Shown here: in pieces, positions 1 to 64,000 of the stretch
Layout of the letters: each line of letters begins with the position of its first letter
How positions within the stretch are numbered: the first letter of the stretch is position 1
The notes under the pieces: model-generated
Seen by the model: the letters and a program-made list of their open reading frames with translations, nothing else
Database searches by the model: none
Told to the model about the DNA's origin: nothing
Origin: an uncultured Verrucomicrobiota bacterium
GTDB lineage: Bacteria; Verrucomicrobiota; Kiritimatiellia; CAIVKH01
Direction of reading: 5' to 3'
NCBI GenBank assembly: GCA_964388845.1
Contig: CAYMCD010000004.1
Location: forward strand, 452-64,451
DNA: 64,000 nucleotides
Program-made: the position numbers and the translations under genes

Positions 1-101
1 CCATTTTCTACAGTCGGGGTGAGTGGCAAGGTGCAATCGGTATCCGCGGGCGTGAGCTTGTCCGCGCGGAGGGGTGGGTGCGTCGTTGTGAGTGGGGGTT
101 T

Positions 102-150
102 TTACAGACGTTGGAACTCATGACGCGGTGTTATTACAGACGTTGGAAGT
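102..150 (+). repeat. Two direct copies of a conserved AT-rich ~20-bp element (core TTACAGACGTTGGAA at 102-116 and 135-149, 33-bp register) overlapping the 5' end of the giant gene
   Basis: Read directly: tttttACAGACGTTGGAAct (98-119) and atTACAGACGTTGGAAgttc (133-153). The same extended 18-20-mers recur three times at 24504-24566. The element is about 40% GC in a ~68% GC background. Copy 2 lies inside the predicted signal-peptide codons (YYRRWKF) if ATG-120 is the start. Confidence 0.75.
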
Positions 151-3100
151 TCTGCGCGGCGGCTGCCGCTCTCTGGTCGTACCTCTGGGTGACGGATGGG
201 CGAGCGGATGTCTACCTCGGGAAGGATGGCGGTCTCGAGGGCATCGCGACGGTGGACGACAGCACCACCTTCTCCACGGGCCAGTCGAACAAGTGGACCA
301 AGGACAACGCGACGATCACGATTTCGCAGGAAACCGTCAACATCCGGAGCGGCGCGAATGCGCTTCGTGTCCTCAATGCCAGCACGACGGGTCGCCGCAT
401 CCGTTCGCCCTTCAATTCGTTCGGATCCAAGACCACGGGGATCACGATCCAGTATTACCGGATGATCACCAACGTTTCGAATTCCGCCTCCAACCAGGAG
501 GGCGTCGTGCGGAGCTCCACGGAATCGCTCCAGGGCACCTACGACCGGCCTGCGAGCGCCAACAGTTGGGATAAGCAGACCTATTCCCCCGCGAGCGCCA
601 CGTTCACCAGTATCGTCGGAGTGATCCTGTCGCGCGGGCCCACGGCGTCGGGCGGGAACATCTACATTGACGACATGTGCATTTATGACGGTTCCGTTGA
701 CACGACGGCGCCGAACGCGCCGGGGTCCGTCGTGGTGGAGAACGCAACGACCACCTCGCTCGACATACGATGGGGCGCGGCCAGCGGAGGGGTGGACAGC
801 GGCGGTTACTTGGTCGTCCGATACACCGCGAGTCCCGCGGCCAGTGACGATCCGAACGCCAACGGCATTTATGCCAGCAACAACACGTTCACGGTGACGC
901 TGACCGGCACGGTCAGGTATCAGGGGACCGGCACCAACTTCACGGACACGGGTCTCGCGTCCAGCCAGGCCTACTATTACAAGGTCTACACCTACGACAA
1001 GGCCTACAACTATTCGTCCGAATCGTCGGGCAACGGCACGACCTTGTCGTCCTGCACCCCCGTCGGCGCGGTGACCTTTGTCCAGCAGACCAATTACTAC
1101 ACGAAGTACTCAAGCGGCGGCGATATTTTCAACGTGGATGCGGCTCGGATGGGCATGTGGGCCAATTCCGGGAGTGAGCAGGCGGTTGCGTGGCGCGCCT
1201 TCCGCACGGACGGCAGCGGGGGTGGAGAACTGCGCGAATTGCAGCCGGGCGACCGGTTCCGCGTAACGATCAACGGGCCCAACCCGAGCGGTCTGGTGGG
1301 CGTCTCCATCAACGACGGCGCGGCGACGGGATCCTGGGACAATCGAACCAACAATACGCGCGGGTTTATCCAGGTGCAGGGCGGCGGCGCGAACGATTAT
1401 TTCGTCACACACGGCGGCGGAACCCCGGCCTGGTCCGGGGTCAGGCCGAACAGCACGGATCAAACCCTGGTGTTCGACATCCTCTCCAGCGCCGAGTTCA
1501 CGGCGAATATCGAGGGCCAGACGGCCAAATATGACCTGTCCATGCTGAACGGTCCGGGCGACGGCGATCGAGTTGACGGTTTCTCGCTGTTCTTGAACAA
1601 CGACGCCGGGGATATCCACTGGAAGCAGACCACGATGGTCACCAACCTCGGCTACGTCGAGTTGGGCGCGGACAACGGCACGCGCAGCATCGCCGGCAAG
1701 ATCACCGACAGCACGGATCCGGCCTGCACGAACACGGCCGCGCCGAATCTGCTCCGGAAGACCGGAACCGGGACCGTCACCCTGCAGAATACGGCGAACA
1801 CCTACACGATGGGCACGCGGGTCGAGGCGGGCACGCTGGCCGTGTTCAACGACGGCAGCCTCGGCGCGGCGCCCGGCGGCGCGGTGGCGACGAACCTCAA
1901 TATCTGGAGCAGCGGGACCCTGCGGGCGACGAACAGTTTTACGATCAGCGCCAATCGCGGTATCGCCCTCGGCGACGTGAGCGGCCCGGGCATCGAGGTG
2001 GATTCCGGCAAGACGCTGACCTATGCCGGCGCGCTGGGCGGCAACGCGGAATGGAACAAGAAGGGCACGGGCACGCTGGCGCTGACCGGCACGTCGAGCA
2101 CCAACAACGGCAAGGTCGTCATCCAGGGCGGCACGTTGCAGCTCGCGGGCGACGGCAGCCTCGGCGCGGTCCCCGGCGCGGCGTCGGAGAAGATCAACAT
2201 CTGGAGTACGGGCACGCTGGAGGCCAACGCGACGTTCACGCTGAACGCGAACCGACGCATCGAACTCGGCGCCGTGGCCGGACCGAAGATCTCCGTGGCC
2301 GGCGGATATACGCTGACCTACGGCGGACAGATCAGCGGGTCGGCCAATTGGAGCAAGGAGAGCGCGGGCACGCTGGCGCTGACCGGGGCGGTCGGATCCG
2401 CCAGCGGCACGCTGGTGCTCAATGCCGGCACGGTGGCGTTCGACGGCACCAACACCTCGCAGGCCGTGGGCGTGACGGCGTCCGGTTTCCTCTACGGCAA
2501 CGGATCTATCGGCGCGCTGACGATCACCGGCCAGGTCAGCGCGGGCGGCGCGTCGAACACCGTGGGCAATCTCCGGACCACCAGTCTCAATCTCCAGGAC
2601 AACGGCCGGTTGCAGGTGAACTTTTCGGCGATGACCGGCACGGCGGGCACGGATTGGGATGTGATCACCGTCGGCGGCGGATCGGGCACCTACACGGTCA
2701 ACGCGGCTGACGGCTCGGACTTCGTCCTGGCGCTGAAAGGCAACCCGACGTTCAACAACGCGCTGGGCTACACCAACATCATCGCGGACGCCGGCACGGC
2801 GTCCGGCTTCGTCTCCAATAAATTCACCGTCAGCACCGACGAATTCACGCCCGGCCTCGGCGGCGGCGCCTTTGTCGTGGACGCGGCCGGCGGCGACCTG
2901 CGCTTGATCTTCATCCCGTCCGTGGTGGCCGAACCGGACATGGGCGTGCTGGGGACCAACGGCGCGGCCATTTCCAACGGCGATGTCGCGCCCTCGGCGG
3001 CGGACGGAACGGATTTCGGCCAGGTATATGTGTTGGGCGCACGGGCCGTCACAAACGTGTTTGCCATCACCAACGCCGGGACGGCGAATCTGACGCTGTC

Positions 3101-6100
3101 GTCCGTCAGCACCAGCAGCGCGATGGGCGCGGCCGCGGACTTCGCCGTCCTGTCCTGGCCGTCCACGATTTCGCCCGGCGCGAAATCGAACCTCGTCATC
3201 GCGTTCGACCCGTCGGACGTCGGCGTGCGCACGGCCCTCGTCAGCATCGCCAACAACGATACGAACAACAATCCCTACACCTTCGTCCTCGCGGGGGAGG
3301 GCACGGGCGCATATTCGGCCATCACGCTCCAGGGGTTCGAGGGGTCCGCCGCGGACACCTGGACCTACACCCGCGCCGCCGGCGCCGGGGATATCTATGT
3401 GGACGGCGACACAAACGCGGGCGGCGCGTATGCGCTGACCTTCCGCGGCTCGGCGAGCTCAAACTCCGATCCCTATCTCGAGTTCGACACGATTGATCTC
3501 TCCGGATACGGGTCGGTCACGCTGCGCGTGGCCTTCGCGGTCGCCGGCGCGGACAACGGTGACGACCTGGAGCTCGACCTGTCCTATGACGGCGGGACCA
3601 CCTGGAACGGGCCCGGCAGCACGACGCTGGTTTATGGGGCATCGAACACCAATCTCGGGTTTACGGGGACGGGCGCGTCCACCGTGCCGGCCAATCCGTG
3701 GACGGTCGCCCTGCCGTCCACCGCCCAGCAGGTCCGGGTCCGGATCCGCTTCGACGAATCGGCCAACGACAACACCTTCGATCGCTTCTTCGTGGACGAC
3801 ATCGAATTGTCGGGCATGGGCGCAGCGCCGACGGTGGCGCTGGGCGATGTGCTGTACAGCACGTCCGAAACCGACGCGACGGTCACCGTCCCCGTCAGCA
3901 TTTCCGCTTCCTTCTCCGCGACGGTGCAGGTGGCGCTGGCCGGTACGGCGACGGGCGGGGGAACGGACTATTCCGCCAACACCACGAACGTGATTTTCTC
4001 GGCGGGCGGGGCCACCACGTCGAACCTCGTGTTCACGCTCAACAATGACGGCGCCGCGGAGGGGCCGGAGGAAATCGGCGTCACGCTGGTCGCCGCGCGG
4101 GGCGCCAGGGTGGGCGGGCCGGCCGCCGCGACGGTCGTGATCCAGGATGACGACGCCATCACGATCATGTCCGCCAATCTCACGAGCGGAACGAACCTGG
4201 TGGACGGCACCTATTGGTACACCGAGACCAGCCAGCGCATCTTCAAACGCCTCCGGCCCGATGTGGTGGCGATCCAGGAATGGAAGTTCACGAATGCCGG
4301 CGCGCGCGCCTTCGTGGATGCCGTGTTCGGCACGAATTACTATTACTACATCGAGCCGGAGTCCGACCCGAATCCGATCCCCAACGGCGTGATCAGCCGG
4401 TGGCCCATCACGGCGTCGAACGAATGGACCGACACCTATGTCGGGGCGCGCGATCATGCGCAGGTGACGATTGATATCCCCGGGAACCGGGATCTCCACG
4501 TGGTCTCCACGCACTTCAAGGCCGGGCCGGGCGATGCCGCCACGCGCGAAAGCCAGGCCCGGGAACTGACTAACTACATCGCCGGCGCGGCATTTCCGAC
4601 CAATGATTACGTGGTGGTCGCGGGCGACCTGAACCTGACCAACCGGACGGAGACCACTTTCGTCGTGGTCACCAGCGTCGTCACCGACGCGCACCAACCG
4701 GCGGACCGGGACGGCGATCTGAACACGAACCTCGGCCGCTCGGCCCCGTACGACTTTGTGCTGCCCAACCATGTGCTGGACGCCGACCATCTGGCCGTCG
4801 CGGTGGCCGGCGTCTCGTTTGCGAACGGCGTGGTGTTCGATTCGCGCCAGTATAAAGATCATCTCACGCCCATCCTGGTCGAGGACTCCTACGAGGCGAA
4901 CCGCACGCACATGGCGGTCGTCAAGGTCTTCACGATTTCCACGTCGGCCGCGCCGCCGACCGTGACCACGACGATCGCCTCGGCGACCAACCAGACCACG
5001 GCCACGGCGGGCGGCAATGTCACGGACGACGGCGGCGCAAGCGTGACGAATCGCGGCGTGGTGTGGGCGCTGGATCCGGCGACGCCGACCGTGCCCGGCG
5101 CGCAGACGACGAACGGGACGGGCACGGGCAGCTACTCCTCGACGCTGACGAACCTGACGCCCGGCGCGACCTACAACTACCGCGCCTTCGCGCAGAATTC
5201 CGCGGGGACCGGCTACGGCGCGACCAACAGCCTGACGACGCCATGCTTCTCCGGAATCGTTACGGGGCTCGTCGCGAGCGCGACGAACGAGACCGACTTT
5301 ACCGCCGCGTGGAGCAATTTCGCCGGCGCGACGGGGTATTCGCTGGACGTGAGTACGAATGCCACCTTTGGCGGCGCGGGTAGCCCGGATCTGTTCTTCT
5401 CCGAATACGTCGAAGGGAGCAGCAACAACAAGTTCCTTGAAATCTACAACGGCACCGGCGCTTCGGTTGATCTGTCCAATTATAAGGTTCTGCATTTCAA
5501 CAACGGCGCCTCCACGCCGACCTACTCCCTGACCTTGAGCGGGACGCTGTCCGCCGGCGCGGTGTATGTGATCGAAAACAGCTCCGAGTCCCTGGGCGTG
5601 ACCGCGGATTTGTCCACTTCGTCGTCCGTCATGAACTTCAACGGCGACGACGCCATCGCCTTGACCAATACGCTGGCCGGCGGCTATGCGGATGTTATCG
5701 GCCAGATCGGAACCGATCCCGGAACCGAATGGGGGACGGGCAGTGCATCAACGGCGGACAACACCATCCGCCGCATGTCGTCGGTGACCGGCGGTGATAC
5801 CAACGGGGCGAACAGCTTCGATCCCGCGACGGAGTGGGACGGGTATGCCACGGATACTGTTTCCGGGCTGGGATCGCACACCGGGGGTGCATCACCCTCC
5901 TACGTACCCGGCTATTCCAATCGCACCGTTTCCGTGTCCGGCGCGTCCGTGACCGGATTGACCGGCGGCGCGACGTATTACTTCCGGGTGCGCGCGACGA
6001 ACGACTACTGCGCGACGGACAACTCGGCAACGCAGTCGGTGACGACGATTTCGTACGTCCCCGACGTCGCGGCGCTCGGGACGAACCTGGCGGCGATCGT

Positions 6101-9100
6101 CATCAGCAACACGGCGCCGGCGATCGCCAACGGCACGGACTTCGGCTCGATCGGGGTGAATCTGTCCAACCGGATGCACACCTTCACCATCACCAACAGC
6201 GGGACGGCCGCGCTGGGCGTGGGCACGGTGACGACCACCGGCACGCACGCGGCGGACTTCATCGTGGTCAGCCAGCCGGCGGCCTCCATCGCGGCGGGCG
6301 GCAGTTCAACTTTCCAGGTGCAGTTCGACCCAGGCGCGGCGGGGCAACGGGACGCAACGCTGACGTTCACGAACACGGTTTCCGGCAAGACGCCGTATCC
6401 GTTCGCGGCCCGCGGCACGGGTGTTCTGGCCGGAATCGGGTATGGCCCGGCCGCAACGAGCGTCACCGTGATGGTCGGCACGACGCCTTCCGCGGCGGCC
6501 TTCGGCGTGACGAACGTGGGACGCGGGCGCCTGGACTATGCGACATCCACGAACGCGGCCTGGCTGTCGGTGTCGCCGGTGTCGGCGAATCTCAATGAGG
6601 GCGGCGCCCAGGCCCACACGATCAGTTTCAACGTGACCGGTTTGAGCGCCGGGACGAGCAATGCGACGGTGACGATCACGGATGCCGGCGCCTCGAACAG
6701 CCCGCAGACGGTGGCGGTCACATTGATCCTGACGAATATCCCCAATCCGACGGCGGTGTCCGCGTGGGCGCACGGCCGCGAGTTGATCCGGCTCGGCTGG
6801 ACGCGTCCGACCGGGCTCGACGTGATGATCGTGTACCGCGAGACCAACGCGCCCAGCGTGCCCGCGCAGGGGCAGGGCTACAGCATCGGCGATACCTACG
6901 GCGGCGACGGGTCGCGCGTGATCTACAAGGGCAGCGCGGCCCAGTTGGAGCACGTCGTGTTGCCGGGCCGGACCAACCACTACGCGCTCCACGCCATCAA
7001 CAACGACCACTACTCGCCCGGCGTGGCGACGAATATCGCGACGACCGCGTACCCCGCGTCCGAGATCGTCGAGCCGTTCGCCTACACGAATACGGGCACG
7101 CTCGCGACGGGCGGGCACGGCGGCGGCGGGAACGGGTGGACCAACAGCTGGCAGTACGATACCGGAAACTTCAACATCAGCAGCGGCAATTTCGCGAACA
7201 TCTCGGTCTATCCCACGAATGCGGCGAACCGGGTCCGGATCAACAGCGCGGACATTGACGGCACGTCCAAGGCCGCGCGCCGCCACTTCGCGGCCTATAC
7301 GACGGGCAAGGTCTACGCCGCCTACATGCTCAATTACGCCTACAACGGGGCGAACAAATTCGCCGGCCTGTCGTTCATGGACGGCACGAACGAAATGATG
7401 TACTACGGCGAGGATTACAACAGCGACCAGAAGCTGGCCGTCGGCTCCTCCTCCACCGCGACCAACATCTACGCCGGCGTCGGCAACGACTACCTCATTG
7501 TCGGCCTGTACGACTTCACCGCCGACACGGGGTATGGGCTGGTGTACAAGATCGGCACGGACTCGGTTCCCGCGAGCGAGCCGTCCGTGTGGCACGGCTC
7601 GCATTCCAACAACGCGATCGCGCGGATTGACGGCATCCGCATCGCGGCGGGCGCGGGGGGCGGGTCCGGCACGCCGGGCGACACCTATTTCGACGAAATC
7701 CGCGTGGCGACGAGCTGGGAACTGCTGCTGGCCAATTACGCGCAGCCGGAAATAGCGGCGCTCGGCACGAACCTCGCCGTCCTCACGACGGCCAACACGC
7801 CGGATTACGCGAACGGGTCCGATTTCGGGGCGACCGCGGTGACGGGCGGCCAGGTGGACCGCACGTTGTTCATCACGAATTCGGACGCGGGCGCGCTGAA
7901 TGTGTCCGGCCTCTCGACGTCCGGCGCGCAGGCGGCCGACTTCATCGTCGTGTCCTGGCCGGCAAAGGTTTCGCCCGGCGCGGTGTCGAATCTCGTGTTG
8001 CGGTTCGATCCTTTCGCGTCGGGTGTCCGCACCGGCGCGATCACAATTGCCAGCGACGACGCCGACGAGGGCAGCTATGTCTTCCACGTCCGCGGCACGG
8101 GGCAGGTCCCGCCGACCGTCGCCACGACAATCGCCTCCGCGACGAACCAGACCTCCGCGACCGCGGGCGGCAACGTGACCGACGACGGCTACGCGCCGGT
8201 GACGAACCGCGGTGTCGTCTGGAGCGCATCGGCCGGCCCAACCGTGCCGGGCGCGCAGACGACGAACGGGACGGGCACGGGCAGCTACTCCTCGACGCTG
8301 ACGAACCTGACGCCCGGCGCGCCGTACTATTACCGCGCCTTCGCCCAGAACTCCGCGGGCACCGGCTATGGGACGGAATACACATTGACCACCCTCTGCT
8401 TCAGCGGCCTGGTCACCGGCCACTACGTCAGCGCGACCAATGACGTGAACTTCACGGTCGTGTGGAGCAACTTTGCCGACGCCTCGGGCTATGCCCTCGA
8501 CGTATCCAGCAACGCGGGCTTTGCGGTCAACAGCGGCGGCTCCGTCTATACGAACACCTGGGAGGGCGCGTCCAAAGGCGCCTACGCCTCCGGCACGGTC
8601 GTGATCGCCGGGATCACCTGGTGGATGGACGACGCGCTGATCGGCACCAGCGCCAGCGACCGCAAGAACGGGTCCAACGCGGCGCGTGTCCAGAATTCCG
8701 GCGTCATCGGGATGCAGACATCCACCAACATGGGCTTGAGCTCCATCACCCTCCTCCATGGCGTGTATGGATCGGACGGCAACTCCGATGGGCGCGTGGA
8801 GTATTCGACGGATGGCTGGGCCACCTGGTCCACCGCGGGCACGTTCACGGCGACGTCCACCTCCCTGACCGCGTTTGAGGCGACGAACCTGAACGTCAGC
8901 GGCAGCGTGGCGGTGCGCATCGTCAAGACCTCGGGCGGCGGCGACCGCTACAACCTGGACGACATCCTGCTCCATCCGTACAGCCAGGCGCCCTCGTTCG
9001 TGCCCGGCTATTCCAACCGCGCGGTATCCGGAACGAGCGCCTCGGTGACGGGATTGGTGTCCGGCGCGACCTACTACTACCGCATCCGCGCCACGAACGC

Positions 9101-12100
9101 CTATTGCGCGACCGAGAATTCCACGACGGGCTCGGTCACGACTGTCGTTCTGGCCGCCTCGATTGATATCCTGGGCAACGGGGCGCTGATTGTGGATGGC
9201 GACGCGACGCCGTCGCCGACCGACCACACGGACTTCGGCGGGGTGGGGCTGGTGAATTCGAACCTTGTGCGGACCTTCACGATCACGAACGCCGGGCCGG
9301 GCGCGCTCTCCGTATACGGGGTCAGCACCAGTGGCGCGGCGGCAGCCGATTTCATCGTGATTGCGCCGCCCGGCACGCCGGTGAGCGCGGACGCGACCAC
9401 CACGTTCCAGGTCCGTTTCAACCCGACCGCGCTCGGCACGCGCACGGCGACGCTGGCCGTGTCGAACAATGTGACGGGCAAGACGCTGTATGACTTCGTG
9501 GTCCAGGGCACGGGCGTCGCGGCCTCGCTGGTCGTCGCCCCGTCCAGCCTCTCGGTGACCTCGGTGCTGGGCTCGGCGCCGGCCGGCCTCGGGTTCGGTG
9601 TGACGAACAGCGGGCGCGGGGACCTGGTGTACGGCGTGGCCACCAACGTCAACTGGCTCTCCGTCAGCCCGAATGCGGCGACCAACGCCGAGACGGAAGG
9701 GCGCCAGCACACGTTGACCTTCACCGCGCCCGGTTTGCACGCCGGGGTGTCGAATGCGACCATTACGGTCACCGACACGAACGCCGTGGGCAGCCCGCAG
9801 GTGGTGGCCGTTGAATGGACCCTGACGGCCATACCGCCCGTCCTGTCGGCCGGCGTGACGAACGACGGCAACGAACTGGTTCGGATCGGCTGGACGAAGG
9901 ACTCCGGCTACGACGTGATGATCGTGCACAATCGCACCAACCCGCCCTCCGCGCCGGCGAACGGCACGTCCTACAGCGTGGGCGGGGCCGTGGGTTCCGA
10001 CGGTTCGCGCGTGATTTACAGCGGCGGAGGCGCGGAGCTGCAGCACGTCGTGGCGCCCGGCAGCGACAACTACTACGCCTTCTATTCGGTGAACAACAAT
10101 CACTACTCGACGCCTTTGTCCACCAACACGACGACGGGCGCCTATGCCGCCGGCGAAATCGTCGAGCCGTTTGCCTACACCAGCGGCGTGACCATGATCT
10201 CGCGCCAGGGCGGAAACGGCTGGGGGGCCAACTTCTGGACCGGCGACACCAACGCCTTCTCCGTCAGCAATTTGAGCTTCGCCGCGCAGACGAACTATCC
10301 GACCCCGCGCGCGAACAAGCTCGCGGTCACGCCCCAGGATGGCGGCAGCAACACGATCCGTCGCCAGTTCACCAACACCTATGCGAGCGGGCGGCTTTAC
10401 GTCGGGTATATCGTCAACTTCCAGTACAGCGGCGCCGACAAGTACGCCGGACTGTCCCTGATGTCCAACACCACCGAGCGCCTGTTCGTGGGCGAGGTTT
10501 CCACCGCCGACCTGCGGCTCGGCCTCGACGGCAGCTCGTCGAATCGCGTCCTCAACAACGGGGCGGGCAACGATTACATCGTGGTGATGCGCTACGACTG
10601 GAGTTCCGGCCTCGCGGCGGCCAGCGCGTACAAGGTCGGCACGGATGCCGTGCCCGACAGCGAGCCGACCGCGTGGGACATGATGTTGAGCAAGGCGAGC
10701 AATGCCGTCGGGCGGATCAACGGGCTCCGGCTCGTGGCGGGCACGACGGGGTCCGGCACGCCGGGGACGACGTATTTCGACGAGATCCGCGTGGCGACCA
10801 ACTGGAGCGAGTTGATCCAGATGCTGCCCAGCCGGGTCATCTATGACGGCTTCGCATCCTCCAGCGGCGCGCTTTCCGGGGGCGGCGGCGGGACGGGCTG
10901 GTCCGACACGTGGGCGATCGGCGGCGATCCCTTTGCGGACTACACAGCCACCTCGTTCGGGATCGAGAAGTCCAGCTATTACCAGCCGACCGGGAACAAG
11001 ATCGTCCTGTATGGCGATGTGAACGGGCGCTGGATCACGGCCAGCCGGACCTTCCTGGAGCCGTTCACAAACGGCGCCGTCTATTTCTCCTGGATGATGA
11101 ACTACGAGTTCAACGGCACGGACAAATACGCGGGGCTCAAGCTGCTCGATGGCGGTTCCGAGAAGGCCTTCGTCGGCAAGGTGTCGGGCGCGGACAAGGC
11201 CCTCGGCATTGATTCCAGTTCGAGCAACCAGACCTCCACCAACGACATCGAAAACGCTTCGGGCAACGATTACGTCGTCGTCGCGAAATACGACTTCGCG
11301 ACCCGCGTGCTCAGCGCGACGACGTACCGCACGATAACCAACGCGGTCGCGGAGGAACCCAACGGCTACTGGCTGGTCACCACGACGCAGGGCGTCGGGC
11401 ACATCACCAGCTTGACGGGCGTCCGCCTCTCCATCGGCGCCGGCGCGAGCGTGCAGGTGGGCGATGTTTATTACGACGAAGTCCGCGTGGGCACCAACTG
11501 GTTCGAGGTCACCCGCAAGGACGGCGAGGCCCAGGCCCCGGCGATGGCGAACGGACCGACGCCGCGCCTGCTGTACGTCGGCACGAACTACAATCCGGCG
11601 CTCAACCCGCAGGGCATCCTGAACGACATCACCGTCACGGACGCGGACCTGATCAACACCGCCGATCCGCTGGATATCGCGATCCTGTGGAGCAACTCGT
11701 ACGGCGTGTTCATGACCAACGCGAGCCCGGCGATCAAGAACATCAGCTCCCGCCTGGGCCGCGTGACGCCGAACTACGATCCGGTCGTGCTGACCGGGAG
11801 TCAATTCCAGTCCACCGGCGCGGACGCCTCGTTCACCAATTTCGCGGGCAACAACGGCTCAACGGTGGTGACGACCTACCAGCACCGGGCGTTCAACATC
11901 ACCAACTCCACGTACGACGACGCGTACTACATCACCGTCAGCGCGGAGAACAACAACCTGGGCGGCGGGACGTTTGCCGCGCCGAACGCGGGCGACGCGA
12001 TCCCGTACTGGCGCGCGCTCACCGTGAACACCGCGCTGCAGTTCTACGTCCAGGACGACGACATCAGCTATCCGGAATTGCTCGAATTCACGATAGACGG

Positions 12101-15100
12101 GGTGGGCGGCTCGGGCGTCTCGAACCTGTCCGCCGGCGGGATCGCGGTCATCGGCGTGAACGGCACCGCGACGGGCGATCTGGAGCGGTTCTCCTTTGTC
12201 GTGCTGGCGCCGTTCCCCGCCGGCACCGTGATTGAGTTCACGGACTGCGGCTGGGATCCGACCGACCTGAGCGGCACGGGCGACTGGCACCGGGTCACGG
12301 AATTTCACACGAACAAATGGGTCGCCACCGGCAATATTGACGTCGGACGCGTGATCGAGCTGACCCTGAACGACATCAACAACGGCGGCGACCAGGTGAC
12401 GATTTTCCAATATTACGGGGCCACCACGGCGTCGAACGATTCCGAAAACGTGAATTTCGTCTACGCCGTGAACCTGGGTCCGCGCTGGTACGATCCGCCG
12501 GGCGATCCCATCCCCGACGACAACCAAAGCTCCGCCCTCTACCGCGGGTTGACCAACGGCACGACGGCCGTCAGCGTGCCGCTGGACTACGGCGTGGCCA
12601 ACGCCCGCTACATCGGCCCAATGACCGGCACCGCCTCCTACCTGCTGCTCCAGATCAGCGACTCGAACAACTGGGAATCGCTCGCGACCGGCTACCACGA
12701 CATCACGAATTACAGCTTCGAGGTGACCGGCGCGGGCGCCTTCGATTGGAACACGCCGGAGCTGTCCGACGCGCAGGTGCTGGCGGGCGGCTTCATGGTG
12801 ACCAACATCCTGCGCGACCTCGACAGCGGCGTGCTGGCCTCCAACACCTCGTTCGGGCACGCCCCGTATTTCATGCTGTTCAACACAAACGACCAGGTCG
12901 TGGTCTCGAACCTCTTCGTCGTGAGTTTCACGAACGGGACGAGGACGGTCATCACCAACGCGAACAACACCTTCTCCGGACAGTACGATCGCATCACGAT
13001 CGGGATGGGCGAGGCCCTGGTCGCCTGGTCCGACGCGGACGGCGATCGTTCCCTGGACACCTTGATGACAACGAGCCGCGTGCCCGTGCTCATCTTCGAC
13101 GACGACCCGGACGAACCCGTCGCCGGGGCCATGACCCTGTTGAACGGGTCGAACACCGTCACTGAGCAGGCGGGACCGGTCCAGCTGCTTGCGGCGTGGA
13201 ATTTCAACGCCAGCAACACCACGGCCACGTCCGGTTCCGGCACGTGGAGCGACAACCTGCTGACCGCGCCGACCTACGGAAATGCGGGAACCACCATCAA
13301 CGCCGTCTCCGGCGATACGGCGGGCGCCGACATCACGATCACCGCCGGAAGCGGACTGCAGAACAACGGCCGCTACATCCAGTTCCTGCTCAACATGTCC
13401 GGCAGCGAAGGCCTCGTGATGACGTACTCCGCGCGCCGGTCCGGGACCGGCTTCACCACCAACCTGGTCGCCTATTCGACCGACGGGGTGTCGTTCACGC
13501 CGTTCGCGACGAATACGCCGACCCAGGACAGCCACGCCCTGCGTTCCAACGACTTCGGCGCTGTGACCGCGCTGGACGACCAGGGCGCGGTATACATCCG
13601 CATCACGCTGGACGGCGCCACCGCCACCGCGGGCAACAACCGGTTCGACAATTTCCAGTTCAACGCGTTGCGACGGGTCTTCACCCTCACGGACGGCGCG
13701 CTCGCCCTCGTGGCCTCCACCAATCCGCTCTCGTTCAGCTTCAGCGTCTACGACGAGACCAGCGGCGTGGCGCGCGGAACGTCGTCCGACGGGACCAACA
13801 TGAATGTTTCAATTCCCGGCATGGCGACAAACAACACCACGAATTATGCCGCGTCCGCCAGCAGCGCCGGTACGCTCGCGCCCTCGTCCACCAGCCTGTG
13901 GCAGTTCACCTCCTTCACGTACGCGCAGATCGGCGATCTCTATGGAGGCGGGACGAACCTGATCCCCGTCACGGCGAATATCAGCGATCTCGACAACGAT
14001 CGCCTGGACGATCGCCTGCAGCTCACGAACCGTTCGTACGGCACCTTCTTTGTGACCGATGACGACACCAACACGCCGGTTGTCGCGAATGTAAACCTGT
14101 CCGGCGCGTCCGCCGCGCCGTTCGTGGTCGCCACGAACGGCGTCGCGCCGACGAATCTGATCCGCAATTTCATCGCGCGGCGGACCGGCTCGGGAACGGA
14201 CACCCTGACGACCGTCACGGACCAGGAGCTGGCCGATGCGACCAACATCCAGTTCCAGTTCGTCTTCGGCGTCCGCGACGCCCATTCCGGCGTTTCCCGC
14301 GGGGTCTCGGGGACGACCAACGAGGTGATGAGCTTCAGTCTGGGCACCAATATCACGGGCAATTTCACGGACTACAGCGCCGCGCTCTCCACGCCGCAGG
14401 CCACGACCAATCTCCTCCTCACGAACTACTGGACCTTCGGCAATTTCGACAGCGCCGCGATCAATGCCCTGATGGCCTCCACCGGAAATCCCGTACACAT
14501 CACCATGCCCGACCTCGACGACGACCGTCCGTCCGACCGGGCCACCGACTACAGCCGCCTGGTCGGCTACGTGCGCGTCGTGGACGACGACATCCGCGGG
14601 CCGATCATCAATTCGGCGGATATCGCGGGCGCCTACGGAACAAATGTGACGATGTATTCCAGTTTCGAGACCAACCAGAACTGGCCCGCGTCCTCGCTCG
14701 GCAGCGGGACGCCGTGGACCAACGATGCCACGACGGGCCGGTGGATCGCGGATGGGGCGACGTTTGGCGCGCTGGACCCCAAGATCTCCGGCACGCGTCG
14801 CATCGGCCTGCTCACCAATTCGCTCGCGGAGCCGCGTTGGATCCAGCTTCCGCCCATCGCCGATCCCGGCACGCTCGTGCTGTTCGCGGGCCGGTTCAGC
14901 GGAAACGATGTCACCCTGCGGGTCGAACGCGCGGACGGCGCCAGCTGGATCAGCGTCGGCAGCCGGGTCGTCACCAACCTGAATCCGGAATTCGAGCTGT
15001 TCTCCTGGGATATCAACGTCACCGGCGTGACGACGCTCCGCGTCGTGCACGCGGGGACCGGTCCGCAGGTCTACATGGACGATATCAGCGTCTACCCGCA

Positions 15101-16910
15101 GGCCATCTGGATCAGCACGAATTCGCTTACCATGAGCTGGGAGGAGGCGCTGGACGACTTCTCCACGGTCGCCGAATACCGGGTCGTGGCGCCGGCCCAG
15201 TCCGCGGCGCAGCCCGCGACGACCAACGACGGGACGGGGTTGTCCGCCTCGGTGCGGACGAACTCCTTCAATATCACGGGGCAGCAGGGCGTGTTGACGG
15301 GGTATCTCTTCGCCGTGGACAACGACGCGGACCGGGGCCACGACCAGGCCATCGGGAATTTGCAGAAACTCGTGGTCCGCGTGGACACCAATCCGCCGCC
15401 GGTTCCCACCGCGCTGCGCGCGACGGATGCCGCGGCCGGGTATCTCTTCGGCAGCATTGACGAATCGTCCGAGATCCTCGTCCAGTGGACTCCGCCGGGG
15501 ACGAACGCGTCGCAGTCGGCCGGGTGGCGGCAGTCGGACAGCGAGGCGCTGTCGCCGTGGGAGACCTACATCATCACGTATTATGAGGTGGTGGACACCA
15601 ACGGCACGCCGGCCGCGAACGCGGTCACGCAGGTCCTCACGCGGGCGACCGCAGGCTGGTCGAACGCATTGTCCAGCTACGCATTCACCAACCTGTTGCT
15701 CTCCAACCTGACGTTCGATTCCTACTACAAGATCACCGTCCAGGGCCGGGACGAGGCCGGGAATATCGGCCTGTCCACCAGTGTCGTGGGCAACACGGAT
15801 CGCTTTGTGGTCACACAGGGGCTCGCCCGGGCGAACATGGGCCTTTCCGTCCGGTGGACCGGCCCCACGAACGAGACGACCTATCGCGATTACGATGTCA
15901 TTTTCGTGGACAGTTCGGTCGGCTTCCACGCCTCGCTGACGAACAGCTGGGACTGGCTGACCTACACCAACCGGCCGCGGCTGGAGGACTACGGGGGAAC
16001 CAACCGCGTCGCGCCGGGTTGGCTGACGGGCACAACGTACCGGATGTACCGCGTGGCGCGGGAGGATCGCTGGCGGACCAACCAATCGCCGCGCCTGGCC
16101 AGCGTCGAAATCTACGCGGCCAAGGCCCTGCGCCTGCATCCGGGCGAGAACTGGTATTCACTGTTCTCCTGGCCCGACCCCGCGACGACCAATGAGCAGG
16201 AAAGCACCGTCGCCTACGTGTTCGGCACCAACACGCTGCACGCGAGCAACACCTATGCGCAGTCCACGCGCATTTCCTGGTTCGGCGCCACCACCGGCGC
16301 GACCAATATCGGGACGGTGGCCACCTCGATCGTCTGGCTGTCTTCGTCGGCGGGCTGGCAATACGCGCTCGGGGGATCCGGCGCGGCGAATGAGAAGCGC
16401 GTGCCGCTGGGGCAGGGGTTCATGATCGAGGTGCCGACCAATGCCGCGGCGACCAACCTGGTGCTGATCGGGCGGCTGCCGACGCAGTCGCTGTCGCGCG
16501 TGATCTCAGCGCCGGTTTCCACCAACATCCCGGAGTTCCATGTGCTGAGCCACCAGATGCCGGAACGCATCACGGTGTCGAACTTCGTCAGCCAGTTCAG
16601 CGGCTTCGGCGCCGGGCCGTTCGCGAACTACGCGGACGAGATTCGCATACTCGACAACAGCCAGACCAATGGCGTAGCGATGGGTTCGCTGCGCTCGCCG
16701 CGGATGCGCATCTGGTACAGTTCGATCGCCGCGCATTCGAACGCCCCGTGGCGGCGCGCGACAACAGGATCGCCGGCAAATAATCCGTCGGCGATGGGCG
16801 AGATTATCGAGCCGGACGACGCCATCATCATCGTCCGCCGCAAGTCGGGAACCGTGACGTTCGTCAACACGCCCACGTATCCGCCGCCGACCCGGAACAT
16901 CACGCCATGA
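120..16910 (+). CDS. Giant secreted multidomain protein (about 5600 aa): PATR repeats, MAM-like modules, Calx-beta, EEP domain, LTD, FN3/Ig-like modules
   Basis: ORF 78-16910 is uninterrupted. ATG-120 gives a textbook signal peptide (MTRCYYRRWKF-CAAAAALWSYLWV-TDGRA); GTG-189 is an alternative start. Domains recognised by eye: FN3-like (~700-1020); PATR repeats GTGTLALTG/GTLxAxxxFT (~1750-2800); MAM-like modules (FEG..W..SYDGGTTW..FFVDDIELS; ~3300-3820 and ~8520-8990); Calx-beta-like ending ATVVIQDDDAITI (~3840-4150); EEP domain (~4150-4935; VVAIQEW, SRWPI, HVVSTHF, VVAGDLN, YDFVLPN); LTD (~5388-5690; LFFSEYVEGSSNNKFLEIYNGTG...DDAIAL); and three ~225-aa tandem modules ending YFDEIRVAT(S/N)W. 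No PEP-CTERM, LPXTG or TM anchor at the C-terminus. Confidence 0.9.
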   Translation: MTRCYYRRWKFCAAAAALWSYLWVTDGRADVYLGKDGGLEGIATVDDSTTFSTGQSNKWTKDNATITISQETVNIRSGANALRVLNASTTGRRIRSPFNSFGSKTTGITIQYYRMITNVSNSASNQEGVVRSSTESLQGTYDRPASANSWDKQTYSPASATFTSIVGVILSRGPTASGGNIYIDDMCIYDGSVDTTAPNAPGSVVVENATTTSLDIRWGAASGGVDSGGYLVVRYTASPAASDDPNANGIYASNNTFTVTLTGTVRYQGTGTNFTDTGLASSQAYYYKVYTYDKAYNYSSESSGNGTTLSSCTPVGAVTFVQQTNYYTKYSSGGDIFNVDAARMGMWANSGSEQAVAWRAFRTDGSGGGELRELQPGDRFRVTINGPNPSGLVGVSINDGAATGSWDNRTNNTRGFIQVQGGGANDYFVTHGGGTPAWSGVRPNSTDQTLVFDILSSAEFTANIEGQTAKYDLSMLNGPGDGDRVDGFSLFLNNDAGDIHWKQTTMVTNLGYVELGADNGTRSIAGKITDSTDPACTNTAAPNLLRKTGTGTVTLQNTANTYTMGTRVEAGTLAVFNDGSLGAAPGGAVATNLNIWSSGTLRATNSFTISANRGIALGDVSGPGIEVDSGKTLTYAGALGGNAEWNKKGTGTLALTGTSSTNNGKVVIQGGTLQLAGDGSLGAVPGAASEKINIWSTGTLEANATFTLNANRRIELGAVAGPKISVAGGYTLTYGGQISGSANWSKESAGTLALTGAVGSASGTLVLNAGTVAFDGTNTSQAVGVTASGFLYGNGSIGALTITGQVSAGGASNTVGNLRTTSLNLQDNGRLQVNFSAMTGTAGTDWDVITVGGGSGTYTVNAADGSDFVLALKGNPTFNNALGYTNIIADAGTASGFVSNKFTVSTDEFTPGLGGGAFVVDAAGGDLRLIFIPSVVAEPDMGVLGTNGAAISNGDVAPSAADGTDFGQVYVLGARAVTNVFAITNAGTANLTLSSVSTSSAMGAAADFAVLSWPSTISPGAKSNLVIAFDPSDVGVRTALVSIANNDTNNNPYTFVLAGEGTGAYSAITLQGFEGSAADTWTYTRAAGAGDIYVDGDTNAGGAYALTFRGSASSNSDPYLEFDTIDLSGYGSVTLRVAFAVAGADNGDDLELDLSYDGGTTWNGPGSTTLVYGASNTNLGFTGTGASTVPANPWTVALPSTAQQVRVRIRFDESANDNTFDRFFVDDIELSGMGAAPTVALGDVLYSTSETDATVTVPVSISASFSATVQVALAGTATGGGTDYSANTTNVIFSAGGATTSNLVFTLNNDGAAEGPEEIGVTLVAARGARVGGPAAATVVIQDDDAITIMSANLTSGTNLVDGTYWYTETSQRIFKRLRPDVVAIQEWKFTNAGARAFVDAVFGTNYYYYIEPESDPNPIPNGVISRWPITASNEWTDTYVGARDHAQVTIDIPGNRDLHVVSTHFKAGPGDAATRESQARELTNYIAGAAFPTNDYVVVAGDLNLTNRTETTFVVVTSVVTDAHQPADRDGDLNTNLGRSAPYDFVLPNHVLDADHLAVAVAGVSFANGVVFDSRQYKDHLTPILVEDSYEANRTHMAVVKVFTISTSAAPPTVTTTIASATNQTTATAGGNVTDDGGASVTNRGVVWALDPATPTVPGAQTTNGTGTGSYSSTLTNLTPGATYNYRAFAQNSAGTGYGATNSLTTPCFSGIVTGLVASATNETDFTAAWSNFAGATGYSLDVSTNATFGGAGSPDLFFSEYVEGSSNNKFLEIYNGTGASVDLSNYKVLHFNNGASTPTYSLTLSGTLSAGAVYVIENSSESLGVTADLSTSSSVMNFNGDDAIALTNTLAGGYADVIGQIGTDPGTEWGTGSASTADNTIRRMSSVTGGDTNGANSFDPATEWDGYATDTVSGLGSHTGGASPSYVPGYSNRTVSVSGASVTGLTGGATYYFRVRATNDYCATDNSATQSVTTISYVPDVAALGTNLAAIVISNTAPAIANGTDFGSIGVNLSNRMHTFTITNSGTAALGVGTVTTTGTHAADFIVVSQPAASIAAGGSSTFQVQFDPGAAGQRDATLTFTNTVSGKTPYPFAARGTGVLAGIGYGPAATSVTVMVGTTPSAAAFGVTNVGRGRLDYATSTNAAWLSVSPVSANLNEGGAQAHTISFNVTGLSAGTSNATVTITDAGASNSPQTVAVTLILTNIPNPTAVSAWAHGRELIRLGWTRPTGLDVMIVYRETNAPSVPAQGQGYSIGDTYGGDGSRVIYKGSAAQLEHVVLPGRTNHYALHAINNDHYSPGVATNIATTAYPASEIVEPFAYTNTGTLATGGHGGGGNGWTNSWQYDTGNFNISSGNFANISVYPTNAANRVRINSADIDGTSKAARRHFAAYTTGKVYAAYMLNYAYNGANKFAGLSFMDGTNEMMYYGEDYNSDQKLAVGSSSTATNIYAGVGNDYLIVGLYDFTADTGYGLVYKIGTDSVPASEPSVWHGSHSNNAIARIDGIRIAAGAGGGSGTPGDTYFDEIRVATSWELLLANYAQPEIAALGTNLAVLTTANTPDYANGSDFGATAVTGGQVDRTLFITNSDAGALNVSGLSTSGAQAADFIVVSWPAKVSPGAVSNLVLRFDPFASGVRTGAITIASDDADEGSYVFHVRGTGQVPPTVATTIASATNQTSATAGGNVTDDGYAPVTNRGVVWSASAGPTVPGAQTTNGTGTGSYSSTLTNLTPGAPYYYRAFAQNSAGTGYGTEYTLTTLCFSGLVTGHYVSATNDVNFTVVWSNFADASGYALDVSSNAGFAVNSGGSVYTNTWEGASKGAYASGTVVIAGITWWMDDALIGTSASDRKNGSNAARVQNSGVIGMQTSTNMGLSSITLLHGVYGSDGNSDGRVEYSTDGWATWSTAGTFTATSTSLTAFEATNLNVSGSVAVRIVKTSGGGDRYNLDDILLHPYSQAPSFVPGYSNRAVSGTSASVTGLVSGATYYYRIRATNAYCATENSTTGSVTTVVLAASIDILGNGALIVDGDATPSPTDHTDFGGVGLVNSNLVRTFTITNAGPGALSVYGVSTSGAAAADFIVIAPPGTPVSADATTTFQVRFNPTALGTRTATLAVSNNVTGKTLYDFVVQGTGVAASLVVAPSSLSVTSVLGSAPAGLGFGVTNSGRGDLVYGVATNVNWLSVSPNAATNAETEGRQHTLTFTAPGLHAGVSNATITVTDTNAVGSPQVVAVEWTLTAIPPVLSAGVTNDGNELVRIGWTKDSGYDVMIVHNRTNPPSAPANGTSYSVGGAVGSDGSRVIYSGGGAELQHVVAPGSDNYYAFYSVNNNHYSTPLSTNTTTGAYAAGEIVEPFAYTSGVTMISRQGGNGWGANFWTGDTNAFSVSNLSFAAQTNYPTPRANKLAVTPQDGGSNTIRRQFTNTYASGRLYVGYIVNFQYSGADKYAGLSLMSNTTERLFVGEVSTADLRLGLDGSSSNRVLNNGAGNDYIVVMRYDWSSGLAAASAYKVGTDAVPDSEPTAWDMMLSKASNAVGRINGLRLVAGTTGSGTPGTTYFDEIRVATNWSELIQMLPSRVIYDGFASSSGALSGGGGGTGWSDTWAIGGDPFADYTATSFGIEKSSYYQPTGNKIVLYGDVNGRWITASRTFLEPFTNGAVYFSWMMNYEFNGTDKYAGLKLLDGGSEKAFVGKVSGADKALGIDSSSSNQTSTNDIENASGNDYVVVAKYDFATRVLSATTYRTITNAVAEEPNGYWLVTTTQGVGHITSLTGVRLSIGAGASVQVGDVYYDEVRVGTNWFEVTRKDGEAQAPAMANGPTPRLLYVGTNYNPALNPQGILNDITVTDADLINTADPLDIAILWSNSYGVFMTNASPAIKNISSRLGRVTPNYDPVVLTGSQFQSTGADASFTNFAGNNGSTVVTTYQHRAFNITNSTYDDAYYITVSAENNNLGGGTFAAPNAGDAIPYWRALTVNTALQFYVQDDDISYPELLEFTIDGVGGSGVSNLSAGGIAVIGVNGTATGDLERFSFVVLAPFPAGTVIEFTDCGWDPTDLSGTGDWHRVTEFHTNKWVATGNIDVGRVIELTLNDINNGGDQVTIFQYYGATTASNDSENVNFVYAVNLGPRWYDPPGDPIPDDNQSSALYRGLTNGTTAVSVPLDYGVANARYIGPMTGTASYLLLQISDSNNWESLATGYHDITNYSFEVTGAGAFDWNTPELSDAQVLAGGFMVTNILRDLDSGVLASNTSFGHAPYFMLFNTNDQVVVSNLFVVSFTNGTRTVITNANNTFSGQYDRITIGMGEALVAWSDADGDRSLDTLMTTSRVPVLIFDDDPDEPVAGAMTLLNGSNTVTEQAGPVQLLAAWNFNASNTTATSGSGTWSDNLLTAPTYGNAGTTINAVSGDTAGADITITAGSGLQNNGRYIQFLLNMSGSEGLVMTYSARRSGTGFTTNLVAYSTDGVSFTPFATNTPTQDSHALRSNDFGAVTALDDQGAVYIRITLDGATATAGNNRFDNFQFNALRRVFTLTDGALALVASTNPLSFSFSVYDETSGVARGTSSDGTNMNVSIPGMATNNTTNYAASASSAGTLAPSSTSLWQFTSFTYAQIGDLYGGGTNLIPVTANISDLDNDRLDDRLQLTNRSYGTFFVTDDDTNTPVVANVNLSGASAAPFVVATNGVAPTNLIRNFIARRTGSGTDTLTTVTDQELADATNIQFQFVFGVRDAHSGVSRGVSGTTNEVMSFSLGTNITGNFTDYSAALSTPQATTNLLLTNYWTFGNFDSAAINALMASTGNPVHITMPDLDDDRPSDRATDYSRLVGYVRVVDDDIRGPIINSADIAGAYGTNVTMYSSFETNQNWPASSLGSGTPWTNDATTGRWIADGATFGALDPKISGTRRIGLLTNSLAEPRWIQLPPIADPGTLVLFAGRFSGNDVTLRVERADGASWISVGSRVVTNLNPEFELFSWDINVTGVTTLRVVHAGTGPQVYMDDISVYPQAIWISTNSLTMSWEEALDDFSTVAEYRVVAPAQSAAQPATTNDGTGLSASVRTNSFNITGQQGVLTGYLFAVDNDADRGHDQAIGNLQKLVVRVDTNPPPVPTALRATDAAAGYLFGSIDESSEILVQWTPPGTNASQSAGWRQSDSEALSPWETYIITYYEVVDTNGTPAANAVTQVLTRATAGWSNALSSYAFTNLLLSNLTFDSYYKITVQGRDEAGNIGLSTSVVGNTDRFVVTQGLARANMGLSVRWTGPTNETTYRDYDVIFVDSSVGFHASLTNSWDWLTYTNRPRLEDYGGTNRVAPGWLTGTTYRMYRVAREDRWRTNQSPRLASVEIYAAKALRLHPGENWYSLFSWPDPATTNEQESTVAYVFGTNTLHASNTYAQSTRISWFGATTGATNIGTVATSIVWLSSSAGWQYALGGSGAANEKRVPLGQGFMIEVPTNAAATNLVLIGRLPTQSLSRVISAPVSTNIPEFHVLSHQMPERITVSNFVSQFSGFGAGPFANYADEIRILDNSQTNGVAMGSLRSPRMRIWYSSIAAHSNAPWRRATTGSPANNPSAMGEIIEPDDAIIIVRRKSGTVTFVNTPTYPPPTRNITP
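4930..10815 (+). repeat. Intragenic segmental duplication: unit A ~4930-7740 is repeated as unit B ~8100-10815, offset ~3.1-3.2 kb
   Basis: Protein level: PPTVTTTIASATNQTTATAGGNVTDDG...AFAQNSAGTGYG (4930-5350) versus PPTVATTIASATNQTSATAGGNVTDDG...AFAQNSAGTGYG (8100-8520); PSYVPGYSNRTVSVSGASVTGL... (5880-) versus PSFVPGYSNRAVSGTSASVTGL... (8995-); EIVEPFAYTNTG... (7060-7735) versus EIVEPFAYTSGV... (10156-10820). A stretch of more than 60 nt is identical at 5102-5170 and 8258-8326 (cgcagacgacgaacgggacgggcacgggcagctactcctcgacgctgacgaacctgacgcccggcgcg). Unit A carries the LTD (5388-5690); unit B has a MAM-like insert at that position (8520-8990). Confidence 0.85.
10156..11510 (+). repeat. Tandem pair of ~675-nt modules (10156-10820 and 10836-11510), homologous to 7060-7735; each encodes a ~225-aa domain starting NGW and ending YFDE(I/V)RV(A/G)T(N/S)W
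   Basis: Three aligned protein segments read from the ORF: GGHGGGGNGWTNSWQYDTGNFNISSGNF...; QGGNGWGANFWTGDTNAFSVSNLSF...; GGGGTGWSDTWAIGGDPFADYTATSFGI.... All share the internal motif NG(A/T)(N/D)K(F/Y)AGL(S/K)(F/L)(M/L)D. Confidence 0.8.
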
Positions 16911-17776
16911 AAACGATCCGACAGCACACCCCCGGGATGCGGATGGCCGCCATCGCCGCGCTGGCGGCGGGCGCGTGGGCCCTGTCGGCGCGCGCCCAGC
17001 ACGCCCCGCTCGCCTACGAAAACAGCGCGCCGGTCGTCAATGAATTCGGCCAGCCCCTGTCCGGGACGGCCGCCGGCGGCGCGCGGGTCGAAATACTTTC
17101 GGCCCCGATCGGCGTGTACGCCCCGGCGATGGACGGCCAGCCGCACCCGAGCAATACGGTGCTCGCGGTTGCGCACATCGGCGCGGGGGCGGACCCCGGC
17201 CCGGGGGCATCAGGCCTCGTCTCCGGCGCCATCCTGCTGGACCGCACAAAGGCCACGAAGCTGTTCGCGCGCGTCTTTAATCGCGAGACGCGGGAGCTCT
17301 CGTCGTTCTACGGCGATAGCGCGGTCTACACCAATCCGACCGCGGTGTACGGCGTGTTCTCCTTCGAGGTCTCGGCCGCCCAGCAGCCGCTCGATCCGGG
17401 CGATGGCGACGCGGACGGGTTGAATAATTCGTGGGAAAAGAGCCTCGGTTCCAATCCGAACCTCGACGATACGGATGAGGACGGTGTATCCGACGGACAC
17501 GAGTTTCGCGCGGGCACGGAACTCCTGGACGACCAGTCCTTCCTCGCCATGATCCGCGTGCTCCCCTCCGCGGGGGGACACCTCCGCGTCGAGTGGGACA
17601 GCGTGGCCGGCAAGTCCTACCAGTTGCAGTACGCGCCCTCTGAAATGCTGGACGACAGCCTGGTCTTCAGCAACGTGAACGCCGCCGTCACGGCCGCGGA
17701 TGCCTCCGCGCATACGATCGTCACCAACGGCGCAAGCCTGCCGGCGGGCGTGTTTCGGGTACACCTGGTCGAATAA
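16907..17776 (+). CDS. Secreted protein (289 aa) with acidic thrombospondin-type-3-like Ca-binding repeats and a conserved C-terminal beta module
   Basis: ATGA start/stop overlap with the giant gene (16907-16910). Signal peptide MKTIRQHTPGMRMAAIAALAAGAWALSARAQ. Repeats DPGDGDADGLNNSWE...NPNLDDTDEDGVSDGHEF. The C-terminal ~80 aa (..GGHLRVEWDSVAGKSYQLQYAPS...GVFRVHLVE) align with the C-terminus of the second giant protein (62160-62495). Confidence 0.75.
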   Translation: MKTIRQHTPGMRMAAIAALAAGAWALSARAQHAPLAYENSAPVVNEFGQPLSGTAAGGARVEILSAPIGVYAPAMDGQPHPSNTVLAVAHIGAGADPGPGASGLVSGAILLDRTKATKLFARVFNRETRELSSFYGDSAVYTNPTAVYGVFSFEVSAAQQPLDPGDGDADGLNNSWEKSLGSNPNLDDTDEDGVSDGHEFRAGTELLDDQSFLAMIRVLPSAGGHLRVEWDSVAGKSYQLQYAPSEMLDDSLVFSNVNAAVTAADASAHTIVTNGASLPAGVFRVHLVE

Positions 17777-17998
17777 CCCGCCCTGTGGAGGACCGATAAT
17801 TCTTCGCGGCTTGACGCCTCCGCGCCGCCGGTCCACCGTTCTGCCGTGACTGCGGCGAGCGTAGCGTGTTCAATCCTGGCCCGCGTGGTGCGCGCTCCGC
17901 GTGCAACATGCGCCCGAAGGGCCCAAGCAGATGCGCCTTGCGCCACGCCGCGGGGTCGCCCCGAACCGACATTCCGCCTCATATGCGGACTGGTTCTC

Positions 17999-18748
17999 AT
18001 GGCCGCCGGCGCCCCGGCGGCGTCGGATTTCGACGATTTCATGCTGCGCAACCCGGGGCCCTGCGTCCGCGCCGGCGAACCCCTCATGCTCCGCTGGGAG
18101 GCGGGGCAACGCGCGTTTGCGGGCGGCGCATACACCGAGGCAACAAGCGCTTTTCTCGCGGTCGCTGAGGGCTGTCCAGCCGATGCGTCCGCCCGGCACA
18201 TGGCGGCGCTCTCCGCGCTGGCGTCGGGCGAGCCGGCCCAGGCGATCCGATTGTTTGTCCGTGCCGAACGCCTACCCGGCGCGGACGCGCGCGTCGCGTT
18301 CGCGCTCGCCGCCGCCCACACCAATGCAACGGATGAAGCCAGCGCCATCGGATGGCTCAAGCGCGGTCTCGCGCGGGCGGCCCCCGCCGAACGGCCCTTC
18401 TGGGTTACCCGCCCTGCCTTTGCCCGGCTCTGGAACAACCGGGCGCCGGCCTTCCTGGCGCTGTTGGAGGAATTCGACCTCCCGACCGACGCAACCGAGG
18501 CCGCCTTCAGGTCCAAGGCGCCCCCGCCCGACAGCCCTCCGGCCGGGCCGCCGCCCGAAGCGAGTGGGCTCCGCCTGCAACTGTCGTATTTCGATCCCGC
18601 GGCAGCCGCCATGGACAAAATCATCTATATGAAGCGGCAGATTGAAATAAACATGATCAAGCGCATCCGGGTGGATGAGGCGGATGTCGAAGAACCGTGG
18701 GCGTTCCCCGAGGGAGAGGAAATGCTTGAAAAGCCACAAGAGCCTTGA
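17999..18748 (+). CDS. Hypothetical TPR-like helical-repeat protein; start uncertain (ORF opens at 17846)
   Basis: ORF 17846-18748. Ala/Leu-rich helical repeats (..AQAIRLFVRAERLPGADARVAFALAAAHTNATDEASAIGWLKRGLARAAP..) and a Pro-rich linker. The C-terminal tail (18600-18748, KIIYMKRQIEINMIKRIRVDEADVEE) is at a clearly lower GC than its surroundings. ATG-17999 was chosen as the first ATG; no clear RBS was found. Confidence 0.4.
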   Translation: MAAGAPAASDFDDFMLRNPGPCVRAGEPLMLRWEAGQRAFAGGAYTEATSAFLAVAEGCPADASARHMAALSALASGEPAQAIRLFVRAERLPGADARVAFALAAAHTNATDEASAIGWLKRGLARAAPAERPFWVTRPAFARLWNNRAPAFLALLEEFDLPTDATEAAFRSKAPPPDSPPAGPPPEASGLRLQLSYFDPAAAAMDKIIYMKRQIEINMIKRIRVDEADVEEPWAFPEGEEMLEKPQEP

Positions 18749-18921
18749 CCCGAGTGCCTTCGCCGATGAAACTATGCCCGGGTAAATTCACGGACGCATT
18801 GTCCCGGTCCGCGGCGATTCTGGCGGAGTGGCCAGGGTGGCTCATTTGACCCGATCCGGCGATCCCTGAAGTCGTCCCGGAACCGGTACCGGGCGCGGCG
18901 TTCGCGGAGTGCTCGCAAGCC

Positions 18922-20856
18922 ATGTCAAACTCCTCGTCGCGATTGATCGTCCGGGATTCGGTGCTGGTCGGCCTGTCGTTCCTTGCGCTGGCGGCCTTCG
19001 GTTTCCGGACGATATCCAACGCCGACTTCTGGATTCATCTGGCGACGGGCCGGGCGTTGATGCAATCGGGATGGCTCCGCGCGGATCCGTTTTCGTTCGC
19101 GGCGACGCAGGATCAGTGGGTCAACACCTCGTGGCTGTATGACGCCCTGTTGCACCTGGTATGGCGGGCCGGCGCCGCTCCCCTGGTGATCCTCGCGGGC
19201 ATCGCTTTGGTCCTCGGGGCCTTCGTCGTCCTGCGGCCGCTGGCTTGCCGCAGATCGTCTCCCATGGCCGGCGCGGCGGCGCTCTTGCTCGTCGCCTGGC
19301 TGGTGGCCCCCGCCTTCGCCCCATCGCCTCATCTGCTGGCGGCTTTCTGCGCGGCCGTTTTCATACGTCTCCTGTCGGAGGCGTCGCTCCGGTTGTGTCT
19401 CATCCTGCTCATACCGCTGCAGATTTTCTGGACCAACCTGCATCCCTCCTTCCTGCTCGGGCCGCTGCTGGCCCTGCTCGGCCATTTCGACAGCCGGCGA
19501 TCGGGCGATTCCCGGCTCGCCCCCTGGCTGCCGGTCGTCCTCCTGCTCGCCACCCTGGCTAATCCATATGGAATTTCGCTGCACCGCATCGCCGTGCGGA
19601 GCGTCGTCAACCCGGAGAGCTCAGTGCTGCTGGAGTGGATTTCGCCCATGGCCGGCGAATTCGCGCCGGTCTCGGTTCGCCACGTCAGCACGCTGATCCT
19701 TGTGTTGATCGCCAGCGGATTTGTGACGATTACGGGGCGTCTGCCCCTCACCGTCACCTCGCTCGGCGTGGCAGGGGCGTTCATGATGGTGCTCTCGCCC
19801 CGTTTTCACATGTTCGGCGCAATCGCGATCTTCCCCTTCCTTTCCTGTTGCATCAAGGGGTTGGGCGACTGGGCGCGCGCGCGCAATGTGCCCGATGTGT
19901 CCCTCCTCGGGCGGGTCTTCGTCCTGGCGGCATCCGTCCTGGCCCTGTCCGCGATGCTGTCGGGGTACTACCTGAATCGCACCGGCAGCGCCTCCGCGGT
20001 CGGCCTGGGCGTGGCCGAAGACATCTTCCCCGAGGAGGCCTGCGGGCAGATCCTGTCGCGCCCGGACTTCCCCGCATCCGTTCTGAACCTCGCGCATGAC
20101 GGGGGCTATCTGGCCTGGCGCCTGCCCGACCGCAAGGTTTTCACGGACACGCGCGTTTCCCTTTATGGCGCCGGCTTTTACCAGAAGCTGGCGCGCGGCC
20201 TGCTGGGACAGGAAGAGGTCTGGAAAGAATTGCTCGAACAACACAAGCCGGAGGCCTTGATCCTCAACGGATCCTGGCTCGGCGCCGGGCCGGCAACGCG
20301 GCGCCTGGTGGATGGCGGGGAGTGGGCGCTGGCCTACTTCGACGGGTTGACCGCGATCCTGGTCCGGAATACGCAGGGCAACGCGGCCCTGCTGCATGAT
20401 ATGGCGCTCCAACAGGCCGGCGTCAAACACCTGCACGAATCCCGCGCGCGATACGCCGCCGATGCGAACGGATGGCGGCCGGCACGCAACAATGCCCGGA
20501 TTATGGGGGCCGGGCAGACCTTGTTTTCGCTGTGGCGATTCCGCGAAGCGCAGGACTATCTCGCGCTCGCCGCGCGCGGTTCGCCCACCTTCGGCCTCGC
20601 CTGGCAGAACCTCGGCATCAGCGCCCTGCAATCGGGCCAGTTTCAACCCGCCATTCATGCGCTGGACCGCGCGACCGGCCTGCGCAGGGATCCGGCGCTC
20701 GCCTGGCTGTGGCTCGCCAAGGCCCATGAACTGAGCGGCGACCCGCCGCGCGCCGCGGCGGCCAAACGCAAGGCGCAGAAGATCAATTCCGCGCTCGCGG
20801 ATTCCTTCGACAGCAGCTTCGGTTCAACGAATCCGGCGTCGCCGCCCGCGCCGTGA
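18922..20856 (+). CDS. Polytopic membrane protein with C-terminal TPR repeats (possible PMT/ArnT-like glycosyltransferase fold; function unknown)
   Basis: 644-aa ORF with about 10 hydrophobic segments in the first ~330 aa. The C-terminus has TPR-like repeats (WQNLGISALQSGQFQPAIHALDRATGLRRDPALAWLWLAKAHELSGDPPRAAAAKRKAQ). ATG at 18922. Confidence 0.6.
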   Translation: MSNSSSRLIVRDSVLVGLSFLALAAFGFRTISNADFWIHLATGRALMQSGWLRADPFSFAATQDQWVNTSWLYDALLHLVWRAGAAPLVILAGIALVLGAFVVLRPLACRRSSPMAGAAALLLVAWLVAPAFAPSPHLLAAFCAAVFIRLLSEASLRLCLILLIPLQIFWTNLHPSFLLGPLLALLGHFDSRRSGDSRLAPWLPVVLLLATLANPYGISLHRIAVRSVVNPESSVLLEWISPMAGEFAPVSVRHVSTLILVLIASGFVTITGRLPLTVTSLGVAGAFMMVLSPRFHMFGAIAIFPFLSCCIKGLGDWARARNVPDVSLLGRVFVLAASVLALSAMLSGYYLNRTGSASAVGLGVAEDIFPEEACGQILSRPDFPASVLNLAHDGGYLAWRLPDRKVFTDTRVSLYGAGFYQKLARGLLGQEEVWKELLEQHKPEALILNGSWLGAGPATRRLVDGGEWALAYFDGLTAILVRNTQGNAALLHDMALQQAGVKHLHESRARYAADANGWRPARNNARIMGAGQTLFSLWRFREAQDYLALAARGSPTFGLAWQNLGISALQSGQFQPAIHALDRATGLRRDPALAWLWLAKAHELSGDPPRAAAAKRKAQKINSALADSFDSSFGSTNPASPPAP

Positions 20857-20938
20857 CGCGCCGCGCGGCGTCCAATCCGGCCCGGGGGCCGTTTGCTCTT
20901 GCGCGCGTGCGGGACGGCGCATACCCTTCGCGCCTGAC

Positions 20939-22079
<1,141 letters not shown>

Positions 22080-22099
<20 letters not shown>

Positions 22100-22955
22100 A
22101 CAGACGCGCGTACTCGTCCAGGGCATCACGGGCCGCGATGGCTCCTTCCATGCCAGGGGCATGCTCGAATACGGGACCCAGGTCGTCGCCGGCGTGACCC
22201 CGGGCAAGGGCGGCGAATCCGTGCACGGCGTGCCGGTCTTCAACAGCGTGAAGGAAGCGGTCGGCGCCACGCGCGCCGACGCGAGCGTGATTTATGTCCC
22301 GGCTCGCTTCGCGTCGGCCGCCGTCCGGGAGGCGATGGAAGCCGGGCTGTCCCTCGTCATCGTGATTACCGAGGGCGTTCCCACCCTGGACATGATGGAC
22401 CTCTACCACGAGGCGCGCGCGCGCGGCATCCGCCTGATCGGACCCAACTGCCCCGGCGTGATCACCCCCGGCGAATGCAAAATCGGCATCATGCCCGGCT
22501 CCATCCACAAACCGGGACGCATCGGCGTCATCTCCCGCAGCGGGACGCTGACCTATGAAATCGTCTACGCGCTGACCGCCCTGGGGATCGGCCAGTCCAC
22601 CTGCATCGGGATCGGCGGCGACCCGATTGTCGGATCCGGCCCCATGGACCTGCTGCCGCTGTTCGACCGCGATCCCGGCACCGACGCGATCGTGCTGGTC
22701 GGCGAGATCGGCGGCGACGAGGAGGAGCGGACCGCCGCCTTTATCCGGCAGCACATCAAGAAGCCGGTGTTCGCCTTCATCGTCGGCCACACCGCGCCCG
22801 AAGGGAAACGCATGGGCCATGCCGGCGCCATCGTGTCCGGCGGCGCCGGCACCGCGGCGTCGAAGTTGAAAGCCTTCACGCAGGCCGGCGTCCCGGTTGC
22901 CAACACGATTGACGAGCTCGCCGAGATCGTCGCCGCCGCCATGCGCCGCGCGTAG
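22080..22955 (+). CDS. sucD: Succinyl-CoA synthetase alpha subunit
   Basis: [45 protein letters not shown]..; the CoA-binding and His-loop region [10 protein letters not shown] is near the C-terminus. ATG at 22080 is inside the longer ORF 22047-22955. Confidence 0.93.
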
Positions 22956-22974
22956 CCGCCCGGTCCGCGGGCGG
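22956..22974 (+). terminator. GC-rich hairpin just after the sucD stop (7-bp stem CCGCCCG / CGGGCGG, 5-nt loop); no U-tract
   Basis: Read from sequence at 22956-22974, directly after the TAG at 22953. It lacks a T-run, so if functional it is a weak or Rho-assisted terminator. Confidence 0.25.
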
Positions 22975-23024
22975 GCCTTCCACGGCGTTGCGGCGCGGTG
23001 TATGCTCTTCGCGGAGGAGACCGC

Positions 23025-24449
23025 ATGAACGACCGCCGCCCGCTCTTCCTCGCCAACCGCCCCGTCGCGCCCAACCACGACCTCGAGGTGCGCGACAAGT
23101 TCACGGGGGCGCGCATCGCTTCCGTCGCCCAGGCCGATGCCGCGCTCATCGAACAGGCGTTTGCGCGCGCGTCGGCCGCCGCGGAGGCCCTGCGGGCCTG
23201 GCCCGCGCACCGGCGCCAAGCCGTGCTGGATCATCTGGTCGGGCGCGTGCGGGAGCGCCAGGAGGAATTGGCCGCGCTGCTGTGCGCGGAGGCGGGCAAG
23301 CCGATCCGGGACGGCCGGGGCGAGGTGACGCGGCTGGCGGATACGCTCCGCATTTCCACCGAAGAGTCCGTCCGGCTCACCGGCGAGGTCATGCCGCTGG
23401 ACATCTCCCCACGCACCGCGGGTTATGCGGGCATGTGGAAGCGCGTGCCGATCGGGGTTTGTTCGTTCATCTCACCCTTCAATTTCCCGCTCAACCTTGT
23501 CGCCCACAAAATCGGACCCGCCCTCGCCGCCGGATGTCCCTTCGTGCTCAAGCCCGCAAGCCTGACGCCGCTGGGCGCGCTCGTGCTGGGGGAGATCCTG
23601 GCCGAGACGGATTTGCCTGAAGGCGCCTTCTCCATTCTCCCGTGCCCGCGCGACGGGGCGGATCGCTTCGCGACGGACCCGCGCATCAAACTGCTCTCGT
23701 TCACCGGCTCACCCGACGTCGGCTGGGCGCTCAAGGCGAAGGCGGGCAAGGCGAGGGTGACGCTGGAACTCGGCGGAAACGCGGCGGCGATCATCGAGGC
23801 CGATGCCGACCTCGGCGACGCCGTGAGGCGCATCCTTGCCGGCGCGTTCTATCAGTCGGGGCAGAGTTGCATCAGCGTGCAGCGGATCATCGCGAACGAG
23901 TCGGTGTACGCGGAGGTGCGCGAGCGTCTTGTGGAGGAGACGCGGAAATTGAAGAGCGGCGACCCGCGCGAGGAAGACACCTTCATCGGCCCGATCATTT
24001 CCGCGAAGGAAGCGGACCGGATCGAGCGGTGGATCGCGTCGGCCGTCGCGCGCGGCGCGCGCCTGCTGTGCGGCGGCGGGCGCCTCGGAAACGTGATCGA
24101 GGCGACGCTGTTGGAGCGCGTGCCCGCGGACGAAAAGGCGTATGCGGAGGAGATCTTCGGGCCCGTCGCGATTCTCGAATCCGTCCCGGATTTCGACGCC
24201 GCGCTGGCCCGCGTGAATGCCGGCCGCTACGGCCTCCAGGCCGGCGTCTTTACGCGCGACATCCGGAAGGCGTGGCGCGCCTGGGATGAGTTGCAGGTCG
24301 GCGGCGTCCTGGTCAACGAATCCCCCGCCTGGCGCGTGGACCACATGCCCTATGGCGGGACCAAGGACAGCGGACTCGGGCGGGAGGGCGTCCGCTTCGC
24401 GATGGAGGACATGACCGAGCTCCGCATGTTCGTCCTGCGCCGCGCCTGA
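23025..24449 (+). CDS. NAD(P)+-dependent aldehyde dehydrogenase family protein
   Basis: GGAGGAG RBS at 23013-23019 and ATG at 23025. ALDH hallmarks are present: ..FNFPLNLVAHKIGPALAAGCPFVLKPAS.., ELGGNAA, and a catalytic Cys region GQSCISVQR. Confidence 0.9.
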   Translation: MNDRRPLFLANRPVAPNHDLEVRDKFTGARIASVAQADAALIEQAFARASAAAEALRAWPAHRRQAVLDHLVGRVRERQEELAALLCAEAGKPIRDGRGEVTRLADTLRISTEESVRLTGEVMPLDISPRTAGYAGMWKRVPIGVCSFISPFNFPLNLVAHKIGPALAAGCPFVLKPASLTPLGALVLGEILAETDLPEGAFSILPCPRDGADRFATDPRIKLLSFTGSPDVGWALKAKAGKARVTLELGGNAAAIIEADADLGDAVRRILAGAFYQSGQSCISVQRIIANESVYAEVRERLVEETRKLKSGDPREEDTFIGPIISAKEADRIERWIASAVARGARLLCGGGRLGNVIEATLLERVPADEKAYAEEIFGPVAILESVPDFDAALARVNAGRYGLQAGVFTRDIRKAWRAWDELQVGGVLVNESPAWRVDHMPYGGTKDSGLGREGVRFAMEDMTELRMFVLRRA

Positions 24450-24503
24450 ACTTGCCGGCGCCTGTCCCGCCGGGCGCGGGCCCATCCGCGGGGGGGGCGA
24501 AAG

Positions 24504-24566
24504 TTCCAACGTCTGTAAAAACAGTTCGCGCGCACTTCCAACGTCTGTAATTTACAGACGTTGGAA
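24504..24566. repeat. Three copies of the same AT-rich element as at 102-150: 24504-24518 and 24536-24550 (reverse orientation, 32-bp register) and 24552-24566 (forward); the last two form a 31-bp perfect palindrome TTCCAACGTCTGTAA-T-TTACAGACGTTGGAA
   Basis: Read directly. On the minus strand this locus reads ATTACAGACGTTGGAAGT..13 nt..TTTTTACAGACGTTGGAACT, the same two extended variants as at 98-153 but in swapped order. It sits between the convergent 3' ends of the aldehyde dehydrogenase gene (end 24449) and the minus-strand gene ending at 24585. Confidence 0.75.
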
Positions 24567-24584
24567 AAATGGAAGGTGGCCGTT

Positions 24585-26960
24585 CTATTCCCCAACGGTA
24601 TGAGCGGTCCACCGGGCCTGACTGGGGTCGGCGGCGCGCACCCAGAGCCGGCGCGCGGCCGGCGTGTCCGCGGGATCCCAGACGTCGCCCTCCGCCAGCG
24701 AAAGGGCCAGCCGGTTGACGGTCATCGGCGACCGGCCGCTCATCAGCCCGATCGGCCCCCCCAGCTGCATGCGGTCGGTGCGGGCGACGCATTCGCCGTC
24801 CACCCATGCGGAAAGGCCGTCCTGTTCGCGCCGGACGGCGATCTCGCGGGGTTGCGCGGTCGGTTGCGGCGCGCCGCGCGTGGCGATGCGGGTGAGGCGG
24901 CCGTCCTCGACCCGGCCGAGGATCCAACCGCTTTCCTTCCAGTGCCAGCCGAAGCAGTCGTAGGTGCGCGCGCTCCGCATGTTGAAGACCAATCCGCCGA
25001 GCTGCTCGCCCGTGTCCTCGCGCGTGGTTTCAATCGTCAGCGCCGCGGCAAATTCCGCGCGCGCGTCGGCGGAGGCGCCGTCGAGGGGGATTGCGGCGTC
25101 GCCGTCCGGGTGGGAGAGGGTCCATCCGTCCGCGCCGAGCCGGATGCCGGGATCGGGCCGCGGCCGGGCGAGCAGGTCCTCGAACCATGTGATCGCCGGA
25201 GGGTCCCCATCCGGATCGTCCGCCGTCGCGCGCAGGCGCGCGGGATGTTCGCTGTCCGGCGCCACTCGGGGGGCGGATGGCGGCGCATTGTGCCGGTGGA
25301 TCGTGATCGGGACCGGCGTGCTGCGGACCGGCGCCCCGTCGGGAAACAGGGCGGAGAGGCGGAGCGGGACCGGCCCCGGCCCGATGCGGGCGGCGGCGAC
25401 GGCGATGCGCTGTTCCTGCGTCGCGGCGGGTCCGTTCCAGACGGGCCGCTCGTGCGCGGTGAGGACGAGGCCGGTGGCGCCGGCGGTCGCCTGGACGATC
25501 AACTCGATGGTCTGGTGCAGGGCGGCCGGCGCATGGGGCTCCGCGGCGGGGCGAAGCATCGCGGCGCGGCCCAGATTGTCCACCGCGAAGCCCGCGCGCG
25601 CGTGGCCCTGGCGGCGGATGGGGCCGGGCGAGTAGAGGACGGCGTGGAGTTCGTGGTAGCCGTCGGCCAGCTCCCGGGTGTCGAACCGGAGCCCCGTGGC
25701 GCGGCCGCCCGCCGGGAGCGAGCGCCCGTCGAGCAACATCAGGTAGGTGGCGCCGGGGACCGGAACGATGGGCGACGCGACGAAGGCGGCCTCGCCGCGC
25801 AGCGGTATTTTCGCGTCGTCCATGCTGACGAGCGCCATCGGCGCGGGGCGATCCCAGGGTTTGCACAGCGGGTCGCCGACGAGCAGCAGTTGCAGCGGGC
25901 TGCGGACGGCCTGCAGATAGCTTTCGAGCAAGGTGCATCCGCTGGCGTAGTGGAAAAAGAGGCGCGCGTGGGGAAACTTGGTCCAGATCGCGAGCGGCTC
26001 GGTGACGGTTCCCGCGCTGCCGGCGGCCCCCAGGGCGAGCCAATAGCCCAGTTTGGTCTGCTCGTGCGCGTAAAAGTAGCCCGCCAGGCTGGTGAGGTTG
26101 TCGGCGACCGACCCCGGCTGCAGGCGGCCCCACGGTTTGTCCGTGAAGGCCGTGCCGAGCATCAGGCCTGAGAGCGGGGCCGCGGCGGCCGGCGGATTCG
26201 AGGAGACCGTTGCGGCGAGGCCGAGGCCCTTCAGCTCGCGCGCGGCCGGCCCAAACTGCCAGCTCCGGCATCGGACGCGTACATCGTCGCTGAGGTGGAA
26301 GTGGACCGGGTCGCTCGGCGCGGCGCCGTCCGCCGCGGCCGCTCGCCGGAGTCCGGCAATGACCGTATCCGCCGACAATCCCCGTGCGCCGGTGTGGCCC
26401 AGCAGCATGGCGGGAAGCGGCATATCCTCCTTCAGCGCCATGGCGAATTCCTGGAGGGAGCCCGGCGGCGCGCCTTCGTTTCCGGGCCGGTCCGGCCCGC
26501 GGAAGAACGGCGACCGGAAGACGCCCTTGTCCACCTGTTCGCGCGGCGGGAAGACTCCTCTCGTGAACGTGGCGCCGGTCAGGGACATGGGCGAGGGTGT
26601 GGTGACGCGGAAGGGAAAATCCGCCGAATAGATCCATGCGAGGATGTGGTCGCCGATCCCGCGCGCCTCGATTTCGCGGCGGACGGGTTCGACGATCCAT
26701 CGGTTGAAATCCTCCAGGGACGCCTCCGCGCGGATGTCCCATGCGGTGTCGGGCAGGTCGAGGTAGATGATGTTGGCGGAGGGGATGCGGCGCAGATGGG
26801 CGTAGTGATGGGCGATTTCGAGGGAGTCGCGCGAGCGCGCGTTGACGATGAGTGCGATTTCGTGCGGGCCCTGGGCGGGCGCGGGCGACACGGCGAGCGC
26901 GCAATGGATGAGAACACAGCGAATGACGAATGACGAATGGCGCATGGCGGAGCGAGTCAT
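24585..26960 (-). CDS. Secreted hypothetical protein (791 aa) with a C-terminal concanavalin/LamG-like region; last gene of the exosortase-EpsI-WbaP operon
   Basis: Signal peptide MTRSAMRHSSFVIRCVLIHCALAVSPAPAQG. The start lies 3 nt downstream of the wbaP-like stop. C-terminal motifs (..GWHWKESGWILGRVEDG..AWVDGECVARTD..) resemble a lectin-type jelly-roll. There is no PEP-CTERM tail. Confidence 0.7.
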   Translation of the reverse strand: MTRSAMRHSSFVIRCVLIHCALAVSPAPAQGPHEIALIVNARSRDSLEIAHHYAHLRRIPSANIIYLDLPDTAWDIRAEASLEDFNRWIVEPVRREIEARGIGDHILAWIYSADFPFRVTTPSPMSLTGATFTRGVFPPREQVDKGVFRSPFFRGPDRPGNEGAPPGSLQEFAMALKEDMPLPAMLLGHTGARGLSADTVIAGLRRAAAADGAAPSDPVHFHLSDDVRVRCRSWQFGPAARELKGLGLAATVSSNPPAAAAPLSGLMLGTAFTDKPWGRLQPGSVADNLTSLAGYFYAHEQTKLGYWLALGAAGSAGTVTEPLAIWTKFPHARLFFHYASGCTLLESYLQAVRSPLQLLLVGDPLCKPWDRPAPMALVSMDDAKIPLRGEAAFVASPIVPVPGATYLMLLDGRSLPAGGRATGLRFDTRELADGYHELHAVLYSPGPIRRQGHARAGFAVDNLGRAAMLRPAAEPHAPAALHQTIELIVQATAGATGLVLTAHERPVWNGPAATQEQRIAVAAARIGPGPVPLRLSALFPDGAPVRSTPVPITIHRHNAPPSAPRVAPDSEHPARLRATADDPDGDPPAITWFEDLLARPRPDPGIRLGADGWTLSHPDGDAAIPLDGASADARAEFAAALTIETTREDTGEQLGGLVFNMRSARTYDCFGWHWKESGWILGRVEDGRLTRIATRGAPQPTAQPREIAVRREQDGLSAWVDGECVARTDRMQLGGPIGLMSGRSPMTVNRLALSLAEGDVWDPADTPAARRLWVRAADPSQARWTAHTVGE

Positions 26961-26963
26961 TTC

Positions 26964-28373
26964 TCAGAAGGCGCCGTGGCCGGATGTCACCGCGCGGACG
27001 GTGCGGACCAGGATGACGATGTCCAGCCAGATGGACCAGTTGCGGACGTAATAGGTGTCCCATCGCGGCATGGCGGCGTGTCCGGCCTCGCTGCGGCCGG
27101 AAACCTGCCAGAGGCCGGTGATGCCGGGCCGGACGCGGTCGCGGAGCTGGCGGACGCGCTCCGGCAATTCCCTGTAGTGGTAGTGGGGCAGTGGCCGCGG
27201 TCCCACGAGCGACATATCGCCGCGGAAGACATTCACGAACTGGGGCAATTCGTCTAGCGAGGTGGCCCGCAGGAAGCGTCCGATCCTGGTGATGCGCGGA
27301 TCGTCGCGGAGTTTATAGTGCGTTTCCCACTCCGTGCGGAGCATCGCGTCCTCGGCGAGCCGCCGCTGCAGCAGGCGCTCGGCGTCCGGGTGCATCGTGC
27401 GGAATTTCAAGGCGTGGAACACGCGGCCCCGGTGGCCCATGCGTTCCTGTTTGAAAATGGGATGCGCGTGGTCCTCCAGCCAAACGAGCAGGCCCATCAA
27501 GAGGCAAAGGGGAATCCACAGGGGGGCGAGCCCGATGGCGACCGACAAATCCATGCCGCGTTTGACGAAGCGCGCCAGCGGATCCAGCAGGTTTCCGGGG
27601 ATTTCGATCCCGAGCAGTCCCATCAGGTCGCGCGGTTTGACCCAGAGCGTGGGCGATTCGGCGATGTCCGGGATCACGACCACGCGCCGGTAGTGAGCCA
27701 GGGGTCCGTCGAGCAGATCGCTGACGCCCTGGGGTGAAATGCCGGCCGTGGCGAGGAGGGCGACCGGGGCGGCGGCGGTCCGGTCCTGCGTGGTCCCCAG
27801 GACCGGGAGTCCGGCGGTTTCCGGAGCGGAGGCGTCCTGTTCGTCCAGGAAGACCCCGTGCGGCAGATATCCGAATCCCTTTTCCTCGCGCAACGCGTTG
27901 ACGACTCGGACCGCCGCGTGCTGTCGTCCGTAGACGACCGCCGGCACGCCCCATCGGCCCAGGCTCAACAGGATGCGTTTGATCTCGAGTCGGATGGCGG
28001 GGACCAGCGCGATGCTGAGGAGGAAGCCGAACGTCAGCGTGAAGCGGCTGGTGGCTTCGGCCTGTTTGCCCCAGAACAGCATCGCCGTGGTGCCGGCGAA
28101 AACCGCGGCGAGCAGCAGGATGGTGCGGCGCAGCTCCTCCACCGGACCGAGTCCCCAGCCCGGCAGCAGGCGCGCGACGTAGGCGCCGACGAGCCACGCC
28201 CCGAGCAGGTACCACATCCAGCTGGCCAGCATCGGCTCGCCTTTCCACGCGAGGCGGACGAAGCCGCCGAGCATCAGCGCAAACAAGAGGGCGGCGGCCT
28301 CCGCAACACCCAGCGCAACGGCGTTGCCGATGGCCCGTTTGGCGAAGGGATACGTATCGTCGTTTGTGTTCAA
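26964..28373 (-). CDS. Undecaprenyl-phosphate hexose-1-phosphate transferase (bacterial sugar transferase family, WbaP/EpsB-like priming enzyme)
   Basis: The C-terminal catalytic domain is present: ..FRTMHPDAE..ATSLDELPQFVNVFRGDMSLVGPRPL..GITGLWQVSGRS... It is preceded by TM helices. Confidence 0.9.
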   Translation of the reverse strand: MNTNDDTYPFAKRAIGNAVALGVAEAAALLFALMLGGFVRLAWKGEPMLASWMWYLLGAWLVGAYVARLLPGWGLGPVEELRRTILLLAAVFAGTTAMLFWGKQAEATSRFTLTFGFLLSIALVPAIRLEIKRILLSLGRWGVPAVVYGRQHAAVRVVNALREEKGFGYLPHGVFLDEQDASAPETAGLPVLGTTQDRTAAAPVALLATAGISPQGVSDLLDGPLAHYRRVVVIPDIAESPTLWVKPRDLMGLLGIEIPGNLLDPLARFVKRGMDLSVAIGLAPLWIPLCLLMGLLVWLEDHAHPIFKQERMGHRGRVFHALKFRTMHPDAERLLQRRLAEDAMLRTEWETHYKLRDDPRITRIGRFLRATSLDELPQFVNVFRGDMSLVGPRPLPHYHYRELPERVRQLRDRVRPGITGLWQVSGRSEAGHAAMPRWDTYYVRNWSIWLDIVILVRTVRAVTSGHGAF

Positions 28374-28385
28374 CGGGATTTGCGG

Positions 28386-29150
28386 CTAGCTGCGATCTGC
28401 ATCCTGCACTGCGATCAGAGGATACAGTTCCCTCACGAAGGCGTCGAGCCTGTCCAGCGGCGCGTCGCCGGGCTGGTCGTAGAGACCGACGACCGAAATG
28501 TAGGCCCACGGATACGCCCGGTTGTGGAGGATCCGATCCCAGGCCATCCAGAACATGCGCGCGGGATGCGAGGGGGTTTCACGTCCGCGCCCCGCGAACC
28601 AATAGGCGAAGAACATGCGGCCTGCGACGGCGCGGCCATCGGGGAGGCGGCGGGTTTGCTGGACGTCCAGCAGGGTGACGTCCAGCGGGGGAAACCCGGG
28701 CCGCTCGATCCGGCGCGTGCGGCTGGCGACAATCTCCGATCCCTCCGCCAGCAGGCAGACCTCGGGCCGGTGGATGCTCGATCGGTGTCGCCCGCTGAAC
28801 ACGATGGCTGCCTGCAGGGGCGTGCGATAGCCGTCGCGGCTGTACTGGCGTTTGTCCGCCACGGTGTCGCCCGGCAGCACCAATCGTTCAAAGGTGGTCA
28901 AGGCCTCCAGCGGCGCCCCGCAGTCGGGACACGCCTCGCCCGATCCGGGATCGGCGGCGAGAACGAGCCGTCCGTGTTCGGGATTCTGGCAGTAGAGCAC
29001 CCGCTTGCCCGTCCACGGCCCGATCCGATCCGGCAGGGTCCGGGAGACCGACGGGCGGTCAATGAAGGTGATGCGCGTGATGTCCGGCATCACGGACGCG
29101 AGCCCCAGCATCAACGCCGCGGAGAGGAAGAGGGCATGCGCCGGTTTCAT
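28386..29150 (-). CDS. EpsI-family exosortase-associated protein (copy 1)
   Basis: Signal peptide MKPAHALFLSAALMLGLASVMP; the EpsI signature ..SIHRPEVCL..; and a conserved C-terminal ..FFAYWFAGRGRETPSHPARMFWMAWDRILHNRAYPWAYISV... It is a paralogue of 49116-49868. Its start forms an ATGA overlap with the upstream exosortase stop (29147-29150). Confidence 0.8.
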   Translation of the reverse strand: MKPAHALFLSAALMLGLASVMPDITRITFIDRPSVSRTLPDRIGPWTGKRVLYCQNPEHGRLVLAADPGSGEACPDCGAPLEALTTFERLVLPGDTVADKRQYSRDGYRTPLQAAIVFSGRHRSSIHRPEVCLLAEGSEIVASRTRRIERPGFPPLDVTLLDVQQTRRLPDGRAVAGRMFFAYWFAGRGRETPSHPARMFWMAWDRILHNRAYPWAYISVVGLYDQPGDAPLDRLDAFVRELYPLIAVQDADRS

Positions 29151-30127
29151 GGCAGCCCCTCCCGGTCGCGCGACGGGTTCGCTTCGCCCGTCGGTTCCAT
29201 GAGCGAGCGCAGGCGCGCGCGAAAATCCACGGCATTCAGGCGGGCCAGCCGGACGGCCATCCACAGGAAGAGAAGGAATCCCGGGAGCAACACCAGGGCG
29301 GGAACTTGTTCGTCAATGCGCGCGGCGGAACCGGGCGAGGCGAATTCCGACCACAGGCAAAGCGCGACGCCGCGCGCGACCGTGGCGAGCAGGAACGCGA
29401 GCGGCGACAGGGCCACGACCAGCAGCCGGCGCGCCGGCTTGAGCCGCGAGAGTTCGGCCACGAACACGGCGAGCAGCATGCACGCGAAAAGGGCGTACAC
29501 GCTGCTGGTCGGGTCGGCGAGGTCAACCGCCCAGGCGCGGGTTTCGCTCTCCATCAGCACGGAGCCGACGGCCTGCACGCCGAGTCCCACGCCGGACGCA
29601 AGGACCGCCGCCGCGCGCGCGGCGGCGATGCGCATCGGGTTCAGCAATTGGTCAAAGAAGTTCAGGGGCATGGAAAGCAGCAGCACCAGCGTCGGATAGG
29701 CGAGTGCGCGCAGGAGCGCTCCTCCCCAGGCGAACGCCGGGATCGCCCACCACAACAGGAACAGGGCGAGCAGGCTCAACCGGGTTTGCTGCGCCTTCGC
29801 GCCGAACACGTGGAGGGCGAGTGCGGCGAGGACGATCGCGAGGGCGGGCCAGCAGACGCGCGACGGCGCGTGCGCCCAGGCCCCGCGCCTGCGCCACGCG
29901 AGCCAGGCTGCCAGGGGGACGGCCAGGAAGTTCAGGGAGTAGCTCGTCTGGTGCCAGTCCACCAGCCAGCGCCCGTACAGCCAGCGGAACGCGGAGGGGT
30001 TCTGCTTGTGCGCCAGATAGCCGATATCCGTGACGCCGTGGAACGCAAACAGGAACCACCACGCCGCCAGCGCAGACGCGGCGGCCAGCGCGGTGGGCCA
30101 TCGGCCGGATGGGAGAAGACCTCGCAT
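29147..30127 (-). CDS. Exosortase-family membrane protein (copy 1) with non-canonical residues at the catalytic positions (DPTSS and TVAR in place of DPCSG and NIAR)
   Basis: 326-aa polytopic protein sharing LGAKAQQTRLSL(L/F)..L(L/I)(W/I)WA(I/V)P and overall colinearity with the canonical exosortase at 48181-49146. Aligning the two by eye, ..FDVADPCSGIRSL../..AIVGNIARIVVV.. in copy 2 corresponds to ..AVDLADPTSSVYAL../..LLATVARGVAL.. in copy 1. Confidence 0.75.
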   Translation of the reverse strand: MRGLLPSGRWPTALAAASALAAWWFLFAFHGVTDIGYLAHKQNPSAFRWLYGRWLVDWHQTSYSLNFLAVPLAAWLAWRRRGAWAHAPSRVCWPALAIVLAALALHVFGAKAQQTRLSLLALFLLWWAIPAFAWGGALLRALAYPTLVLLLSMPLNFFDQLLNPMRIAAARAAAVLASGVGLGVQAVGSVLMESETRAWAVDLADPTSSVYALFACMLLAVFVAELSRLKPARRLLVVALSPLAFLLATVARGVALCLWSEFASPGSAARIDEQVPALVLLPGFLLFLWMAVRLARLNAVDFRARLRSLMEPTGEANPSRDREGLP

Positions 30128-30146
30128 GAGGGAGGCGGCCGACAGG

Positions 30147-31157
30147 CTATTTCACCAGACGCGCCCAGGAGGGCGGCAGGTTGCGGGGGACTTCGATCCC
30201 CTCGAAGGGTTTGCCCGAGCGGGCGCCGGTCTCTTTGACCCAGGCGGCCATTCGCGCGAGTCCCTCGTCCAGGGGGACGTTCCGGCAGAGGCCACCGAAA
30301 TGCCGCCGGACCTTCTCGTGTGACGAAAAAGCGTGGACGACCTCATTCCGGGCCGGCAGGTGCCGGACCTGTGGTTTCACGCCCATGGCTTTCGCCACGG
30401 ATTCGGCGAGCGTCAGGACGGAATAGGGCGTGTCCGCGCCGACGTTGAAGACCTCGTTGAGCGCCTCCGGTCGTTCGATCGCTTGCGCGATGACGGGCGC
30501 CACGTCATCTATGTAGCTGAACGCGCGCGTCTGGTTCCCGTCGCCAAAGACGGTCATGGGCAATCCCTGGAGGATCTGGTTCATGAAGATGCCGATGACG
30601 TTCCGGTAGGGATCGCCGATATTCTGCGATTCCCCGTAGACATTGTGCGGGCGGAAGACGATGTAGGGCAGGCCGAACATCTCGTGGGCCTCCTTGAGAT
30701 CCAGCTCCACCGCGAATTTTGCGATGCCGTAGGGATCCTCGGGCATCGGCGTGGCGTCCTCCGTCATCGGGGCCTGGTTTCGTCCGTAGACCGCGATGGA
30801 GGAGGTGAAGACGAAGCACTTGACCGTGCCGGTGTTGACGGACGCGTTGATGAGATTGACGCTGCCGATCAGGTTGTTCGAATAGTTGAACCGCTTGATG
30901 AAATGGCTCAGCCCCTCGGCCGCATAGGCGGCGAGATGAAACACGTACTCAAACCGGTGTTCGGCGAACAGGCGATCCACGAGCGCGTGGTCGAGGATGG
31001 AGCCCTGGACAAAGGAGGCGCCCCGGGGGACATTTTCGGTGAAACCGCCCGAGAGATCGTCCATCGCCACGACGCGATGGCCCCGTTCGAGCAGGCGCCG
31101 GGCGACATGCGATCCGATGAAGCCGGCCGCGCCGGTGACGAGGGTGGAGGGTTTCAT
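30147..31157 (-). CDS. NAD-dependent epimerase/dehydratase (UDP-sugar 4-epimerase-like SDR)
   Basis: Starts MKPSTLVTGAAGFIGSHVARRLLERGHRVVAMDDLSGG (Rossmann GxxGxxG). Has the catalytic YGIAK. The ORF-track N-terminal extension to 31847 is Arg/Pro-rich junk overlapping the next gene. Confidence 0.85.
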   Translation of the reverse strand: MKPSTLVTGAAGFIGSHVARRLLERGHRVVAMDDLSGGFTENVPRGASFVQGSILDHALVDRLFAEHRFEYVFHLAAYAAEGLSHFIKRFNYSNNLIGSVNLINASVNTGTVKCFVFTSSIAVYGRNQAPMTEDATPMPEDPYGIAKFAVELDLKEAHEMFGLPYIVFRPHNVYGESQNIGDPYRNVIGIFMNQILQGLPMTVFGDGNQTRAFSYIDDVAPVIAQAIERPEALNEVFNVGADTPYSVLTLAESVAKAMGVKPQVRHLPARNEVVHAFSSHEKVRRHFGGLCRNVPLDEGLARMAAWVKETGARSGKPFEGIEVPRNLPPSWARLVK

Positions 31158-31213
31158 GGGGATTCCTTGTTCAACGGCGGCATTAAACGCCGGGGCGGAC
31201 GAGCGAGGCAACG

Positions 31214-32797
31214 TCATTCTTGCGGTTGAGGCGCCCACAGGCGGTAGTGGCGGGACTCGGCGACCGGCGTGTAATGCTGCGCCAGCCAGGGGCCGTAACA
31301 GCGCATGAAGGGGATCCGGTGGCTGTCTCCCTGGGCCATCAGGACCCAGGGGCGGTCCTGGAACACAAATTCGGGCGGCGGGTGGTGGGCCTCGCTGAAG
31401 TTGAATCCGGGATACCAGAACGCCGCGCCGCCCCGGGGCGGCGGCCGTTGCAGGCCGAAGGAAAAGGCGTCGCTGTAGTCGAGTCCCTGGATGCGGGCCC
31501 CGGCGGGCGCGTGCGCGCGGACCAGCGCGAGGCCATCGTTGATCTGGTCCGCGACGGATTTCCGTTTCGCCGAAAGGCGGAAATCGGCCAGGGCGTGCGC
31601 CGCGAAAGCGGTTCCGGGCGGCGGCGGCCTGCGCGCCGATCCCCAGCTGCTCGCGAGCGACGCGGCATCGCCAAGAAACTGCGGCGCCCAGAGGATGGCC
31701 AGCAGGACCGCCGCCCACCTCTTTTCCGGACGGCGTCCGGCGACCCGCCGGTGAATGGCCATGAGGACGCCCAAGGCGACGGCGACGGCGAAGGCATAGT
31801 GCTGCCGTTGCTGGCTCGCGAAGGCGATGAGGACGGAGAGTCCCCACAATCCGAACAGCGCGAGGGCGACCCGCGCGCCCTGGGCGCGCGTGAGCGCGGT
31901 CCGCAGCAGCGCCCAGAGCCCCGCGAACACCAGCAGCGCGGGTGCGCCTTTGGCCGCGCTGCCCAGCAGGCGTCGCAGTTGCGAGTCTTCATAGCCGAGT
32001 CGAAAGGGGGCCGTGATGTCGCGGAGCCAGTCGCCGGCGTTCAGGCCGAGCAGGGCATGGAGCGCGGCGGCCGTCAGCGCGGCCCCGAGTGCCAGCGGCA
32101 ACAGACTGCGCGGACGCAGGCCGGACAGCAGCGCGAACCCCATCACGACACCCGCCGCCAATCCGTAGCTGAATTTCGTCAGCGCGAGCAGGGTGAGCAA
32201 CGCCCCGGCCGCCCCATGATCGAGGGCGGGTTCGGCCCCGCGTGCGTTCCGCGGCGGGACCAGCAGGATCCAGGCGAACACCGACAGCAGCCCCTCCGCA
32301 ATGCGGTTGTAGAGGAAGGCGTGGCTCCGGACATCGTAGGCTTCGCCGGCCTGGCGGGTGGCCATCACGAGGGCCGCGCAAAACAGCGCGGCGGCCAGGG
32401 CGAGCCCGGGCGTGGTCCGGCGCCGCAGCATGAAAAAGGAAGCCGCCGCGAGCAGCGCGCCGAGCACGGCCTGGCCGGCGGCGATGCCGCCCACGCAAGG
32501 GCCCTTGAGCTTCATGCCCAGCGCGGTCAGGTAGGCGAGAAACGTGCCCGTCGTGAGGGAAAAATCGGTGTGTGGGACCTGGCCGTGCAGGATGCGCCAC
32601 CCGCTGTTCAGCCAGAAACAGGTGTCCCAGACCGATAGATTCTGTTCTCCGCTTCCCGCCGTCCACAACGACGCGAAGGCCAGCGCGGCGGCCAGGAGCA
32701 GCGCCAGGGCCGCCGCGCGCCAGGAGACGAGCGGGGCTTGCTGGCGGTTATCGCCGTCTGCTACAACGTCCGTCTCTTCCTGGGAATCGAACAGCAT
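31214..32797 (-). CDS. Polytopic membrane protein of unknown function (about 10-12 TM segments); start uncertain
   Basis: ORF 31214-32842 is hydrophobic throughout (..ALLLAAALAFASLWTAG.., ..LLTLLALTKFSYGLAAGVVMGFALLSGL..). Any ATG start (32842, 32809 or 32797) overlaps or abuts the divergent GT1 start at 32796, so the true start may be an internal GTG or TTG. Confidence 0.5.
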   Translation of the reverse strand: MLFDSQEETDVVADGDNRQQAPLVSWRAAALALLLAAALAFASLWTAGSGEQNLSVWDTCFWLNSGWRILHGQVPHTDFSLTTGTFLAYLTALGMKLKGPCVGGIAAGQAVLGALLAAASFFMLRRRTTPGLALAAALFCAALVMATRQAGEAYDVRSHAFLYNRIAEGLLSVFAWILLVPPRNARGAEPALDHGAAGALLTLLALTKFSYGLAAGVVMGFALLSGLRPRSLLPLALGAALTAAALHALLGLNAGDWLRDITAPFRLGYEDSQLRRLLGSAAKGAPALLVFAGLWALLRTALTRAQGARVALALFGLWGLSVLIAFASQQRQHYAFAVAVALGVLMAIHRRVAGRRPEKRWAAVLLAILWAPQFLGDAASLASSWGSARRPPPPGTAFAAHALADFRLSAKRKSVADQINDGLALVRAHAPAGARIQGLDYSDAFSFGLQRPPPRGGAAFWYPGFNFSEAHHPPPEFVFQDRPWVLMAQGDSHRIPFMRCYGPWLAQHYTPVAESRHYRLWAPQPQE

Positions 32798-33938
32798 GGG
32801 TTTACGCATCGCAATCGCGGGGATTCGCGGCCTGCCGTCCACCTACAGCGGGTACGAAACCTTCATAGCCGAACTGGCGCCGCGCCTCGTCCGGCGCGGG
32901 CATCAGGTCACCGTGTACTGCCGGCGCGCCCTTTTTGCCGAACGCCCCGCCGAGTTTCAAGGCATGAAAATGGTGTATCTGCCGAGCCTGGAACACAAGG
33001 CTTTCAGCACGCTGTCGCACTCGCTCCTGGCGGTCGCGCACGCGACGATTTCCCGGCATGACCTGGTGTTTGTGGTGAATGCCGCCAACGGAATGTTCGG
33101 GATCATCCCCCGCATGGCGCGGAAACCCTCCGTGTTGAACGTGGACGGAATGGAATGGCTGCGGCCGAAGTGGAACCGGCTCGCCAAATGGGTGTTCCAC
33201 ACGTCCGCCAAACTCGGCGCCCGATTCTACGACGAAATCGTGACCGATGCCGACGAAATGCACCGGCTCTACGCGAAGGAATTCGGGATTGATTCGGAAT
33301 ACATCGCGTACGGCGCCAATATCGAAACCTCCACGACCCCGGCGATCCTCGAGACCTACGGGCTCTCGCCGCGCGAATACTACCTGATCGCGAGCCGGCT
33401 GATCCCGGACAACAACGCCGACCTGATCGTCGAGGCCTTCGTGAAATCGGGCGCCCGGCGCATCCTCGCCATCGCGGGCGGCGCGGACTACAAGGGCAAC
33501 ACGGTGGAGAAAACCTTCATAGACAAACTTAAGGCGCTCGGCGGCGACAGGGTGAAATTCCTGGGCCATGTCAATTCCACCGGCCATGTGAAGGAGTTGC
33601 ACTGCAACTGCTATGCCTACGTGCATGGGCATCAGTTCGGCGGGATCAATCCGTCCCTGCTCAAGGCGCTGGGATTCGGAAACATGATCCTGGCGCTGAA
33701 CACGCCGTTCAACGCGGAGGTGCTCGACGGCGGCCGCTACGGGATTCTGTACGAAAAGACCGTGGATGACCTGGCCGAAAAGATGGCTGCGATTGACCGC
33801 GACGAGGCGCGGGCGGAGGAATTCCGCGGGCGCGCGCCGGACCGCATCCGCGAACGGTTCACCTGGGACCAGATCACGGACCAGTACGAGCGCCTGTTCC
33901 AGTCTGTCGCGGACCGCCGGAAACGGTCAGCCCAGTAA
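32796..33938 (+). CDS. Glycosyltransferase family 1 (GT4-type)
   Basis: MGLRIAIAGIRGLPSTYSGYETFIAELAPRLVRRGHQVTVYCR.. with the C-terminal GT1 core ..ASRLIPDNNADLIVEAF..FGGINPSLLKALGFGNMILALNTPFNAEVL... The ORF-track start at 32544 includes a non-coding-looking leader. Confidence 0.85.
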   Translation: MGLRIAIAGIRGLPSTYSGYETFIAELAPRLVRRGHQVTVYCRRALFAERPAEFQGMKMVYLPSLEHKAFSTLSHSLLAVAHATISRHDLVFVVNAANGMFGIIPRMARKPSVLNVDGMEWLRPKWNRLAKWVFHTSAKLGARFYDEIVTDADEMHRLYAKEFGIDSEYIAYGANIETSTTPAILETYGLSPREYYLIASRLIPDNNADLIVEAFVKSGARRILAIAGGADYKGNTVEKTFIDKLKALGGDRVKFLGHVNSTGHVKELHCNCYAYVHGHQFGGINPSLLKALGFGNMILALNTPFNAEVLDGGRYGILYEKTVDDLAEKMAAIDRDEARAEEFRGRAPDRIRERFTWDQITDQYERLFQSVADRRKRSAQ

Positions 33939-35033
33939 TTCATGGAGGGCCGTCCGGATGCCGGGGCGGAGGTCCGCGTCATGGCAGATCCATCGTTCCT
34001 GCAGGCACCGGCCCATGCAGGGCGCCAGCGGGCAGGTGGTGCTCGCGACGGAGCGGCAGCGATCGCCATACGGCCCGAACCACTGGGGTTTGCTCGCGAG
34101 GAAGACCGCTACGACCGATTTCCCGAGCGCGGCCGCGATGTGGCTCACGCTGGTGTCGTTGCAGAGCACGCCGTCGGCCGCCCCGGTCAGGGCCATCAAC
34201 TGCTCCAGCGAATCGGGTTGGAATAGGGGGAACTCCCCGCGCCACGAGGAGGGCCACGTCTTTTCCGGGGCATTGACGAGGATGCACAGCGCGCCGCGCG
34301 CCGCGAGCTCCTCGCGCGCCACCGCGCCGAACTGGAGCAGGGACCAGCGCTGCGCGGGGACCCGCGCGCCGGGATGGACGAGCCAGATCGGCCTGCCCGC
34401 CGCCCGCGCCGCAGCGATGCGTTCCGCCAGGTCGGCGGGCAGCGGGATCGCCGGGGGCGTGAACCACGGCGCGGATGCATCCCATGCGAGATCGAGCGCG
34501 GCGGCGATTTGCCGCCAGTTGTCAACGTGATGCTGGTCCTCGCGGTCGCGGTTCAATGCCGTGGTCAGGATCGGTTCGCGCATGATCGTGCGCCCCGCGC
34601 GGTCCAGGATCCGTCCGATGAGCAGCTGGCGGCGGCGCCAGGGCAGGTGGGGGGCGTAATAGTTGGTCCCCGACATGGAAAATCCGACGCGCCGGGGGAC
34701 GCGGGCGAGGGCCATCAGGCCGTGGACCCGCGTGTCCGCCCAGACGGACACCGCCACGTCCGCCCGCACGTCGCGCAGATTGCGGATCAACGTTTTCCAG
34801 CCCGCGCGGAACCACGACGGCCGGGTCTGCAGCGTGCCGGGCTCCAGCCAGGGCGGCTGCCAGGCGAGGATGCGCTCCGCCGGCAGGGCGAGGCGGAAAA
34901 TCCGCGCCACGCCCGGCGCGCACACGACATGCACCTCGTAGCGGGCGGCCGCGGCCCGGATGAACGGGAGGCTCATGACCGCGTCGCCGAGCATGCGCTG
35001 TTCGAACACCAGAAGTCGCGTGGGACCGTTCAT
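33927..35033 (-). CDS. Glycosyltransferase family 9 (heptosyltransferase-like)
   Basis: MNGPTRLLVFEQRMLGDAVMSLPFIRAAAARYEVHVVCAP.. and a C-terminal ..GAADGVLCNDTSVSHIAAALGKSVVAVF.., typical GT9 motifs. ATGA overlap with the upstream gene stop (35030-35033). Its 3' end overlaps the convergent GT1 gene by 12 nt. Confidence 0.75.
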   Translation of the reverse strand: MNGPTRLLVFEQRMLGDAVMSLPFIRAAAARYEVHVVCAPGVARIFRLALPAERILAWQPPWLEPGTLQTRPSWFRAGWKTLIRNLRDVRADVAVSVWADTRVHGLMALARVPRRVGFSMSGTNYYAPHLPWRRRQLLIGRILDRAGRTIMREPILTTALNRDREDQHHVDNWRQIAAALDLAWDASAPWFTPPAIPLPADLAERIAAARAAGRPIWLVHPGARVPAQRWSLLQFGAVAREELAARGALCILVNAPEKTWPSSWRGEFPLFQPDSLEQLMALTGAADGVLCNDTSVSHIAAALGKSVVAVFLASKPQWFGPYGDRCRSVASTTCPLAPCMGRCLQERWICHDADLRPGIRTALHELLG

Positions 35034-36550
35034 CGAATGACCCTCCGTGGCGAGCCGACCGGGTGCGCCTCCGGTCCCGGCGCGGCCGGCGGCTCGGCGC
35101 GCTTTTCCGCGTCGCGATACGCGGCAAAAGCGATGCCGGCCCACATCAATTCGACCCCCGGGAAAGAGCCGCTGATGGGACTGAACAGCAGATAAAGAGC
35201 GGCATGCACGAAGGCGATGAAATAGATGACGGACGCATCGTCCCGCAGTTTGTGGCGGAAAAGGGTTCGGATGGGATCCCCGAGCAGGCGCAGGAAAACG
35301 GATAGATACAGCCAGCCGCCGACCACGCCGGTGGTCGCCAGAATGGTCCAGAGCGCCCGTTCATAGCGGGCGGTCTGCGCGGCGTTCTGGATGCCCAGGT
35401 AGAAGTCGTAGCGGAAGCCGTGCATATCCGGATCGAACGGATGGATCCGGTTGCCGATGAAAAAAGATCGCCACGAATCGAGCCAGCGCTCCCGTCCCGC
35501 GCGGAACAGCTCGCGGTGCCATAGATTGCTGCCCTCGAGCTGGGCCTGGATATCCAGCCGCTGCTCGAAAATCAGGATGGTCAGGGCCCGCCGGGGCCCC
35601 TCGGGGAGCTCGTAAAGGATTTCGGGTTTTGCGTTCACAAACAGGACGACCGCGATTGCGAAGATGCCGAACAGCGTGAGCAGGATGAGCCGGCGCTGGA
35701 CGAGCATCCACAGGACCGGGATCACCCCCAGCATGGCCACGGTGACGCGCCCGCTGCCGAGCAGGAGAAACCAGACCGAGAATATGGCGATGAGAAGGTG
35801 CACGAACTTGATCCCGGCGCCGCGGGAGGCGGAAAAGAGCGCCAGCGCGAGAATCAGCAGGCGGCGCGGCGCGTCGCGCAATTCCATCGCCCCGTATTCG
35901 GAGAACAGGAAAAATGCGTTGACGCCCCGGAAGAAGAGGAATCCCGGAAAGAAGTAGCTGTAGATGCCGATGGCCACGCGGAAAACAAGCCCGACATAAA
36001 CGAGAATGAGCAGCAGCCGGATCCAGCGGGATGCCCCGAAATGGAAAACGAAGGGAACGAATATCAGCGGCCACAGCGCCATCGTGTAGGTGCGCACGAT
36101 GTTGCCCATGCCGATCCCATGCGCGTAGCGGTTGATCAGCAGGCTGCCGAACAGATGGATGGTGATATAGACGAGCAGGGCATAGACCGTCCACGGGAGC
36201 CGCCCCCGGTGTTGCTCCATGGTCTTGGGGTTGATCGCCACCGCCGGGACCAGGGCGAGCAGGGCCATCAGCAGGGCGATTTCGTGCGAATAGATGCGGA
36301 AGCCCACCCAGATCAGTCCGCCGATGGACGTGGCGATCGGAAGGGGCAACCACCACACCCGGCGGCCGCCGACGACCCAGATGACTCCGCCGATCAGGAT
36401 CGCGGCGGTGATCAGCGCATAGGTCCCGCCGCGCATGGTCTGGACCACTACGTACAAGGCCAGGCCGGTCAGCAGCAGGCCGACGAGCAGCAGATTCAAC
36501 CGCGCCACGTCAACGGGGGGCGGGGCGCGCTGTTCGAGTCCGGGTTTCAC
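35030..36550 (-). CDS. O-antigen ligase / polymerase-like (Wzy_C family) polytopic membrane protein
   Basis: About 12 TM segments with a large hydrophilic loop (..NAKPEILYELPEGPRRALTILIFEQRLDIQAQLEGSNLWHRELFRAG..). GTG start at 36550 forms a GTGA overlap with the upstream GT1 stop. The long ORF-track N-terminus (to 37186) is Arg/Pro-rich junk. Confidence 0.55.
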   Translation of the reverse strand: MKPGLEQRAPPPVDVARLNLLLVGLLLTGLALYVVVQTMRGGTYALITAAILIGGVIWVVGGRRVWWLPLPIATSIGGLIWVGFRIYSHEIALLMALLALVPAVAINPKTMEQHRGRLPWTVYALLVYITIHLFGSLLINRYAHGIGMGNIVRTYTMALWPLIFVPFVFHFGASRWIRLLLILVYVGLVFRVAIGIYSYFFPGFLFFRGVNAFFLFSEYGAMELRDAPRRLLILALALFSASRGAGIKFVHLLIAIFSVWFLLLGSGRVTVAMLGVIPVLWMLVQRRLILLTLFGIFAIAVVLFVNAKPEILYELPEGPRRALTILIFEQRLDIQAQLEGSNLWHRELFRAGRERWLDSWRSFFIGNRIHPFDPDMHGFRYDFYLGIQNAAQTARYERALWTILATTGVVGGWLYLSVFLRLLGDPIRTLFRHKLRDDASVIYFIAFVHAALYLLFSPISGSFPGVELMWAGIAFAAYRDAEKRAEPPAAPGPEAHPVGSPRRVIR

Positions 36551-37713
36551 GTTGGGGTTCGCCGGGGCGCGGTGCGCCGGCCCTGCTGGTAAAGCGCCAG
36601 TATAGTTTCCGCCACGATCTTTGCATTCTTTTCCCACGTGAAAAGGGCTGCACGATCGCGGCCGGCGCCCGCCATCGTCTCGCGCCGGGCCGGGTCGTTC
36701 CACAAAAGCGTCAAAACGCCCTCGATTTCGCGGGGATTGAGGGCATCGAAGAGCAGGGCCGCGCCACCCGCGGTCTCTGGCAGGCTGGTGCTGTTGGAAC
36801 AGGCCACGGGCAGGCCCCGCCGCATGGCCTCCAGCACCGGCATGCCGAACCCCTCCGCGCGGGAGGGTTGCAGATAGGCGAGGGCGTTGGCGTAGGCCCA
36901 ATGGAGCTCGTTCTCGGGCACAAAACCGGGCGCGCGGACCGCGTCCGGGCGGGGCAGGGCCCGGATGCGCGGCGCGATGATTTCGTCGCGGTATGCCGGC
37001 GGACACGGCCCGAGAAGGGCCAGCGCCGGGGCATCGGCGTGGCGCTGTTGGAACAAGCGCCATGCCTCCAGCAGGGTGCGCTGGTTCTTGTTGTCGGAGA
37101 AGGACCCGACATAAAGGAAGAACGGTTGAGCGGGCGCCCACGCGGGCGGCTGGGCCGGAATCGGGCCGGGCGGGGTGACCCCGCAAGGCGTGACGATGAA
37201 TTTGTGGGCGTGGCGGGGGAACAGGCCGGCCATGCGGCGGCGGCCGTAATCCGAGAGGATGAAAAGCGCCCTGGAGCGGCGGACGCTGTGCCGCAGCAGG
37301 GCGCCCGTCAGCAGGTGACGGCCTGCGTTCCGCCGCCGGTGCCAGTCGTCCACATCCTCATAATAATTGGCGTCAAAATAGTTCGCCACCACCGGGGGCC
37401 CCGAAACCGGCGCAAAGAAGGCCGTCGAGAATCCGAGGGAGCACCCCGCGCGCCGCCAGATGCGGCCCAGTTCAAACGACGTGTAAACCGAAAACCTGCG
37501 GCTGCGGGCGACAATCGGATGGCATCGCGCGGCGATGTCGGCCAGCGGATTGTCCGCTCGCGTGAGCACGGGAACCCAGTCCCACGGAACGTCCATGTGC
37601 AGCAGCGCGCGCGCCTGCTCCTCAACGAGCCGCGCCGTGCCGGGCGCGCGCGCGCGCATCGCGGCGGGCGCCAGGTCAATGCCGACCTTCGGTCTGTTGC
37701 TCGGGCTGTCCAT
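36547..37713 (-). CDS. Glycosyltransferase family 1
   Basis: MDSPSNRPKVGIDLAPAAMRARAPGTARLVEEQARALL.. has the N-terminal pattern of GT4 enzymes. C-terminal ..EGFGMPVLEAMRRGLPVACSNSTSLPETAGGAALLFD.. carries the E-x7-E-like motif. A TTG at 37731 is an alternative start. Confidence 0.85.
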   Translation of the reverse strand: MDSPSNRPKVGIDLAPAAMRARAPGTARLVEEQARALLHMDVPWDWVPVLTRADNPLADIAARCHPIVARSRRFSVYTSFELGRIWRRAGCSLGFSTAFFAPVSGPPVVANYFDANYYEDVDDWHRRRNAGRHLLTGALLRHSVRRSRALFILSDYGRRRMAGLFPRHAHKFIVTPCGVTPPGPIPAQPPAWAPAQPFFLYVGSFSDNKNQRTLLEAWRLFQQRHADAPALALLGPCPPAYRDEIIAPRIRALPRPDAVRAPGFVPENELHWAYANALAYLQPSRAEGFGMPVLEAMRRGLPVACSNSTSLPETAGGAALLFDALNPREIEGVLTLLWNDPARRETMAGAGRDRAALFTWEKNAKIVAETILALYQQGRRTAPRRTPT

Positions 37714-37727
37714 GGCAGGCGGTGCGA

Positions 37728-38858
37728 TCAAAGCAGAAGCGATTCGAGATGTCGAAGGTATCGCAGGATCGCGGTGCGTTCGTCGTGACAGGCCGCGTCG
37801 AAGGAGGGGTTCAGGGGGAGGCCCTGGCGCGCGGCCGCGACCAAACGCTCCACCAGGGGGTCGAGCGAGCCGGTTGAGAAGCGATGCGATTCATCGCGCG
37901 CCACCTCGCGCAGGCTGGAGTTGTCGGCGACCAGCGCGGGACATCCGCACCCCATCGCCTCCAGCGGGGGTAGCCCGTAGCCCTCCATCAAAGAGGGGAA
38001 GACGAACAACTCCGCCCCCGCGTAGAGCGCGGGCAAATCCGCCTCGGCGATGAAGCCGGGCGCGAGGAGCGCCGCCGTGTCGAGCCCCGTTTTGCGCCGC
38101 GCCCCGGCGACGTCGCACAGGGTGGGGGCGCGTTTCGCCGGAATCCGTCCGGCCAGCACGAGCGGCGGACACGGCGCCTGCCGGCGCGCCCCGGCGTAGG
38201 CGCGGATAAGGAACTCCACGTTCTTGCGGATGTCGTAGCCGCCGAGATAGAGCCAGTACCGATCCGGGAGTTTGTAGCGCGCGCGTATCTCCGCGATGCG
38301 CGGGCGGGCGGCGGCCGGCGAAAAGCCGGGCGGCAGCCAGGCGGGGATGACCGAGATGCGTTCCGGCGCGAGACCGGTTTGCTCGGCGATGTCGGCTCGG
38401 GCGTGCTCGGACTCCGTGAAGATGACGCGCGCACGCCGGAGATATCGCTCGGCCTGACGCGCCATCCAGCGCCGGATGCCGAGCCGTCCGAGATACACCG
38501 GGAAGTGCCGATAGATGCAGTCGTGGTAGGTGATGGCCATGCGTTCGGGCGCGCGCGATCCCCAGAGGGGTCCCGGACTGAAGAAAACGGTATTGCCTTG
38601 GCAAAGTCGGCGATCCGACAAGAGGCGATGATTCCATGTCAGCACATCGAGAACGGCATGGTTTCGATGTCTGAACGCAAGCGGTTCCATGCCCAACGGG
38701 GGCGCGCCCGCCGTACGAGTCGCCGGCGCCAGCACGGTCACGTGATGCCGGCTCGAATCGAGATGCCGCCCCAGGCCCTCGAGGAGCCGGTTCGCGTAGG
38801 CCCCTTGGCCCACGGCGCCCATGCCGGCGTGCCAGCCGTTTATTATGATGTGGATCAT
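37728..38858 (-). CDS. Glycosyltransferase family 1
   Basis: MIHIIINGWHAGMGAVGQGAYANRLLEGL.. ..FPSLMEGYGLPPLEAMGCGCPALVADNSSLREV... ATGA overlap with the upstream GT2 stop (38855-38858). The ORF-track extension to 39485 was rejected. Confidence 0.85.
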   Translation of the reverse strand: MIHIIINGWHAGMGAVGQGAYANRLLEGLGRHLDSSRHHVTVLAPATRTAGAPPLGMEPLAFRHRNHAVLDVLTWNHRLLSDRRLCQGNTVFFSPGPLWGSRAPERMAITYHDCIYRHFPVYLGRLGIRRWMARQAERYLRRARVIFTESEHARADIAEQTGLAPERISVIPAWLPPGFSPAAARPRIAEIRARYKLPDRYWLYLGGYDIRKNVEFLIRAYAGARRQAPCPPLVLAGRIPAKRAPTLCDVAGARRKTGLDTAALLAPGFIAEADLPALYAGAELFVFPSLMEGYGLPPLEAMGCGCPALVADNSSLREVARDESHRFSTGSLDPLVERLVAAARQGLPLNPSFDAACHDERTAILRYLRHLESLLL

Positions 38859-39793
38859 GGCGCGCGCGGGCATGGCGCGCGCAGCCCTTCCGCCATGCCG
38901 GTTATCAGTGCGGATGTTTTCCCCCATCGGCCCAGCAGAAGGGTGACCGCGAACGTGCGCAGCCACCGCGGGATCGCGCGCGCGATGGCCGTGGCCCGGT
39001 GGCCCCATGTGTCGCCATGCCGGCGAATGATCCACAGATGGTTGCGGGTTGTAAGGTAAATAAAGCGCGGCGAATAGCGCCCGCCCGACGCGCCGAGGGT
39101 GTTTCGGGTCATGGCGGCGGAGACCTTGTGCACGAGGCGCGCGGCGGGGTCGTAATACAGGCGCACGCCGAGCCGCGCGGCGCGCCGGCACCAATCGGCG
39201 TCCTCCATGTAGATGAAGAACTCGTCGGGGAACAGCCCGACCTTTTCGAGCGCCTCGCGTCTGAAGAGCATGCAGCAGCCGGACAGAAATGCCGTTTCGC
39301 ACGGCGCATCGTATTGGCCGCGATCCGGTTCCATCTGGCCGCGGTGTCCGGCCTGCATGCTGCGGGGATTCCATGTTCCGCCCGCGTACCAGATACGGTC
39401 CGGCGGATTGGCGTAGAGGATTTTCGCTGAAATCGCCCCGATCGCCGGGTCGCGTCCGAGCGCGGTGAGCAGGCGTTCCAGGCAATCGGGCGCAACCTCC
39501 GTGTCGTTGTTCAACACCCAGATGAACTCGGCGTCGGCTTCCAGCAGGCGGCGGATGCCGAGGTTGTTACCGGGCGCGAAGCCGATATTGGCCGGGTTTC
39601 GGACGAGGTCCGCGTCCGGGTGCAGGCGGGCGATCCGGTCGGGCGAGTCATCCGTGGAGGCGTTGTCCACCACCACGATGCGCCAGGGTTTCACCGTGCC
39701 GCGCTTCAGCGAGTCCATGCAGGGCAGGGTGTCCTCGCCGCCGTTCCAATTGAGCAGGACCACGCCTGTTTTGGGGGCCGTCATCATTTCCAT
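38855..39793 (-). CDS. Glycosyltransferase family 2
   Basis: MEMMTAPKTGVVLLNWNGGEDTLPCMDSLKRGTVKPWRIVVVDNASTDDS..NIGFAPGNNLGIRRLL..VLNNDTEV is a GT2-A fold with a DxD region. It overlaps the end of the upstream flippase gene by 10 nt. The ORF-track extension to 41359 was rejected. Confidence 0.85.
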   Translation of the reverse strand: MEMMTAPKTGVVLLNWNGGEDTLPCMDSLKRGTVKPWRIVVVDNASTDDSPDRIARLHPDADLVRNPANIGFAPGNNLGIRRLLEADAEFIWVLNNDTEVAPDCLERLLTALGRDPAIGAISAKILYANPPDRIWYAGGTWNPRSMQAGHRGQMEPDRGQYDAPCETAFLSGCCMLFRREALEKVGLFPDEFFIYMEDADWCRRAARLGVRLYYDPAARLVHKVSAAMTRNTLGASGGRYSPRFIYLTTRNHLWIIRRHGDTWGHRATAIARAIPRWLRTFAVTLLLGRWGKTSALITGMAEGLRAPCPRAP

Positions 39794-41166
39794 GAGCCGA
39801 GCAGAATGCGCAGGTAGCGGACAACGGACAAATCCATTCCGCGGATGCCGCGCCAGACAACCCACCAGTTGTTGAAGAGCGCCTGGACGATGCCCGGCGC
39901 GGCGATCAGACCGGCGGGGCCCAGGGTCCGCGTCAGCGCGATGCTGAGGAATACCGAGGCGACGCCCGAGCAGAGTCCGGGCCGCACGAAGGGATTGCGG
40001 TTTTCGGTGAGCACGAGCGCGGCGTAGAGGCTGTGGTGGGCCTCGAGGAAGACGACCAGCAGCAGCGCGCCGAACAGGAGATGCGGCAGGAGCGGCGTTC
40101 GGGAGCCCGCCCAGTCGAGCGCGCGGGCGCCGAACGCGAGCAGCGCGGCGGCCCCCAGCGCGAAGGTCGCGGCGAAGAACAGAATCCGGCGCGCGAACAG
40201 GCGCGCCACCGCCGCGTTCCCGTCCGCGATCCGGAGTTGCGCGAACACCGGGATCTTCACCTGGACCCAGATGGCGCTGACCGCCGCGAGGGTCCCGGCG
40301 AGCTGCATGCTCAACCCATACGTCGCCGTCGCGCGCAGGTCGAGAAAGGCGCTGCAGATCAGGGTGTTCGCCTGGGCGATCAGGAATACGCTGAGCCCGC
40401 CAACGCCGCTGCGCCACGCCATGGGCCACAGGGTCCGGATCAGCGCGCGGTCGAAGGGCTGCCCCCGAAGAGGCAGCCCGGGCACGGCAGCGAGGAATCG
40501 GCGCCGGACGAGCGTCCAGGTGAGCCAGCCCGTGAGCGCCTGGCCCGAAACCAGCGCCCAGAGATTCCAATCGAGCAGGAGACCCGCCGCGGTTATCGTC
40601 AGACCGGCCAGGGCGGCGATCATCTGGGATTGTTGCGCCGCGCGGATACGGTTGATCCCGCCGAGCAGGGCGGCCCAGACCCCGCCGGAAAAATTGACGG
40701 CGAAGGCCAGCGCGTAGGCCATCCAGGCCAGCCGCAACGAGAACCGGTCCTCGAACGATTGCGTTTGGTGGATGATCCACGCCGTGCCCGCCGTCCACAG
40801 CAACGCGAGGATGGCCAGCGCGACGATCCGGTAGAAGCGCGTGAAGGTGGCGACCAGGGACGCCATGCGGATCGGACGGGGCATCGGGTTCGCGGGCAAG
40901 TCGGGCAGCCCCATCGGCTTCAGTTCCGCCGCGCCGGCCCAGAGAAACGAGGCGTTCATCGAAACGGCGTTGCGAAAGCCCATCTCGAGCAGGGCGGACA
41001 GCGTCCCCATCGCGAGAAAGACGTACCAGAGCCCGAGTTCCGCGCGGGGAATGATCCGGGCGGCAAGCGGGATCACGACGACGGCCGACCCGACACGCAG
41101 CAGCGTGTTGAGCCAACTCCACAACACCGCCGAATTCCATGAGCGCTGGATGAGGGCCTTGGGCAT
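39784..41166 (-). CDS. Polysaccharide biosynthesis protein / Wzx-type oligosaccharide flippase (MOP superfamily)
   Basis: MPKALIQRSWNSAVLWSWLNTLLRVGSAVVVIPLAARIIPRAELGLWYVF.. with about 12-14 TM helices, a typical Wzx architecture. The start shares 1 nt with the upstream methyltransferase stop (TGATG). Confidence 0.65.
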   Translation of the reverse strand: MPKALIQRSWNSAVLWSWLNTLLRVGSAVVVIPLAARIIPRAELGLWYVFLAMGTLSALLEMGFRNAVSMNASFLWAGAAELKPMGLPDLPANPMPRPIRMASLVATFTRFYRIVALAILALLWTAGTAWIIHQTQSFEDRFSLRLAWMAYALAFAVNFSGGVWAALLGGINRIRAAQQSQMIAALAGLTITAAGLLLDWNLWALVSGQALTGWLTWTLVRRRFLAAVPGLPLRGQPFDRALIRTLWPMAWRSGVGGLSVFLIAQANTLICSAFLDLRATATYGLSMQLAGTLAAVSAIWVQVKIPVFAQLRIADGNAAVARLFARRILFFAATFALGAAALLAFGARALDWAGSRTPLLPHLLFGALLLVVFLEAHHSLYAALVLTENRNPFVRPGLCSGVASVFLSIALTRTLGPAGLIAAPGIVQALFNNWWVVWRGIRGMDLSVVRYLRILLGSWK

Positions 41167-41846
41167 CACCGGGGTCGCGCGGGGCGCGCAACAAAGACCA
41201 TTTGTTCGCCGAAAAACCGCCCGAGCGGGGGGAGCACGCGGCTGATGCGCCGGCGCAAGGCGGAGCCGAACCCGTAGGTGAAATCGGCGACCCGCATTCC
41301 GTGTTCCGCGAACAGGCGGGTGATCGAACGGCGCGTGAACCACCGGAGGTGCGTCGCATCCATGAGGCCGGACGGCCGATAGCGCCATTCGTTGTGGGCG
41401 ATCAAGTCCCAGAGCACGCCGCCGTAGTTAGTGTTCGGGATCGAAACCACCATCGCGCCGTCCGCCTTGAGGAGCGGTTGCAAACGCGCGATCGTCGCGG
41501 CGGGCTGGTTCAGGTGCTCGAGCACGTCGGCAAAAACGATGTAGTCCAGCGAGCTCGGCGGCAGGTCGGGCAGGATGCGCTCCGCATCGCCCTCCCACAC
41601 GCGATCGAGCTTGTTTCGCGCCGCGGCCGCCGCTTCCGGATAGCCCTCGATGCCGTATCCCTTCGCGAGCCGGCCCTCTTCGCGGACGATTTCGAGCAAG
41701 CGCCCCCCGGCGCATCCGACGTCGAGGATGCACAGGTTCTCGCCGCGGAGTCGCCAGAGGACGAGCGTGTTGGCGCCGTCGTAGTAGCCGCCGGGTTTGT
41801 CGGAATAGGTCTCGCCGCGCGGAGCATTGTTCGGAGGCGCATGCAT
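41166..41846 (-). CDS. Class I SAM-dependent methyltransferase
   Basis: ..LCILDVGCAGGRLLEIVREEG.. (motif I) and ..YIVFADVLEHLNQPAATIARLQPLLKADGAMVVSIPN.. (motifs II/III). ATG at 41846. Confidence 0.8.
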   Translation of the reverse strand: MHAPPNNAPRGETYSDKPGGYYDGANTLVLWRLRGENLCILDVGCAGGRLLEIVREEGRLAKGYGIEGYPEAAAAARNKLDRVWEGDAERILPDLPPSSLDYIVFADVLEHLNQPAATIARLQPLLKADGAMVVSIPNTNYGGVLWDLIAHNEWRYRPSGLMDATHLRWFTRRSITRLFAEHGMRVADFTYGFGSALRRRISRVLPPLGRFFGEQMVFVARPARPR

Positions 41847-41848
41847 GG

Positions 41849-42616
41849 TCAGCCGGCCTTTGCTGCGAGCCAGAGATCGGGATTGACGCGCCCGTTCCGC
41901 ACGCGATAACCGCGGGCTGCGAGCAGTTTTTTCAATACGTCGGGCGATTTGTCGCGCCGCGCGTGGATTTCCATCAGGATGTTTGTCGCGGCGGCCCACA
42001 GGCCATTCGGCAGGGTCTCCAGAATTTCGTACTCATCGCCCTCGCAATCTATTTTCAACAGGTCGAGCGCCGGGCGGCCCTCTTCCTCCCACACGGACGC
42101 GATATTTCGCAGCGGCAATTGTGTGGGAATCCCGGACGCAGCGTGCCGGCTGGTCTGGCCGTAGGAATCGAACGGCACAAAGGCGGCGACGGATTGGTCG
42201 CGGTCGGCGAGGCCGTACGGGCGGGTTTCCCATGGCTGGTCGTTCCACTCCGCCTGATTCTTCGCGAGCACGGCGAATGTCTCCGCGCAGGGCTCGAACG
42301 AGGTGATGTGCGTTCCGGGATGGCGGCGCAGCAGCCAGATCGCGAAGCACCCGATGTTGCCGCCGATATCCCAGACCCGCCGCGGCGGCGAGGCGGGGAA
42401 CAACTCGCCATAACTTTCCGCGACGAACAGTTCGCCCATCGCGACGGTGTCAAATTTGGGGCGAACCCAGAGCGCGCGTCCGCCGCGCATGCGCAGGCGC
42501 TTGGCGTCGGGGCGTTCTCGTCCGGTGTAGCGCATCAGGGCCGCGGTTCTCCAATCTATGAACACGCGCCGATACTTCATCAGCGAGCCGAGTTTCCTTA
42601 GCGGGGAAGCGTTCAT
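41849..42616 (-). CDS. FkbM-family methyltransferase
   Basis: ..RVWDIGGNIGCFAIWLLRRHPGTHITSFEPCAETFAVLAKN..LLKIDCEGDEYEILE.. matches the FkbM signature (DIGANxG ... KIDxEGxE). ATGA overlap with the upstream gene stop (42613-42616). Confidence 0.8.
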   Translation of the reverse strand: MNASPLRKLGSLMKYRRVFIDWRTAALMRYTGRERPDAKRLRMRGGRALWVRPKFDTVAMGELFVAESYGELFPASPPRRVWDIGGNIGCFAIWLLRRHPGTHITSFEPCAETFAVLAKNQAEWNDQPWETRPYGLADRDQSVAAFVPFDSYGQTSRHAASGIPTQLPLRNIASVWEEEGRPALDLLKIDCEGDEYEILETLPNGLWAAATNILMEIHARRDKSPDVLKKLLAARGYRVRNGRVNPDLWLAAKAG

Positions 42617-44877
42617 GGGGTTGGCGGCGGTATGCTGAGCCCGAGACGGTTGCGCAGCAAGTCGAACCAAAGGGGGCCGGTGCTGTCCGGCGAATAGCTC
42701 GCCGCGCGCTGCCGGCCGTTGCGGCCCATCTCGGCGCGCAGTTCCGGGTGCTTCAACAAGTGGACCAGCCGCGCCGCCAGCTCGGTTGGATTGTCCGGTG
42801 GGACGAGATGGCCATCCTGTCCGTCGCGTATGACATCCATCAAGCCATCCACGCGCGATGCGACTATGGGGACGCCGGCCGCGCATCCTTCGACGGCCAC
42901 ATAGCCGAAACTTTCGTACATGCTGGTGATGACCAGCACGTCGGCCGCCGCCATATAGGCCCGGCTGTCCGTCTGGTAGCCGAGAAAACGACAGGTTGAC
43001 TCGATCCCCAACCGGTTCGACAGCGATTGAAGCGATGTTCGTTCCGGGCCGTCGCCGACAATCCAAAGTCGCGCCGCGGGATGTTGCGCGATTACGGAGG
43101 GCCAGGCGGCAAGCAACTGGTCAATGCATTTCTGGTCGCTGAGCCGGGCCACGGCGACCACGTGTTGGTGTTGGTCCGACCATCCATGGCGCAAGCGCAC
43201 CGCGGCGACCTCGTCCGGCGTGGGACTCGATTCCGGCGGAATGGTCGGCGGGATGCAGACGATTTTTTCAGCGGGCGCCAGGTGGCGGAGAACGTACTGG
43301 TGGCGTGAACTGTCGGTGAACGTCACCACGGCGTCCGCGAGGCGGCAGGGCAGCCATTCGCACAAACGGTTGCGGATGATGCGAAACCAATCCCAGTCCG
43401 TGTAAAATGCCGGCCATTGCGCGACGTACACGATGTGGCGCACACCCGCCAGACGACCCGCGAGGGCGCCGATGGGGCCGGCGGGCTGTCCGTGGACCAC
43501 GAGAACATCCGGACGCAACGCGCGGATGCGCCGCCAGAGCGCCGGACCGGCTCGGATCCATGCCCGGGGATGAATGGGCCGCATCTCCCGATAGGGGATG
43601 CCGTGCCGTTCGCAATACGTTGCGACAAGTCCGCGCGACCCGCCAATGGCGCTTTGTCGGCACCAGGGGACAAATTTACGAATCAGGCCGACAATGATCG
43701 GCGGCCCGCCACCGGGGCCGTCGTGGTGAACGAAATGGGTCATCAGCGGGCGGGTCTCGGGCAGGAGCGCGTTCAGCAGGACCGGCGCGATGCGCTCCGG
43801 TTGATAGGCCTCCGCCGTCTGGTGTCCGGCCTCGCCCATGCGGGCTCGTTCGGCGGGATCGTTGATCAGGCGCAGGAGGGCCTGCGCGAAGGCCTCCGTA
43901 TCGCCGGGCGGAAGGAGCAGGCCGTCGCGGCCGTTTGTAATGATGCTGCGCGGACCATCCACCTCGGTGGCGACGACGGGTTTGCGCGCGGCGAACGCTT
44001 CCAGCACCACATTTCCGAAGGTTTCGAAGAGGGCCGCATGGGCGAGGATGTCGCCGGCGGCGATGTATTCCGCGCCGGTGTACTGATCGTCGTTGATCCA
44101 CGTGACATGCGATTCGACGCCCAGCGCCCGGGCCAGCTCAACGAGCTGCGCCTTGAGATCGCCCTGGCCGACCATCCACAGATGGGCGTCGGGTCGCCGC
44201 TCGATCACGCGCTTCCAACCGGCCAGTAGCCAATCGCCTCGCTTCTGCCGCTCCATGCGGCCCACGCTGATGACGTTGCAAGCATGCCGGTCGAATTGAT
44301 GCGACTCCCGCAGGCGCCGCACGCGTTCGGGATCGGCCTGCGCGGACGCCGCGATCGCGTTGGGCACGACCCGCAGGCGCCCGGGCGGGGCCAGGCCGCG
44401 GATCAGGAACTGATAGCGGGTGCTTTCCGTGAGGCATATGACCCGGTGACTTAGCGCGCACGCCACGCGCTCCGCCGCGTGATTGCGCAGGCTGCGGACG
44501 AGGTCCCAGTTGGCGTAGAAAGCGGGCCACCGGGCAATGTAGACGCGCAGCGGAACGCGCGCCAACCACGCGGCCGCCGCGCCTACGGGCCCGGCCCACT
44601 GCCCGTGAAGCACAACCGTATCGGGCCGCGCCCGGCGCAAATGCCGCCAGCACTGCCACCAACCGCGCGGGAGCGCGCGTTGCCGGTCGAGCGCCACGCG
44701 GCGATGCGGAATCCCCGCGCGATCGCAATAGTCGGCTACGCGCCCGGCGCCGCCGTGCAGCACGGACTGATCGTAGTGCGCGGCCAGCGTCTCCAGTTGT
44801 GTGATGAGCGACTGGGGGCCCCCGCCGGGGCCGTCCAGATGGAGAATGTGGACCAGGGCGGGCCGCGATGCCGTCAT
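42613..44877 (-). CDS. Didomain glycosyltransferase: two tandem GT1 (GT4-type) modules in one 754-aa polypeptide
   Basis: Module 1 is MTASRPALVHILHLDGPGGGPQSLITQL...ETFGNVVLEAFAARKPVVATEVDGPRS... Module 2 is ..THFVHHDGPGGGPPIIVGLIRKF...ESFGYVAVEGCAAGVPIVASRVDGLMD... The modules are mutually homologous and there is no stop between them. ATGA overlap at 44874-44877. The ORF-track extension to 45969 was rejected. Confidence 0.8.
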   Translation of the reverse strand: MTASRPALVHILHLDGPGGGPQSLITQLETLAAHYDQSVLHGGAGRVADYCDRAGIPHRRVALDRQRALPRGWWQCWRHLRRARPDTVVLHGQWAGPVGAAAAWLARVPLRVYIARWPAFYANWDLVRSLRNHAAERVACALSHRVICLTESTRYQFLIRGLAPPGRLRVVPNAIAASAQADPERVRRLRESHQFDRHACNVISVGRMERQKRGDWLLAGWKRVIERRPDAHLWMVGQGDLKAQLVELARALGVESHVTWINDDQYTGAEYIAAGDILAHAALFETFGNVVLEAFAARKPVVATEVDGPRSIITNGRDGLLLPPGDTEAFAQALLRLINDPAERARMGEAGHQTAEAYQPERIAPVLLNALLPETRPLMTHFVHHDGPGGGPPIIVGLIRKFVPWCRQSAIGGSRGLVATYCERHGIPYREMRPIHPRAWIRAGPALWRRIRALRPDVLVVHGQPAGPIGALAGRLAGVRHIVYVAQWPAFYTDWDWFRIIRNRLCEWLPCRLADAVVTFTDSSRHQYVLRHLAPAEKIVCIPPTIPPESSPTPDEVAAVRLRHGWSDQHQHVVAVARLSDQKCIDQLLAAWPSVIAQHPAARLWIVGDGPERTSLQSLSNRLGIESTCRFLGYQTDSRAYMAAADVLVITSMYESFGYVAVEGCAAGVPIVASRVDGLMDVIRDGQDGHLVPPDNPTELAARLVHLLKHPELRAEMGRNGRQRAASYSPDSTGPLWFDLLRNRLGLSIPPPTP

Positions 44878-46061
44878 GCGGCGGCTCCCTTCGTGTGGAG
44901 GGCGAGCACAGTCAGGGCGCGCGCGCGAAACGCCGCCCCGCCGAATTGTTCGACGCGCCGGCGGCCCGCCGCGCCCATCAGCGCGCGGCGATCCGGCTGC
45001 GCGATCAGCGTGTCCAGCGCGTCGGCAAAGGCCTGGGTGTCTCCGGCGGGGGACTGGAGCCCTTCCACGCCGTGCGAAAAATTCATCCGCACGCCGTCCG
45101 CCTCCATGGCGACGAGCGGGCGGCCGGCGCCCATGGCCCAAAGCGACAGCCGGCTGTGCATTTCGTACAGGCTCGTCATGGCGACGATGTCCGCCGCGGC
45201 GGCGTAGTGCGCGAGCGGGCGCGTCGGCTGGAGAAGGGAGCAGCGCGAGAGGCCCAGGCGGCCCGCCCGCGCCCGGAGGGCCCGCTCCTCCGGGCCGATC
45301 CCCGCGATCGCGAGCCGGGCGGGGCAGCCGCGCTCCTCCACCAGCGCCCAGCCTTGCAGCAGCCAGTCGAGCCTCGCACGGGCGGCCAGATCGCCCGCGT
45401 ACACCACCAGCGTATCGCCCGGGCGGATACCGAGATCGCCGCGGATGGCGGCGCGCGCGGACTCGTCCGGCAACTCCTCTGCCGCGAAAGGTTTCGGCAA
45501 CAGGATGAACGTTTCCTCGGGCGCCCAGTCGCGCAGCAGGTACTGGTAGCGCGTGCCGTACGCGGGCACGATCACGTCGCGCGCGCCGGTCACAATCGCG
45601 TGTTGCCGCAGGAAGACGCGGGCGACATTCCACAGGGAGGTGTCCTGGTAGAGGTCGTCCGACAGGGCGACGTACGTCGTGTTGGAGAAGCCCGCCGCGC
45701 GCGCCGACGCCAGGCCGTGTCGCGCGGCCCGTGAGCCGATGAAGATCAACCAGTCGGGGCGCGCGTCGCGCAGGGCCCGGATCGCGCGACCGCGCGACGA
45801 CCGCGCGAAGGGCGCGCGGTCGTCGCATCGGACGCCGGCGAGGCGTTCGCGGTTTTCCGCGCGCTCGGCGGGCTCGATCCTGACGAGCGCGTCGGCGCGC
45901 GTCCCCCATGCGGCGCAGAGGTCCGCGGCATAGCGCGCGAATTCGCCCGAGGGATCGGATTCGACCCACAGTTCCACGCGCGGCGCAAGGGCGCGATGCG
46001 CGGCGTCAGACCGGGGCGGGATGGGCTGGGTGGAGTCGTGCACGTGCGTTATCCGGCCCAT
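44874..46061 (-). CDS. Glycosyltransferase family 1
   Basis: MGRITHVHDSTQPIPPRSDAAHRALAPRVELWVE.. and the GT1 core ..TSLYEMHSRLSLWAMGAGRPLVAMEADGVRM... ATG at 46061. The 250-aa ORF-track extension was rejected. Confidence 0.8.
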   Translation of the reverse strand: MGRITHVHDSTQPIPPRSDAAHRALAPRVELWVESDPSGEFARYAADLCAAWGTRADALVRIEPAERAENRERLAGVRCDDRAPFARSSRGRAIRALRDARPDWLIFIGSRAARHGLASARAAGFSNTTYVALSDDLYQDTSLWNVARVFLRQHAIVTGARDVIVPAYGTRYQYLLRDWAPEETFILLPKPFAAEELPDESARAAIRGDLGIRPGDTLVVYAGDLAARARLDWLLQGWALVEERGCPARLAIAGIGPEERALRARAGRLGLSRCSLLQPTRPLAHYAAAADIVAMTSLYEMHSRLSLWAMGAGRPLVAMEADGVRMNFSHGVEGLQSPAGDTQAFADALDTLIAQPDRRALMGAAGRRRVEQFGGAAFRARALTVLALHTKGAAA

Positions 46062-47476
46062 TCGCCTGCGATCCGGGCCCAACCCGGCGCGGGGCGAAAC
46101 GCAAGCGGGGCGCGTCCGGCGGCCGGCGCGAGGGGCGCGAGCAACAGGGGGCGCGAGCCCGATCGCCTGGCCTGCGCGACGATCGGGATGCGATCCGGAT
46201 TCAGGCCCATCAGGCGGGTCGCGCAGTCGTCGAGCGCCACGGGATTCAGGGAAGCCAGCAGCAGGCCTGTCCGGACGGGCATGGGGCGCAGGGGGCCGTC
46301 GCCGTCGCCGGCCACCACCCCGTCCAGCACATGCAGCGTCGCGCGCCGCGGCGCATCGTGCAGCCGGCCTTCGGCGTCCGCGTACAACAGCGCCCGGTTC
46401 AGATCGAGACAGGTTCGCCAGATGGTGTCGTTCCCGTGCCATCCGCCTTCGACATCCGTGGGATAGCTGCGAATCCGGTCGAGAAAGAGCAACTTGTACG
46501 CCAGCACACAGAAGCGCTGGTATATCCGGGGTTTGCCCAGCAGATGCATGTTCGCGAAGTCCAGCAGGGCCTCGAGAAGGGTCTTGGGAAGCGTGGCCAC
46601 TTCGTAGTTGTCCCCGCCCCGGTTGGCCGCGCCCTTGCGGTGGTGCGGCAGGTAATCCTTGTTGCCGTTGATGCCGACGAGGTTTTTCAACGCCAGCGTG
46701 ACGCCCGCCTTCTTGTGGGTCTTCATCTTCGGCGCGTTGATGACCAGGTCGGCCTCCAGGATGTCGCGGGCGACCAGGTAGCGATGCACGCCGGGCCGGT
46801 GGTTGCTCCACATCAGACGGGGGTCGTACATCGTGACGCGAAAGCGCCGCGCGTCACCCGAGAGGGCCTCCAGTTCGCTTTCCGCGCCTAGGTCGAGCAG
46901 CACGTAGTCCTCGACCGGGCGCAGTTCGCGGGCGAGGTCGGCCCGGTCTCGGCCCCGCCGCATCACCGTGCGCCGGAAATCCACGATTGCCAGCGGGCAT
47001 CCCCGTTTCTTCAGATCCGCCGCCACGCGGTCGAATCCCAGCGCCAGCAGGGCGTCGAAATCGCAAAGTTGCAGCGGCGCGTCGCCGACGACGATGCGGG
47101 CGGGCCGCGCCTTCCATGCGTAGTCAATCAGCGCCCGGAGCACGGATGCATGGGTGATCAGCTCGTCGGTCCCGCCGGCGCCCTCGTTGTGGTCCATCAC
47201 CCAATTGGGCTTGATGACGATACGTCCGCCGGGCGGCACGAGCGCGCCGATCGGGTTCCAGCCCGGTGTGTTGAACCGGTCGCGGTCGAGCCCGAGCGAG
47301 GCCAGCGCATTTCGCACAGCGGCATAGACCGGGTTCGGCGCCTGCCCGACCGGCCCGTCGTATTCGGGATAGGCCGTGCCGGGGTGATAGGGCGCCGCCT
47401 CCGGCGGCGGATATTCCGCGGGGGTCCGTTCAACGGCGACGGCCGTCATCGTTCGAATGTCCACTGGCGGCGGCAT
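46049..47476 (-). CDS. DUF362-like hypothetical protein (first gene of the minus-strand glycan operon)
   Basis: ..RIVIKPNWVMDHNEGAGGTDELITH..ADLVINAPKMKTHKKAGVTLALKNLVGINGNKDYLPHHR.. resembles DUF362 from memory. Start taken at ATG 47476 (MPPPVDIRT..); 47449 is an alternative. Upstream sequence overlaps the divergent gmhB-like gene. Confidence 0.45.
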   Translation of the reverse strand: MPPPVDIRTMTAVAVERTPAEYPPPEAAPYHPGTAYPEYDGPVGQAPNPVYAAVRNALASLGLDRDRFNTPGWNPIGALVPPGGRIVIKPNWVMDHNEGAGGTDELITHASVLRALIDYAWKARPARIVVGDAPLQLCDFDALLALGFDRVAADLKKRGCPLAIVDFRRTVMRRGRDRADLARELRPVEDYVLLDLGAESELEALSGDARRFRVTMYDPRLMWSNHRPGVHRYLVARDILEADLVINAPKMKTHKKAGVTLALKNLVGINGNKDYLPHHRKGAANRGGDNYEVATLPKTLLEALLDFANMHLLGKPRIYQRFCVLAYKLLFLDRIRSYPTDVEGGWHGNDTIWRTCLDLNRALLYADAEGRLHDAPRRATLHVLDGVVAGDGDGPLRPMPVRTGLLLASLNPVALDDCATRLMGLNPDRIPIVAQARRSGSRPLLLAPLAPAAGRAPLAFRPAPGWARIAGEWAG

Positions 47477-47587
47477 AGTGAGAGGCCTTCGGGGGAGTAA
47501 AGCATGGCCGGTGTATGGCATGAAGCGCAGAGTTGAGGCCCACCCGGGGGTTGCGTCCGTCCGCGAGGCCGTTATCCTGTGACCGCG

Positions 47588-48145
47588 ATGAAAGAGAAGG
47601 CCCGGACCCCCTGCGTGTTTTTCGACCGCGACGGGATCGTCAACCACCCGCCGGACGACGTGCGGCGCTACGTGCTGCACGAGGACGAATTCGAATTGCT
47701 CCCCGGCTTCGTCGAGTCGCTGCGGATCGTAATCGAGCGCGGCTACAAGGCCGTGATCGTGACCAACCAGGCGGGTGTGTCGCGGGGCCGCATGACGCAG
47801 GCCGATCTCGACCGGATTCATGAGAAATTGCGGCGGCTGTTGCGCGAGCGGGGGCTGGCGCTCCACGACATCCTCGTATGCACGTCGTTCGACGATGCCC
47901 ACCCCAACCGGAAGCCGAACCCCGGCATGTTGCTTGAAGCCGCCGCCCTGCATCGCCTCGATCTGTCGCGGTCGTGGATGATTGGCGACAACGAAAAAGA
48001 CGTGACAGCCGGGGTGCGCGCCGGCGTCCACAAGACGGTCAAGGTGAAGCGGTTGCCGACCCAGACCCACGCCGATTTTCGCGTGGATACCATGGCCCAG
48101 TTGCCGGACCTTCTGCACAGGCATCTGCCGGCCGTGGCGCATTGA
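47588..48145 (+). CDS. gmhB: D-glycero-D-manno-heptose-1,7-bisphosphate phosphatase-like HAD-IIIA hydrolase
   Basis: MKEKARTPCVFFDRDGIVNHPPDD.. (DxDG motif I); ..VIVTNQAGVSRG.. (motif II); ..KPNPGMLLEA..; ..IGDNEKDVTAGVRAGV.. (motif IV). A GTG at 47579 is an alternative start. Confidence 0.75.
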   Translation: MKEKARTPCVFFDRDGIVNHPPDDVRRYVLHEDEFELLPGFVESLRIVIERGYKAVIVTNQAGVSRGRMTQADLDRIHEKLRRLLRERGLALHDILVCTSFDDAHPNRKPNPGMLLEAAALHRLDLSRSWMIGDNEKDVTAGVRAGVHKTVKVKRLPTQTHADFRVDTMAQLPDLLHRHLPAVAH

Positions 48146-48180
48146 CCCCCACCGGCGCCGGTGTATTATATCCGCTGGAC

Positions 48181-49146
48181 ATGGACACGCGCATTTGGAG
48201 CGAGCGCTGGCGGCTGGCCGCCCTGACGCGGGACGATCTGATCCGGATCGGCCTGGTGTCGGCCATGCTGGCCCTGATTTTCATTCTGTTCCATTTCCAG
48301 GGAAATACGACCGACGTGCGGGCGTTCGGGCGCTCGGCCCTTGCGTGGATGATCGAGCGGTGGGATGACGACGACGGCACGGGCGACTACTCCCACGGCT
48401 GGCTGATTCCGATTGTCAGCGGATTCATCGTCTGGATCAAGCGCAGGGAATTGGCGGCCGCGCCGAAATCGGTCAGCGGCGCGGGGCTCGCCCTGTTGGT
48501 GACGGCCCTGTTCCTCCACTGGTTGGGCGCCAAGGCCCAGCAGACGAGGTTGTCCCTCTTCGGCCTGGTGCTGCTGATCTGGGCGGTTCCGTTCTATCTG
48601 CACGGCTGGCGGACGGCCAAAATGCTCATCTTCCCGTGCACCTATCTCATCTTCTGCATCCCGTTGAACTTCCTGGATTCCCTGACGTTCCCGCTGCGCA
48701 TTTTTGCCACGATCATCTCCACGTCCATGTTGAACGGCCTGGGCATCGCGGCGGAACGCTCCGGGTCGGCCATCTATTCCATGGCGGCGGGCGGTTTCAG
48801 TTTTGACGTGGCCGATCCGTGCAGCGGCATCCGCTCCCTGCTGGCGCTGACGGCCCTGACCGCGGTGTACGCCTATTTCACGCAGAAGACGCTGCTGCGC
48901 AAATGGCTCCTGTTCCTGTCGGCGATTCCCCTGGCGATCGTCGGCAACATCGCCCGCATCGTGGTCGTGGCCATTGTGGCCGAGGCGTTCGGGGAGCAAC
49001 TGGCGCTCGGCCTGTTCCACGATTATTCCGGCTACGTCGTCTTTTCAGTCGCGATCGGTCTCATGCTCGGGGTCGGCGCGATGCTCAGCACCGATTTCAG
49101 GGAGGCGCGCGAACGGTGGAAGCACGCACTGTTAAACCCCACCTGA
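48181..49146 (+). CDS. Exosortase (canonical; copy 2)
   Basis: Eight TM segments; ..LGAKAQQTRLSLFGLVLLIWAVP..; catalytic-region motifs ..FDVADPCSGIRSLLALT.. and ..LAIVGNIARIVVVAIVAEAF... Confidence 0.9.
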   Translation: MDTRIWSERWRLAALTRDDLIRIGLVSAMLALIFILFHFQGNTTDVRAFGRSALAWMIERWDDDDGTGDYSHGWLIPIVSGFIVWIKRRELAAAPKSVSGAGLALLVTALFLHWLGAKAQQTRLSLFGLVLLIWAVPFYLHGWRTAKMLIFPCTYLIFCIPLNFLDSLTFPLRIFATIISTSMLNGLGIAAERSGSAIYSMAAGGFSFDVADPCSGIRSLLALTALTAVYAYFTQKTLLRKWLLFLSAIPLAIVGNIARIVVVAIVAEAFGEQLALGLFHDYSGYVVFSVAIGLMLGVGAMLSTDFREARERWKHALLNPT

Positions 49147-49868
49147 TCGTCCTGGGTCTTCTGGCGCTGACCTCCCTCGCGCTGGCCTTCACCGTGGACG
49201 TCGGGGCCAGCGATGAGGCGGGGATCAAGGTTTTCCTGCCCGACCAGGTGGGCGAGTGGAAGGGCGACGAGCTGCGCTTTTGCCAGGCGCCGGCCTGCCA
49301 GGCCTCGATCTTCTTGAGCGACGTCAAGGAGGGCGGGCTTTGTCCGAAATGCGACGGTCCGCTGGCCACAATGTCCAAGGCCGAAAAGGATTTGTTGCCG
49401 TCGGACACCGAGGTCCTGAAGAAGGAATACCGGGACGCGCGCGGCCGGCGGATGTTTGCCTCGATCGTAATGAGCGGGCGCGAACGCGCGAGCATCCACC
49501 GCCCGCAGGTCTGCCTGGTGGGGCAGGGCAACGAGATCGTGCGGTCATCCGTGATCCAGGTCCCGCTGGATGGACGGGAGGATTTAGGCGTCATGCTGCT
49601 CGACATGCTCCGCCGCTGGCGCGCCCCGGATGGCCGGCAGAACGAATACAACACGTACTATGCGTATTGGTTCGTCGGCAAGGGACGGGAAACCCCGTAC
49701 CACTCGCTCCGCATGTTCTGGATGGCCTCCGACCGCGTCCTGCACAACCGCTCCCACCGGTGGGCCTATATCTCCGTTTCCGGGGACCGCGCCGCCGACG
49801 AGGAGGACTATCGCGGCGAGGTCACCGCCTTCATCCGCGAGCTGTACCCCGAGATGGTCATGCAGTAG
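49116..49868 (+). CDS. EpsI-family exosortase-associated protein (copy 2)
   Basis: GTG start at 49116 is in frame with ORF 48819-49868 and overlaps the exosortase end by 31 nt. Signal/anchor [25 protein letters not shown]; ..SIHRPQVCL..; ..[41 protein letters not shown]... Contains a Cys-rich insert (RFCQAPACQ...CPKCDGP). Confidence 0.8.
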
Positions 49869-49927
49869 GCGCGCGGCGGGCGCGCCCGCTTGACTTTGGC
49901 CCGCGCAACGCATAGACCATCCGCCAT

Positions 49928-50899
49928 ATGACGCCGATCTCCCCGCCTGAAAAACCCGTCTCCGTTGTCACCGGCGGCGCCGGATTCCTGGGTTCGCACC
50001 TGACCGACCTGCTGCTCGCGCGCGGGCACCGGGTCATCTGCCTCGACAACCTCATCACGGGCAACCTCGACAACATCGCGCACCTGCGCAGCAACCCGGA
50101 CTACGAATTCATCGAGCACAACGTCACGGAGTACATCCATGTCCCCGGCGCGGTCCATTACATCTGGCATTTCGCCTCGCCCGCCAGCCCGATTGACTAC
50201 CTCGAACTCCCGATCCAGACCCTGAAGGTCGGCGCGATGGGCACGCACAAGGGCCTGGGCCTCGCCCGCTCCAAACGCGCGCGGTTCATCCTCGCCTCCA
50301 CCTCCGAGTGCTACGGCGATCCGCTCGTGCACCCGCAGCCCGAAAGCTACTGGGGCAACGTCAATCCCATCGGTCCCCGCGGCGTCTATGACGAGGCCAA
50401 GCGATTCGCCGAGGCGATGACGATGGCCTACCACCGCTACCACGGGGTGGAAACGCGGATCGTCCGGATTTTCAACACCTACGGCCCCCGGATGCGGCCC
50501 AAGGACGGGCGGGTCGTGCCGGCCTTCATCACCGAGGCCCTCAAGGGCGAACCCATCACGGTGTTCGGCGACGGCAAACAGACCCGCAGCTTCTGCTACG
50601 TCTCCGACCTGATCGAGGGTATCCACCGGCTGATGATGAGCGATTTTGCCGAGCCGGTGAACATCGGCAACCCCAGCGAGATGACCGTCCTGCAGTTCGC
50701 GCACGAGATCAAGCGCCTCTGCGGCAGCGCTTCGCCGATCGTGCATAAACCGTTGCCGGTTGACGACCCGAAGATCCGCCAGCCCAATATCGCCCGCGCG
50801 CGGGACCTCCTGAAGTGGGAGCCGCGCGTGGACCTGGCCGACGGCCTGGGTCGCGCGATCGCCTATTTCCGGGAACTGATCCAACGCGGAAAGTTGTAG
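49928..50899 (+). CDS. UDP-glucuronate decarboxylase (UDP-xylose synthase)-like SDR
   Basis: ..[33 protein letters not shown]..; ..YDEAKRFAE.. (YxxxK); ..[13 protein letters not shown]..; ..[18 protein letters not shown]... These are strong UXS-family signatures. Confidence 0.85.
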
Positions 50900-50961
50900 C
50901 CGCCGTCGGATGGCGGTTGCGCCCGCCCGCCGCCGGGCCTACAATCGGCAGGCAAAGGCCC

Positions 50962-51495
50962 ATGCGACTACGCTACAGCAAGCAGGACGGCACCCAGATG
51001 GAATTCCAGCTGGGCGACCAGCCCATCACCGTCGGACGCAGCGCGGATGCCGACGTCGTGCTGTTCGACGAGCGCGTCTCCCGCGTCCATTGCGGCGTGC
51101 GGCTATGGGATGGCGATTTCTACATCAAGGACCTGAAGTCCCGGAACGGCACCTGGGTCAACGGCGAGAAGATTGATGTCGCCAAGTTGAAAGCCGGCGA
51201 CGCCATCCGGGTCGGCTCCACGACGTTTCACTTCGAGCAGGACCCGGCGATGGGCGCCGACACCGCGATCCATGAGATCGAGGGCAAGATGGGCATGGGC
51301 AAGGGCTATACCACCATCCTGCGCGAAATCGTGGACGATTCCGGAGGCCGCCATGCGGCGCCCCCCGCTCCGGCCGAACCGGCGCCGGAACCGCCCCGCC
51401 TCCCTGTCGCGCCGCCCCCGTCGGACGCTCCGGGTACATCGAAGATGCCCAAGCGAAAGTCCGTGGTCATCAAGATCAAGCGCCCGCCGGCCTGA
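50962..51495 (+). CDS. FHA-domain protein with a Pro-rich C-terminal tail
   Basis: ..ITVGRSADADVVLFDERVSRVHCGVRLWDGDFYIKDLKSRNGTWVNGEKI.. is the FHA core (GR...VSR.H, S.NGT.VNG). ATG at 50962 is inside ORF 50815-51495. Confidence 0.8.
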   Translation: MRLRYSKQDGTQMEFQLGDQPITVGRSADADVVLFDERVSRVHCGVRLWDGDFYIKDLKSRNGTWVNGEKIDVAKLKAGDAIRVGSTTFHFEQDPAMGADTAIHEIEGKMGMGKGYTTILREIVDDSGGRHAAPPAPAEPAPEPPRLPVAPPPSDAPGTSKMPKRKSVVIKIKRPPA

Positions 51496-51575
51496 ACGGA
51501 ACGCGCCGATCCCCCGCGCGCCGGGGCGCGATTGCGGATTCCTGGAATGTTTTCCCCGCGGGCCGGCTTCTGTTC

Positions 51576-54056
<2,481 letters not shown>

Positions 54057-54185
54057 AGGGGGAGGGGAGTTGGGAGAAAGGAACTATACTACTGAGCAAT
54101 GATGAGTTGACCGATTCTCATGGCGGCTTGGTGTAAGGAATCGGGAAGGGGGAGCCGGTCCTCTATTCCAACTCCTGTCACCCCG

Positions 54186-56717
<2,532 letters not shown>

Positions 56718-56902
56718 TCAAAAAACGCGCCCGGAACGCAATGGTTCGATTTGGGAAAATTGCATCATTTTCGGAATCCAAGGGGCGTGGAAAAGGGGGG
56801 GGCGGATTGCCCTGTCGGGTTCATGCGAAGACCCCGGCATCGCCGGTGCAAGGCCGGTGGGGAAAAACGAATGTCGCGGGCGCAGCCTCGCGCTTCGGGC
56901 GA

Positions 56903-56931
56903 TTGCTGGGTGGAGGCAGATGCGATATAAT
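56903..56931 (+). promoter_or_regulatory. Sigma70-like promoter for the second giant gene: TTGCTG (56903-56908), 17-bp spacer, perfect TATAAT (56926-56931)
   Basis: Read from sequence (..gaTTGCTGggtggaggcagatgcgaTATAATcataccctg). It lies in the relatively AT-rich 255-bp divergent region between gyrB (minus) and 56940 (plus). GGAG at 56969-56972 precedes GTG-56976. Confidence 0.45.
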
Positions 56932-56939
56932 CATACCCT

Positions 56940-59900
56940 GTGCCTGACTATGGGGAATTCAATCCATGTGGAGTTGTGAGCGTTAGGCGGCAGTTCCGCG
57001 TCCTGGGACGCGCCCTGCTGATAGCTGTTGCCGCGACGACGCTCGCCCGGGCGCAGGCCCTGAACCAGGATTTTTCCGCCACGAATTTCCCCCCCGCGGG
57101 TTGGACGGTGTCCGGTTCCGCGCCCGACCTGTGGCGGCGAAACGCGGCCTCCGGTTTCGGAATCGGGTCCGGCTCGGCCCAGGCCTATTTCTGGGGTATC
57201 AGCTCGGGAACGGGATTATTGGCGTCGCCCGTGTTCGATGCGACCACGCCGGGCGATGCGCTGTTGTTCGACTACGCCTACGCCGCGTACTACGACGTCG
57301 TGGACCGGTTGGAAATCCTGTACTCCACCAATGCGGGCGCTTCGTATGCGACGCTCCTGGTCATGCCGGGCGGTCCGACGGGGAGTCTCACCACGGTCGA
57401 ATCGCGCACCAGCGCATTCGTGCCGACGGCCGAGGAGTGGAACAGCATCGCCGTACCGCTTCCCGAGGGCGCAAACCGCGTGCAATTCGCCGCCGTCACG
57501 GCCTACGGAAACAACCTGTATGTGGACAACCTCCGCGTGCTGGATTATTCCGGGGCCGCCGATCTCGCGGTGTCGCTGTCCGATGCGCCGGATCCCGTGG
57601 CGGTGGGCAGCAACCTGACGTATTCCCTGACGGTTTCCAACGCGGGCCCGGCGGCGGCCGATGCGGTGGTGCTGACGAATCAATGGTCCGCCCCGGCCGC
57701 GCTGATTTCCGCGACGACCAGCCGCGGCGCGTGGTCCACCAACGCCAACGCCGTGATCGTTGACGTGGGCTCGCTCGCCTCCGGCGAATCCGCCGCAATC
57801 TCCATCGTGATCCAGCCGCAAACCACCGGCCTGTTGACGAATGTGGCCGAAGCGGCCACGACCACCCTCGAACTCGTCCCCGGAAACAACCGGCGAACGG
57901 TCAGCACTCGGGTGGATACCCACGGCGGCGATTTGTTTTTCAGCCCCGCATCGTATGCCGTGGATGAAGGCCGTGGATTCGTTGTCCTCACCGTCCGGCG
58001 GACGAACGGGAGCGCCGGCGCGGTCTCCTTTGATTGCGCGTTCGCCGACGGTTCGGCCCTGACGGGGAGCGACTACAGCGCACCGGGTGGAACGATGACC
58101 CTTGCCAACGGGCAGACTTCCGTCAGTTGGGCCGTGACCATTTTGAATGATGCGCTCCTGGAGGACATCGAGTCTTTTTCTGTCCGTTTGAGCAACCCGG
58201 CGGGCGGCGCGCGCCTGGTCGCGCCCAGCAACGCAACGGTGACGATCCGCGACGACGACGGCGTCGCGGCGATGCCCCTCGCGGACGATTTCGAATCCGG
58301 CGTATTCTCGAATTACTGGTCCACCTATTCGACGGCATCGCTCGGGCCGCTGATTACGGTCTCCGACGGACCGTACAGCGGGTCCCGGCATGTCAACCTG
58401 AACGGCGATTTCCTGGTCTCTTCCCTCAACGAGTTGATCTTGACCGCAAACCTGGCCGGGCAGGAGGGTGTGCGCCTGCGCTTCTGGCACAAGCGCTTCC
58501 GCTATGAGACCGACAACACCATGAGCGACTCGTTCGTCGGCCATGCCTACGCGGATGGCGTGGCAATCAGCGTGGATGGGACCACCTGGCACAAGGTCCA
58601 CGGCCTTACGGCGGCCGAAACAGGAACCAACGAATACCGCCAGTTCGACGTGGCTCTCGATCCCATCCTGGCCGCGCGTGGGCTGGCCTTCACCGACCGC
58701 GTTCGCATCAAGTTCCAGATGTATGGCTACTATTATCCGCCCTCTTACGGTCGGTTTATTGACGACATCGCCCTCTATACGCAGAGCGGCGACCTGCGTT
58801 TCCCCGGGCCGTCCATGGAGGTCGTGGAGGGGGCGGGCGCCCTCACGGTCACCGTCGAACGCGTGCAGGGCGATTCGGGCGAGGTGAGCGTGGCGTTCGC
58901 AACGAGCAACGAGACGGCGCTGGCGGAGAGCGATTATACATCCGCAACCGGCGTGCTGGTGTTCAGCAATGGGCAGCGCCGCGCGGACCTTGTTGTGCCG
59001 ATTCTTCAGGACAGCGCGGACGAGACGTCCGAAATCTTCAGCATCAACCTGTTCAATCCGCAGGGCGGGGCGGGTCTCGCGTCACCGTCCCGCATGGAGG
59101 TGACGATTGCCGACGACGACGGGCCGGGCGAGCTCGTTTTCAGCGCGGCAAATTATGTGCAGTTGGAGTCCGGTGGTCTGGCGAGCATCACCGTGATCCG
59201 GCGCTTCGGGACCAACGGCGCGGTGACCGTCAACTATCGGACCGCCGCAGGCACGGCGGCCAGCGGGGTTGATTACGAGGAAACCGCCGGCACGCTCGTA
59301 TTCCCGGATGGCGTCGCGCAGCGGATTATTGAAATCCCGTTGCTCGACGACAACCTCGTCGAGGGCGCGGAAACCGTTCTGCTGTTCCTCGAACAGCCGG
59401 CCGGCGGCGCGACCCTCGGGCCGCAAACCAACGCCACGCTGACGCTGCTCGACGACGAGGCGCCCCGCGCGCCGTTTCCATTTTATGAAGGGTTCGAAAG
59501 CGGGATCTTGTCCAACTACTGGTCCGTTCGCTCCACCGGCGCGGGCCGGGGCCAGATCGCCGGATCCAACGCCTACGAAGCCGCGCGGTGCCTTGCCCTG
59601 GATTCGACCTCCGGCTTCGCCCTCAACGAGGCCGTGCTCACGGTGGACCTCGCCGGCCAGACCAGCGTGATCCTGCGCTGCTGGGCGCGCGATTTTGGCG
59701 ACACGCCGGATCCCCTGCCGGACACGTTCCCCGGCTCGACCAATGCCGACGGCATCGCCGTGAGCGCCGACGGCCTGACCTGGCATCGCCTCCTCGACTG
59801 GGGCGGGACCGGTGCTGCGGCGTCCTATACGGGCCGGGTCGTAGATCTGGCCGGCGAGGCGGCCGCCCGGGGGATCCCGTTGACTCCGACCTTCCAGATC

Positions 59901-62495
59901 AAATTCCAGCACTATGGTGATGCCGCGCTGACATCGGGCGGCAGGGCGTTCGATCACATCAGTCTTACCCCTGCGCCGCCCGCCACTTCCACGGTCATCC
60001 GCTTCCAGGGGTTCGAGGGGCATCCCGACGATACGTGGGATTATAGCATCGTGCCGAAATCCGGCGCACTGGCGCTCGCGACGGCCCGACGAAACAGCGG
60101 TACACGTTCCGCGCGACTGACCGGCTCATTCCAGTTGAACGCGGATCCGTATCTGGAATTCAACAACGTGTCCATCGGCGCTTACAACAATGTACAGCTT
60201 TCCGTCGCGTTCAGCGCGTCCGGGCCGGATACGGACGACGACCTGTACCTCGATATTTCCTACGACAACGGCGCCACGTGGAACGGCGCCGGGTCGGCCA
60301 AGCTGGTGGACGGCTACAGCAATGCCGAGGTGCCCTTTGGAGGCACGAATCCGGCCAATCCCGCCACGGTGACGAACAATCCCTGGCTCGTGAACATTCC
60401 CGCGGGCCGCTCGCAGGTCAAGGCACGGCTGCGTTTTGACGAGCGCTCCGGGAGCTACAACAATTCGATAGACCACTACTTCGTGGACGACATCCGGTTG
60501 AGCTACCAGCCGTTCGGCCAGCCGCCCCGCCTTGTTCCGATCGGCGACCGGACAGCGCTGGTGAGCAACACGCTGGAGTTCATCGTCTCCGCCGACGATA
60601 TTGACCATGAGGTCATCACCCTCGCCGCCGACGACCTGCCGCCCGGCGCGGTATTTGAACCGCTGGCCGGCGCAGGTCCCGTGAGCAATGTCTTCCGATT
60701 CACGCCGGACGAGAGCCAGGCCGATGCCGTCTATCCGGTTGTTTTCCACGCCACGGATGGCGACGGCCGCCATTCGGAAACGGTGGCAATCCGTGTGCTC
60801 GACAAGGTCGTCACATTTTCCACAAACCATATGTTCATCGAAGAGGCATCCGGTGGCGTTGTTGTCGGGATCCGCCTGTCGCGCTCCGCCGATGTCACCG
60901 TGCCGCTTGCAATCACCGGCCTGGCGACGCTCGGCGCCGACTATGCCCTGTCGGCCACCGCGTTGACCTTCACGGTGGACGGACCCAATGAGCAGAACAT
61001 CATGCTGACACCCGTGGACGACGGTTTGCCTGAAGGCCCTGAAAACCTGCGGATGGCCGTGGCCGAAACCCCCGATGCGCGGGCCGGTGACGACGGCTGC
61101 GAGGTGATTCTCCGCGACGACGACAGCGTCACGATTGCCGACGCGAACCTGACGAGCGGCGGCGGGGGCTACTATCGGGGCCCCGGCGAACGCATCCTGC
61201 AAGCCCTGCGGGCGGACATCGTGGCCATCCAGGAGTTCCGGGTCACCAACGCCGCCGGCCCCCGCGCGTTCGTGGATCAGCATTTCGGCACGAATTTCCA
61301 TTACTATGTCGAACCCGCCACGCTGCCGAACGGGGTCATCAGCCGCTGGCCGATCCTGGCCGCCGGCCAGTGGGACGACCCGCTGCTCTCCGACCGCGAA
61401 TTCGTCTGGGCCACCATAGATGTGCCCGGCGGCCGCCCGCTCCACGTCGTCAGTGTGCACTTCTACTATTCCGGCGGCGCCTCCGCGCGCGAGTCCGAGG
61501 CGCGCTTGCTGACCAACTACCTCGCGAACGCGGGCTTCCACCCCTCGGACCTCGTGGTCGTCTGCGGCGACTTGAACACCCAGCATCGGGAAGAGGCTGC
61601 GTTGAACGTGTTGACGGGCGTCCTGCGGGACGACCGGCGGCCCGCCGATCTGTTCGGCGATACCGATACCAACCAGAACCGCGACAAGCCGTATGACTTC
61701 GTGCTGCCGTTGCCCTATTTGAATGCGCGCCACCAGCCCGTGCATCTCGGCGGCCTGGTGTTTCCGGAGGGGCTGGTGTTCGACACCCGGCATTGGAACC
61801 CGCCGCCCGCGCCCGCCCTTTGGAATGACTCCGGCGAACAGATGATGCAACACATGGCGGTGATGAAACGCTTCGAATTGGACCGGTTTGTGACGCTCCT
61901 GGCGCGGACCAATGGCCCCGGGACCATAGCCCCGGCCCACGCCGAGGTCGGCCTCGGTTCCAACCAGGCCTTCACGCTGACCGCCGCGCCGTATCACCAC
62001 ATCCGCCGCATCCGCGCGAATGAGGAAAGTTGGGAGCCGCCCGGGACGGCTTCTGAAATCGTGTGGGTCTGGACCAACACACAAGCCAACGGTTGGCTTG
62101 AGGTGACGTTCGACGAGACGCTCGCCACCAATCGCGTGCCGCATTTCTGGCTGGCCGCTTACGGATTAACCAACGAGACCTGGGACGCCGAGGCCCTGAA
62201 GGACGCCGACGAAGACGGCATGGCGGCGTGGGAGGAATATCTGGCCGATACCAATCCGACCAATTCCCAGTCGGTCTTTGAGGTGCTGGCCCTCCAGGGC
62301 GGTGCGGGCCGCGCCATCACCTTTTTCTCCTCCACCGCGCGCGTCTACACCGTGGACTTCACGACGAACGCACAACCCGGCGGCGCGTGGCAGCCGCTCG
62401 CCGCCGAGCAACCCGGCGGGTATGGGCAGACGACGCTCGTCGATACGAACCCCGCGCCGATCCGCATCTACCGGGTCCGGGTGCGTGCCCCGTAG
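56940..62495 (+). CDS. Giant secreted multidomain protein 2 (about 1840-1850 aa): MAM-like, DUF11/CARDB-like and Calx-beta modules plus an EEP domain, paralogous to parts of giant protein 1
   Basis: ORF opens with GTG 56940. A more likely start is GTG 56976 (RBS GGAG 56969-72), giving a signal peptide VSVRRQFRVLGRALLIAVAATTLARAQA. Domains by eye: CARDB/DUF11-like (..AADLAVSLSDAPDPVAVGSNLTYSLTVSNAGPAAADAVVLTNQW..); MAM-like modules (FESGVFSNYWS...W...FIDDIALY; FQGFEGHPDDTWDY...YFVDDIRLSY); Calx-beta-like ends (..ATVTIRDDDG, ..MEVTIADDDG, ..ATLTLLDDE, ..CEVILRDDDSVTI); EEP domain (~61128-61875; DIVAIQEF, SRWPI, HVVSVHF, VVCGDLN, YDFVLPL). C-terminal ~80 aa are homologous to the C-terminus of the 16907-17776 protein. 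Confidence 0.9.
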   Translation: MPDYGEFNPCGVVSVRRQFRVLGRALLIAVAATTLARAQALNQDFSATNFPPAGWTVSGSAPDLWRRNAASGFGIGSGSAQAYFWGISSGTGLLASPVFDATTPGDALLFDYAYAAYYDVVDRLEILYSTNAGASYATLLVMPGGPTGSLTTVESRTSAFVPTAEEWNSIAVPLPEGANRVQFAAVTAYGNNLYVDNLRVLDYSGAADLAVSLSDAPDPVAVGSNLTYSLTVSNAGPAAADAVVLTNQWSAPAALISATTSRGAWSTNANAVIVDVGSLASGESAAISIVIQPQTTGLLTNVAEAATTTLELVPGNNRRTVSTRVDTHGGDLFFSPASYAVDEGRGFVVLTVRRTNGSAGAVSFDCAFADGSALTGSDYSAPGGTMTLANGQTSVSWAVTILNDALLEDIESFSVRLSNPAGGARLVAPSNATVTIRDDDGVAAMPLADDFESGVFSNYWSTYSTASLGPLITVSDGPYSGSRHVNLNGDFLVSSLNELILTANLAGQEGVRLRFWHKRFRYETDNTMSDSFVGHAYADGVAISVDGTTWHKVHGLTAAETGTNEYRQFDVALDPILAARGLAFTDRVRIKFQMYGYYYPPSYGRFIDDIALYTQSGDLRFPGPSMEVVEGAGALTVTVERVQGDSGEVSVAFATSNETALAESDYTSATGVLVFSNGQRRADLVVPILQDSADETSEIFSINLFNPQGGAGLASPSRMEVTIADDDGPGELVFSAANYVQLESGGLASITVIRRFGTNGAVTVNYRTAAGTAASGVDYEETAGTLVFPDGVAQRIIEIPLLDDNLVEGAETVLLFLEQPAGGATLGPQTNATLTLLDDEAPRAPFPFYEGFESGILSNYWSVRSTGAGRGQIAGSNAYEAARCLALDSTSGFALNEAVLTVDLAGQTSVILRCWARDFGDTPDPLPDTFPGSTNADGIAVSADGLTWHRLLDWGGTGAAASYTGRVVDLAGEAAARGIPLTPTFQIKFQHYGDAALTSGGRAFDHISLTPAPPATSTVIRFQGFEGHPDDTWDYSIVPKSGALALATARRNSGTRSARLTGSFQLNADPYLEFNNVSIGAYNNVQLSVAFSASGPDTDDDLYLDISYDNGATWNGAGSAKLVDGYSNAEVPFGGTNPANPATVTNNPWLVNIPAGRSQVKARLRFDERSGSYNNSIDHYFVDDIRLSYQPFGQPPRLVPIGDRTALVSNTLEFIVSADDIDHEVITLAADDLPPGAVFEPLAGAGPVSNVFRFTPDESQADAVYPVVFHATDGDGRHSETVAIRVLDKVVTFSTNHMFIEEASGGVVVGIRLSRSADVTVPLAITGLATLGADYALSATALTFTVDGPNEQNIMLTPVDDGLPEGPENLRMAVAETPDARAGDDGCEVILRDDDSVTIADANLTSGGGGYYRGPGERILQALRADIVAIQEFRVTNAAGPRAFVDQHFGTNFHYYVEPATLPNGVISRWPILAAGQWDDPLLSDREFVWATIDVPGGRPLHVVSVHFYYSGGASARESEARLLTNYLANAGFHPSDLVVVCGDLNTQHREEAALNVLTGVLRDDRRPADLFGDTDTNQNRDKPYDFVLPLPYLNARHQPVHLGGLVFPEGLVFDTRHWNPPPAPALWNDSGEQMMQHMAVMKRFELDRFVTLLARTNGPGTIAPAHAEVGLGSNQAFTLTAAPYHHIRRIRANEESWEPPGTASEIVWVWTNTQANGWLEVTFDETLATNRVPHFWLAAYGLTNETWDAEALKDADEDGMAAWEEYLADTNPTNSQSVFEVLALQGGAGRAITFFSSTARVYTVDFTTNAQPGGAWQPLAAEQPGGYGQTTLVDTNPAPIRIYRVRVRAP

Positions 62496-62707
62496 CGCGG
62501 CGAATCGCGAAGTGCCCCTGCTTCATTCGGCCGGCAGCCGGAGCTCCACTCGTGGCCGTGCGGCTGGGTTGTTCATCATGGCGGCCTTCTCCTGGTGTTG
62601 GGGCGCAGGGAAGAAAAGGCCGGAGGCGCGGGAAAAACGGCTTGTCATCGGTGCGGCGGCTCGGTATTGCTACGCCCCTTTCGGTCCAATGGAAAGAGGG
62701 TACACCT

Positions 62708-63277
62708 ATGTCGCTTAGTACATCCGATCTTCGCAAGGGGCTCAAAATCCTGTGGGAAGGCCAGCCGTACGAGATCACCGAGTTCCAGTTTGTGAAGCCC
62801 GGCAAGGGCATGGCGATGTACAAGTGCCGCATCCGGCACATGCTGCAGGGGAACACGATTGAAAAAACCTTCCGCGAAGTGGACAGCTTCGAGAAACCCG
62901 ACTTGGAGAGCCGCGAACTGACGTACTCCTACGCCAACGGCGATCAATATGTTTTCAGCGACCCCGATACCTACGAGGAATTCCTCGTGGATGGCGAGGT
63001 CCTCGGCCGCAACAAGCTGCTGCTGGCCGACAACATGCACGTGGACGTGCTCTTCTACAACGGCAAGGCCGTCGAGGTGACGCTCCCGATTTTCGTCGAG
63101 AAGGTCATCGTCGAAACAGAGCCCGGCTTCAAGGGCAACACCGCCACCAACACCTATAAGCCCGCGAAGGTCGAGGGCGGCTACGAAATCCAGGTCCCGC
63201 TCTTCATCAACCAGGGCGACAACGTCCGCATTGACACCCGCACCGGCGAATACGCGGATCGGGTGGCGAAGAAATAG
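62708..63277 (+). CDS. efp: Elongation factor P
   Basis: MSLSTSDLRKGLKILWEGQPYEITEFQFVKPGKGMAMYKCRIRHMLQGNTIEKTF.. over 189 aa. RBS gaaagaGGGtacacct precedes ATG-62708. The conserved loop ..KPGKG.. carries the modifiable Lys. Confidence 0.95.
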   Translation: MSLSTSDLRKGLKILWEGQPYEITEFQFVKPGKGMAMYKCRIRHMLQGNTIEKTFREVDSFEKPDLESRELTYSYANGDQYVFSDPDTYEEFLVDGEVLGRNKLLLADNMHVDVLFYNGKAVEVTLPIFVEKVIVETEPGFKGNTATNTYKPAKVEGGYEIQVPLFINQGDNVRIDTRTGEYADRVAKK

Positions 63278-63305
63278 TAATGTGGAGCGATGGAGTGATG
63301 GAGTA

Positions 63306-64000
63306 ATGGACAACCCACCACTCCAGCACTCCAATACTCCGGCTTCCGCTCTCCACCTCCGCTCCCGCCTCCTCCACGCCACGCGCTCCTTCTTCCACGA
63401 TCGAGGATTCACCGAAGTCGAAACCCCGGTCCGCCTGAGGACCCCCGCGCTGGAGGCGCATATTGACGCCGAACCCGCGGGCGACCACTGGTTGCGCACC
63501 TCGCCCGAGCTGCACATGAAACGCCTGCTCGCCGCGGGCTTCGAAAAAATCTTCCAGCTCGGGCCCTGCTTCCGCATGGGCGAGCGCGGCGACCGGCACC
63601 ACCCCGAATACACCATGCTGGAGTGGTACCGCGCCCATGCCGATTACACCGATATCCTCGCCGACACCAAGGCCCTCATTGCGCATCTGGCCGGGTCACT
63701 TGCGGAGGGTGGGGCGACGCCTCCGGGCGCGTTGCTTCAGCCGGCGGGTCCGGAGGCCCCGCCCTGCCAGATGGCCTACCAACATCAAACCATAGATCTA
63801 TTACCCCGATGGGAACGCATCACTGTCCGCGAGGCGTTTGTCCGGTGGGCCGGATGGGACCCGGTCGCCGCGTGGGATGAGGACCGGTTCAATCTCGATC
63901 TTGTTGAGAAGGTGGAGCCCGCGCTGCCGCGCGATGTGCCCGTTGTGCTGACCGACTATCCCGCGCCCGCGGCCGCGTTGGCGCGACGCAAGCCCTCGGA
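63306..64000 (+). CDS. epmA: EF-P-(R)-beta-lysine ligase EpmA (PoxA/GenX, class II lysyl-tRNA-synthetase-like), 3' end truncated by the window edge
   Basis: MDNPPLQHSNTPASALHLRSRLLHATRSFFHDRGFTEVETPVRL..LRTSPELHMKRLLAAGFEKIFQLGPCFRMGERGDRHHPEYTMLEWY.. are class II aaRS motifs 1 and 2 in the EpmA arrangement, directly downstream of efp. No stop within the window. Confidence 0.8.
   Translation, partial: MDNPPLQHSNTPASALHLRSRLLHATRSFFHDRGFTEVETPVRLRTPALEAHIDAEPAGDHWLRTSPELHMKRLLAAGFEKIFQLGPCFRMGERGDRHHPEYTMLEWYRAHADYTDILADTKALIAHLAGSLAEGGATPPGALLQPAGPEAPPCQMAYQHQTIDLLPRWERITVREAFVRWAGWDPVAAWDEDRFNLDLVEKVEPALPRDVPVVLTDYPAPAAALARRKPS

What the first reader, a model, noticed from the sequence alone, without database searches (positions are those of the whole stretch)
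29147..30127. Exosortase paralogue with substitutions at the catalytic Cys and Asn positions (candidate pseudo-exosortase), in an operon with EpsI, the priming glycosyltransferase and a secreted lectin-like protein
The window encodes two clearly paralogous exosortases. Copy 2 (48181-49146) has the canonical active-site context ..DVADPCSGIRSL.. and ..IVGNIARIVV... In copy 1 the colinear positions read ..DLADPTSSVYAL.. and ..LATVARGVAL.., so the Cys and Asn of the invariant Cys/Arg/Asn set in exosortases/archaeosortases are replaced by Thr/Ser while the Arg is kept. The rest of the protein is well conserved and the gene sits in an intact coupled operon, which argues for a retained non-catalytic role (scaffold, receptor or regulator for the EPS machinery) or a changed nucleophile, not gene decay. 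I am not aware of a described class of Cys-less exosortases; this may be novel.
Basis: partly seen in the sequence, partly recalled or inferred. Interest (0 to 1): 0.75.

Follow-up and report, generated by a model that had tools for sequence, protein, structure and literature searches.

The report
Exosortase paralogue lacking its catalytic residues
This Kiritimatiellia-type polysaccharide locus encodes a normal exosortase and a second, intact and conserved copy that has lost the cysteine, histidine and (usually) asparagine the family uses for catalysis, so it is most likely a "dead-enzyme" partner of the polysaccharide machinery, a type of exosortase I could not find described.

Summary
The gene at 29147-30127(-) encodes a 326-aa exosortase-family protein (Pfam PF09721, 73.9 bits). 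It is 34% identical to the canonical exosortase at 48181-49146(+).

Haft's six family-invariant residues lie in three motifs: C-x-G, N-x-x-R and H-x-x-x-G. Only the Arg survives here. The motifs read T207-S-S, T249-V-A-R252 and E273...A277, and there is no His after residue 106. All 120 closest homologues of the canonical copy keep C, G, N, R and H.

- **Not decay or error.** About 18 relatives from independent assemblies lack the Cys (mostly Thr, also Ser, Ala and Arg). dN/dS is 0.24, against 0.05 for the canonical copy. The AlphaFold model is confident (pLDDT 86.7).
- **Conserved cassette.** Epimerase, Cys-less exosortase, EpsI (ATGA overlap), WbaP-like priming transferase and a ~790-aa TIGR03790 protein stay together down to 38% identity.
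- **Canonical partner.** A canonical Xrt-EpsI pair lies about 20 kb away on the only other contig checked directly.
- **Wider clade.** In a profile search, 36 of the best 154 sequences lacked Cys and clustered together.

No NCBIfam model or paper describes this. Best reading: a non-catalytic pseudo-exosortase. Its function is inferred, not shown.

The parts
29147..30127 (-). Cys-less exosortase paralogue ('XrtPsi'), 326 aa
   Evidence: ORF. PF09721 73.9 bits; TIGR04178 25.2 (cutoff 23); TIGR02602 48.4, below its 105.55 cutoff. 34% identical to the canonical copy. AF2 pLDDT 86.7, pTM 0.82.
29507..29509 (-). Codon ACC = Thr207, on the catalytic Cys column (C-x-G reads T-S-S)
   Evidence: Relatives carry T, S, A or R here, never C.
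29372..29383 (-). T249-V-A-R252, in place of the N-x-x-R motif (Asn lost, Arg kept)
   Evidence: Arg is invariant in the narrow family. Asn is kept in some relatives (P0005, P0007, P0009, P0010, P0279).
29297..29311 (-). E273...A277, on the H-x-x-x-G columns (His and Gly lost)
   Evidence: HMM alignment. There is no His after residue 106.
28386..29150 (-). EpsI paralogue 1 (DUF3485); its start overlaps the XrtPsi stop (ATGA)
   Evidence: PF11984 50.4 bits. 44% identical to EpsI-2. Overlap read in the DNA. The orthologous gene call is 248 aa.
26964..28373 (-). WbaP-like polyprenyl-phosphate glycosylphosphotransferase (priming enzyme)
   Evidence: PF02397 200 bits. TIGR03025 336.8 bits, above its 295.55 cutoff.
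24585..26960 (-). 791-aa TIGR03790-family protein with a hydrophobic N-terminus; last gene of the cassette
   Evidence: TIGR03790 82.3 bits, cutoff 67. No Pfam hit. A gene of similar size (779-808 aa, no Pfam hit) follows in L002, L004, L008, L009 and L010; homology was checked for L002 (71% identical). In L052 a homologue follows EpsI directly (39% identical).
30147..31157 (-). NAD-dependent sugar epimerase/dehydratase; first gene of the cassette
   Evidence: PF01370 188.6 bits. Start codon checked. Conserved upstream neighbour in all orthologous loci.
48181..49146 (+). Canonical exosortase with intact CSG / NIAR / HDYSG motifs
   Evidence: TIGR02602 171.7 bits. Motifs. 120 of 120 closest homologues keep C, G, N, R and H. 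dN/dS 0.054.
49116..49868 (+). EpsI paralogue 2 (GTG start; overlaps the end of the canonical exosortase gene by 31 nt)
   Evidence: PF11984 55.5 bits. Start placed by analogy with the gene call in L006 and by reading the codon.

Best explanation
The gene encodes a pseudo-exosortase: a duplicated exosortase that keeps the multi-helix membrane fold but has lost the Cys nucleophile, the His and usually the Asn of the family's three invariant motifs. It therefore cannot carry out the cysteine-protease/transpeptidase step.

It was duplicated together with its EpsI partner. It is made from a tightly packed operon with EpsI-1, the priming phosphoglycosyl transferase and a secreted TIGR03790 protein.

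The most likely role is a non-catalytic membrane subunit (scaffold, receptor or regulator) of the polysaccharide assembly machinery. It would work alongside the catalytically intact Xrt-EpsI pair encoded at the other end of the same locus.

Shown: loss of the catalytic residues, retention of the fold, purifying selection, conserved synteny, and co-occurrence with a canonical copy. Inferred: absence of catalysis, a physical complex with EpsI-1 and the transferase, and the scaffold/regulator role.
For: - **Catalytic residues.** Five of the six family-invariant residues are replaced and only Arg252 is kept, judged against the motifs in PMC1569441. A review reports that mutagenesis of the predicted active-site residues in archaeosortase ArtA confirmed their importance (PMC6098224).
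- **Cys column in relatives.** It is T, S, A or R in the narrow family, and mostly A in the wider clade.
- **Canonical homologues.** The Cys, first Gly, Asn, Arg and His are kept in 120 of 120; all six residues in 118.
- **Selection.** dN/dS against the orthologous contig is 0.24. Other values in the locus: canonical Xrt 0.054, EpsI-1 0.17, other membrane proteins 0.20-0.23.
- **Fold.** The AF2 model has pLDDT 86.7. Its helices and three-strand element are in the same order as in the canonical copy's model.
- **Conservation profile.** The peak at the Cys motif (1.28 times the mean in canonical sequences) flattens to 0.99. The H106 / QQTR / PLNFxD region stays the most conserved part.
- **Cassette.** Epimerase-XrtPsi-EpsI-transferase-~790 aa is conserved in five further loci down to 38% identity. 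It starts with an ATGA overlap between XrtPsi and EpsI. Some relatives are 568-592 aa long; for P0283 the extension is an EpsI (PF11984) domain.
- **Canonical partner.** A canonical copy sits on the same contig in the window and in ERZ27258551 k141_512147.
Against: - No experiment exists on any member, and no exosortase has a solved structure. 'Non-catalytic' rests on analogy with ArtA mutagenesis and on sequence.
- Thr or Ser occupies the Cys column in most of the narrow family, and Arg252 is invariant there. A hydroxyl-based residual activity is therefore not excluded.
- C257 is present in about 10 of 15 orthologues.
- No PEP-CTERM substrate was found in the 64-kb window, so a link to protein sorting is untested here.
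- Co-occurrence with a canonical copy was checked directly on only two contigs.
Confidence: 0.6

Rival explanations
1. The protein is still an enzyme that uses a different nucleophile: Thr207 (Ser in some relatives) or the semi-conserved Cys257, together with the retained Arg252. It would be a hydroxyl-type or relocated-Cys intramembrane protease/transpeptidase.
For: - A hydroxyl residue (T or S) sits at the Cys column in most of the narrow family, and Arg252 is invariant there.
- C257, five residues after Arg252, is present in about 10 of 15 orthologues.
- Purifying selection acts on the gene.
Against: - P0278 has Ala at the Cys column. It has 3 member sequences on 8 contigs and sits in the same cassette. 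P0283 and P0011 have Arg there.
- The wider clade has mostly Ala.
- The His general base is absent, and Asn is lost in most members.
- C257 is Gly or Ala in P0002, P0004 and P0010.
- The conservation peak around the nucleophile is gone.
- From general enzymology, mid-chain Thr nucleophiles are rare.
Confidence: 0.15
2. The protein is non-catalytic, but its main job is to modulate the canonical exosortase directly, as a heteromer partner, decoy or substrate gatekeeper in the manner of iRhom. It would not be a partner of the priming transferase and polysaccharide initiation.
For: - It co-occurs with a canonical Xrt-EpsI in the same locus.
- It shares subfamily-specific motifs with the canonical copy (H106, GAKAQQTR, PLNFxD) that could form a common binding surface.
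Against: - The tightest and most conserved linkage is to its own EpsI, the priming transferase and the TIGR03790 protein. The canonical Xrt is about 20 kb away and divergently organised.
- No interaction data exist.
Confidence: 0.15
3. The gene is a decaying duplicate (a pseudogene in the making) with no function.
For: It evolves 4-5 times faster than the canonical copy and scores below the exosortase subfamily cutoffs.
Against: - The reading frame is intact in the related sequences recovered from independent assemblies (one, P0282, is short at its C-terminus).
- dN/dS is 0.2-0.25, not about 1.
- 89 invariant columns remain among 7 orthologues of 47-68% identity.
- Synteny and translational coupling are conserved.
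- The fold prediction is confident.
Confidence: 0.03
4. The Thr codons are a sequencing or assembly artefact of this contig.
For: None found.
Against: - Each substitution needs two base changes.
- The same state is seen in orthologues from ENA, JGI, Logan and NCBI assemblies.
Confidence: 0.01

Closest known systems
Exosortases (EpsH/XrtA family; PF09721, TIGR02602, TIGR04178), for example the canonical copy at 48181-49146
   Same: - Same protein family and predicted fold.
- Same partner protein (EpsI/DUF3485), adjacent or fused.
- Same kind of home, an exopolysaccharide locus with a priming sugar transferase.
- Shares the subfamily motifs H106, GAKAQQTR and PLNFxD, and the invariant Arg.
   Different: - Lacks the Cys of C-x-G, the His and Gly of H-x-x-x-G, and usually the Asn of N-x-x-R.
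- Scores below the exosortase subfamily cutoff.
- Evolves 4-5 times faster.
- Carries clade-specific motifs (GVTD[IV]GY loop, WRRR, a C-terminal ...GLP tail).
- Is an accessory second copy rather than the sole exosortase.
Archaeosortase ArtA of Haloferax volcanii
   Same: Distant homologue of the same superfamily. It is the only member for which mutagenesis of the predicted active-site residues has been reported (cited in PMC6098224).
   Different: ArtA is a catalytically competent enzyme with the conserved residues. The protein here lacks them. ArtA has no EpsI partner or EPS-locus context.
iRhoms and Derlins (catalytically dead rhomboid-family pseudoproteases); analogy only, from general knowledge
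   Same: An intramembrane protease fold is retained after loss of the catalytic residues. It is kept under selection and is presumed to bind clients or partners without cleaving them.
   Different: An unrelated fold and a different domain of life. The non-catalytic functions of iRhoms and Derlins are shown experimentally; here the function is only inferred.
Sortase A (LPXTG transpeptidase)
   Same: It is the functional model for exosortases (Cys/His/Arg triad, C-terminal sorting signal).
   Different: Not homologous. I know of no dead sortase paralogue that is comparably linked to a glycosyltransferase operon (not searched).

Membership tests
Exosortase/archaeosortase superfamily (PF09721, TIGR04178 signature) | Profile match above the curated cutoff | tested here: met
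   PF09721 73.9 bits (cutoff 25.7). TIGR04178 25.2 bits (cutoff 23).
Exosortase/archaeosortase superfamily | Multi-helix membrane fold colinear with a canonical member | tested here: met
   AF2 pLDDT 86.7, pTM 0.82. The order of helices and of the three-strand element before the Cys-motif helix matches the model of the canonical copy. No 3-D superposition could be done.
Catalytically competent exosortase (Haft 2006 invariant motifs) | Invariant Cys in C-x-G | tested here: not met
   T207-S-S on these columns. 120 of 120 canonical homologues have C and G.
Catalytically competent exosortase | N-x-x-R motif | tested here: inconclusive
   Arg252 is present and invariant. Asn is replaced by Thr249 here, but kept in several relatives.
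Catalytically competent exosortase | H-x-x-x-G motif (proposed triad His) | tested here: not met
   E273 and A277 sit on these columns. There is no His after residue 106.
Exosortase subfamily TIGR02602 (8TM_EpsH) / XrtA TIGR03109 | Score above the curated cutoff | tested here: not met
   48.4 against 105.55, and 60.1 against 208. Of ten Cys-less relatives, nine fail every exosortase-type model; P0016 just passes the generic subfamily model TIGR02602 (105.9 against 105.55). None matches a dedicated model.
Exosortase system | EpsI (DUF3485/TIGR02914) adjacent or fused | tested here: met
   EpsI-1 is immediately downstream with an ATGA overlap. P0283 is fused to an EpsI (PF11984) domain.
Exosortase system | Located in an exopolysaccharide biosynthesis locus | tested here: met
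   The locus holds a WbaP-like priming transferase, a Wzx-like flippase, GT4 and GT9 transferases and epimerases.
Exosortase system | Cognate PEP-CTERM-type substrates in the genome | not testable with these tools
   Only 64 kb of the genome is available. A regex scan of window ORF tails found none.
Pseudoenzyme (dead paralogue kept by selection) | Homologue of an enzyme that lacks catalytic residues, with an intact ORF under purifying selection across species | tested here: met
Pseudoenzyme | Demonstrated absence of catalysis and a demonstrated non-catalytic function | not testable with these tools
   This needs biochemistry and genetics.

The most novel reading that the evidence does not exclude
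The triad-less exosortase clade is the second, non-catalytic half of a two-part sorting machine. XrtPsi-EpsI would dock the priming transferase or hold its lipid-linked glycan, and present it as the acceptor to the catalytic Xrt-EpsI. PEP-CTERM proteins would then be transferred onto nascent polysaccharide. This would identify the long-sought acceptor side of exosortase transpeptidation. An equally novel alternative is that the protein is an active Thr/Arg-type intramembrane enzyme.
Probability: 0.1. Interest if true: 0.85.

Novelty: new variant of a known kind. Interest (0 to 1): 0.55.

Why it matters
Exosortases are widespread, but their biochemistry is almost unstudied. The acceptor of the proposed transpeptidation and the role of EpsI are both unknown.

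This finding gives a natural separation-of-function variant. It is a conserved, Cys- and His-less paralogue that still travels with its own EpsI. It is welded to the priming glycosyltransferase and to a secreted TIGR03790 protein. It therefore points to partners and surfaces that matter independently of catalysis: the H106 / QQTR / PLNFxD region, the EpsI contact, and the transferase.

There is also an annotation issue. These proteins pass the family signature model and are named 'exosortase/archaeosortase family protein'. Counting exosortases from annotation alone would overestimate the number of active sorting systems in Kiritimatiellia-type genomes.

Tried and rejected
- **Another Cys on the catalytic column.** Rejected. 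C92, C216 and C257 align elsewhere, and none is conserved across orthologues.
- **Solved structures.** The sequence search of the PDB found nothing. Foldseek against the PDB gave only noise, with best E 0.54. The afdb50 library was not available. I therefore could not measure distances between T207, R252 and E273.
- **PEP-CTERM tails in the window.** A regex scan found none.
- **GTDB representative genomes.** The scan found one locus only, L001, because the back-translated patterns were narrow.
- **JGI metagenome scan.** It returned mostly canonical exosortases, because the QQTR pattern is shared. It added only L011 (Thr type) and L052 (Ala type).
- **Literature.** No paper combines 'exosortase' with 'pseudoenzyme' or 'catalytically inactive'. 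Nothing was found on TIGR03790. Haft 2012 (PMC3256604) and Abdul Halim 2018 were not held, so I could not check whether Cys-less members are mentioned there.
- **dS.** It is near saturation (0.8-1.0) in a genome with GC3 of about 85%, so dN/dS values are rough and are best read as relative ranks within the locus.
- **Clade support.** My neighbour-joining bootstrap is crude: 15 replicates, and some distances were undefined. 'One clade' should be read as 'one or a few related clades'.
Full report
**1. What is in the window**

The ORF at 29147-30127(-) is real. It starts with ATG and encodes 326 aa, with the codon-position GC pattern of a coding gene in this 66% GC sequence (GC3 0.87). It matches Pfam Exosortase_EpsH (73.9 bits) and just passes the NCBIfam family signature TIGR04178 (25.2 against a cutoff of 23). 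It falls far below the exosortase subfamily model TIGR02602 (48.4 against 105.55) and below every named exosortase type.

The second homologue at 48181-49146(+) is a textbook member (TIGR02602 171.7 bits, PF09721 190.5 bits). A profile scan of all window ORFs finds only these two. They are 34% identical over 247 residues, with E 1e-34.

Each is followed by its own EpsI/DUF3485 gene. The two EpsI proteins are 44% identical. This suggests the exosortase-EpsI pair was duplicated as a unit.

**2. The catalytic columns**

Haft et al. [quoted passage not shown] They lie in three motifs, C-x-G, N-x-x-R and H-x-x-x-G, and the proposed triad is Cys/Arg/His. A review reports that site-directed mutants of archaeosortase ArtA confirmed the importance of the predicted active-site residues (PMC6098224).

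| Motif | Canonical copy | Copy 1 |
|---|---|---|
| C-x-G | CSG | T207-S-S |
| N-x-x-R | NIAR | T249-V-A-R252 |
| H-x-x-x-G | HDYSG | E273...A277 |

For copy 1, the pairwise alignment, two MAFFT alignments and an HMM alignment with 118 Cys-bearing homologues all agree. Independently of any alignment, copy 1 has no His after residue 106, and its only Cys residues are 92, 216 and 257. Five of the six invariant residues are therefore gone and only the Arg remains.

The codons are ACC and ACG, each two changes away from Cys or Asn codons. In contrast, all 120 closest database homologues of the canonical copy have C, G, N, R and H, and 118 have all six residues.

**3. Neither error nor decay**

A database search found six orthologues of 47-68% identity, all with Thr at the Cys column. 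A profile search added P0278-P0284 and P0010. Scans of genome and metagenome collections added L001 and L011.

Across this narrow family, recognisable by a GVTD[IV]GY loop, the Cys column is:
- Thr in about 15 members;
- Ser in P0008 and P0284;
- Ala in P0278 (three member sequences, eight contigs);
- Arg in P0283 and P0011 (568 and 584 aa; P0283's extension is an EpsI domain).

The His column is never His, and the Arg is invariant.

I compared the window with contig ERZ27258551 k141_512147, which carries orthologues of both copies. dS is similar for the two genes (0.92 and 0.85). dN/dS is 0.24 for the Cys-less copy against 0.054 for the canonical one. Other genes of the locus: EpsI-1 0.17, EpsI-2 0.08, priming transferase 0.11, the 791-aa protein 0.19, and other membrane proteins 0.20-0.23 (a second orthologue pair gives 0.21).

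The gene is therefore constrained like its neighbours, but 4-5 times less than its catalytic paralogue. dS is near saturation, so these numbers are best read as relative ranks.

AlphaFold2 gives a confident model (pLDDT 86.7, pTM 0.82). Its helices and three-strand element are in the same order as in the model of the canonical copy.

The conservation profile differs in the expected way. In canonical sequences the Cys motif and the following helix are the most conserved segment (1.28 times the mean). In the Cys-less family this segment is average (0.99), and the H106 / GAKAQQTR / PLNFxD segments are the most conserved.

**4. Context**

In the window the genes are co-directional and tightly packed:
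- epimerase (30147-31157);
- Cys-less exosortase;
- EpsI-1, whose start overlaps the exosortase stop as ATGA;
- WbaP-like priming transferase (TIGR03025 336.8 bits);
- a 791-aa TIGR03790-family protein.

The same five-gene order occurs in L002, L004, L008, L009 and L010. It holds even for P0010 at 38% identity, while the glycosyltransferases upstream vary. L005 ends inside its EpsI gene but matches as far as it goes.

A distant Ala-type relative on a 625-kb contig (L052) has exosortase homologue-EpsI-744-aa protein, the last 39% identical to the window's 791-aa protein. Its priming transferase lies four genes upstream.

The canonical Xrt-EpsI-2 pair sits about 19 kb away, next to a UDP-glucuronate-decarboxylase-like gene, an FHA gene and gyrA/gyrB. 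That arrangement is conserved too.

Canonical and Cys-less copies share a contig in the window and in k141_512147.

The canonical copy is widespread, with 1227 hits at E <= 1e-10 among the 8,000 candidates scored. Many are named from Kiritimatiellia or Verrucomicrobiota MAGs. The Cys-less family is rare, with 17 hits at E <= 1e-15, one of them (P0265) a canonical exosortase. It is therefore an accessory module added to a core exosortase system.

**5. A wider clade**

A profile of the seven orthologues was searched against 1.84 billion representative proteins and gave 3058 hits. I aligned the best 150 together with the orthologues and the two window copies. Of the 154 sequences kept, 36 lack the Cys: mostly Ala, but also T, S, R, P, F, L, H, Y, D and K.

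In a neighbour-joining tree they fall together, with one Cys-bearing intruder. This holds when the three motif regions are removed (35 of 36 together). Support under a small bootstrap is moderate: 10 of 15 replicates keep at least 28 together. Named members are Kiritimatiellia MAG proteins annotated 'exosortase/archaeosortase family protein'.

Of ten Cys-less representatives, none matches a dedicated or type-specific NCBIfam model; only P0016 just reaches the generic subfamily cutoff. The sample is biased towards the query profile, so the 36 of 154 is not a family-wide frequency.

**6. Mechanism**

Shown:
- loss of the catalytic residues;
- retained fold;
- purifying selection;
- co-duplication with EpsI, and translational coupling to it;
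- invariant linkage to a priming transferase and a TIGR03790 protein;
- coexistence with an intact exosortase.

Inferred: the protein no longer cleaves or transfers. It acts as a non-catalytic membrane partner (scaffold, receptor or regulator) in polysaccharide assembly.

I prefer this to a nucleophile swap, for four reasons. The His is gone. Ala and Arg are tolerated at the position in relatives that keep the whole cassette. The wider clade is mostly Ala. The local conservation peak has vanished. Residual hydroxyl-based chemistry (Thr/Ser plus Arg252) or a role for the semi-conserved C257 cannot be excluded, and I give this about 0.15.

Whether it works mainly with the transferase or mainly on the canonical exosortase cannot be decided from sequence. 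Synteny favours the transferase.

**7. Comparison and novelty**

By homology the protein belongs to the exosortase superfamily. It fails the defining catalytic features, so it should not be filed as an exosortase enzyme. Functionally the nearest concept is a pseudoprotease such as the iRhoms and Derlins (analogy, from general knowledge).

I found no paper and no curated model describing Cys-less exosortases.

I rate it a new variant of a known kind, of moderate-to-good interest. Dead paralogues are common across enzyme families. This one is conserved and clade-forming, is tied to a specific operon, and belongs to a family whose mechanism and acceptor are still unknown.

Noticed in passing
window 78-16910 (+): A single ORF of about 5610 aa. 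Lamin-tail, PATR, HYDIN/VesB Ig-like, fn3, BACON_2, ASH and endonuclease/exonuclease/phosphatase domains lie in the first ~3800 aa. The last 1810 aa have no Pfam match. There is no PEP-CTERM-like tail.
   Followed up: partly
window 56940-62495 (+): An 1851-aa protein with four Calx-beta repeats, DUF11 and an endonuclease/exonuclease/phosphatase domain. It shares that last domain type with the giant ORF.
   Followed up: partly
window 28386-29150 (-) and 49116-49868 (+): Both EpsI paralogues carry a Cys-rich insertion resembling a zinc ribbon: '...YCQNPEHG...ACPDCGAPL' and '...FCQAPACQ...LCPKCDGPL'. The EpsI domain fused to P0283 has one too. This is unexpected for a protein thought to be periplasmic.
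   Followed up: no
window 29147-29200 (-): The Cys-less family has a conserved extreme C-terminal tail...R(E/D)GLP, ending in LP in most members. The canonical copy lacks it. It may be a docking motif.
   Followed up: no
window 29357-29359 (-) (Cys257): A clade-specific Cys five residues after Arg252 is present in about 10 of 15 orthologues. It is Gly or Ala in P0002, P0004 and P0010.
   Followed up: partly
window 24585-26960 (-); L052 7676-9910: A ~750-800-aa protein lies at or near the end of the cassette: after the priming transferase in the window-type loci, directly after EpsI in L052. The L052 protein is 39% identical to the window's 791-aa TIGR03790-family protein. Its N-terminal half matches TIGR03790 and its C-terminal half has no family match. 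No literature was found on TIGR03790.
   Followed up: partly
window 51576-56684 (-); L006, L007: gyrA and gyrB lie immediately beside the canonical Xrt-EpsI-UXS-FHA block. This adjacency is conserved in two other contigs.
   Followed up: no
window 42613-46811 (-): Long overlapping ORFs in this high-GC stretch make gene starts ambiguous. The 42613-45969 ORF contains two GT4 modules, which matches a 754-aa double-GT4 gene in L006.
   Followed up: no

Follow-up and report, generated by a model that had tools for sequence, protein, structure and literature searches.

The DNA analysed here (the window, 64,000 nucleotides from an uncultured Verrucomicrobiota bacterium) encodes two secreted-type giant proteins, giant 1 and giant 2, with a common three-domain block, and this cassette is an evolutionary unit. 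From N- to C-terminus its domains are jelly roll, Calx-beta and EEP, which corrects the order described in the first-pass annotation. BLASTP aligned giant 2 aa 1301–1647 with giant 1 aa 1263–1620 (Calx-beta and EEP) at 45% identity over 359 aa (E = 2e-77), and giant 2 aa 1018–1203 with giant 1 aa 1080–1257 (the jelly-roll module) at 43% identity over 186 aa (E = 9e-36); chance similarity is far too weak to explain either match. The alignment thus bears out the earlier claim that the Calx-beta and EEP pair recurs in giant 2, and these strong matches, together with Pfam domain matches, agree with the description of the two proteins as paralogues sharing one catalytic cassette. All peptide strings quoted in that annotation are present in the translations of 56940–62495 and 78–16910. 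Its ranges 61128–61875 and 59990–60500 correspond to giant 2 aa 1397–1645 and 1017–1187, and 4150–4935 and 3300–3820 to giant 1 aa 1358–1619 and 1075–1247. The Calx-beta domain had also rightly been called directly fused to the EEP domain, as its C-terminal DDD leads without a linker straight into EEP strand 1 (junction sequences in the two giants: RDDDSVTIADANL and QDDDAITIMSANL).

The giant 2 gene (56940..62495; + strand, as are all features described below) encodes 1851 aa when translated from the GTG at 56940 in the open reading frame list, and the GTG at 56976 is the likelier start, which would give MSVRRQFRVLGRALLIAVAATTLARAQA, a signal-peptide-like N-terminus. A full-length orthologue, P0235 (1876 aa), is 66% identical over aa 19–1851. 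Before the cassette lies an N-terminal scaffold (57060..59981) composed of a choice-of-anchor J domain (57060–57539), a DUF11 domain (57561–57905), three Calx-beta domains (57900–58260, 58773–59120 and 59100–59470) and two divergent jelly rolls (58260–58772 and 59466–59981). The cassette itself consists of the jelly-roll module, termed MAM-like in the first-pass annotation (59982..60524, aa 1015–1195), the Calx-beta domain (60795..61130, aa 1286–1397; PF03160 E = 6.9e-8), which ends in DDD, and the EEP phosphoesterase domain (61128..61889, aa 1397–1650). The jelly roll and Calx-beta of giant 2 are separated by an additional Ig-like domain of roughly 100 aa (60525..60839, aa 1196–1300), which forms the gap between the two BLAST blocks, is absent from giant 1, matches He_PIG (PF05345) weakly at E = 0.056 and is kept in the g2-type relatives P0121, P0123, P0124 and P0235. 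The C-terminal tail (61890..62492, aa 1651–1851) comprises a beta domain, a TSP3-like DxDxDG repeat and a beta-sandwich of about 80 aa; it matches Amuc_1099 weakly (NCBIfam) and is kept in P0121, P0122, P0235, P0123, P0124 and other EEP or jelly-roll proteins.

The giant 1 gene (78..16910) encodes 5610 aa from the GTG at 78 in a frame open to window position 3, and its start is probably the ATG at 120 (MTRCYYRRWKFCAAAAALW). Its orthologues are P0243 (5781 aa, 49% identity over 5066 aa), P0241, P0233 and P0253. The cassette in giant 1 is formed by the jelly-roll module (3306..3833, aa 1077–1252), Calx-beta (3831..4160, aa 1252–1361; PF03160 E = 9.5e-11) and EEP (4149..4943, aa 1358–1622; 352 bits with the subfamily HMM). 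On its left stands a choice-of-anchor-D Ig domain (2928..3314, aa 951–1079) and on its right an fn3-like pair (4926..5417, aa 1617–1780), together copy 1 of a scaffold repeat. Copy 2 (7740..8522, aa 2555–2815) has the same Ig domain and fn3-like pair with no cassette between them. When the internal repeats were compared after splitting the protein sequence, with the cassette excised in silico, the two flanks were colinear with copy 2 at 59% identity over 277 aa. The cassette of giant 1 is therefore a discrete insertion in one of the two copies of this scaffold unit. About 140 aa downstream of the EEP domain is a lamin-tail domain (LTD) region (5346..5957, aa 1757–1960; PF00932, 55.9 bits), which also matches NF033680. 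Directly after giant 1 comes a conserved partner gene for a secreted TSP3-repeat protein of 289 aa (16907..17776; PF18884), which likewise follows the orthologue P0243 in locus L009, at 41% identity.

In database searches, P0121, P0123 and P0124 matched the cassette with 100% coverage, and in its full form it occurs in proteins that range from 740 to 6500 aa. Relatives of the jelly roll came from an exhaustive search of representative sequences, since a word-index search with the jelly roll alone gave none; 423 representative clusters carry the module. Among the best 150 jelly-roll representatives, 20 have an EEP domain, which lies downstream of the jelly roll in 19, at either of two fixed spacings. 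The cassette has been inserted into different scaffolds and also makes up the core of free-standing proteins about 860 aa long.

The two cassette copies are ancient paralogues and do not result from a recent duplication. The EEP domains of the giants share 50% identity, whereas the giant 2 domain shares 70% with P0122 and 66.5% with another relative, and the giant 1 domain 53.5% with P0134, so that orthologues from other organisms are closer to each giant than its counterpart in the window is. Full-length orthologues of both giants occur in other Verrucomicrobiota MAGs. In a neighbour-joining (NJ) tree, the phylogeny that the first-pass annotation had proposed, the EEP domains of the giants fell into separate clades, g1-type (bootstrap 193/200, 96%) and g2-type (149–169/200, about 75–85%), and the MAGs CALMNW and CALKWZ have members in both. 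The g1-type lineage has jelly roll, Calx-beta and EEP inside fibres of about 5000–6500 aa, and the g2-type lineage has jelly roll, Ig, Calx-beta and EEP in proteins of about 1700–2000 aa. The copies in the window are thus two old lineages, conserved separately, and both co-occur in related Verrucomicrobiota genomes; related MAGs stood in for a genome-wide paralogue count, the best genome_contigs match being only 66% identical. A recent copying event within the genome, by duplication or by gene conversion between the giants, to which two copies 57 kb apart on one strand with identical domain order might point, is scarcely credible: the copies are merely 45–50% identical, each has closer relatives and full-length orthologues elsewhere, the supported clades share MAGs, and an extra Ig domain sits inside the cassette of giant 2. 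Identities, orthologues and tree already contradict it, and it was rejected.

Concerning the non-catalytic modules, Calx-beta just before the EEP domain scored 33.0 bits in giant 2 and 42.2 bits in giant 1 against a PF03160 cut-off of 27 when the domain was scanned alone. The module called MAM-like is repeated in both giants and has a jelly-roll fold resembling solved MAM domains. MAM domains have four conserved cysteines. The module is cysteine-free in both giants and gave no match to the Pfam MAM profile (PF00629) even at E ≤ 1; membership of the MAM family was therefore rejected. Its only Pfam match was Reelin_subrepeat-B (15.5–17.9 bits versus a cut-off of 27), and its identity to eukaryotic MAM domains (RPTP-mu, PTPRK, neuropilin) and to reelin subrepeat B and CBM jelly rolls is only 7–14%. 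No sugar-binding residues of the jelly roll were identified.

The EEP domains matched PF03372 with scores of 42.4 (giant 2) and 35.0 bits (giant 1), both above the cut-off of 24.5, and a fold search returned the four-layer alpha/beta-sandwich characteristic of EEP proteins. Each giant has one EEP domain of this subfamily, two in the whole window, and a six-frame HMM scan of the window found no further one outside giants 1 and 2. At E ≤ 0.001, the EEP domain recruited 472 protein clusters. Database searches found it alone (about 280 aa) or with lamin-tail, Ig I-set, PPC or Calx-beta domains. These many architectures agree with the earlier proposal of a family of EEP enzymes on different scaffolds, for which a surface localisation is suggested by sequence features. 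Assignment to Exodeoxyribonuclease III/AP endonuclease (TIGR00633, NF008733) was rejected at 15.8–20.5 bits against an equivalog cut-off of 280, as was assignment to bacterial sphingomyelinase C (TIGR03395) at 19.8 bits against 248.2, the best of 122 relatives reaching E = 8e-7. NCBIfam matches among these members were sub-threshold only, to xth in 38 of the 122, to sphingomyelinase in 21 and to ExeM/NucH in one. A search of PDB sequences with phmmer, using the EEP domain and the jelly roll, gave no meaningful match, and a literature search found no characterised member of this EEP subfamily. The subfamily is uncharacterised, but the enzyme kind is known, and it is an ordinary sort of surface enzyme.

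The catalytic set of giant 2 comprises N1403, E1432, H1507, D1544, N1546, D1586 and H1638, the last preceded by Q1637. The HMM alignment placed H1507 and the GDxN motif (D1544, N1546) on H151 and D195/N197 of the Bacillus cereus sphingomyelinase. A global hhalign alignment put all motifs in register with ExoIII; this is a lead only. Across 122 members of the subfamily, the seven positions of this set (N, E, H, D, N, D, H) show little or no variation (H115 is kept in at least 90%); the one canonical residue not conserved is the SDH-motif Asp. This residue, just before the catalytic His, is replaced by Q in giant 2, by T in giant 1 (NRTHMAV), which otherwise has the same catalytic set, and by S or A in some relatives. 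EEP-fold proteins with a binding or structural role, such as Crc and the Cimex nitrophorin, are catalytically dead, and with the SDH Asp replaced and the rest of the giants composed of adhesin-like beta domains, the EEP domain could be such a module of an adhesin. We regard this as very improbable, because N, E, H, D, N and D, like the catalytic His, are unchanged or conserved to at least 90% across the 122 members, which include stand-alone secreted proteins of about 280 aa without any other domain; conservation of this degree argues for selection for catalysis. Substitution of the equivalent Asp in AP-endonuclease reduces activity and is not known to abolish it.

The first-pass annotation also had the giants bracketing a glycan locus. 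This is literally so; a functional tie to that locus is unsupported, since sucCD, an aldehyde dehydrogenase gene, gyrA and gyrB intervene and the position is not conserved, the g2-type orthologues lying in unrelated neighbourhoods without gyrB, efp or EPS genes. Around the stand-alone homologues P0044 and P0077, no conserved neighbour gene or common theme was found. As an anecdotal observation, locus L001 has, beside a g2 orthologue, other EEP genes that lie outside this subfamily, a PLD-like gene and a TfoX_N gene. The C-termini read IYRVRVRAP (giant 2) and PPPTRNITP (giant 1), and NCBIfam gave no TIGR02595 (PEP-CTERM) match on either giant, so that sorting by the neighbouring exosortases was rejected. 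A cassette acting on phosphodiester-linked glycans (exopolysaccharide, teichoic-acid-like polymers or phosphoglycan), with its CBM-like jelly roll binding sugar and perhaps a tie to the exosortase/EPS locus, accordingly seems to us unlikely: adjacency is not kept, housekeeping genes lie between the giants and the EPS genes, and the giants have neither a PEP-CTERM signal nor identified sugar-binding residues.

The explanation that we favour, somewhat better than evenly, is that the giants are surface or extracellular proteins of two old lineages, in which the cassette carries a competent EEP domain with extracellular nucleic acid as its likeliest substrate. The N-termini of both resemble signal peptides, and the giants are predicted to be Sec-exported multidomain proteins, located at the cell surface or outside the cell. 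The scaffold, together with the TSP3/beta-sandwich tail at the C-terminus, could keep the enzyme at or near the surface, where the jelly roll, as a putative MAM/reelin/CBM-like binding module, and the Ca2+-binding Calx-beta would place the linker-less EEP domain on a polymeric substrate. The EEP domain, a predicted catalytically competent metal-dependent phosphoesterase, would then cut a phosphodiester bond by the usual Mg2+/Ca2+-dependent mechanism with His as the general base, and the cell might thereby scavenge phosphorus or nucleotides or remodel its matrix. By a bolder reading, to which we give a low probability, the cassette may define an uncharacterised class of cell-surface phosphodiesterases, largely confined to the PVC superphylum (Planctomycetota, Verrucomicrobiota and Chlamydiota), with an altered active site; the cassette would move as a unit between giant fibre scaffolds, and its substrate would be a phosphodiester-containing polymer on the surface of other cells or in the matrix instead of nucleic acid. 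The altered site in question has lost the SDH Asp and has D1630, invariant across the subfamily, eight residues upstream of the catalytic His. If this were true, the giants would be contact-dependent enzymatic fibres and not passive adhesins.

These results cleanly delimit an abundant, unnamed EEP subfamily and map its conserved residues, and giant Verrucomicrobiota surface proteins evidently carry a real enzyme module, shuffled as a unit. For annotation, each giant is best described as a surface protein with an EEP domain and a conserved group of orthologues, and not as a locus-specific curiosity. If extracellular nucleic acid in the form of DNA (eDNA) is the substrate, the giants are candidates for surface-tethered scavenging of eDNA and phosphorus among Verrucomicrobiota from wastewater, soil and marine settings; with any other substrate, the subfamily represents a new activity to discover.

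Among known enzymes, the best profile-to-PDB matches of the EEP domain were bacterial sphingomyelinases and not nucleases (E = 1e-7, partial). The bacterial neutral sphingomyelinase C/beta-hemolysin group (2ddr, 1zwx, 3i5v) resembles the giants' domains in size, in being secreted and in the aligned motif III His and GDxN. However, the alignment covers the central third only, the SDH Asp is missing in the giants, and there was no evidence in them of a membrane-binding hairpin. We think it improbable that the EEP domains attack the membranes of other cells as lipid phosphodiesterases resembling sphingomyelinase C or phospholipase C, which would make the giants contact-dependent cytolytic or foraging fibres. 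The structural-genomics EEP proteins 3l1w, 3mpr, 3g6s and 4ruw are 15–20% identical; being of uncharacterised function, they allow no functional transfer.

ExeM of Shewanella oneidensis (PMC6085458) and Xds of Vibrio cholerae (PMC6746945) are experimentally proven extracellular nucleases that combine LTD and EEP. The giants differ from them in several respects. Both enzymes need their OB-fold for activity (PMC6085458, PMC6746945), whereas neither an OB-fold nor a GlyGly-CTERM was found in the giants (Pfam and NCBIfam scans gave no OB-fold family in either, and remote OB folds could escape such scans). The EEP domain precedes the LTD in giant 1, unlike the order in ExeM, Xds and NucH (LTD, OB-fold, EEP); it is about 260 aa long in the giants versus about 370 aa in ExeM; and the canonical pair D822-H823 of ExeM (PMC6085458) is Q-H or T-H. 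The giants' EEP domains do not match the ExeM/NucH EEP region (none at E ≤ 0.01), and membership of the ExeM/NucH/Xds family (NF033680, NF033681) was rejected, giant 1 scoring 101.8 bits against a cut-off of 1300 in the LTD region only and giant 2 giving no match. There are also likenesses. ExeM, Xds and NucH are secreted, surface-associated multidomain proteins in which EEP is combined with a lamin-tail domain, as the giants probably are by location. The LTD region of giant 1 matches the ExeM N-terminus (NF033680 positions 11–200, E = 2.7e-29), and at least 34 of 120 listed relatives have this EEP domain fused to an LTD. The fold templates also overlap with those of Xds, directly for 4ruw and 4zkf and through CNOT6L (3ngo for Xds, 3ngn here) (PMC6746945). 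Our best guess, by analogy, is that the EEP domain of the giants acts as an extracellular nuclease or phosphodiesterase, and its pairing with lamin-tail domains, a combination seen in ExeM and Xds, is what makes us lean towards a nuclease.

This analysis provided evidence that the block common to the two giant predicted secreted proteins of the window, consisting of a jelly roll, a Calx-beta domain and an EEP phosphoesterase domain, is a module, both conserved and shuffled, of an uncharacterised EEP subfamily. In the ORF list, the two proteins correspond to the two very long ORFs on the + strand of the window (G+C ~66%), giant 1 at 78-16910 (5610 aa) and giant 2 at 56940-62495 (1851 aa). The reading frame of giant 1 is open up to window position 3, toward the left edge, and an internal ATG at 120 leads into a signal-peptide-like N-terminus (MTRCYYRRWKFCAAAAALW..). 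The start of giant 2 is most likely the GTG at 56976, which gives the N-terminus MSVRRQFRVLGRALLIAVAATTLARAQA.

The similarity between the giants is real. The first-pass annotation had proposed that giant 2 repeats both the Calx-beta/EEP fusion and a "MAM-like" module of giant 1, and the peptide strings it quoted were all recovered in place from the translations. Pairwise alignment of the two regions bore out both repeats: by BLASTP, giant 2 aa 1301-1647 matched giant 1 aa 1263-1620 with 45% identity over 359 aa (E=2e-77), and giant 2 aa 1018-1203 matched giant 1 aa 1080-1257 with 43% identity over 186 aa (E=9e-36), both blocks being strong and colinear. The EEP domain (PF03372) scored above the Pfam threshold in each giant, as did the Calx-beta domain immediately N-terminal of it when scanned alone (33.0 and 42.2 bits against 27), and the C-terminal DDD motif of Calx-beta passes into the first EEP strand without a linker. 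Giant 2 alone has an extra Ig-like domain of ~100 aa (a weak He_PIG match) between the jelly roll and Calx-beta. Giant 1 therefore has its cassette in the order jelly roll, Calx-beta, EEP, to which giant 2 adds the Ig domain in second place. No further copy of the cassette EEP was found in the window by six-frame HMM scanning.

The label "MAM-like" holds for the fold class and fails for MAM itself. The module had no Pfam MAM match, its sole match there being a sub-threshold Reelin_subrepeat-B, and its matches include a run of carbohydrate-binding modules (12.4-11); it is a jelly roll of the MAM/reelin/CBM class without the MAM cysteines. Giant 2 contains three more, divergent jelly rolls of the same kind (16-23% identity), one of which is a choice-of-anchor J domain by NCBIfam. 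An exhaustive profile search found the module in 423 representative clusters (91 at E<=1e-30), mostly in proteins of 800-7000 aa. Proteins of ~1900-2000 aa from related MAGs carry three or four of these jelly rolls in tandem and no EEP (loci L048, L051 and L061; proteins P0231 and P0232), so the binding module is also used alone.

The behaviour of the cassette as a unit was revealed by its distribution. With giant 2 aa 1018-1650 as the query, the whole block was found at 100% coverage in three proteins, P0121 (60% identity), P0123 (856 aa, 52%) and P0124 (872 aa, 46%), and at 83% coverage in P0122; P0123 and P0124 are barely more than the cassette and a giant 2-like C-terminal tail. An EEP domain was present in 20 of the 150 top jelly-roll representatives and lay downstream of the jelly roll in 19 of these, at either of two fixed spacings, ~75-100 aa (type A, giant 1-like) or ~170-190 aa (type B, giant 2-like). 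Direct evidence that the cassette was gained by insertion or lost as a block comes from its flanks in giant 1. Without aa 1080-1616, the sequences on either side (aa 951-1079 and 1617-1780) form one continuous alignment with giant 1 aa 2555-2815 (277 aa, 59% identity), where the scaffold unit occurs again but lacks the cassette. The duplicated unit (window 2928-5417 and 7740-8522, + strand) consists of a choice-of-anchor-D Ig domain and, after it, an fn3-like pair, and the cassette breaks the first copy exactly at the Ig/fn3 junction.

Between the two giants, the identity of the EEP domains is 50%, compared with 70% and 66.5% for giant 2 against P0122 and P0121, and 53.5% for giant 1 against its best match, P0134. 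Each giant has full-length orthologues: P0235 (1876 aa) is 66% identical to giant 2 across aa 19-1851, and P0243 (5781 aa) is 49% identical to giant 1 over 5066 aa, with P0241 (6545 aa), P0233 and P0253 as further giant 1 orthologues. A search of GTDB, with a single genome for each species, gave relatives of at most 66% identity, the nearest of which were all MAGs labelled Verrucomicrobiota or Kiritimatiellia. Two Verrucomicrobiota MAGs carry both lineages, CALMNW (g2-type locus L011, g1-type giant L056) and CALKWZ (L012 and L046), the latter together with a third type of ~711 aa (L036). In a neighbour-joining tree of 92 EEP domains, a phylogeny suggested by the first-pass annotation, the g1-type clade was recovered in 193 of 200 bootstrap replicates and the g2-type clade in 149-169. 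These separate, supported clades show that the duplication is older than the divergence of these organisms, and the giants, which are indeed paralogues of one enzyme family, are ancient and not recent duplicates. In public MAGs, the annotation of the orthologues goes no further than "DUF11 domain-containing" or "EEP family".

On an ENA metagenome contig, a frameshift within the jelly-roll module divides one giant 2 orthologue into ORFs of 1105 and 743 aa, identically in two assemblies (L001, 6700-12232; L002, 1000-6532); this is either a real pseudogene, a programmed shift or an assembly error common to both. In L009 (1-9448), the giant 1 orthologue has further giant genes on both sides, one of 7660 aa immediately upstream and one of >3000 aa downstream, and giant 1 may be a member of a giant-gene cluster cut by the window.

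The EEP homologue search returned 472 protein clusters, the best matches being secreted stand-alone proteins of ~280 aa from Verrucomicrobiota, Lentisphaerota and Myxococcota (50-54% identity). In an alignment of 122 sequences, N11, E40, D152, N154, D194, D238 and H246 are invariant and H115 nearly so (N1403, E1432, D1544, N1546, D1586, D1630, H1638 and H1507 of giant 2). The catalytic residues are thus conserved, with the Asp of the canonical SDH motif as the exception, and a dead EEP domain is unlikely because they are invariant in single-domain relatives as well. Immediately before the catalytic His, most of the subfamily has Q, the g1-type has T (giant 1 ..RTH.., window 4893-4901) and the g2-type has Q, S or A, so the SDH Asp is probably dispensable here; the invariant D1630, eight residues upstream, may compensate for it (D1630, Q1637 and H1638, window 61827-61853). 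In a global hhalign against what we take to be the E. coli ExoIII sequence, used as a lead only, all motifs fell in register, with Q1637-H1638 on D258-H259.

The closest solved relatives of the EEP profile are bacterial sphingomyelinases (E=1e-7, in the central region only), with H1507 on H151 and GD1544xN1546 on D195/N197. Lipids and glycan phosphodiesters are alternative substrates, each of low probability. Other relatives include the unknown-function proteins 3l1w, 3mpr, 3g6s and 4ruw, as well as nSMase2, nocturnin, TDP2, CNOT6L, PDE12, sphingomyelinase C and ExoIII, and no functional class is prominent among those retrieved. The subfamily lacks an NCBIfam model of its own, and that library gave sub-threshold matches only, to xth in 38, sphingomyelinase in 21 and ExeM/NucH in 1 of the 122 members.

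The two giants were said to bracket a glycan locus. Such a locus does lie between them. Its exopolysaccharide genes encode two exosortase and EpsI pairs, a sugar transferase, many glycosyltransferases, epimerases, an FkbM methyltransferase and a DUF362 protein, and it shares the interval with sucC, sucD, gyrA, gyrB and the genes for an aldehyde dehydrogenase, a TSP3-repeat protein, a TPR protein and an FHA protein; efp lies downstream of giant 2. The arrangement is not kept in giant 2 orthologue loci, where the neighbours are unrelated (thyX and aconitase in L007, another set in L001) and tblastn found none of the window's neighbour genes in any g2-type locus, and an NCBIfam scan found no PEP-CTERM signal in either giant; therefore, the bracketing is best read as coincidence. 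The exosortase (EpsH) and EpsI/DUF3485 pairs lie at 28386-30127 (- strand) and 47974-49868 (+ strand), and no PEP-CTERM substrate was found among the proteins scanned. Of the long high-GC3 ORFs without a Pfam match in or beside this locus (24585-26960, 31214-32842 and 39784-41388, all - strand), some overlap annotated-looking ORFs in other frames (e.g., 30147-31847 and 38855-41359), so gene calls there are uncertain.

The 289-aa TSP3 gene (16907-17776, + strand) overlaps the giant 1 stop codon, and its secreted product combines TSP3 repeats with a beta-sandwich at the C-terminus. In L009 the same gene (41% identity) comes after the orthologue of giant 1, so it is a conserved partner. A tail that joins a DxDxDG (TSP3-like) repeat to a ~80-aa beta-sandwich ending in (F/Y)RV.. 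occurs in this protein (17400-17776) and in giant 2 (62190-62492, aa ~1750-1851), and recurs in ~700-aa EEP paralogues (P0139-P0147) and ~370-aa stand-alone EEPs. It weakly matches the Amuc_1099 pilus-like family in NCBIfam and may serve in surface retention or secretion across the PVC superphylum.

The giants are predicted to be surface-tethered, metal-dependent phosphodiesterases. What the sequences show is a conserved and apparently intact EEP active site, with Calx-beta and the jelly roll rigidly placed ahead of it, in multidomain proteins that are predicted to be exported. The earlier interpretation, a family of surface EEP enzymes on different scaffolds, is essentially right. The cassette is conserved, shuffled and present in two predicted surface giants that diverged anciently.

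By analogy of architecture, we lean tentatively toward nucleic acid as the substrate. Against it stand the sphingomyelinases as best profile matches and the missing SDH Asp; moreover, compared with ExeM, the OB fold was not found in the giants by Pfam or NCBIfam scans, and their EEP domains have no specific similarity to that of ExeM. The lean arises because this type of EEP is fused to a lamin-tail domain (LTD) in at least 34 of the 120 listed relatives, and because giant 1 has an LTD 140 aa C-terminal of its EEP, which matches the ExeM N-terminus. This combination of LTD and EEP is the likeness to ExeM (PMC6085458) and Xds (PMC6746945), the experimentally characterised extracellular nucleases that have the same architecture.
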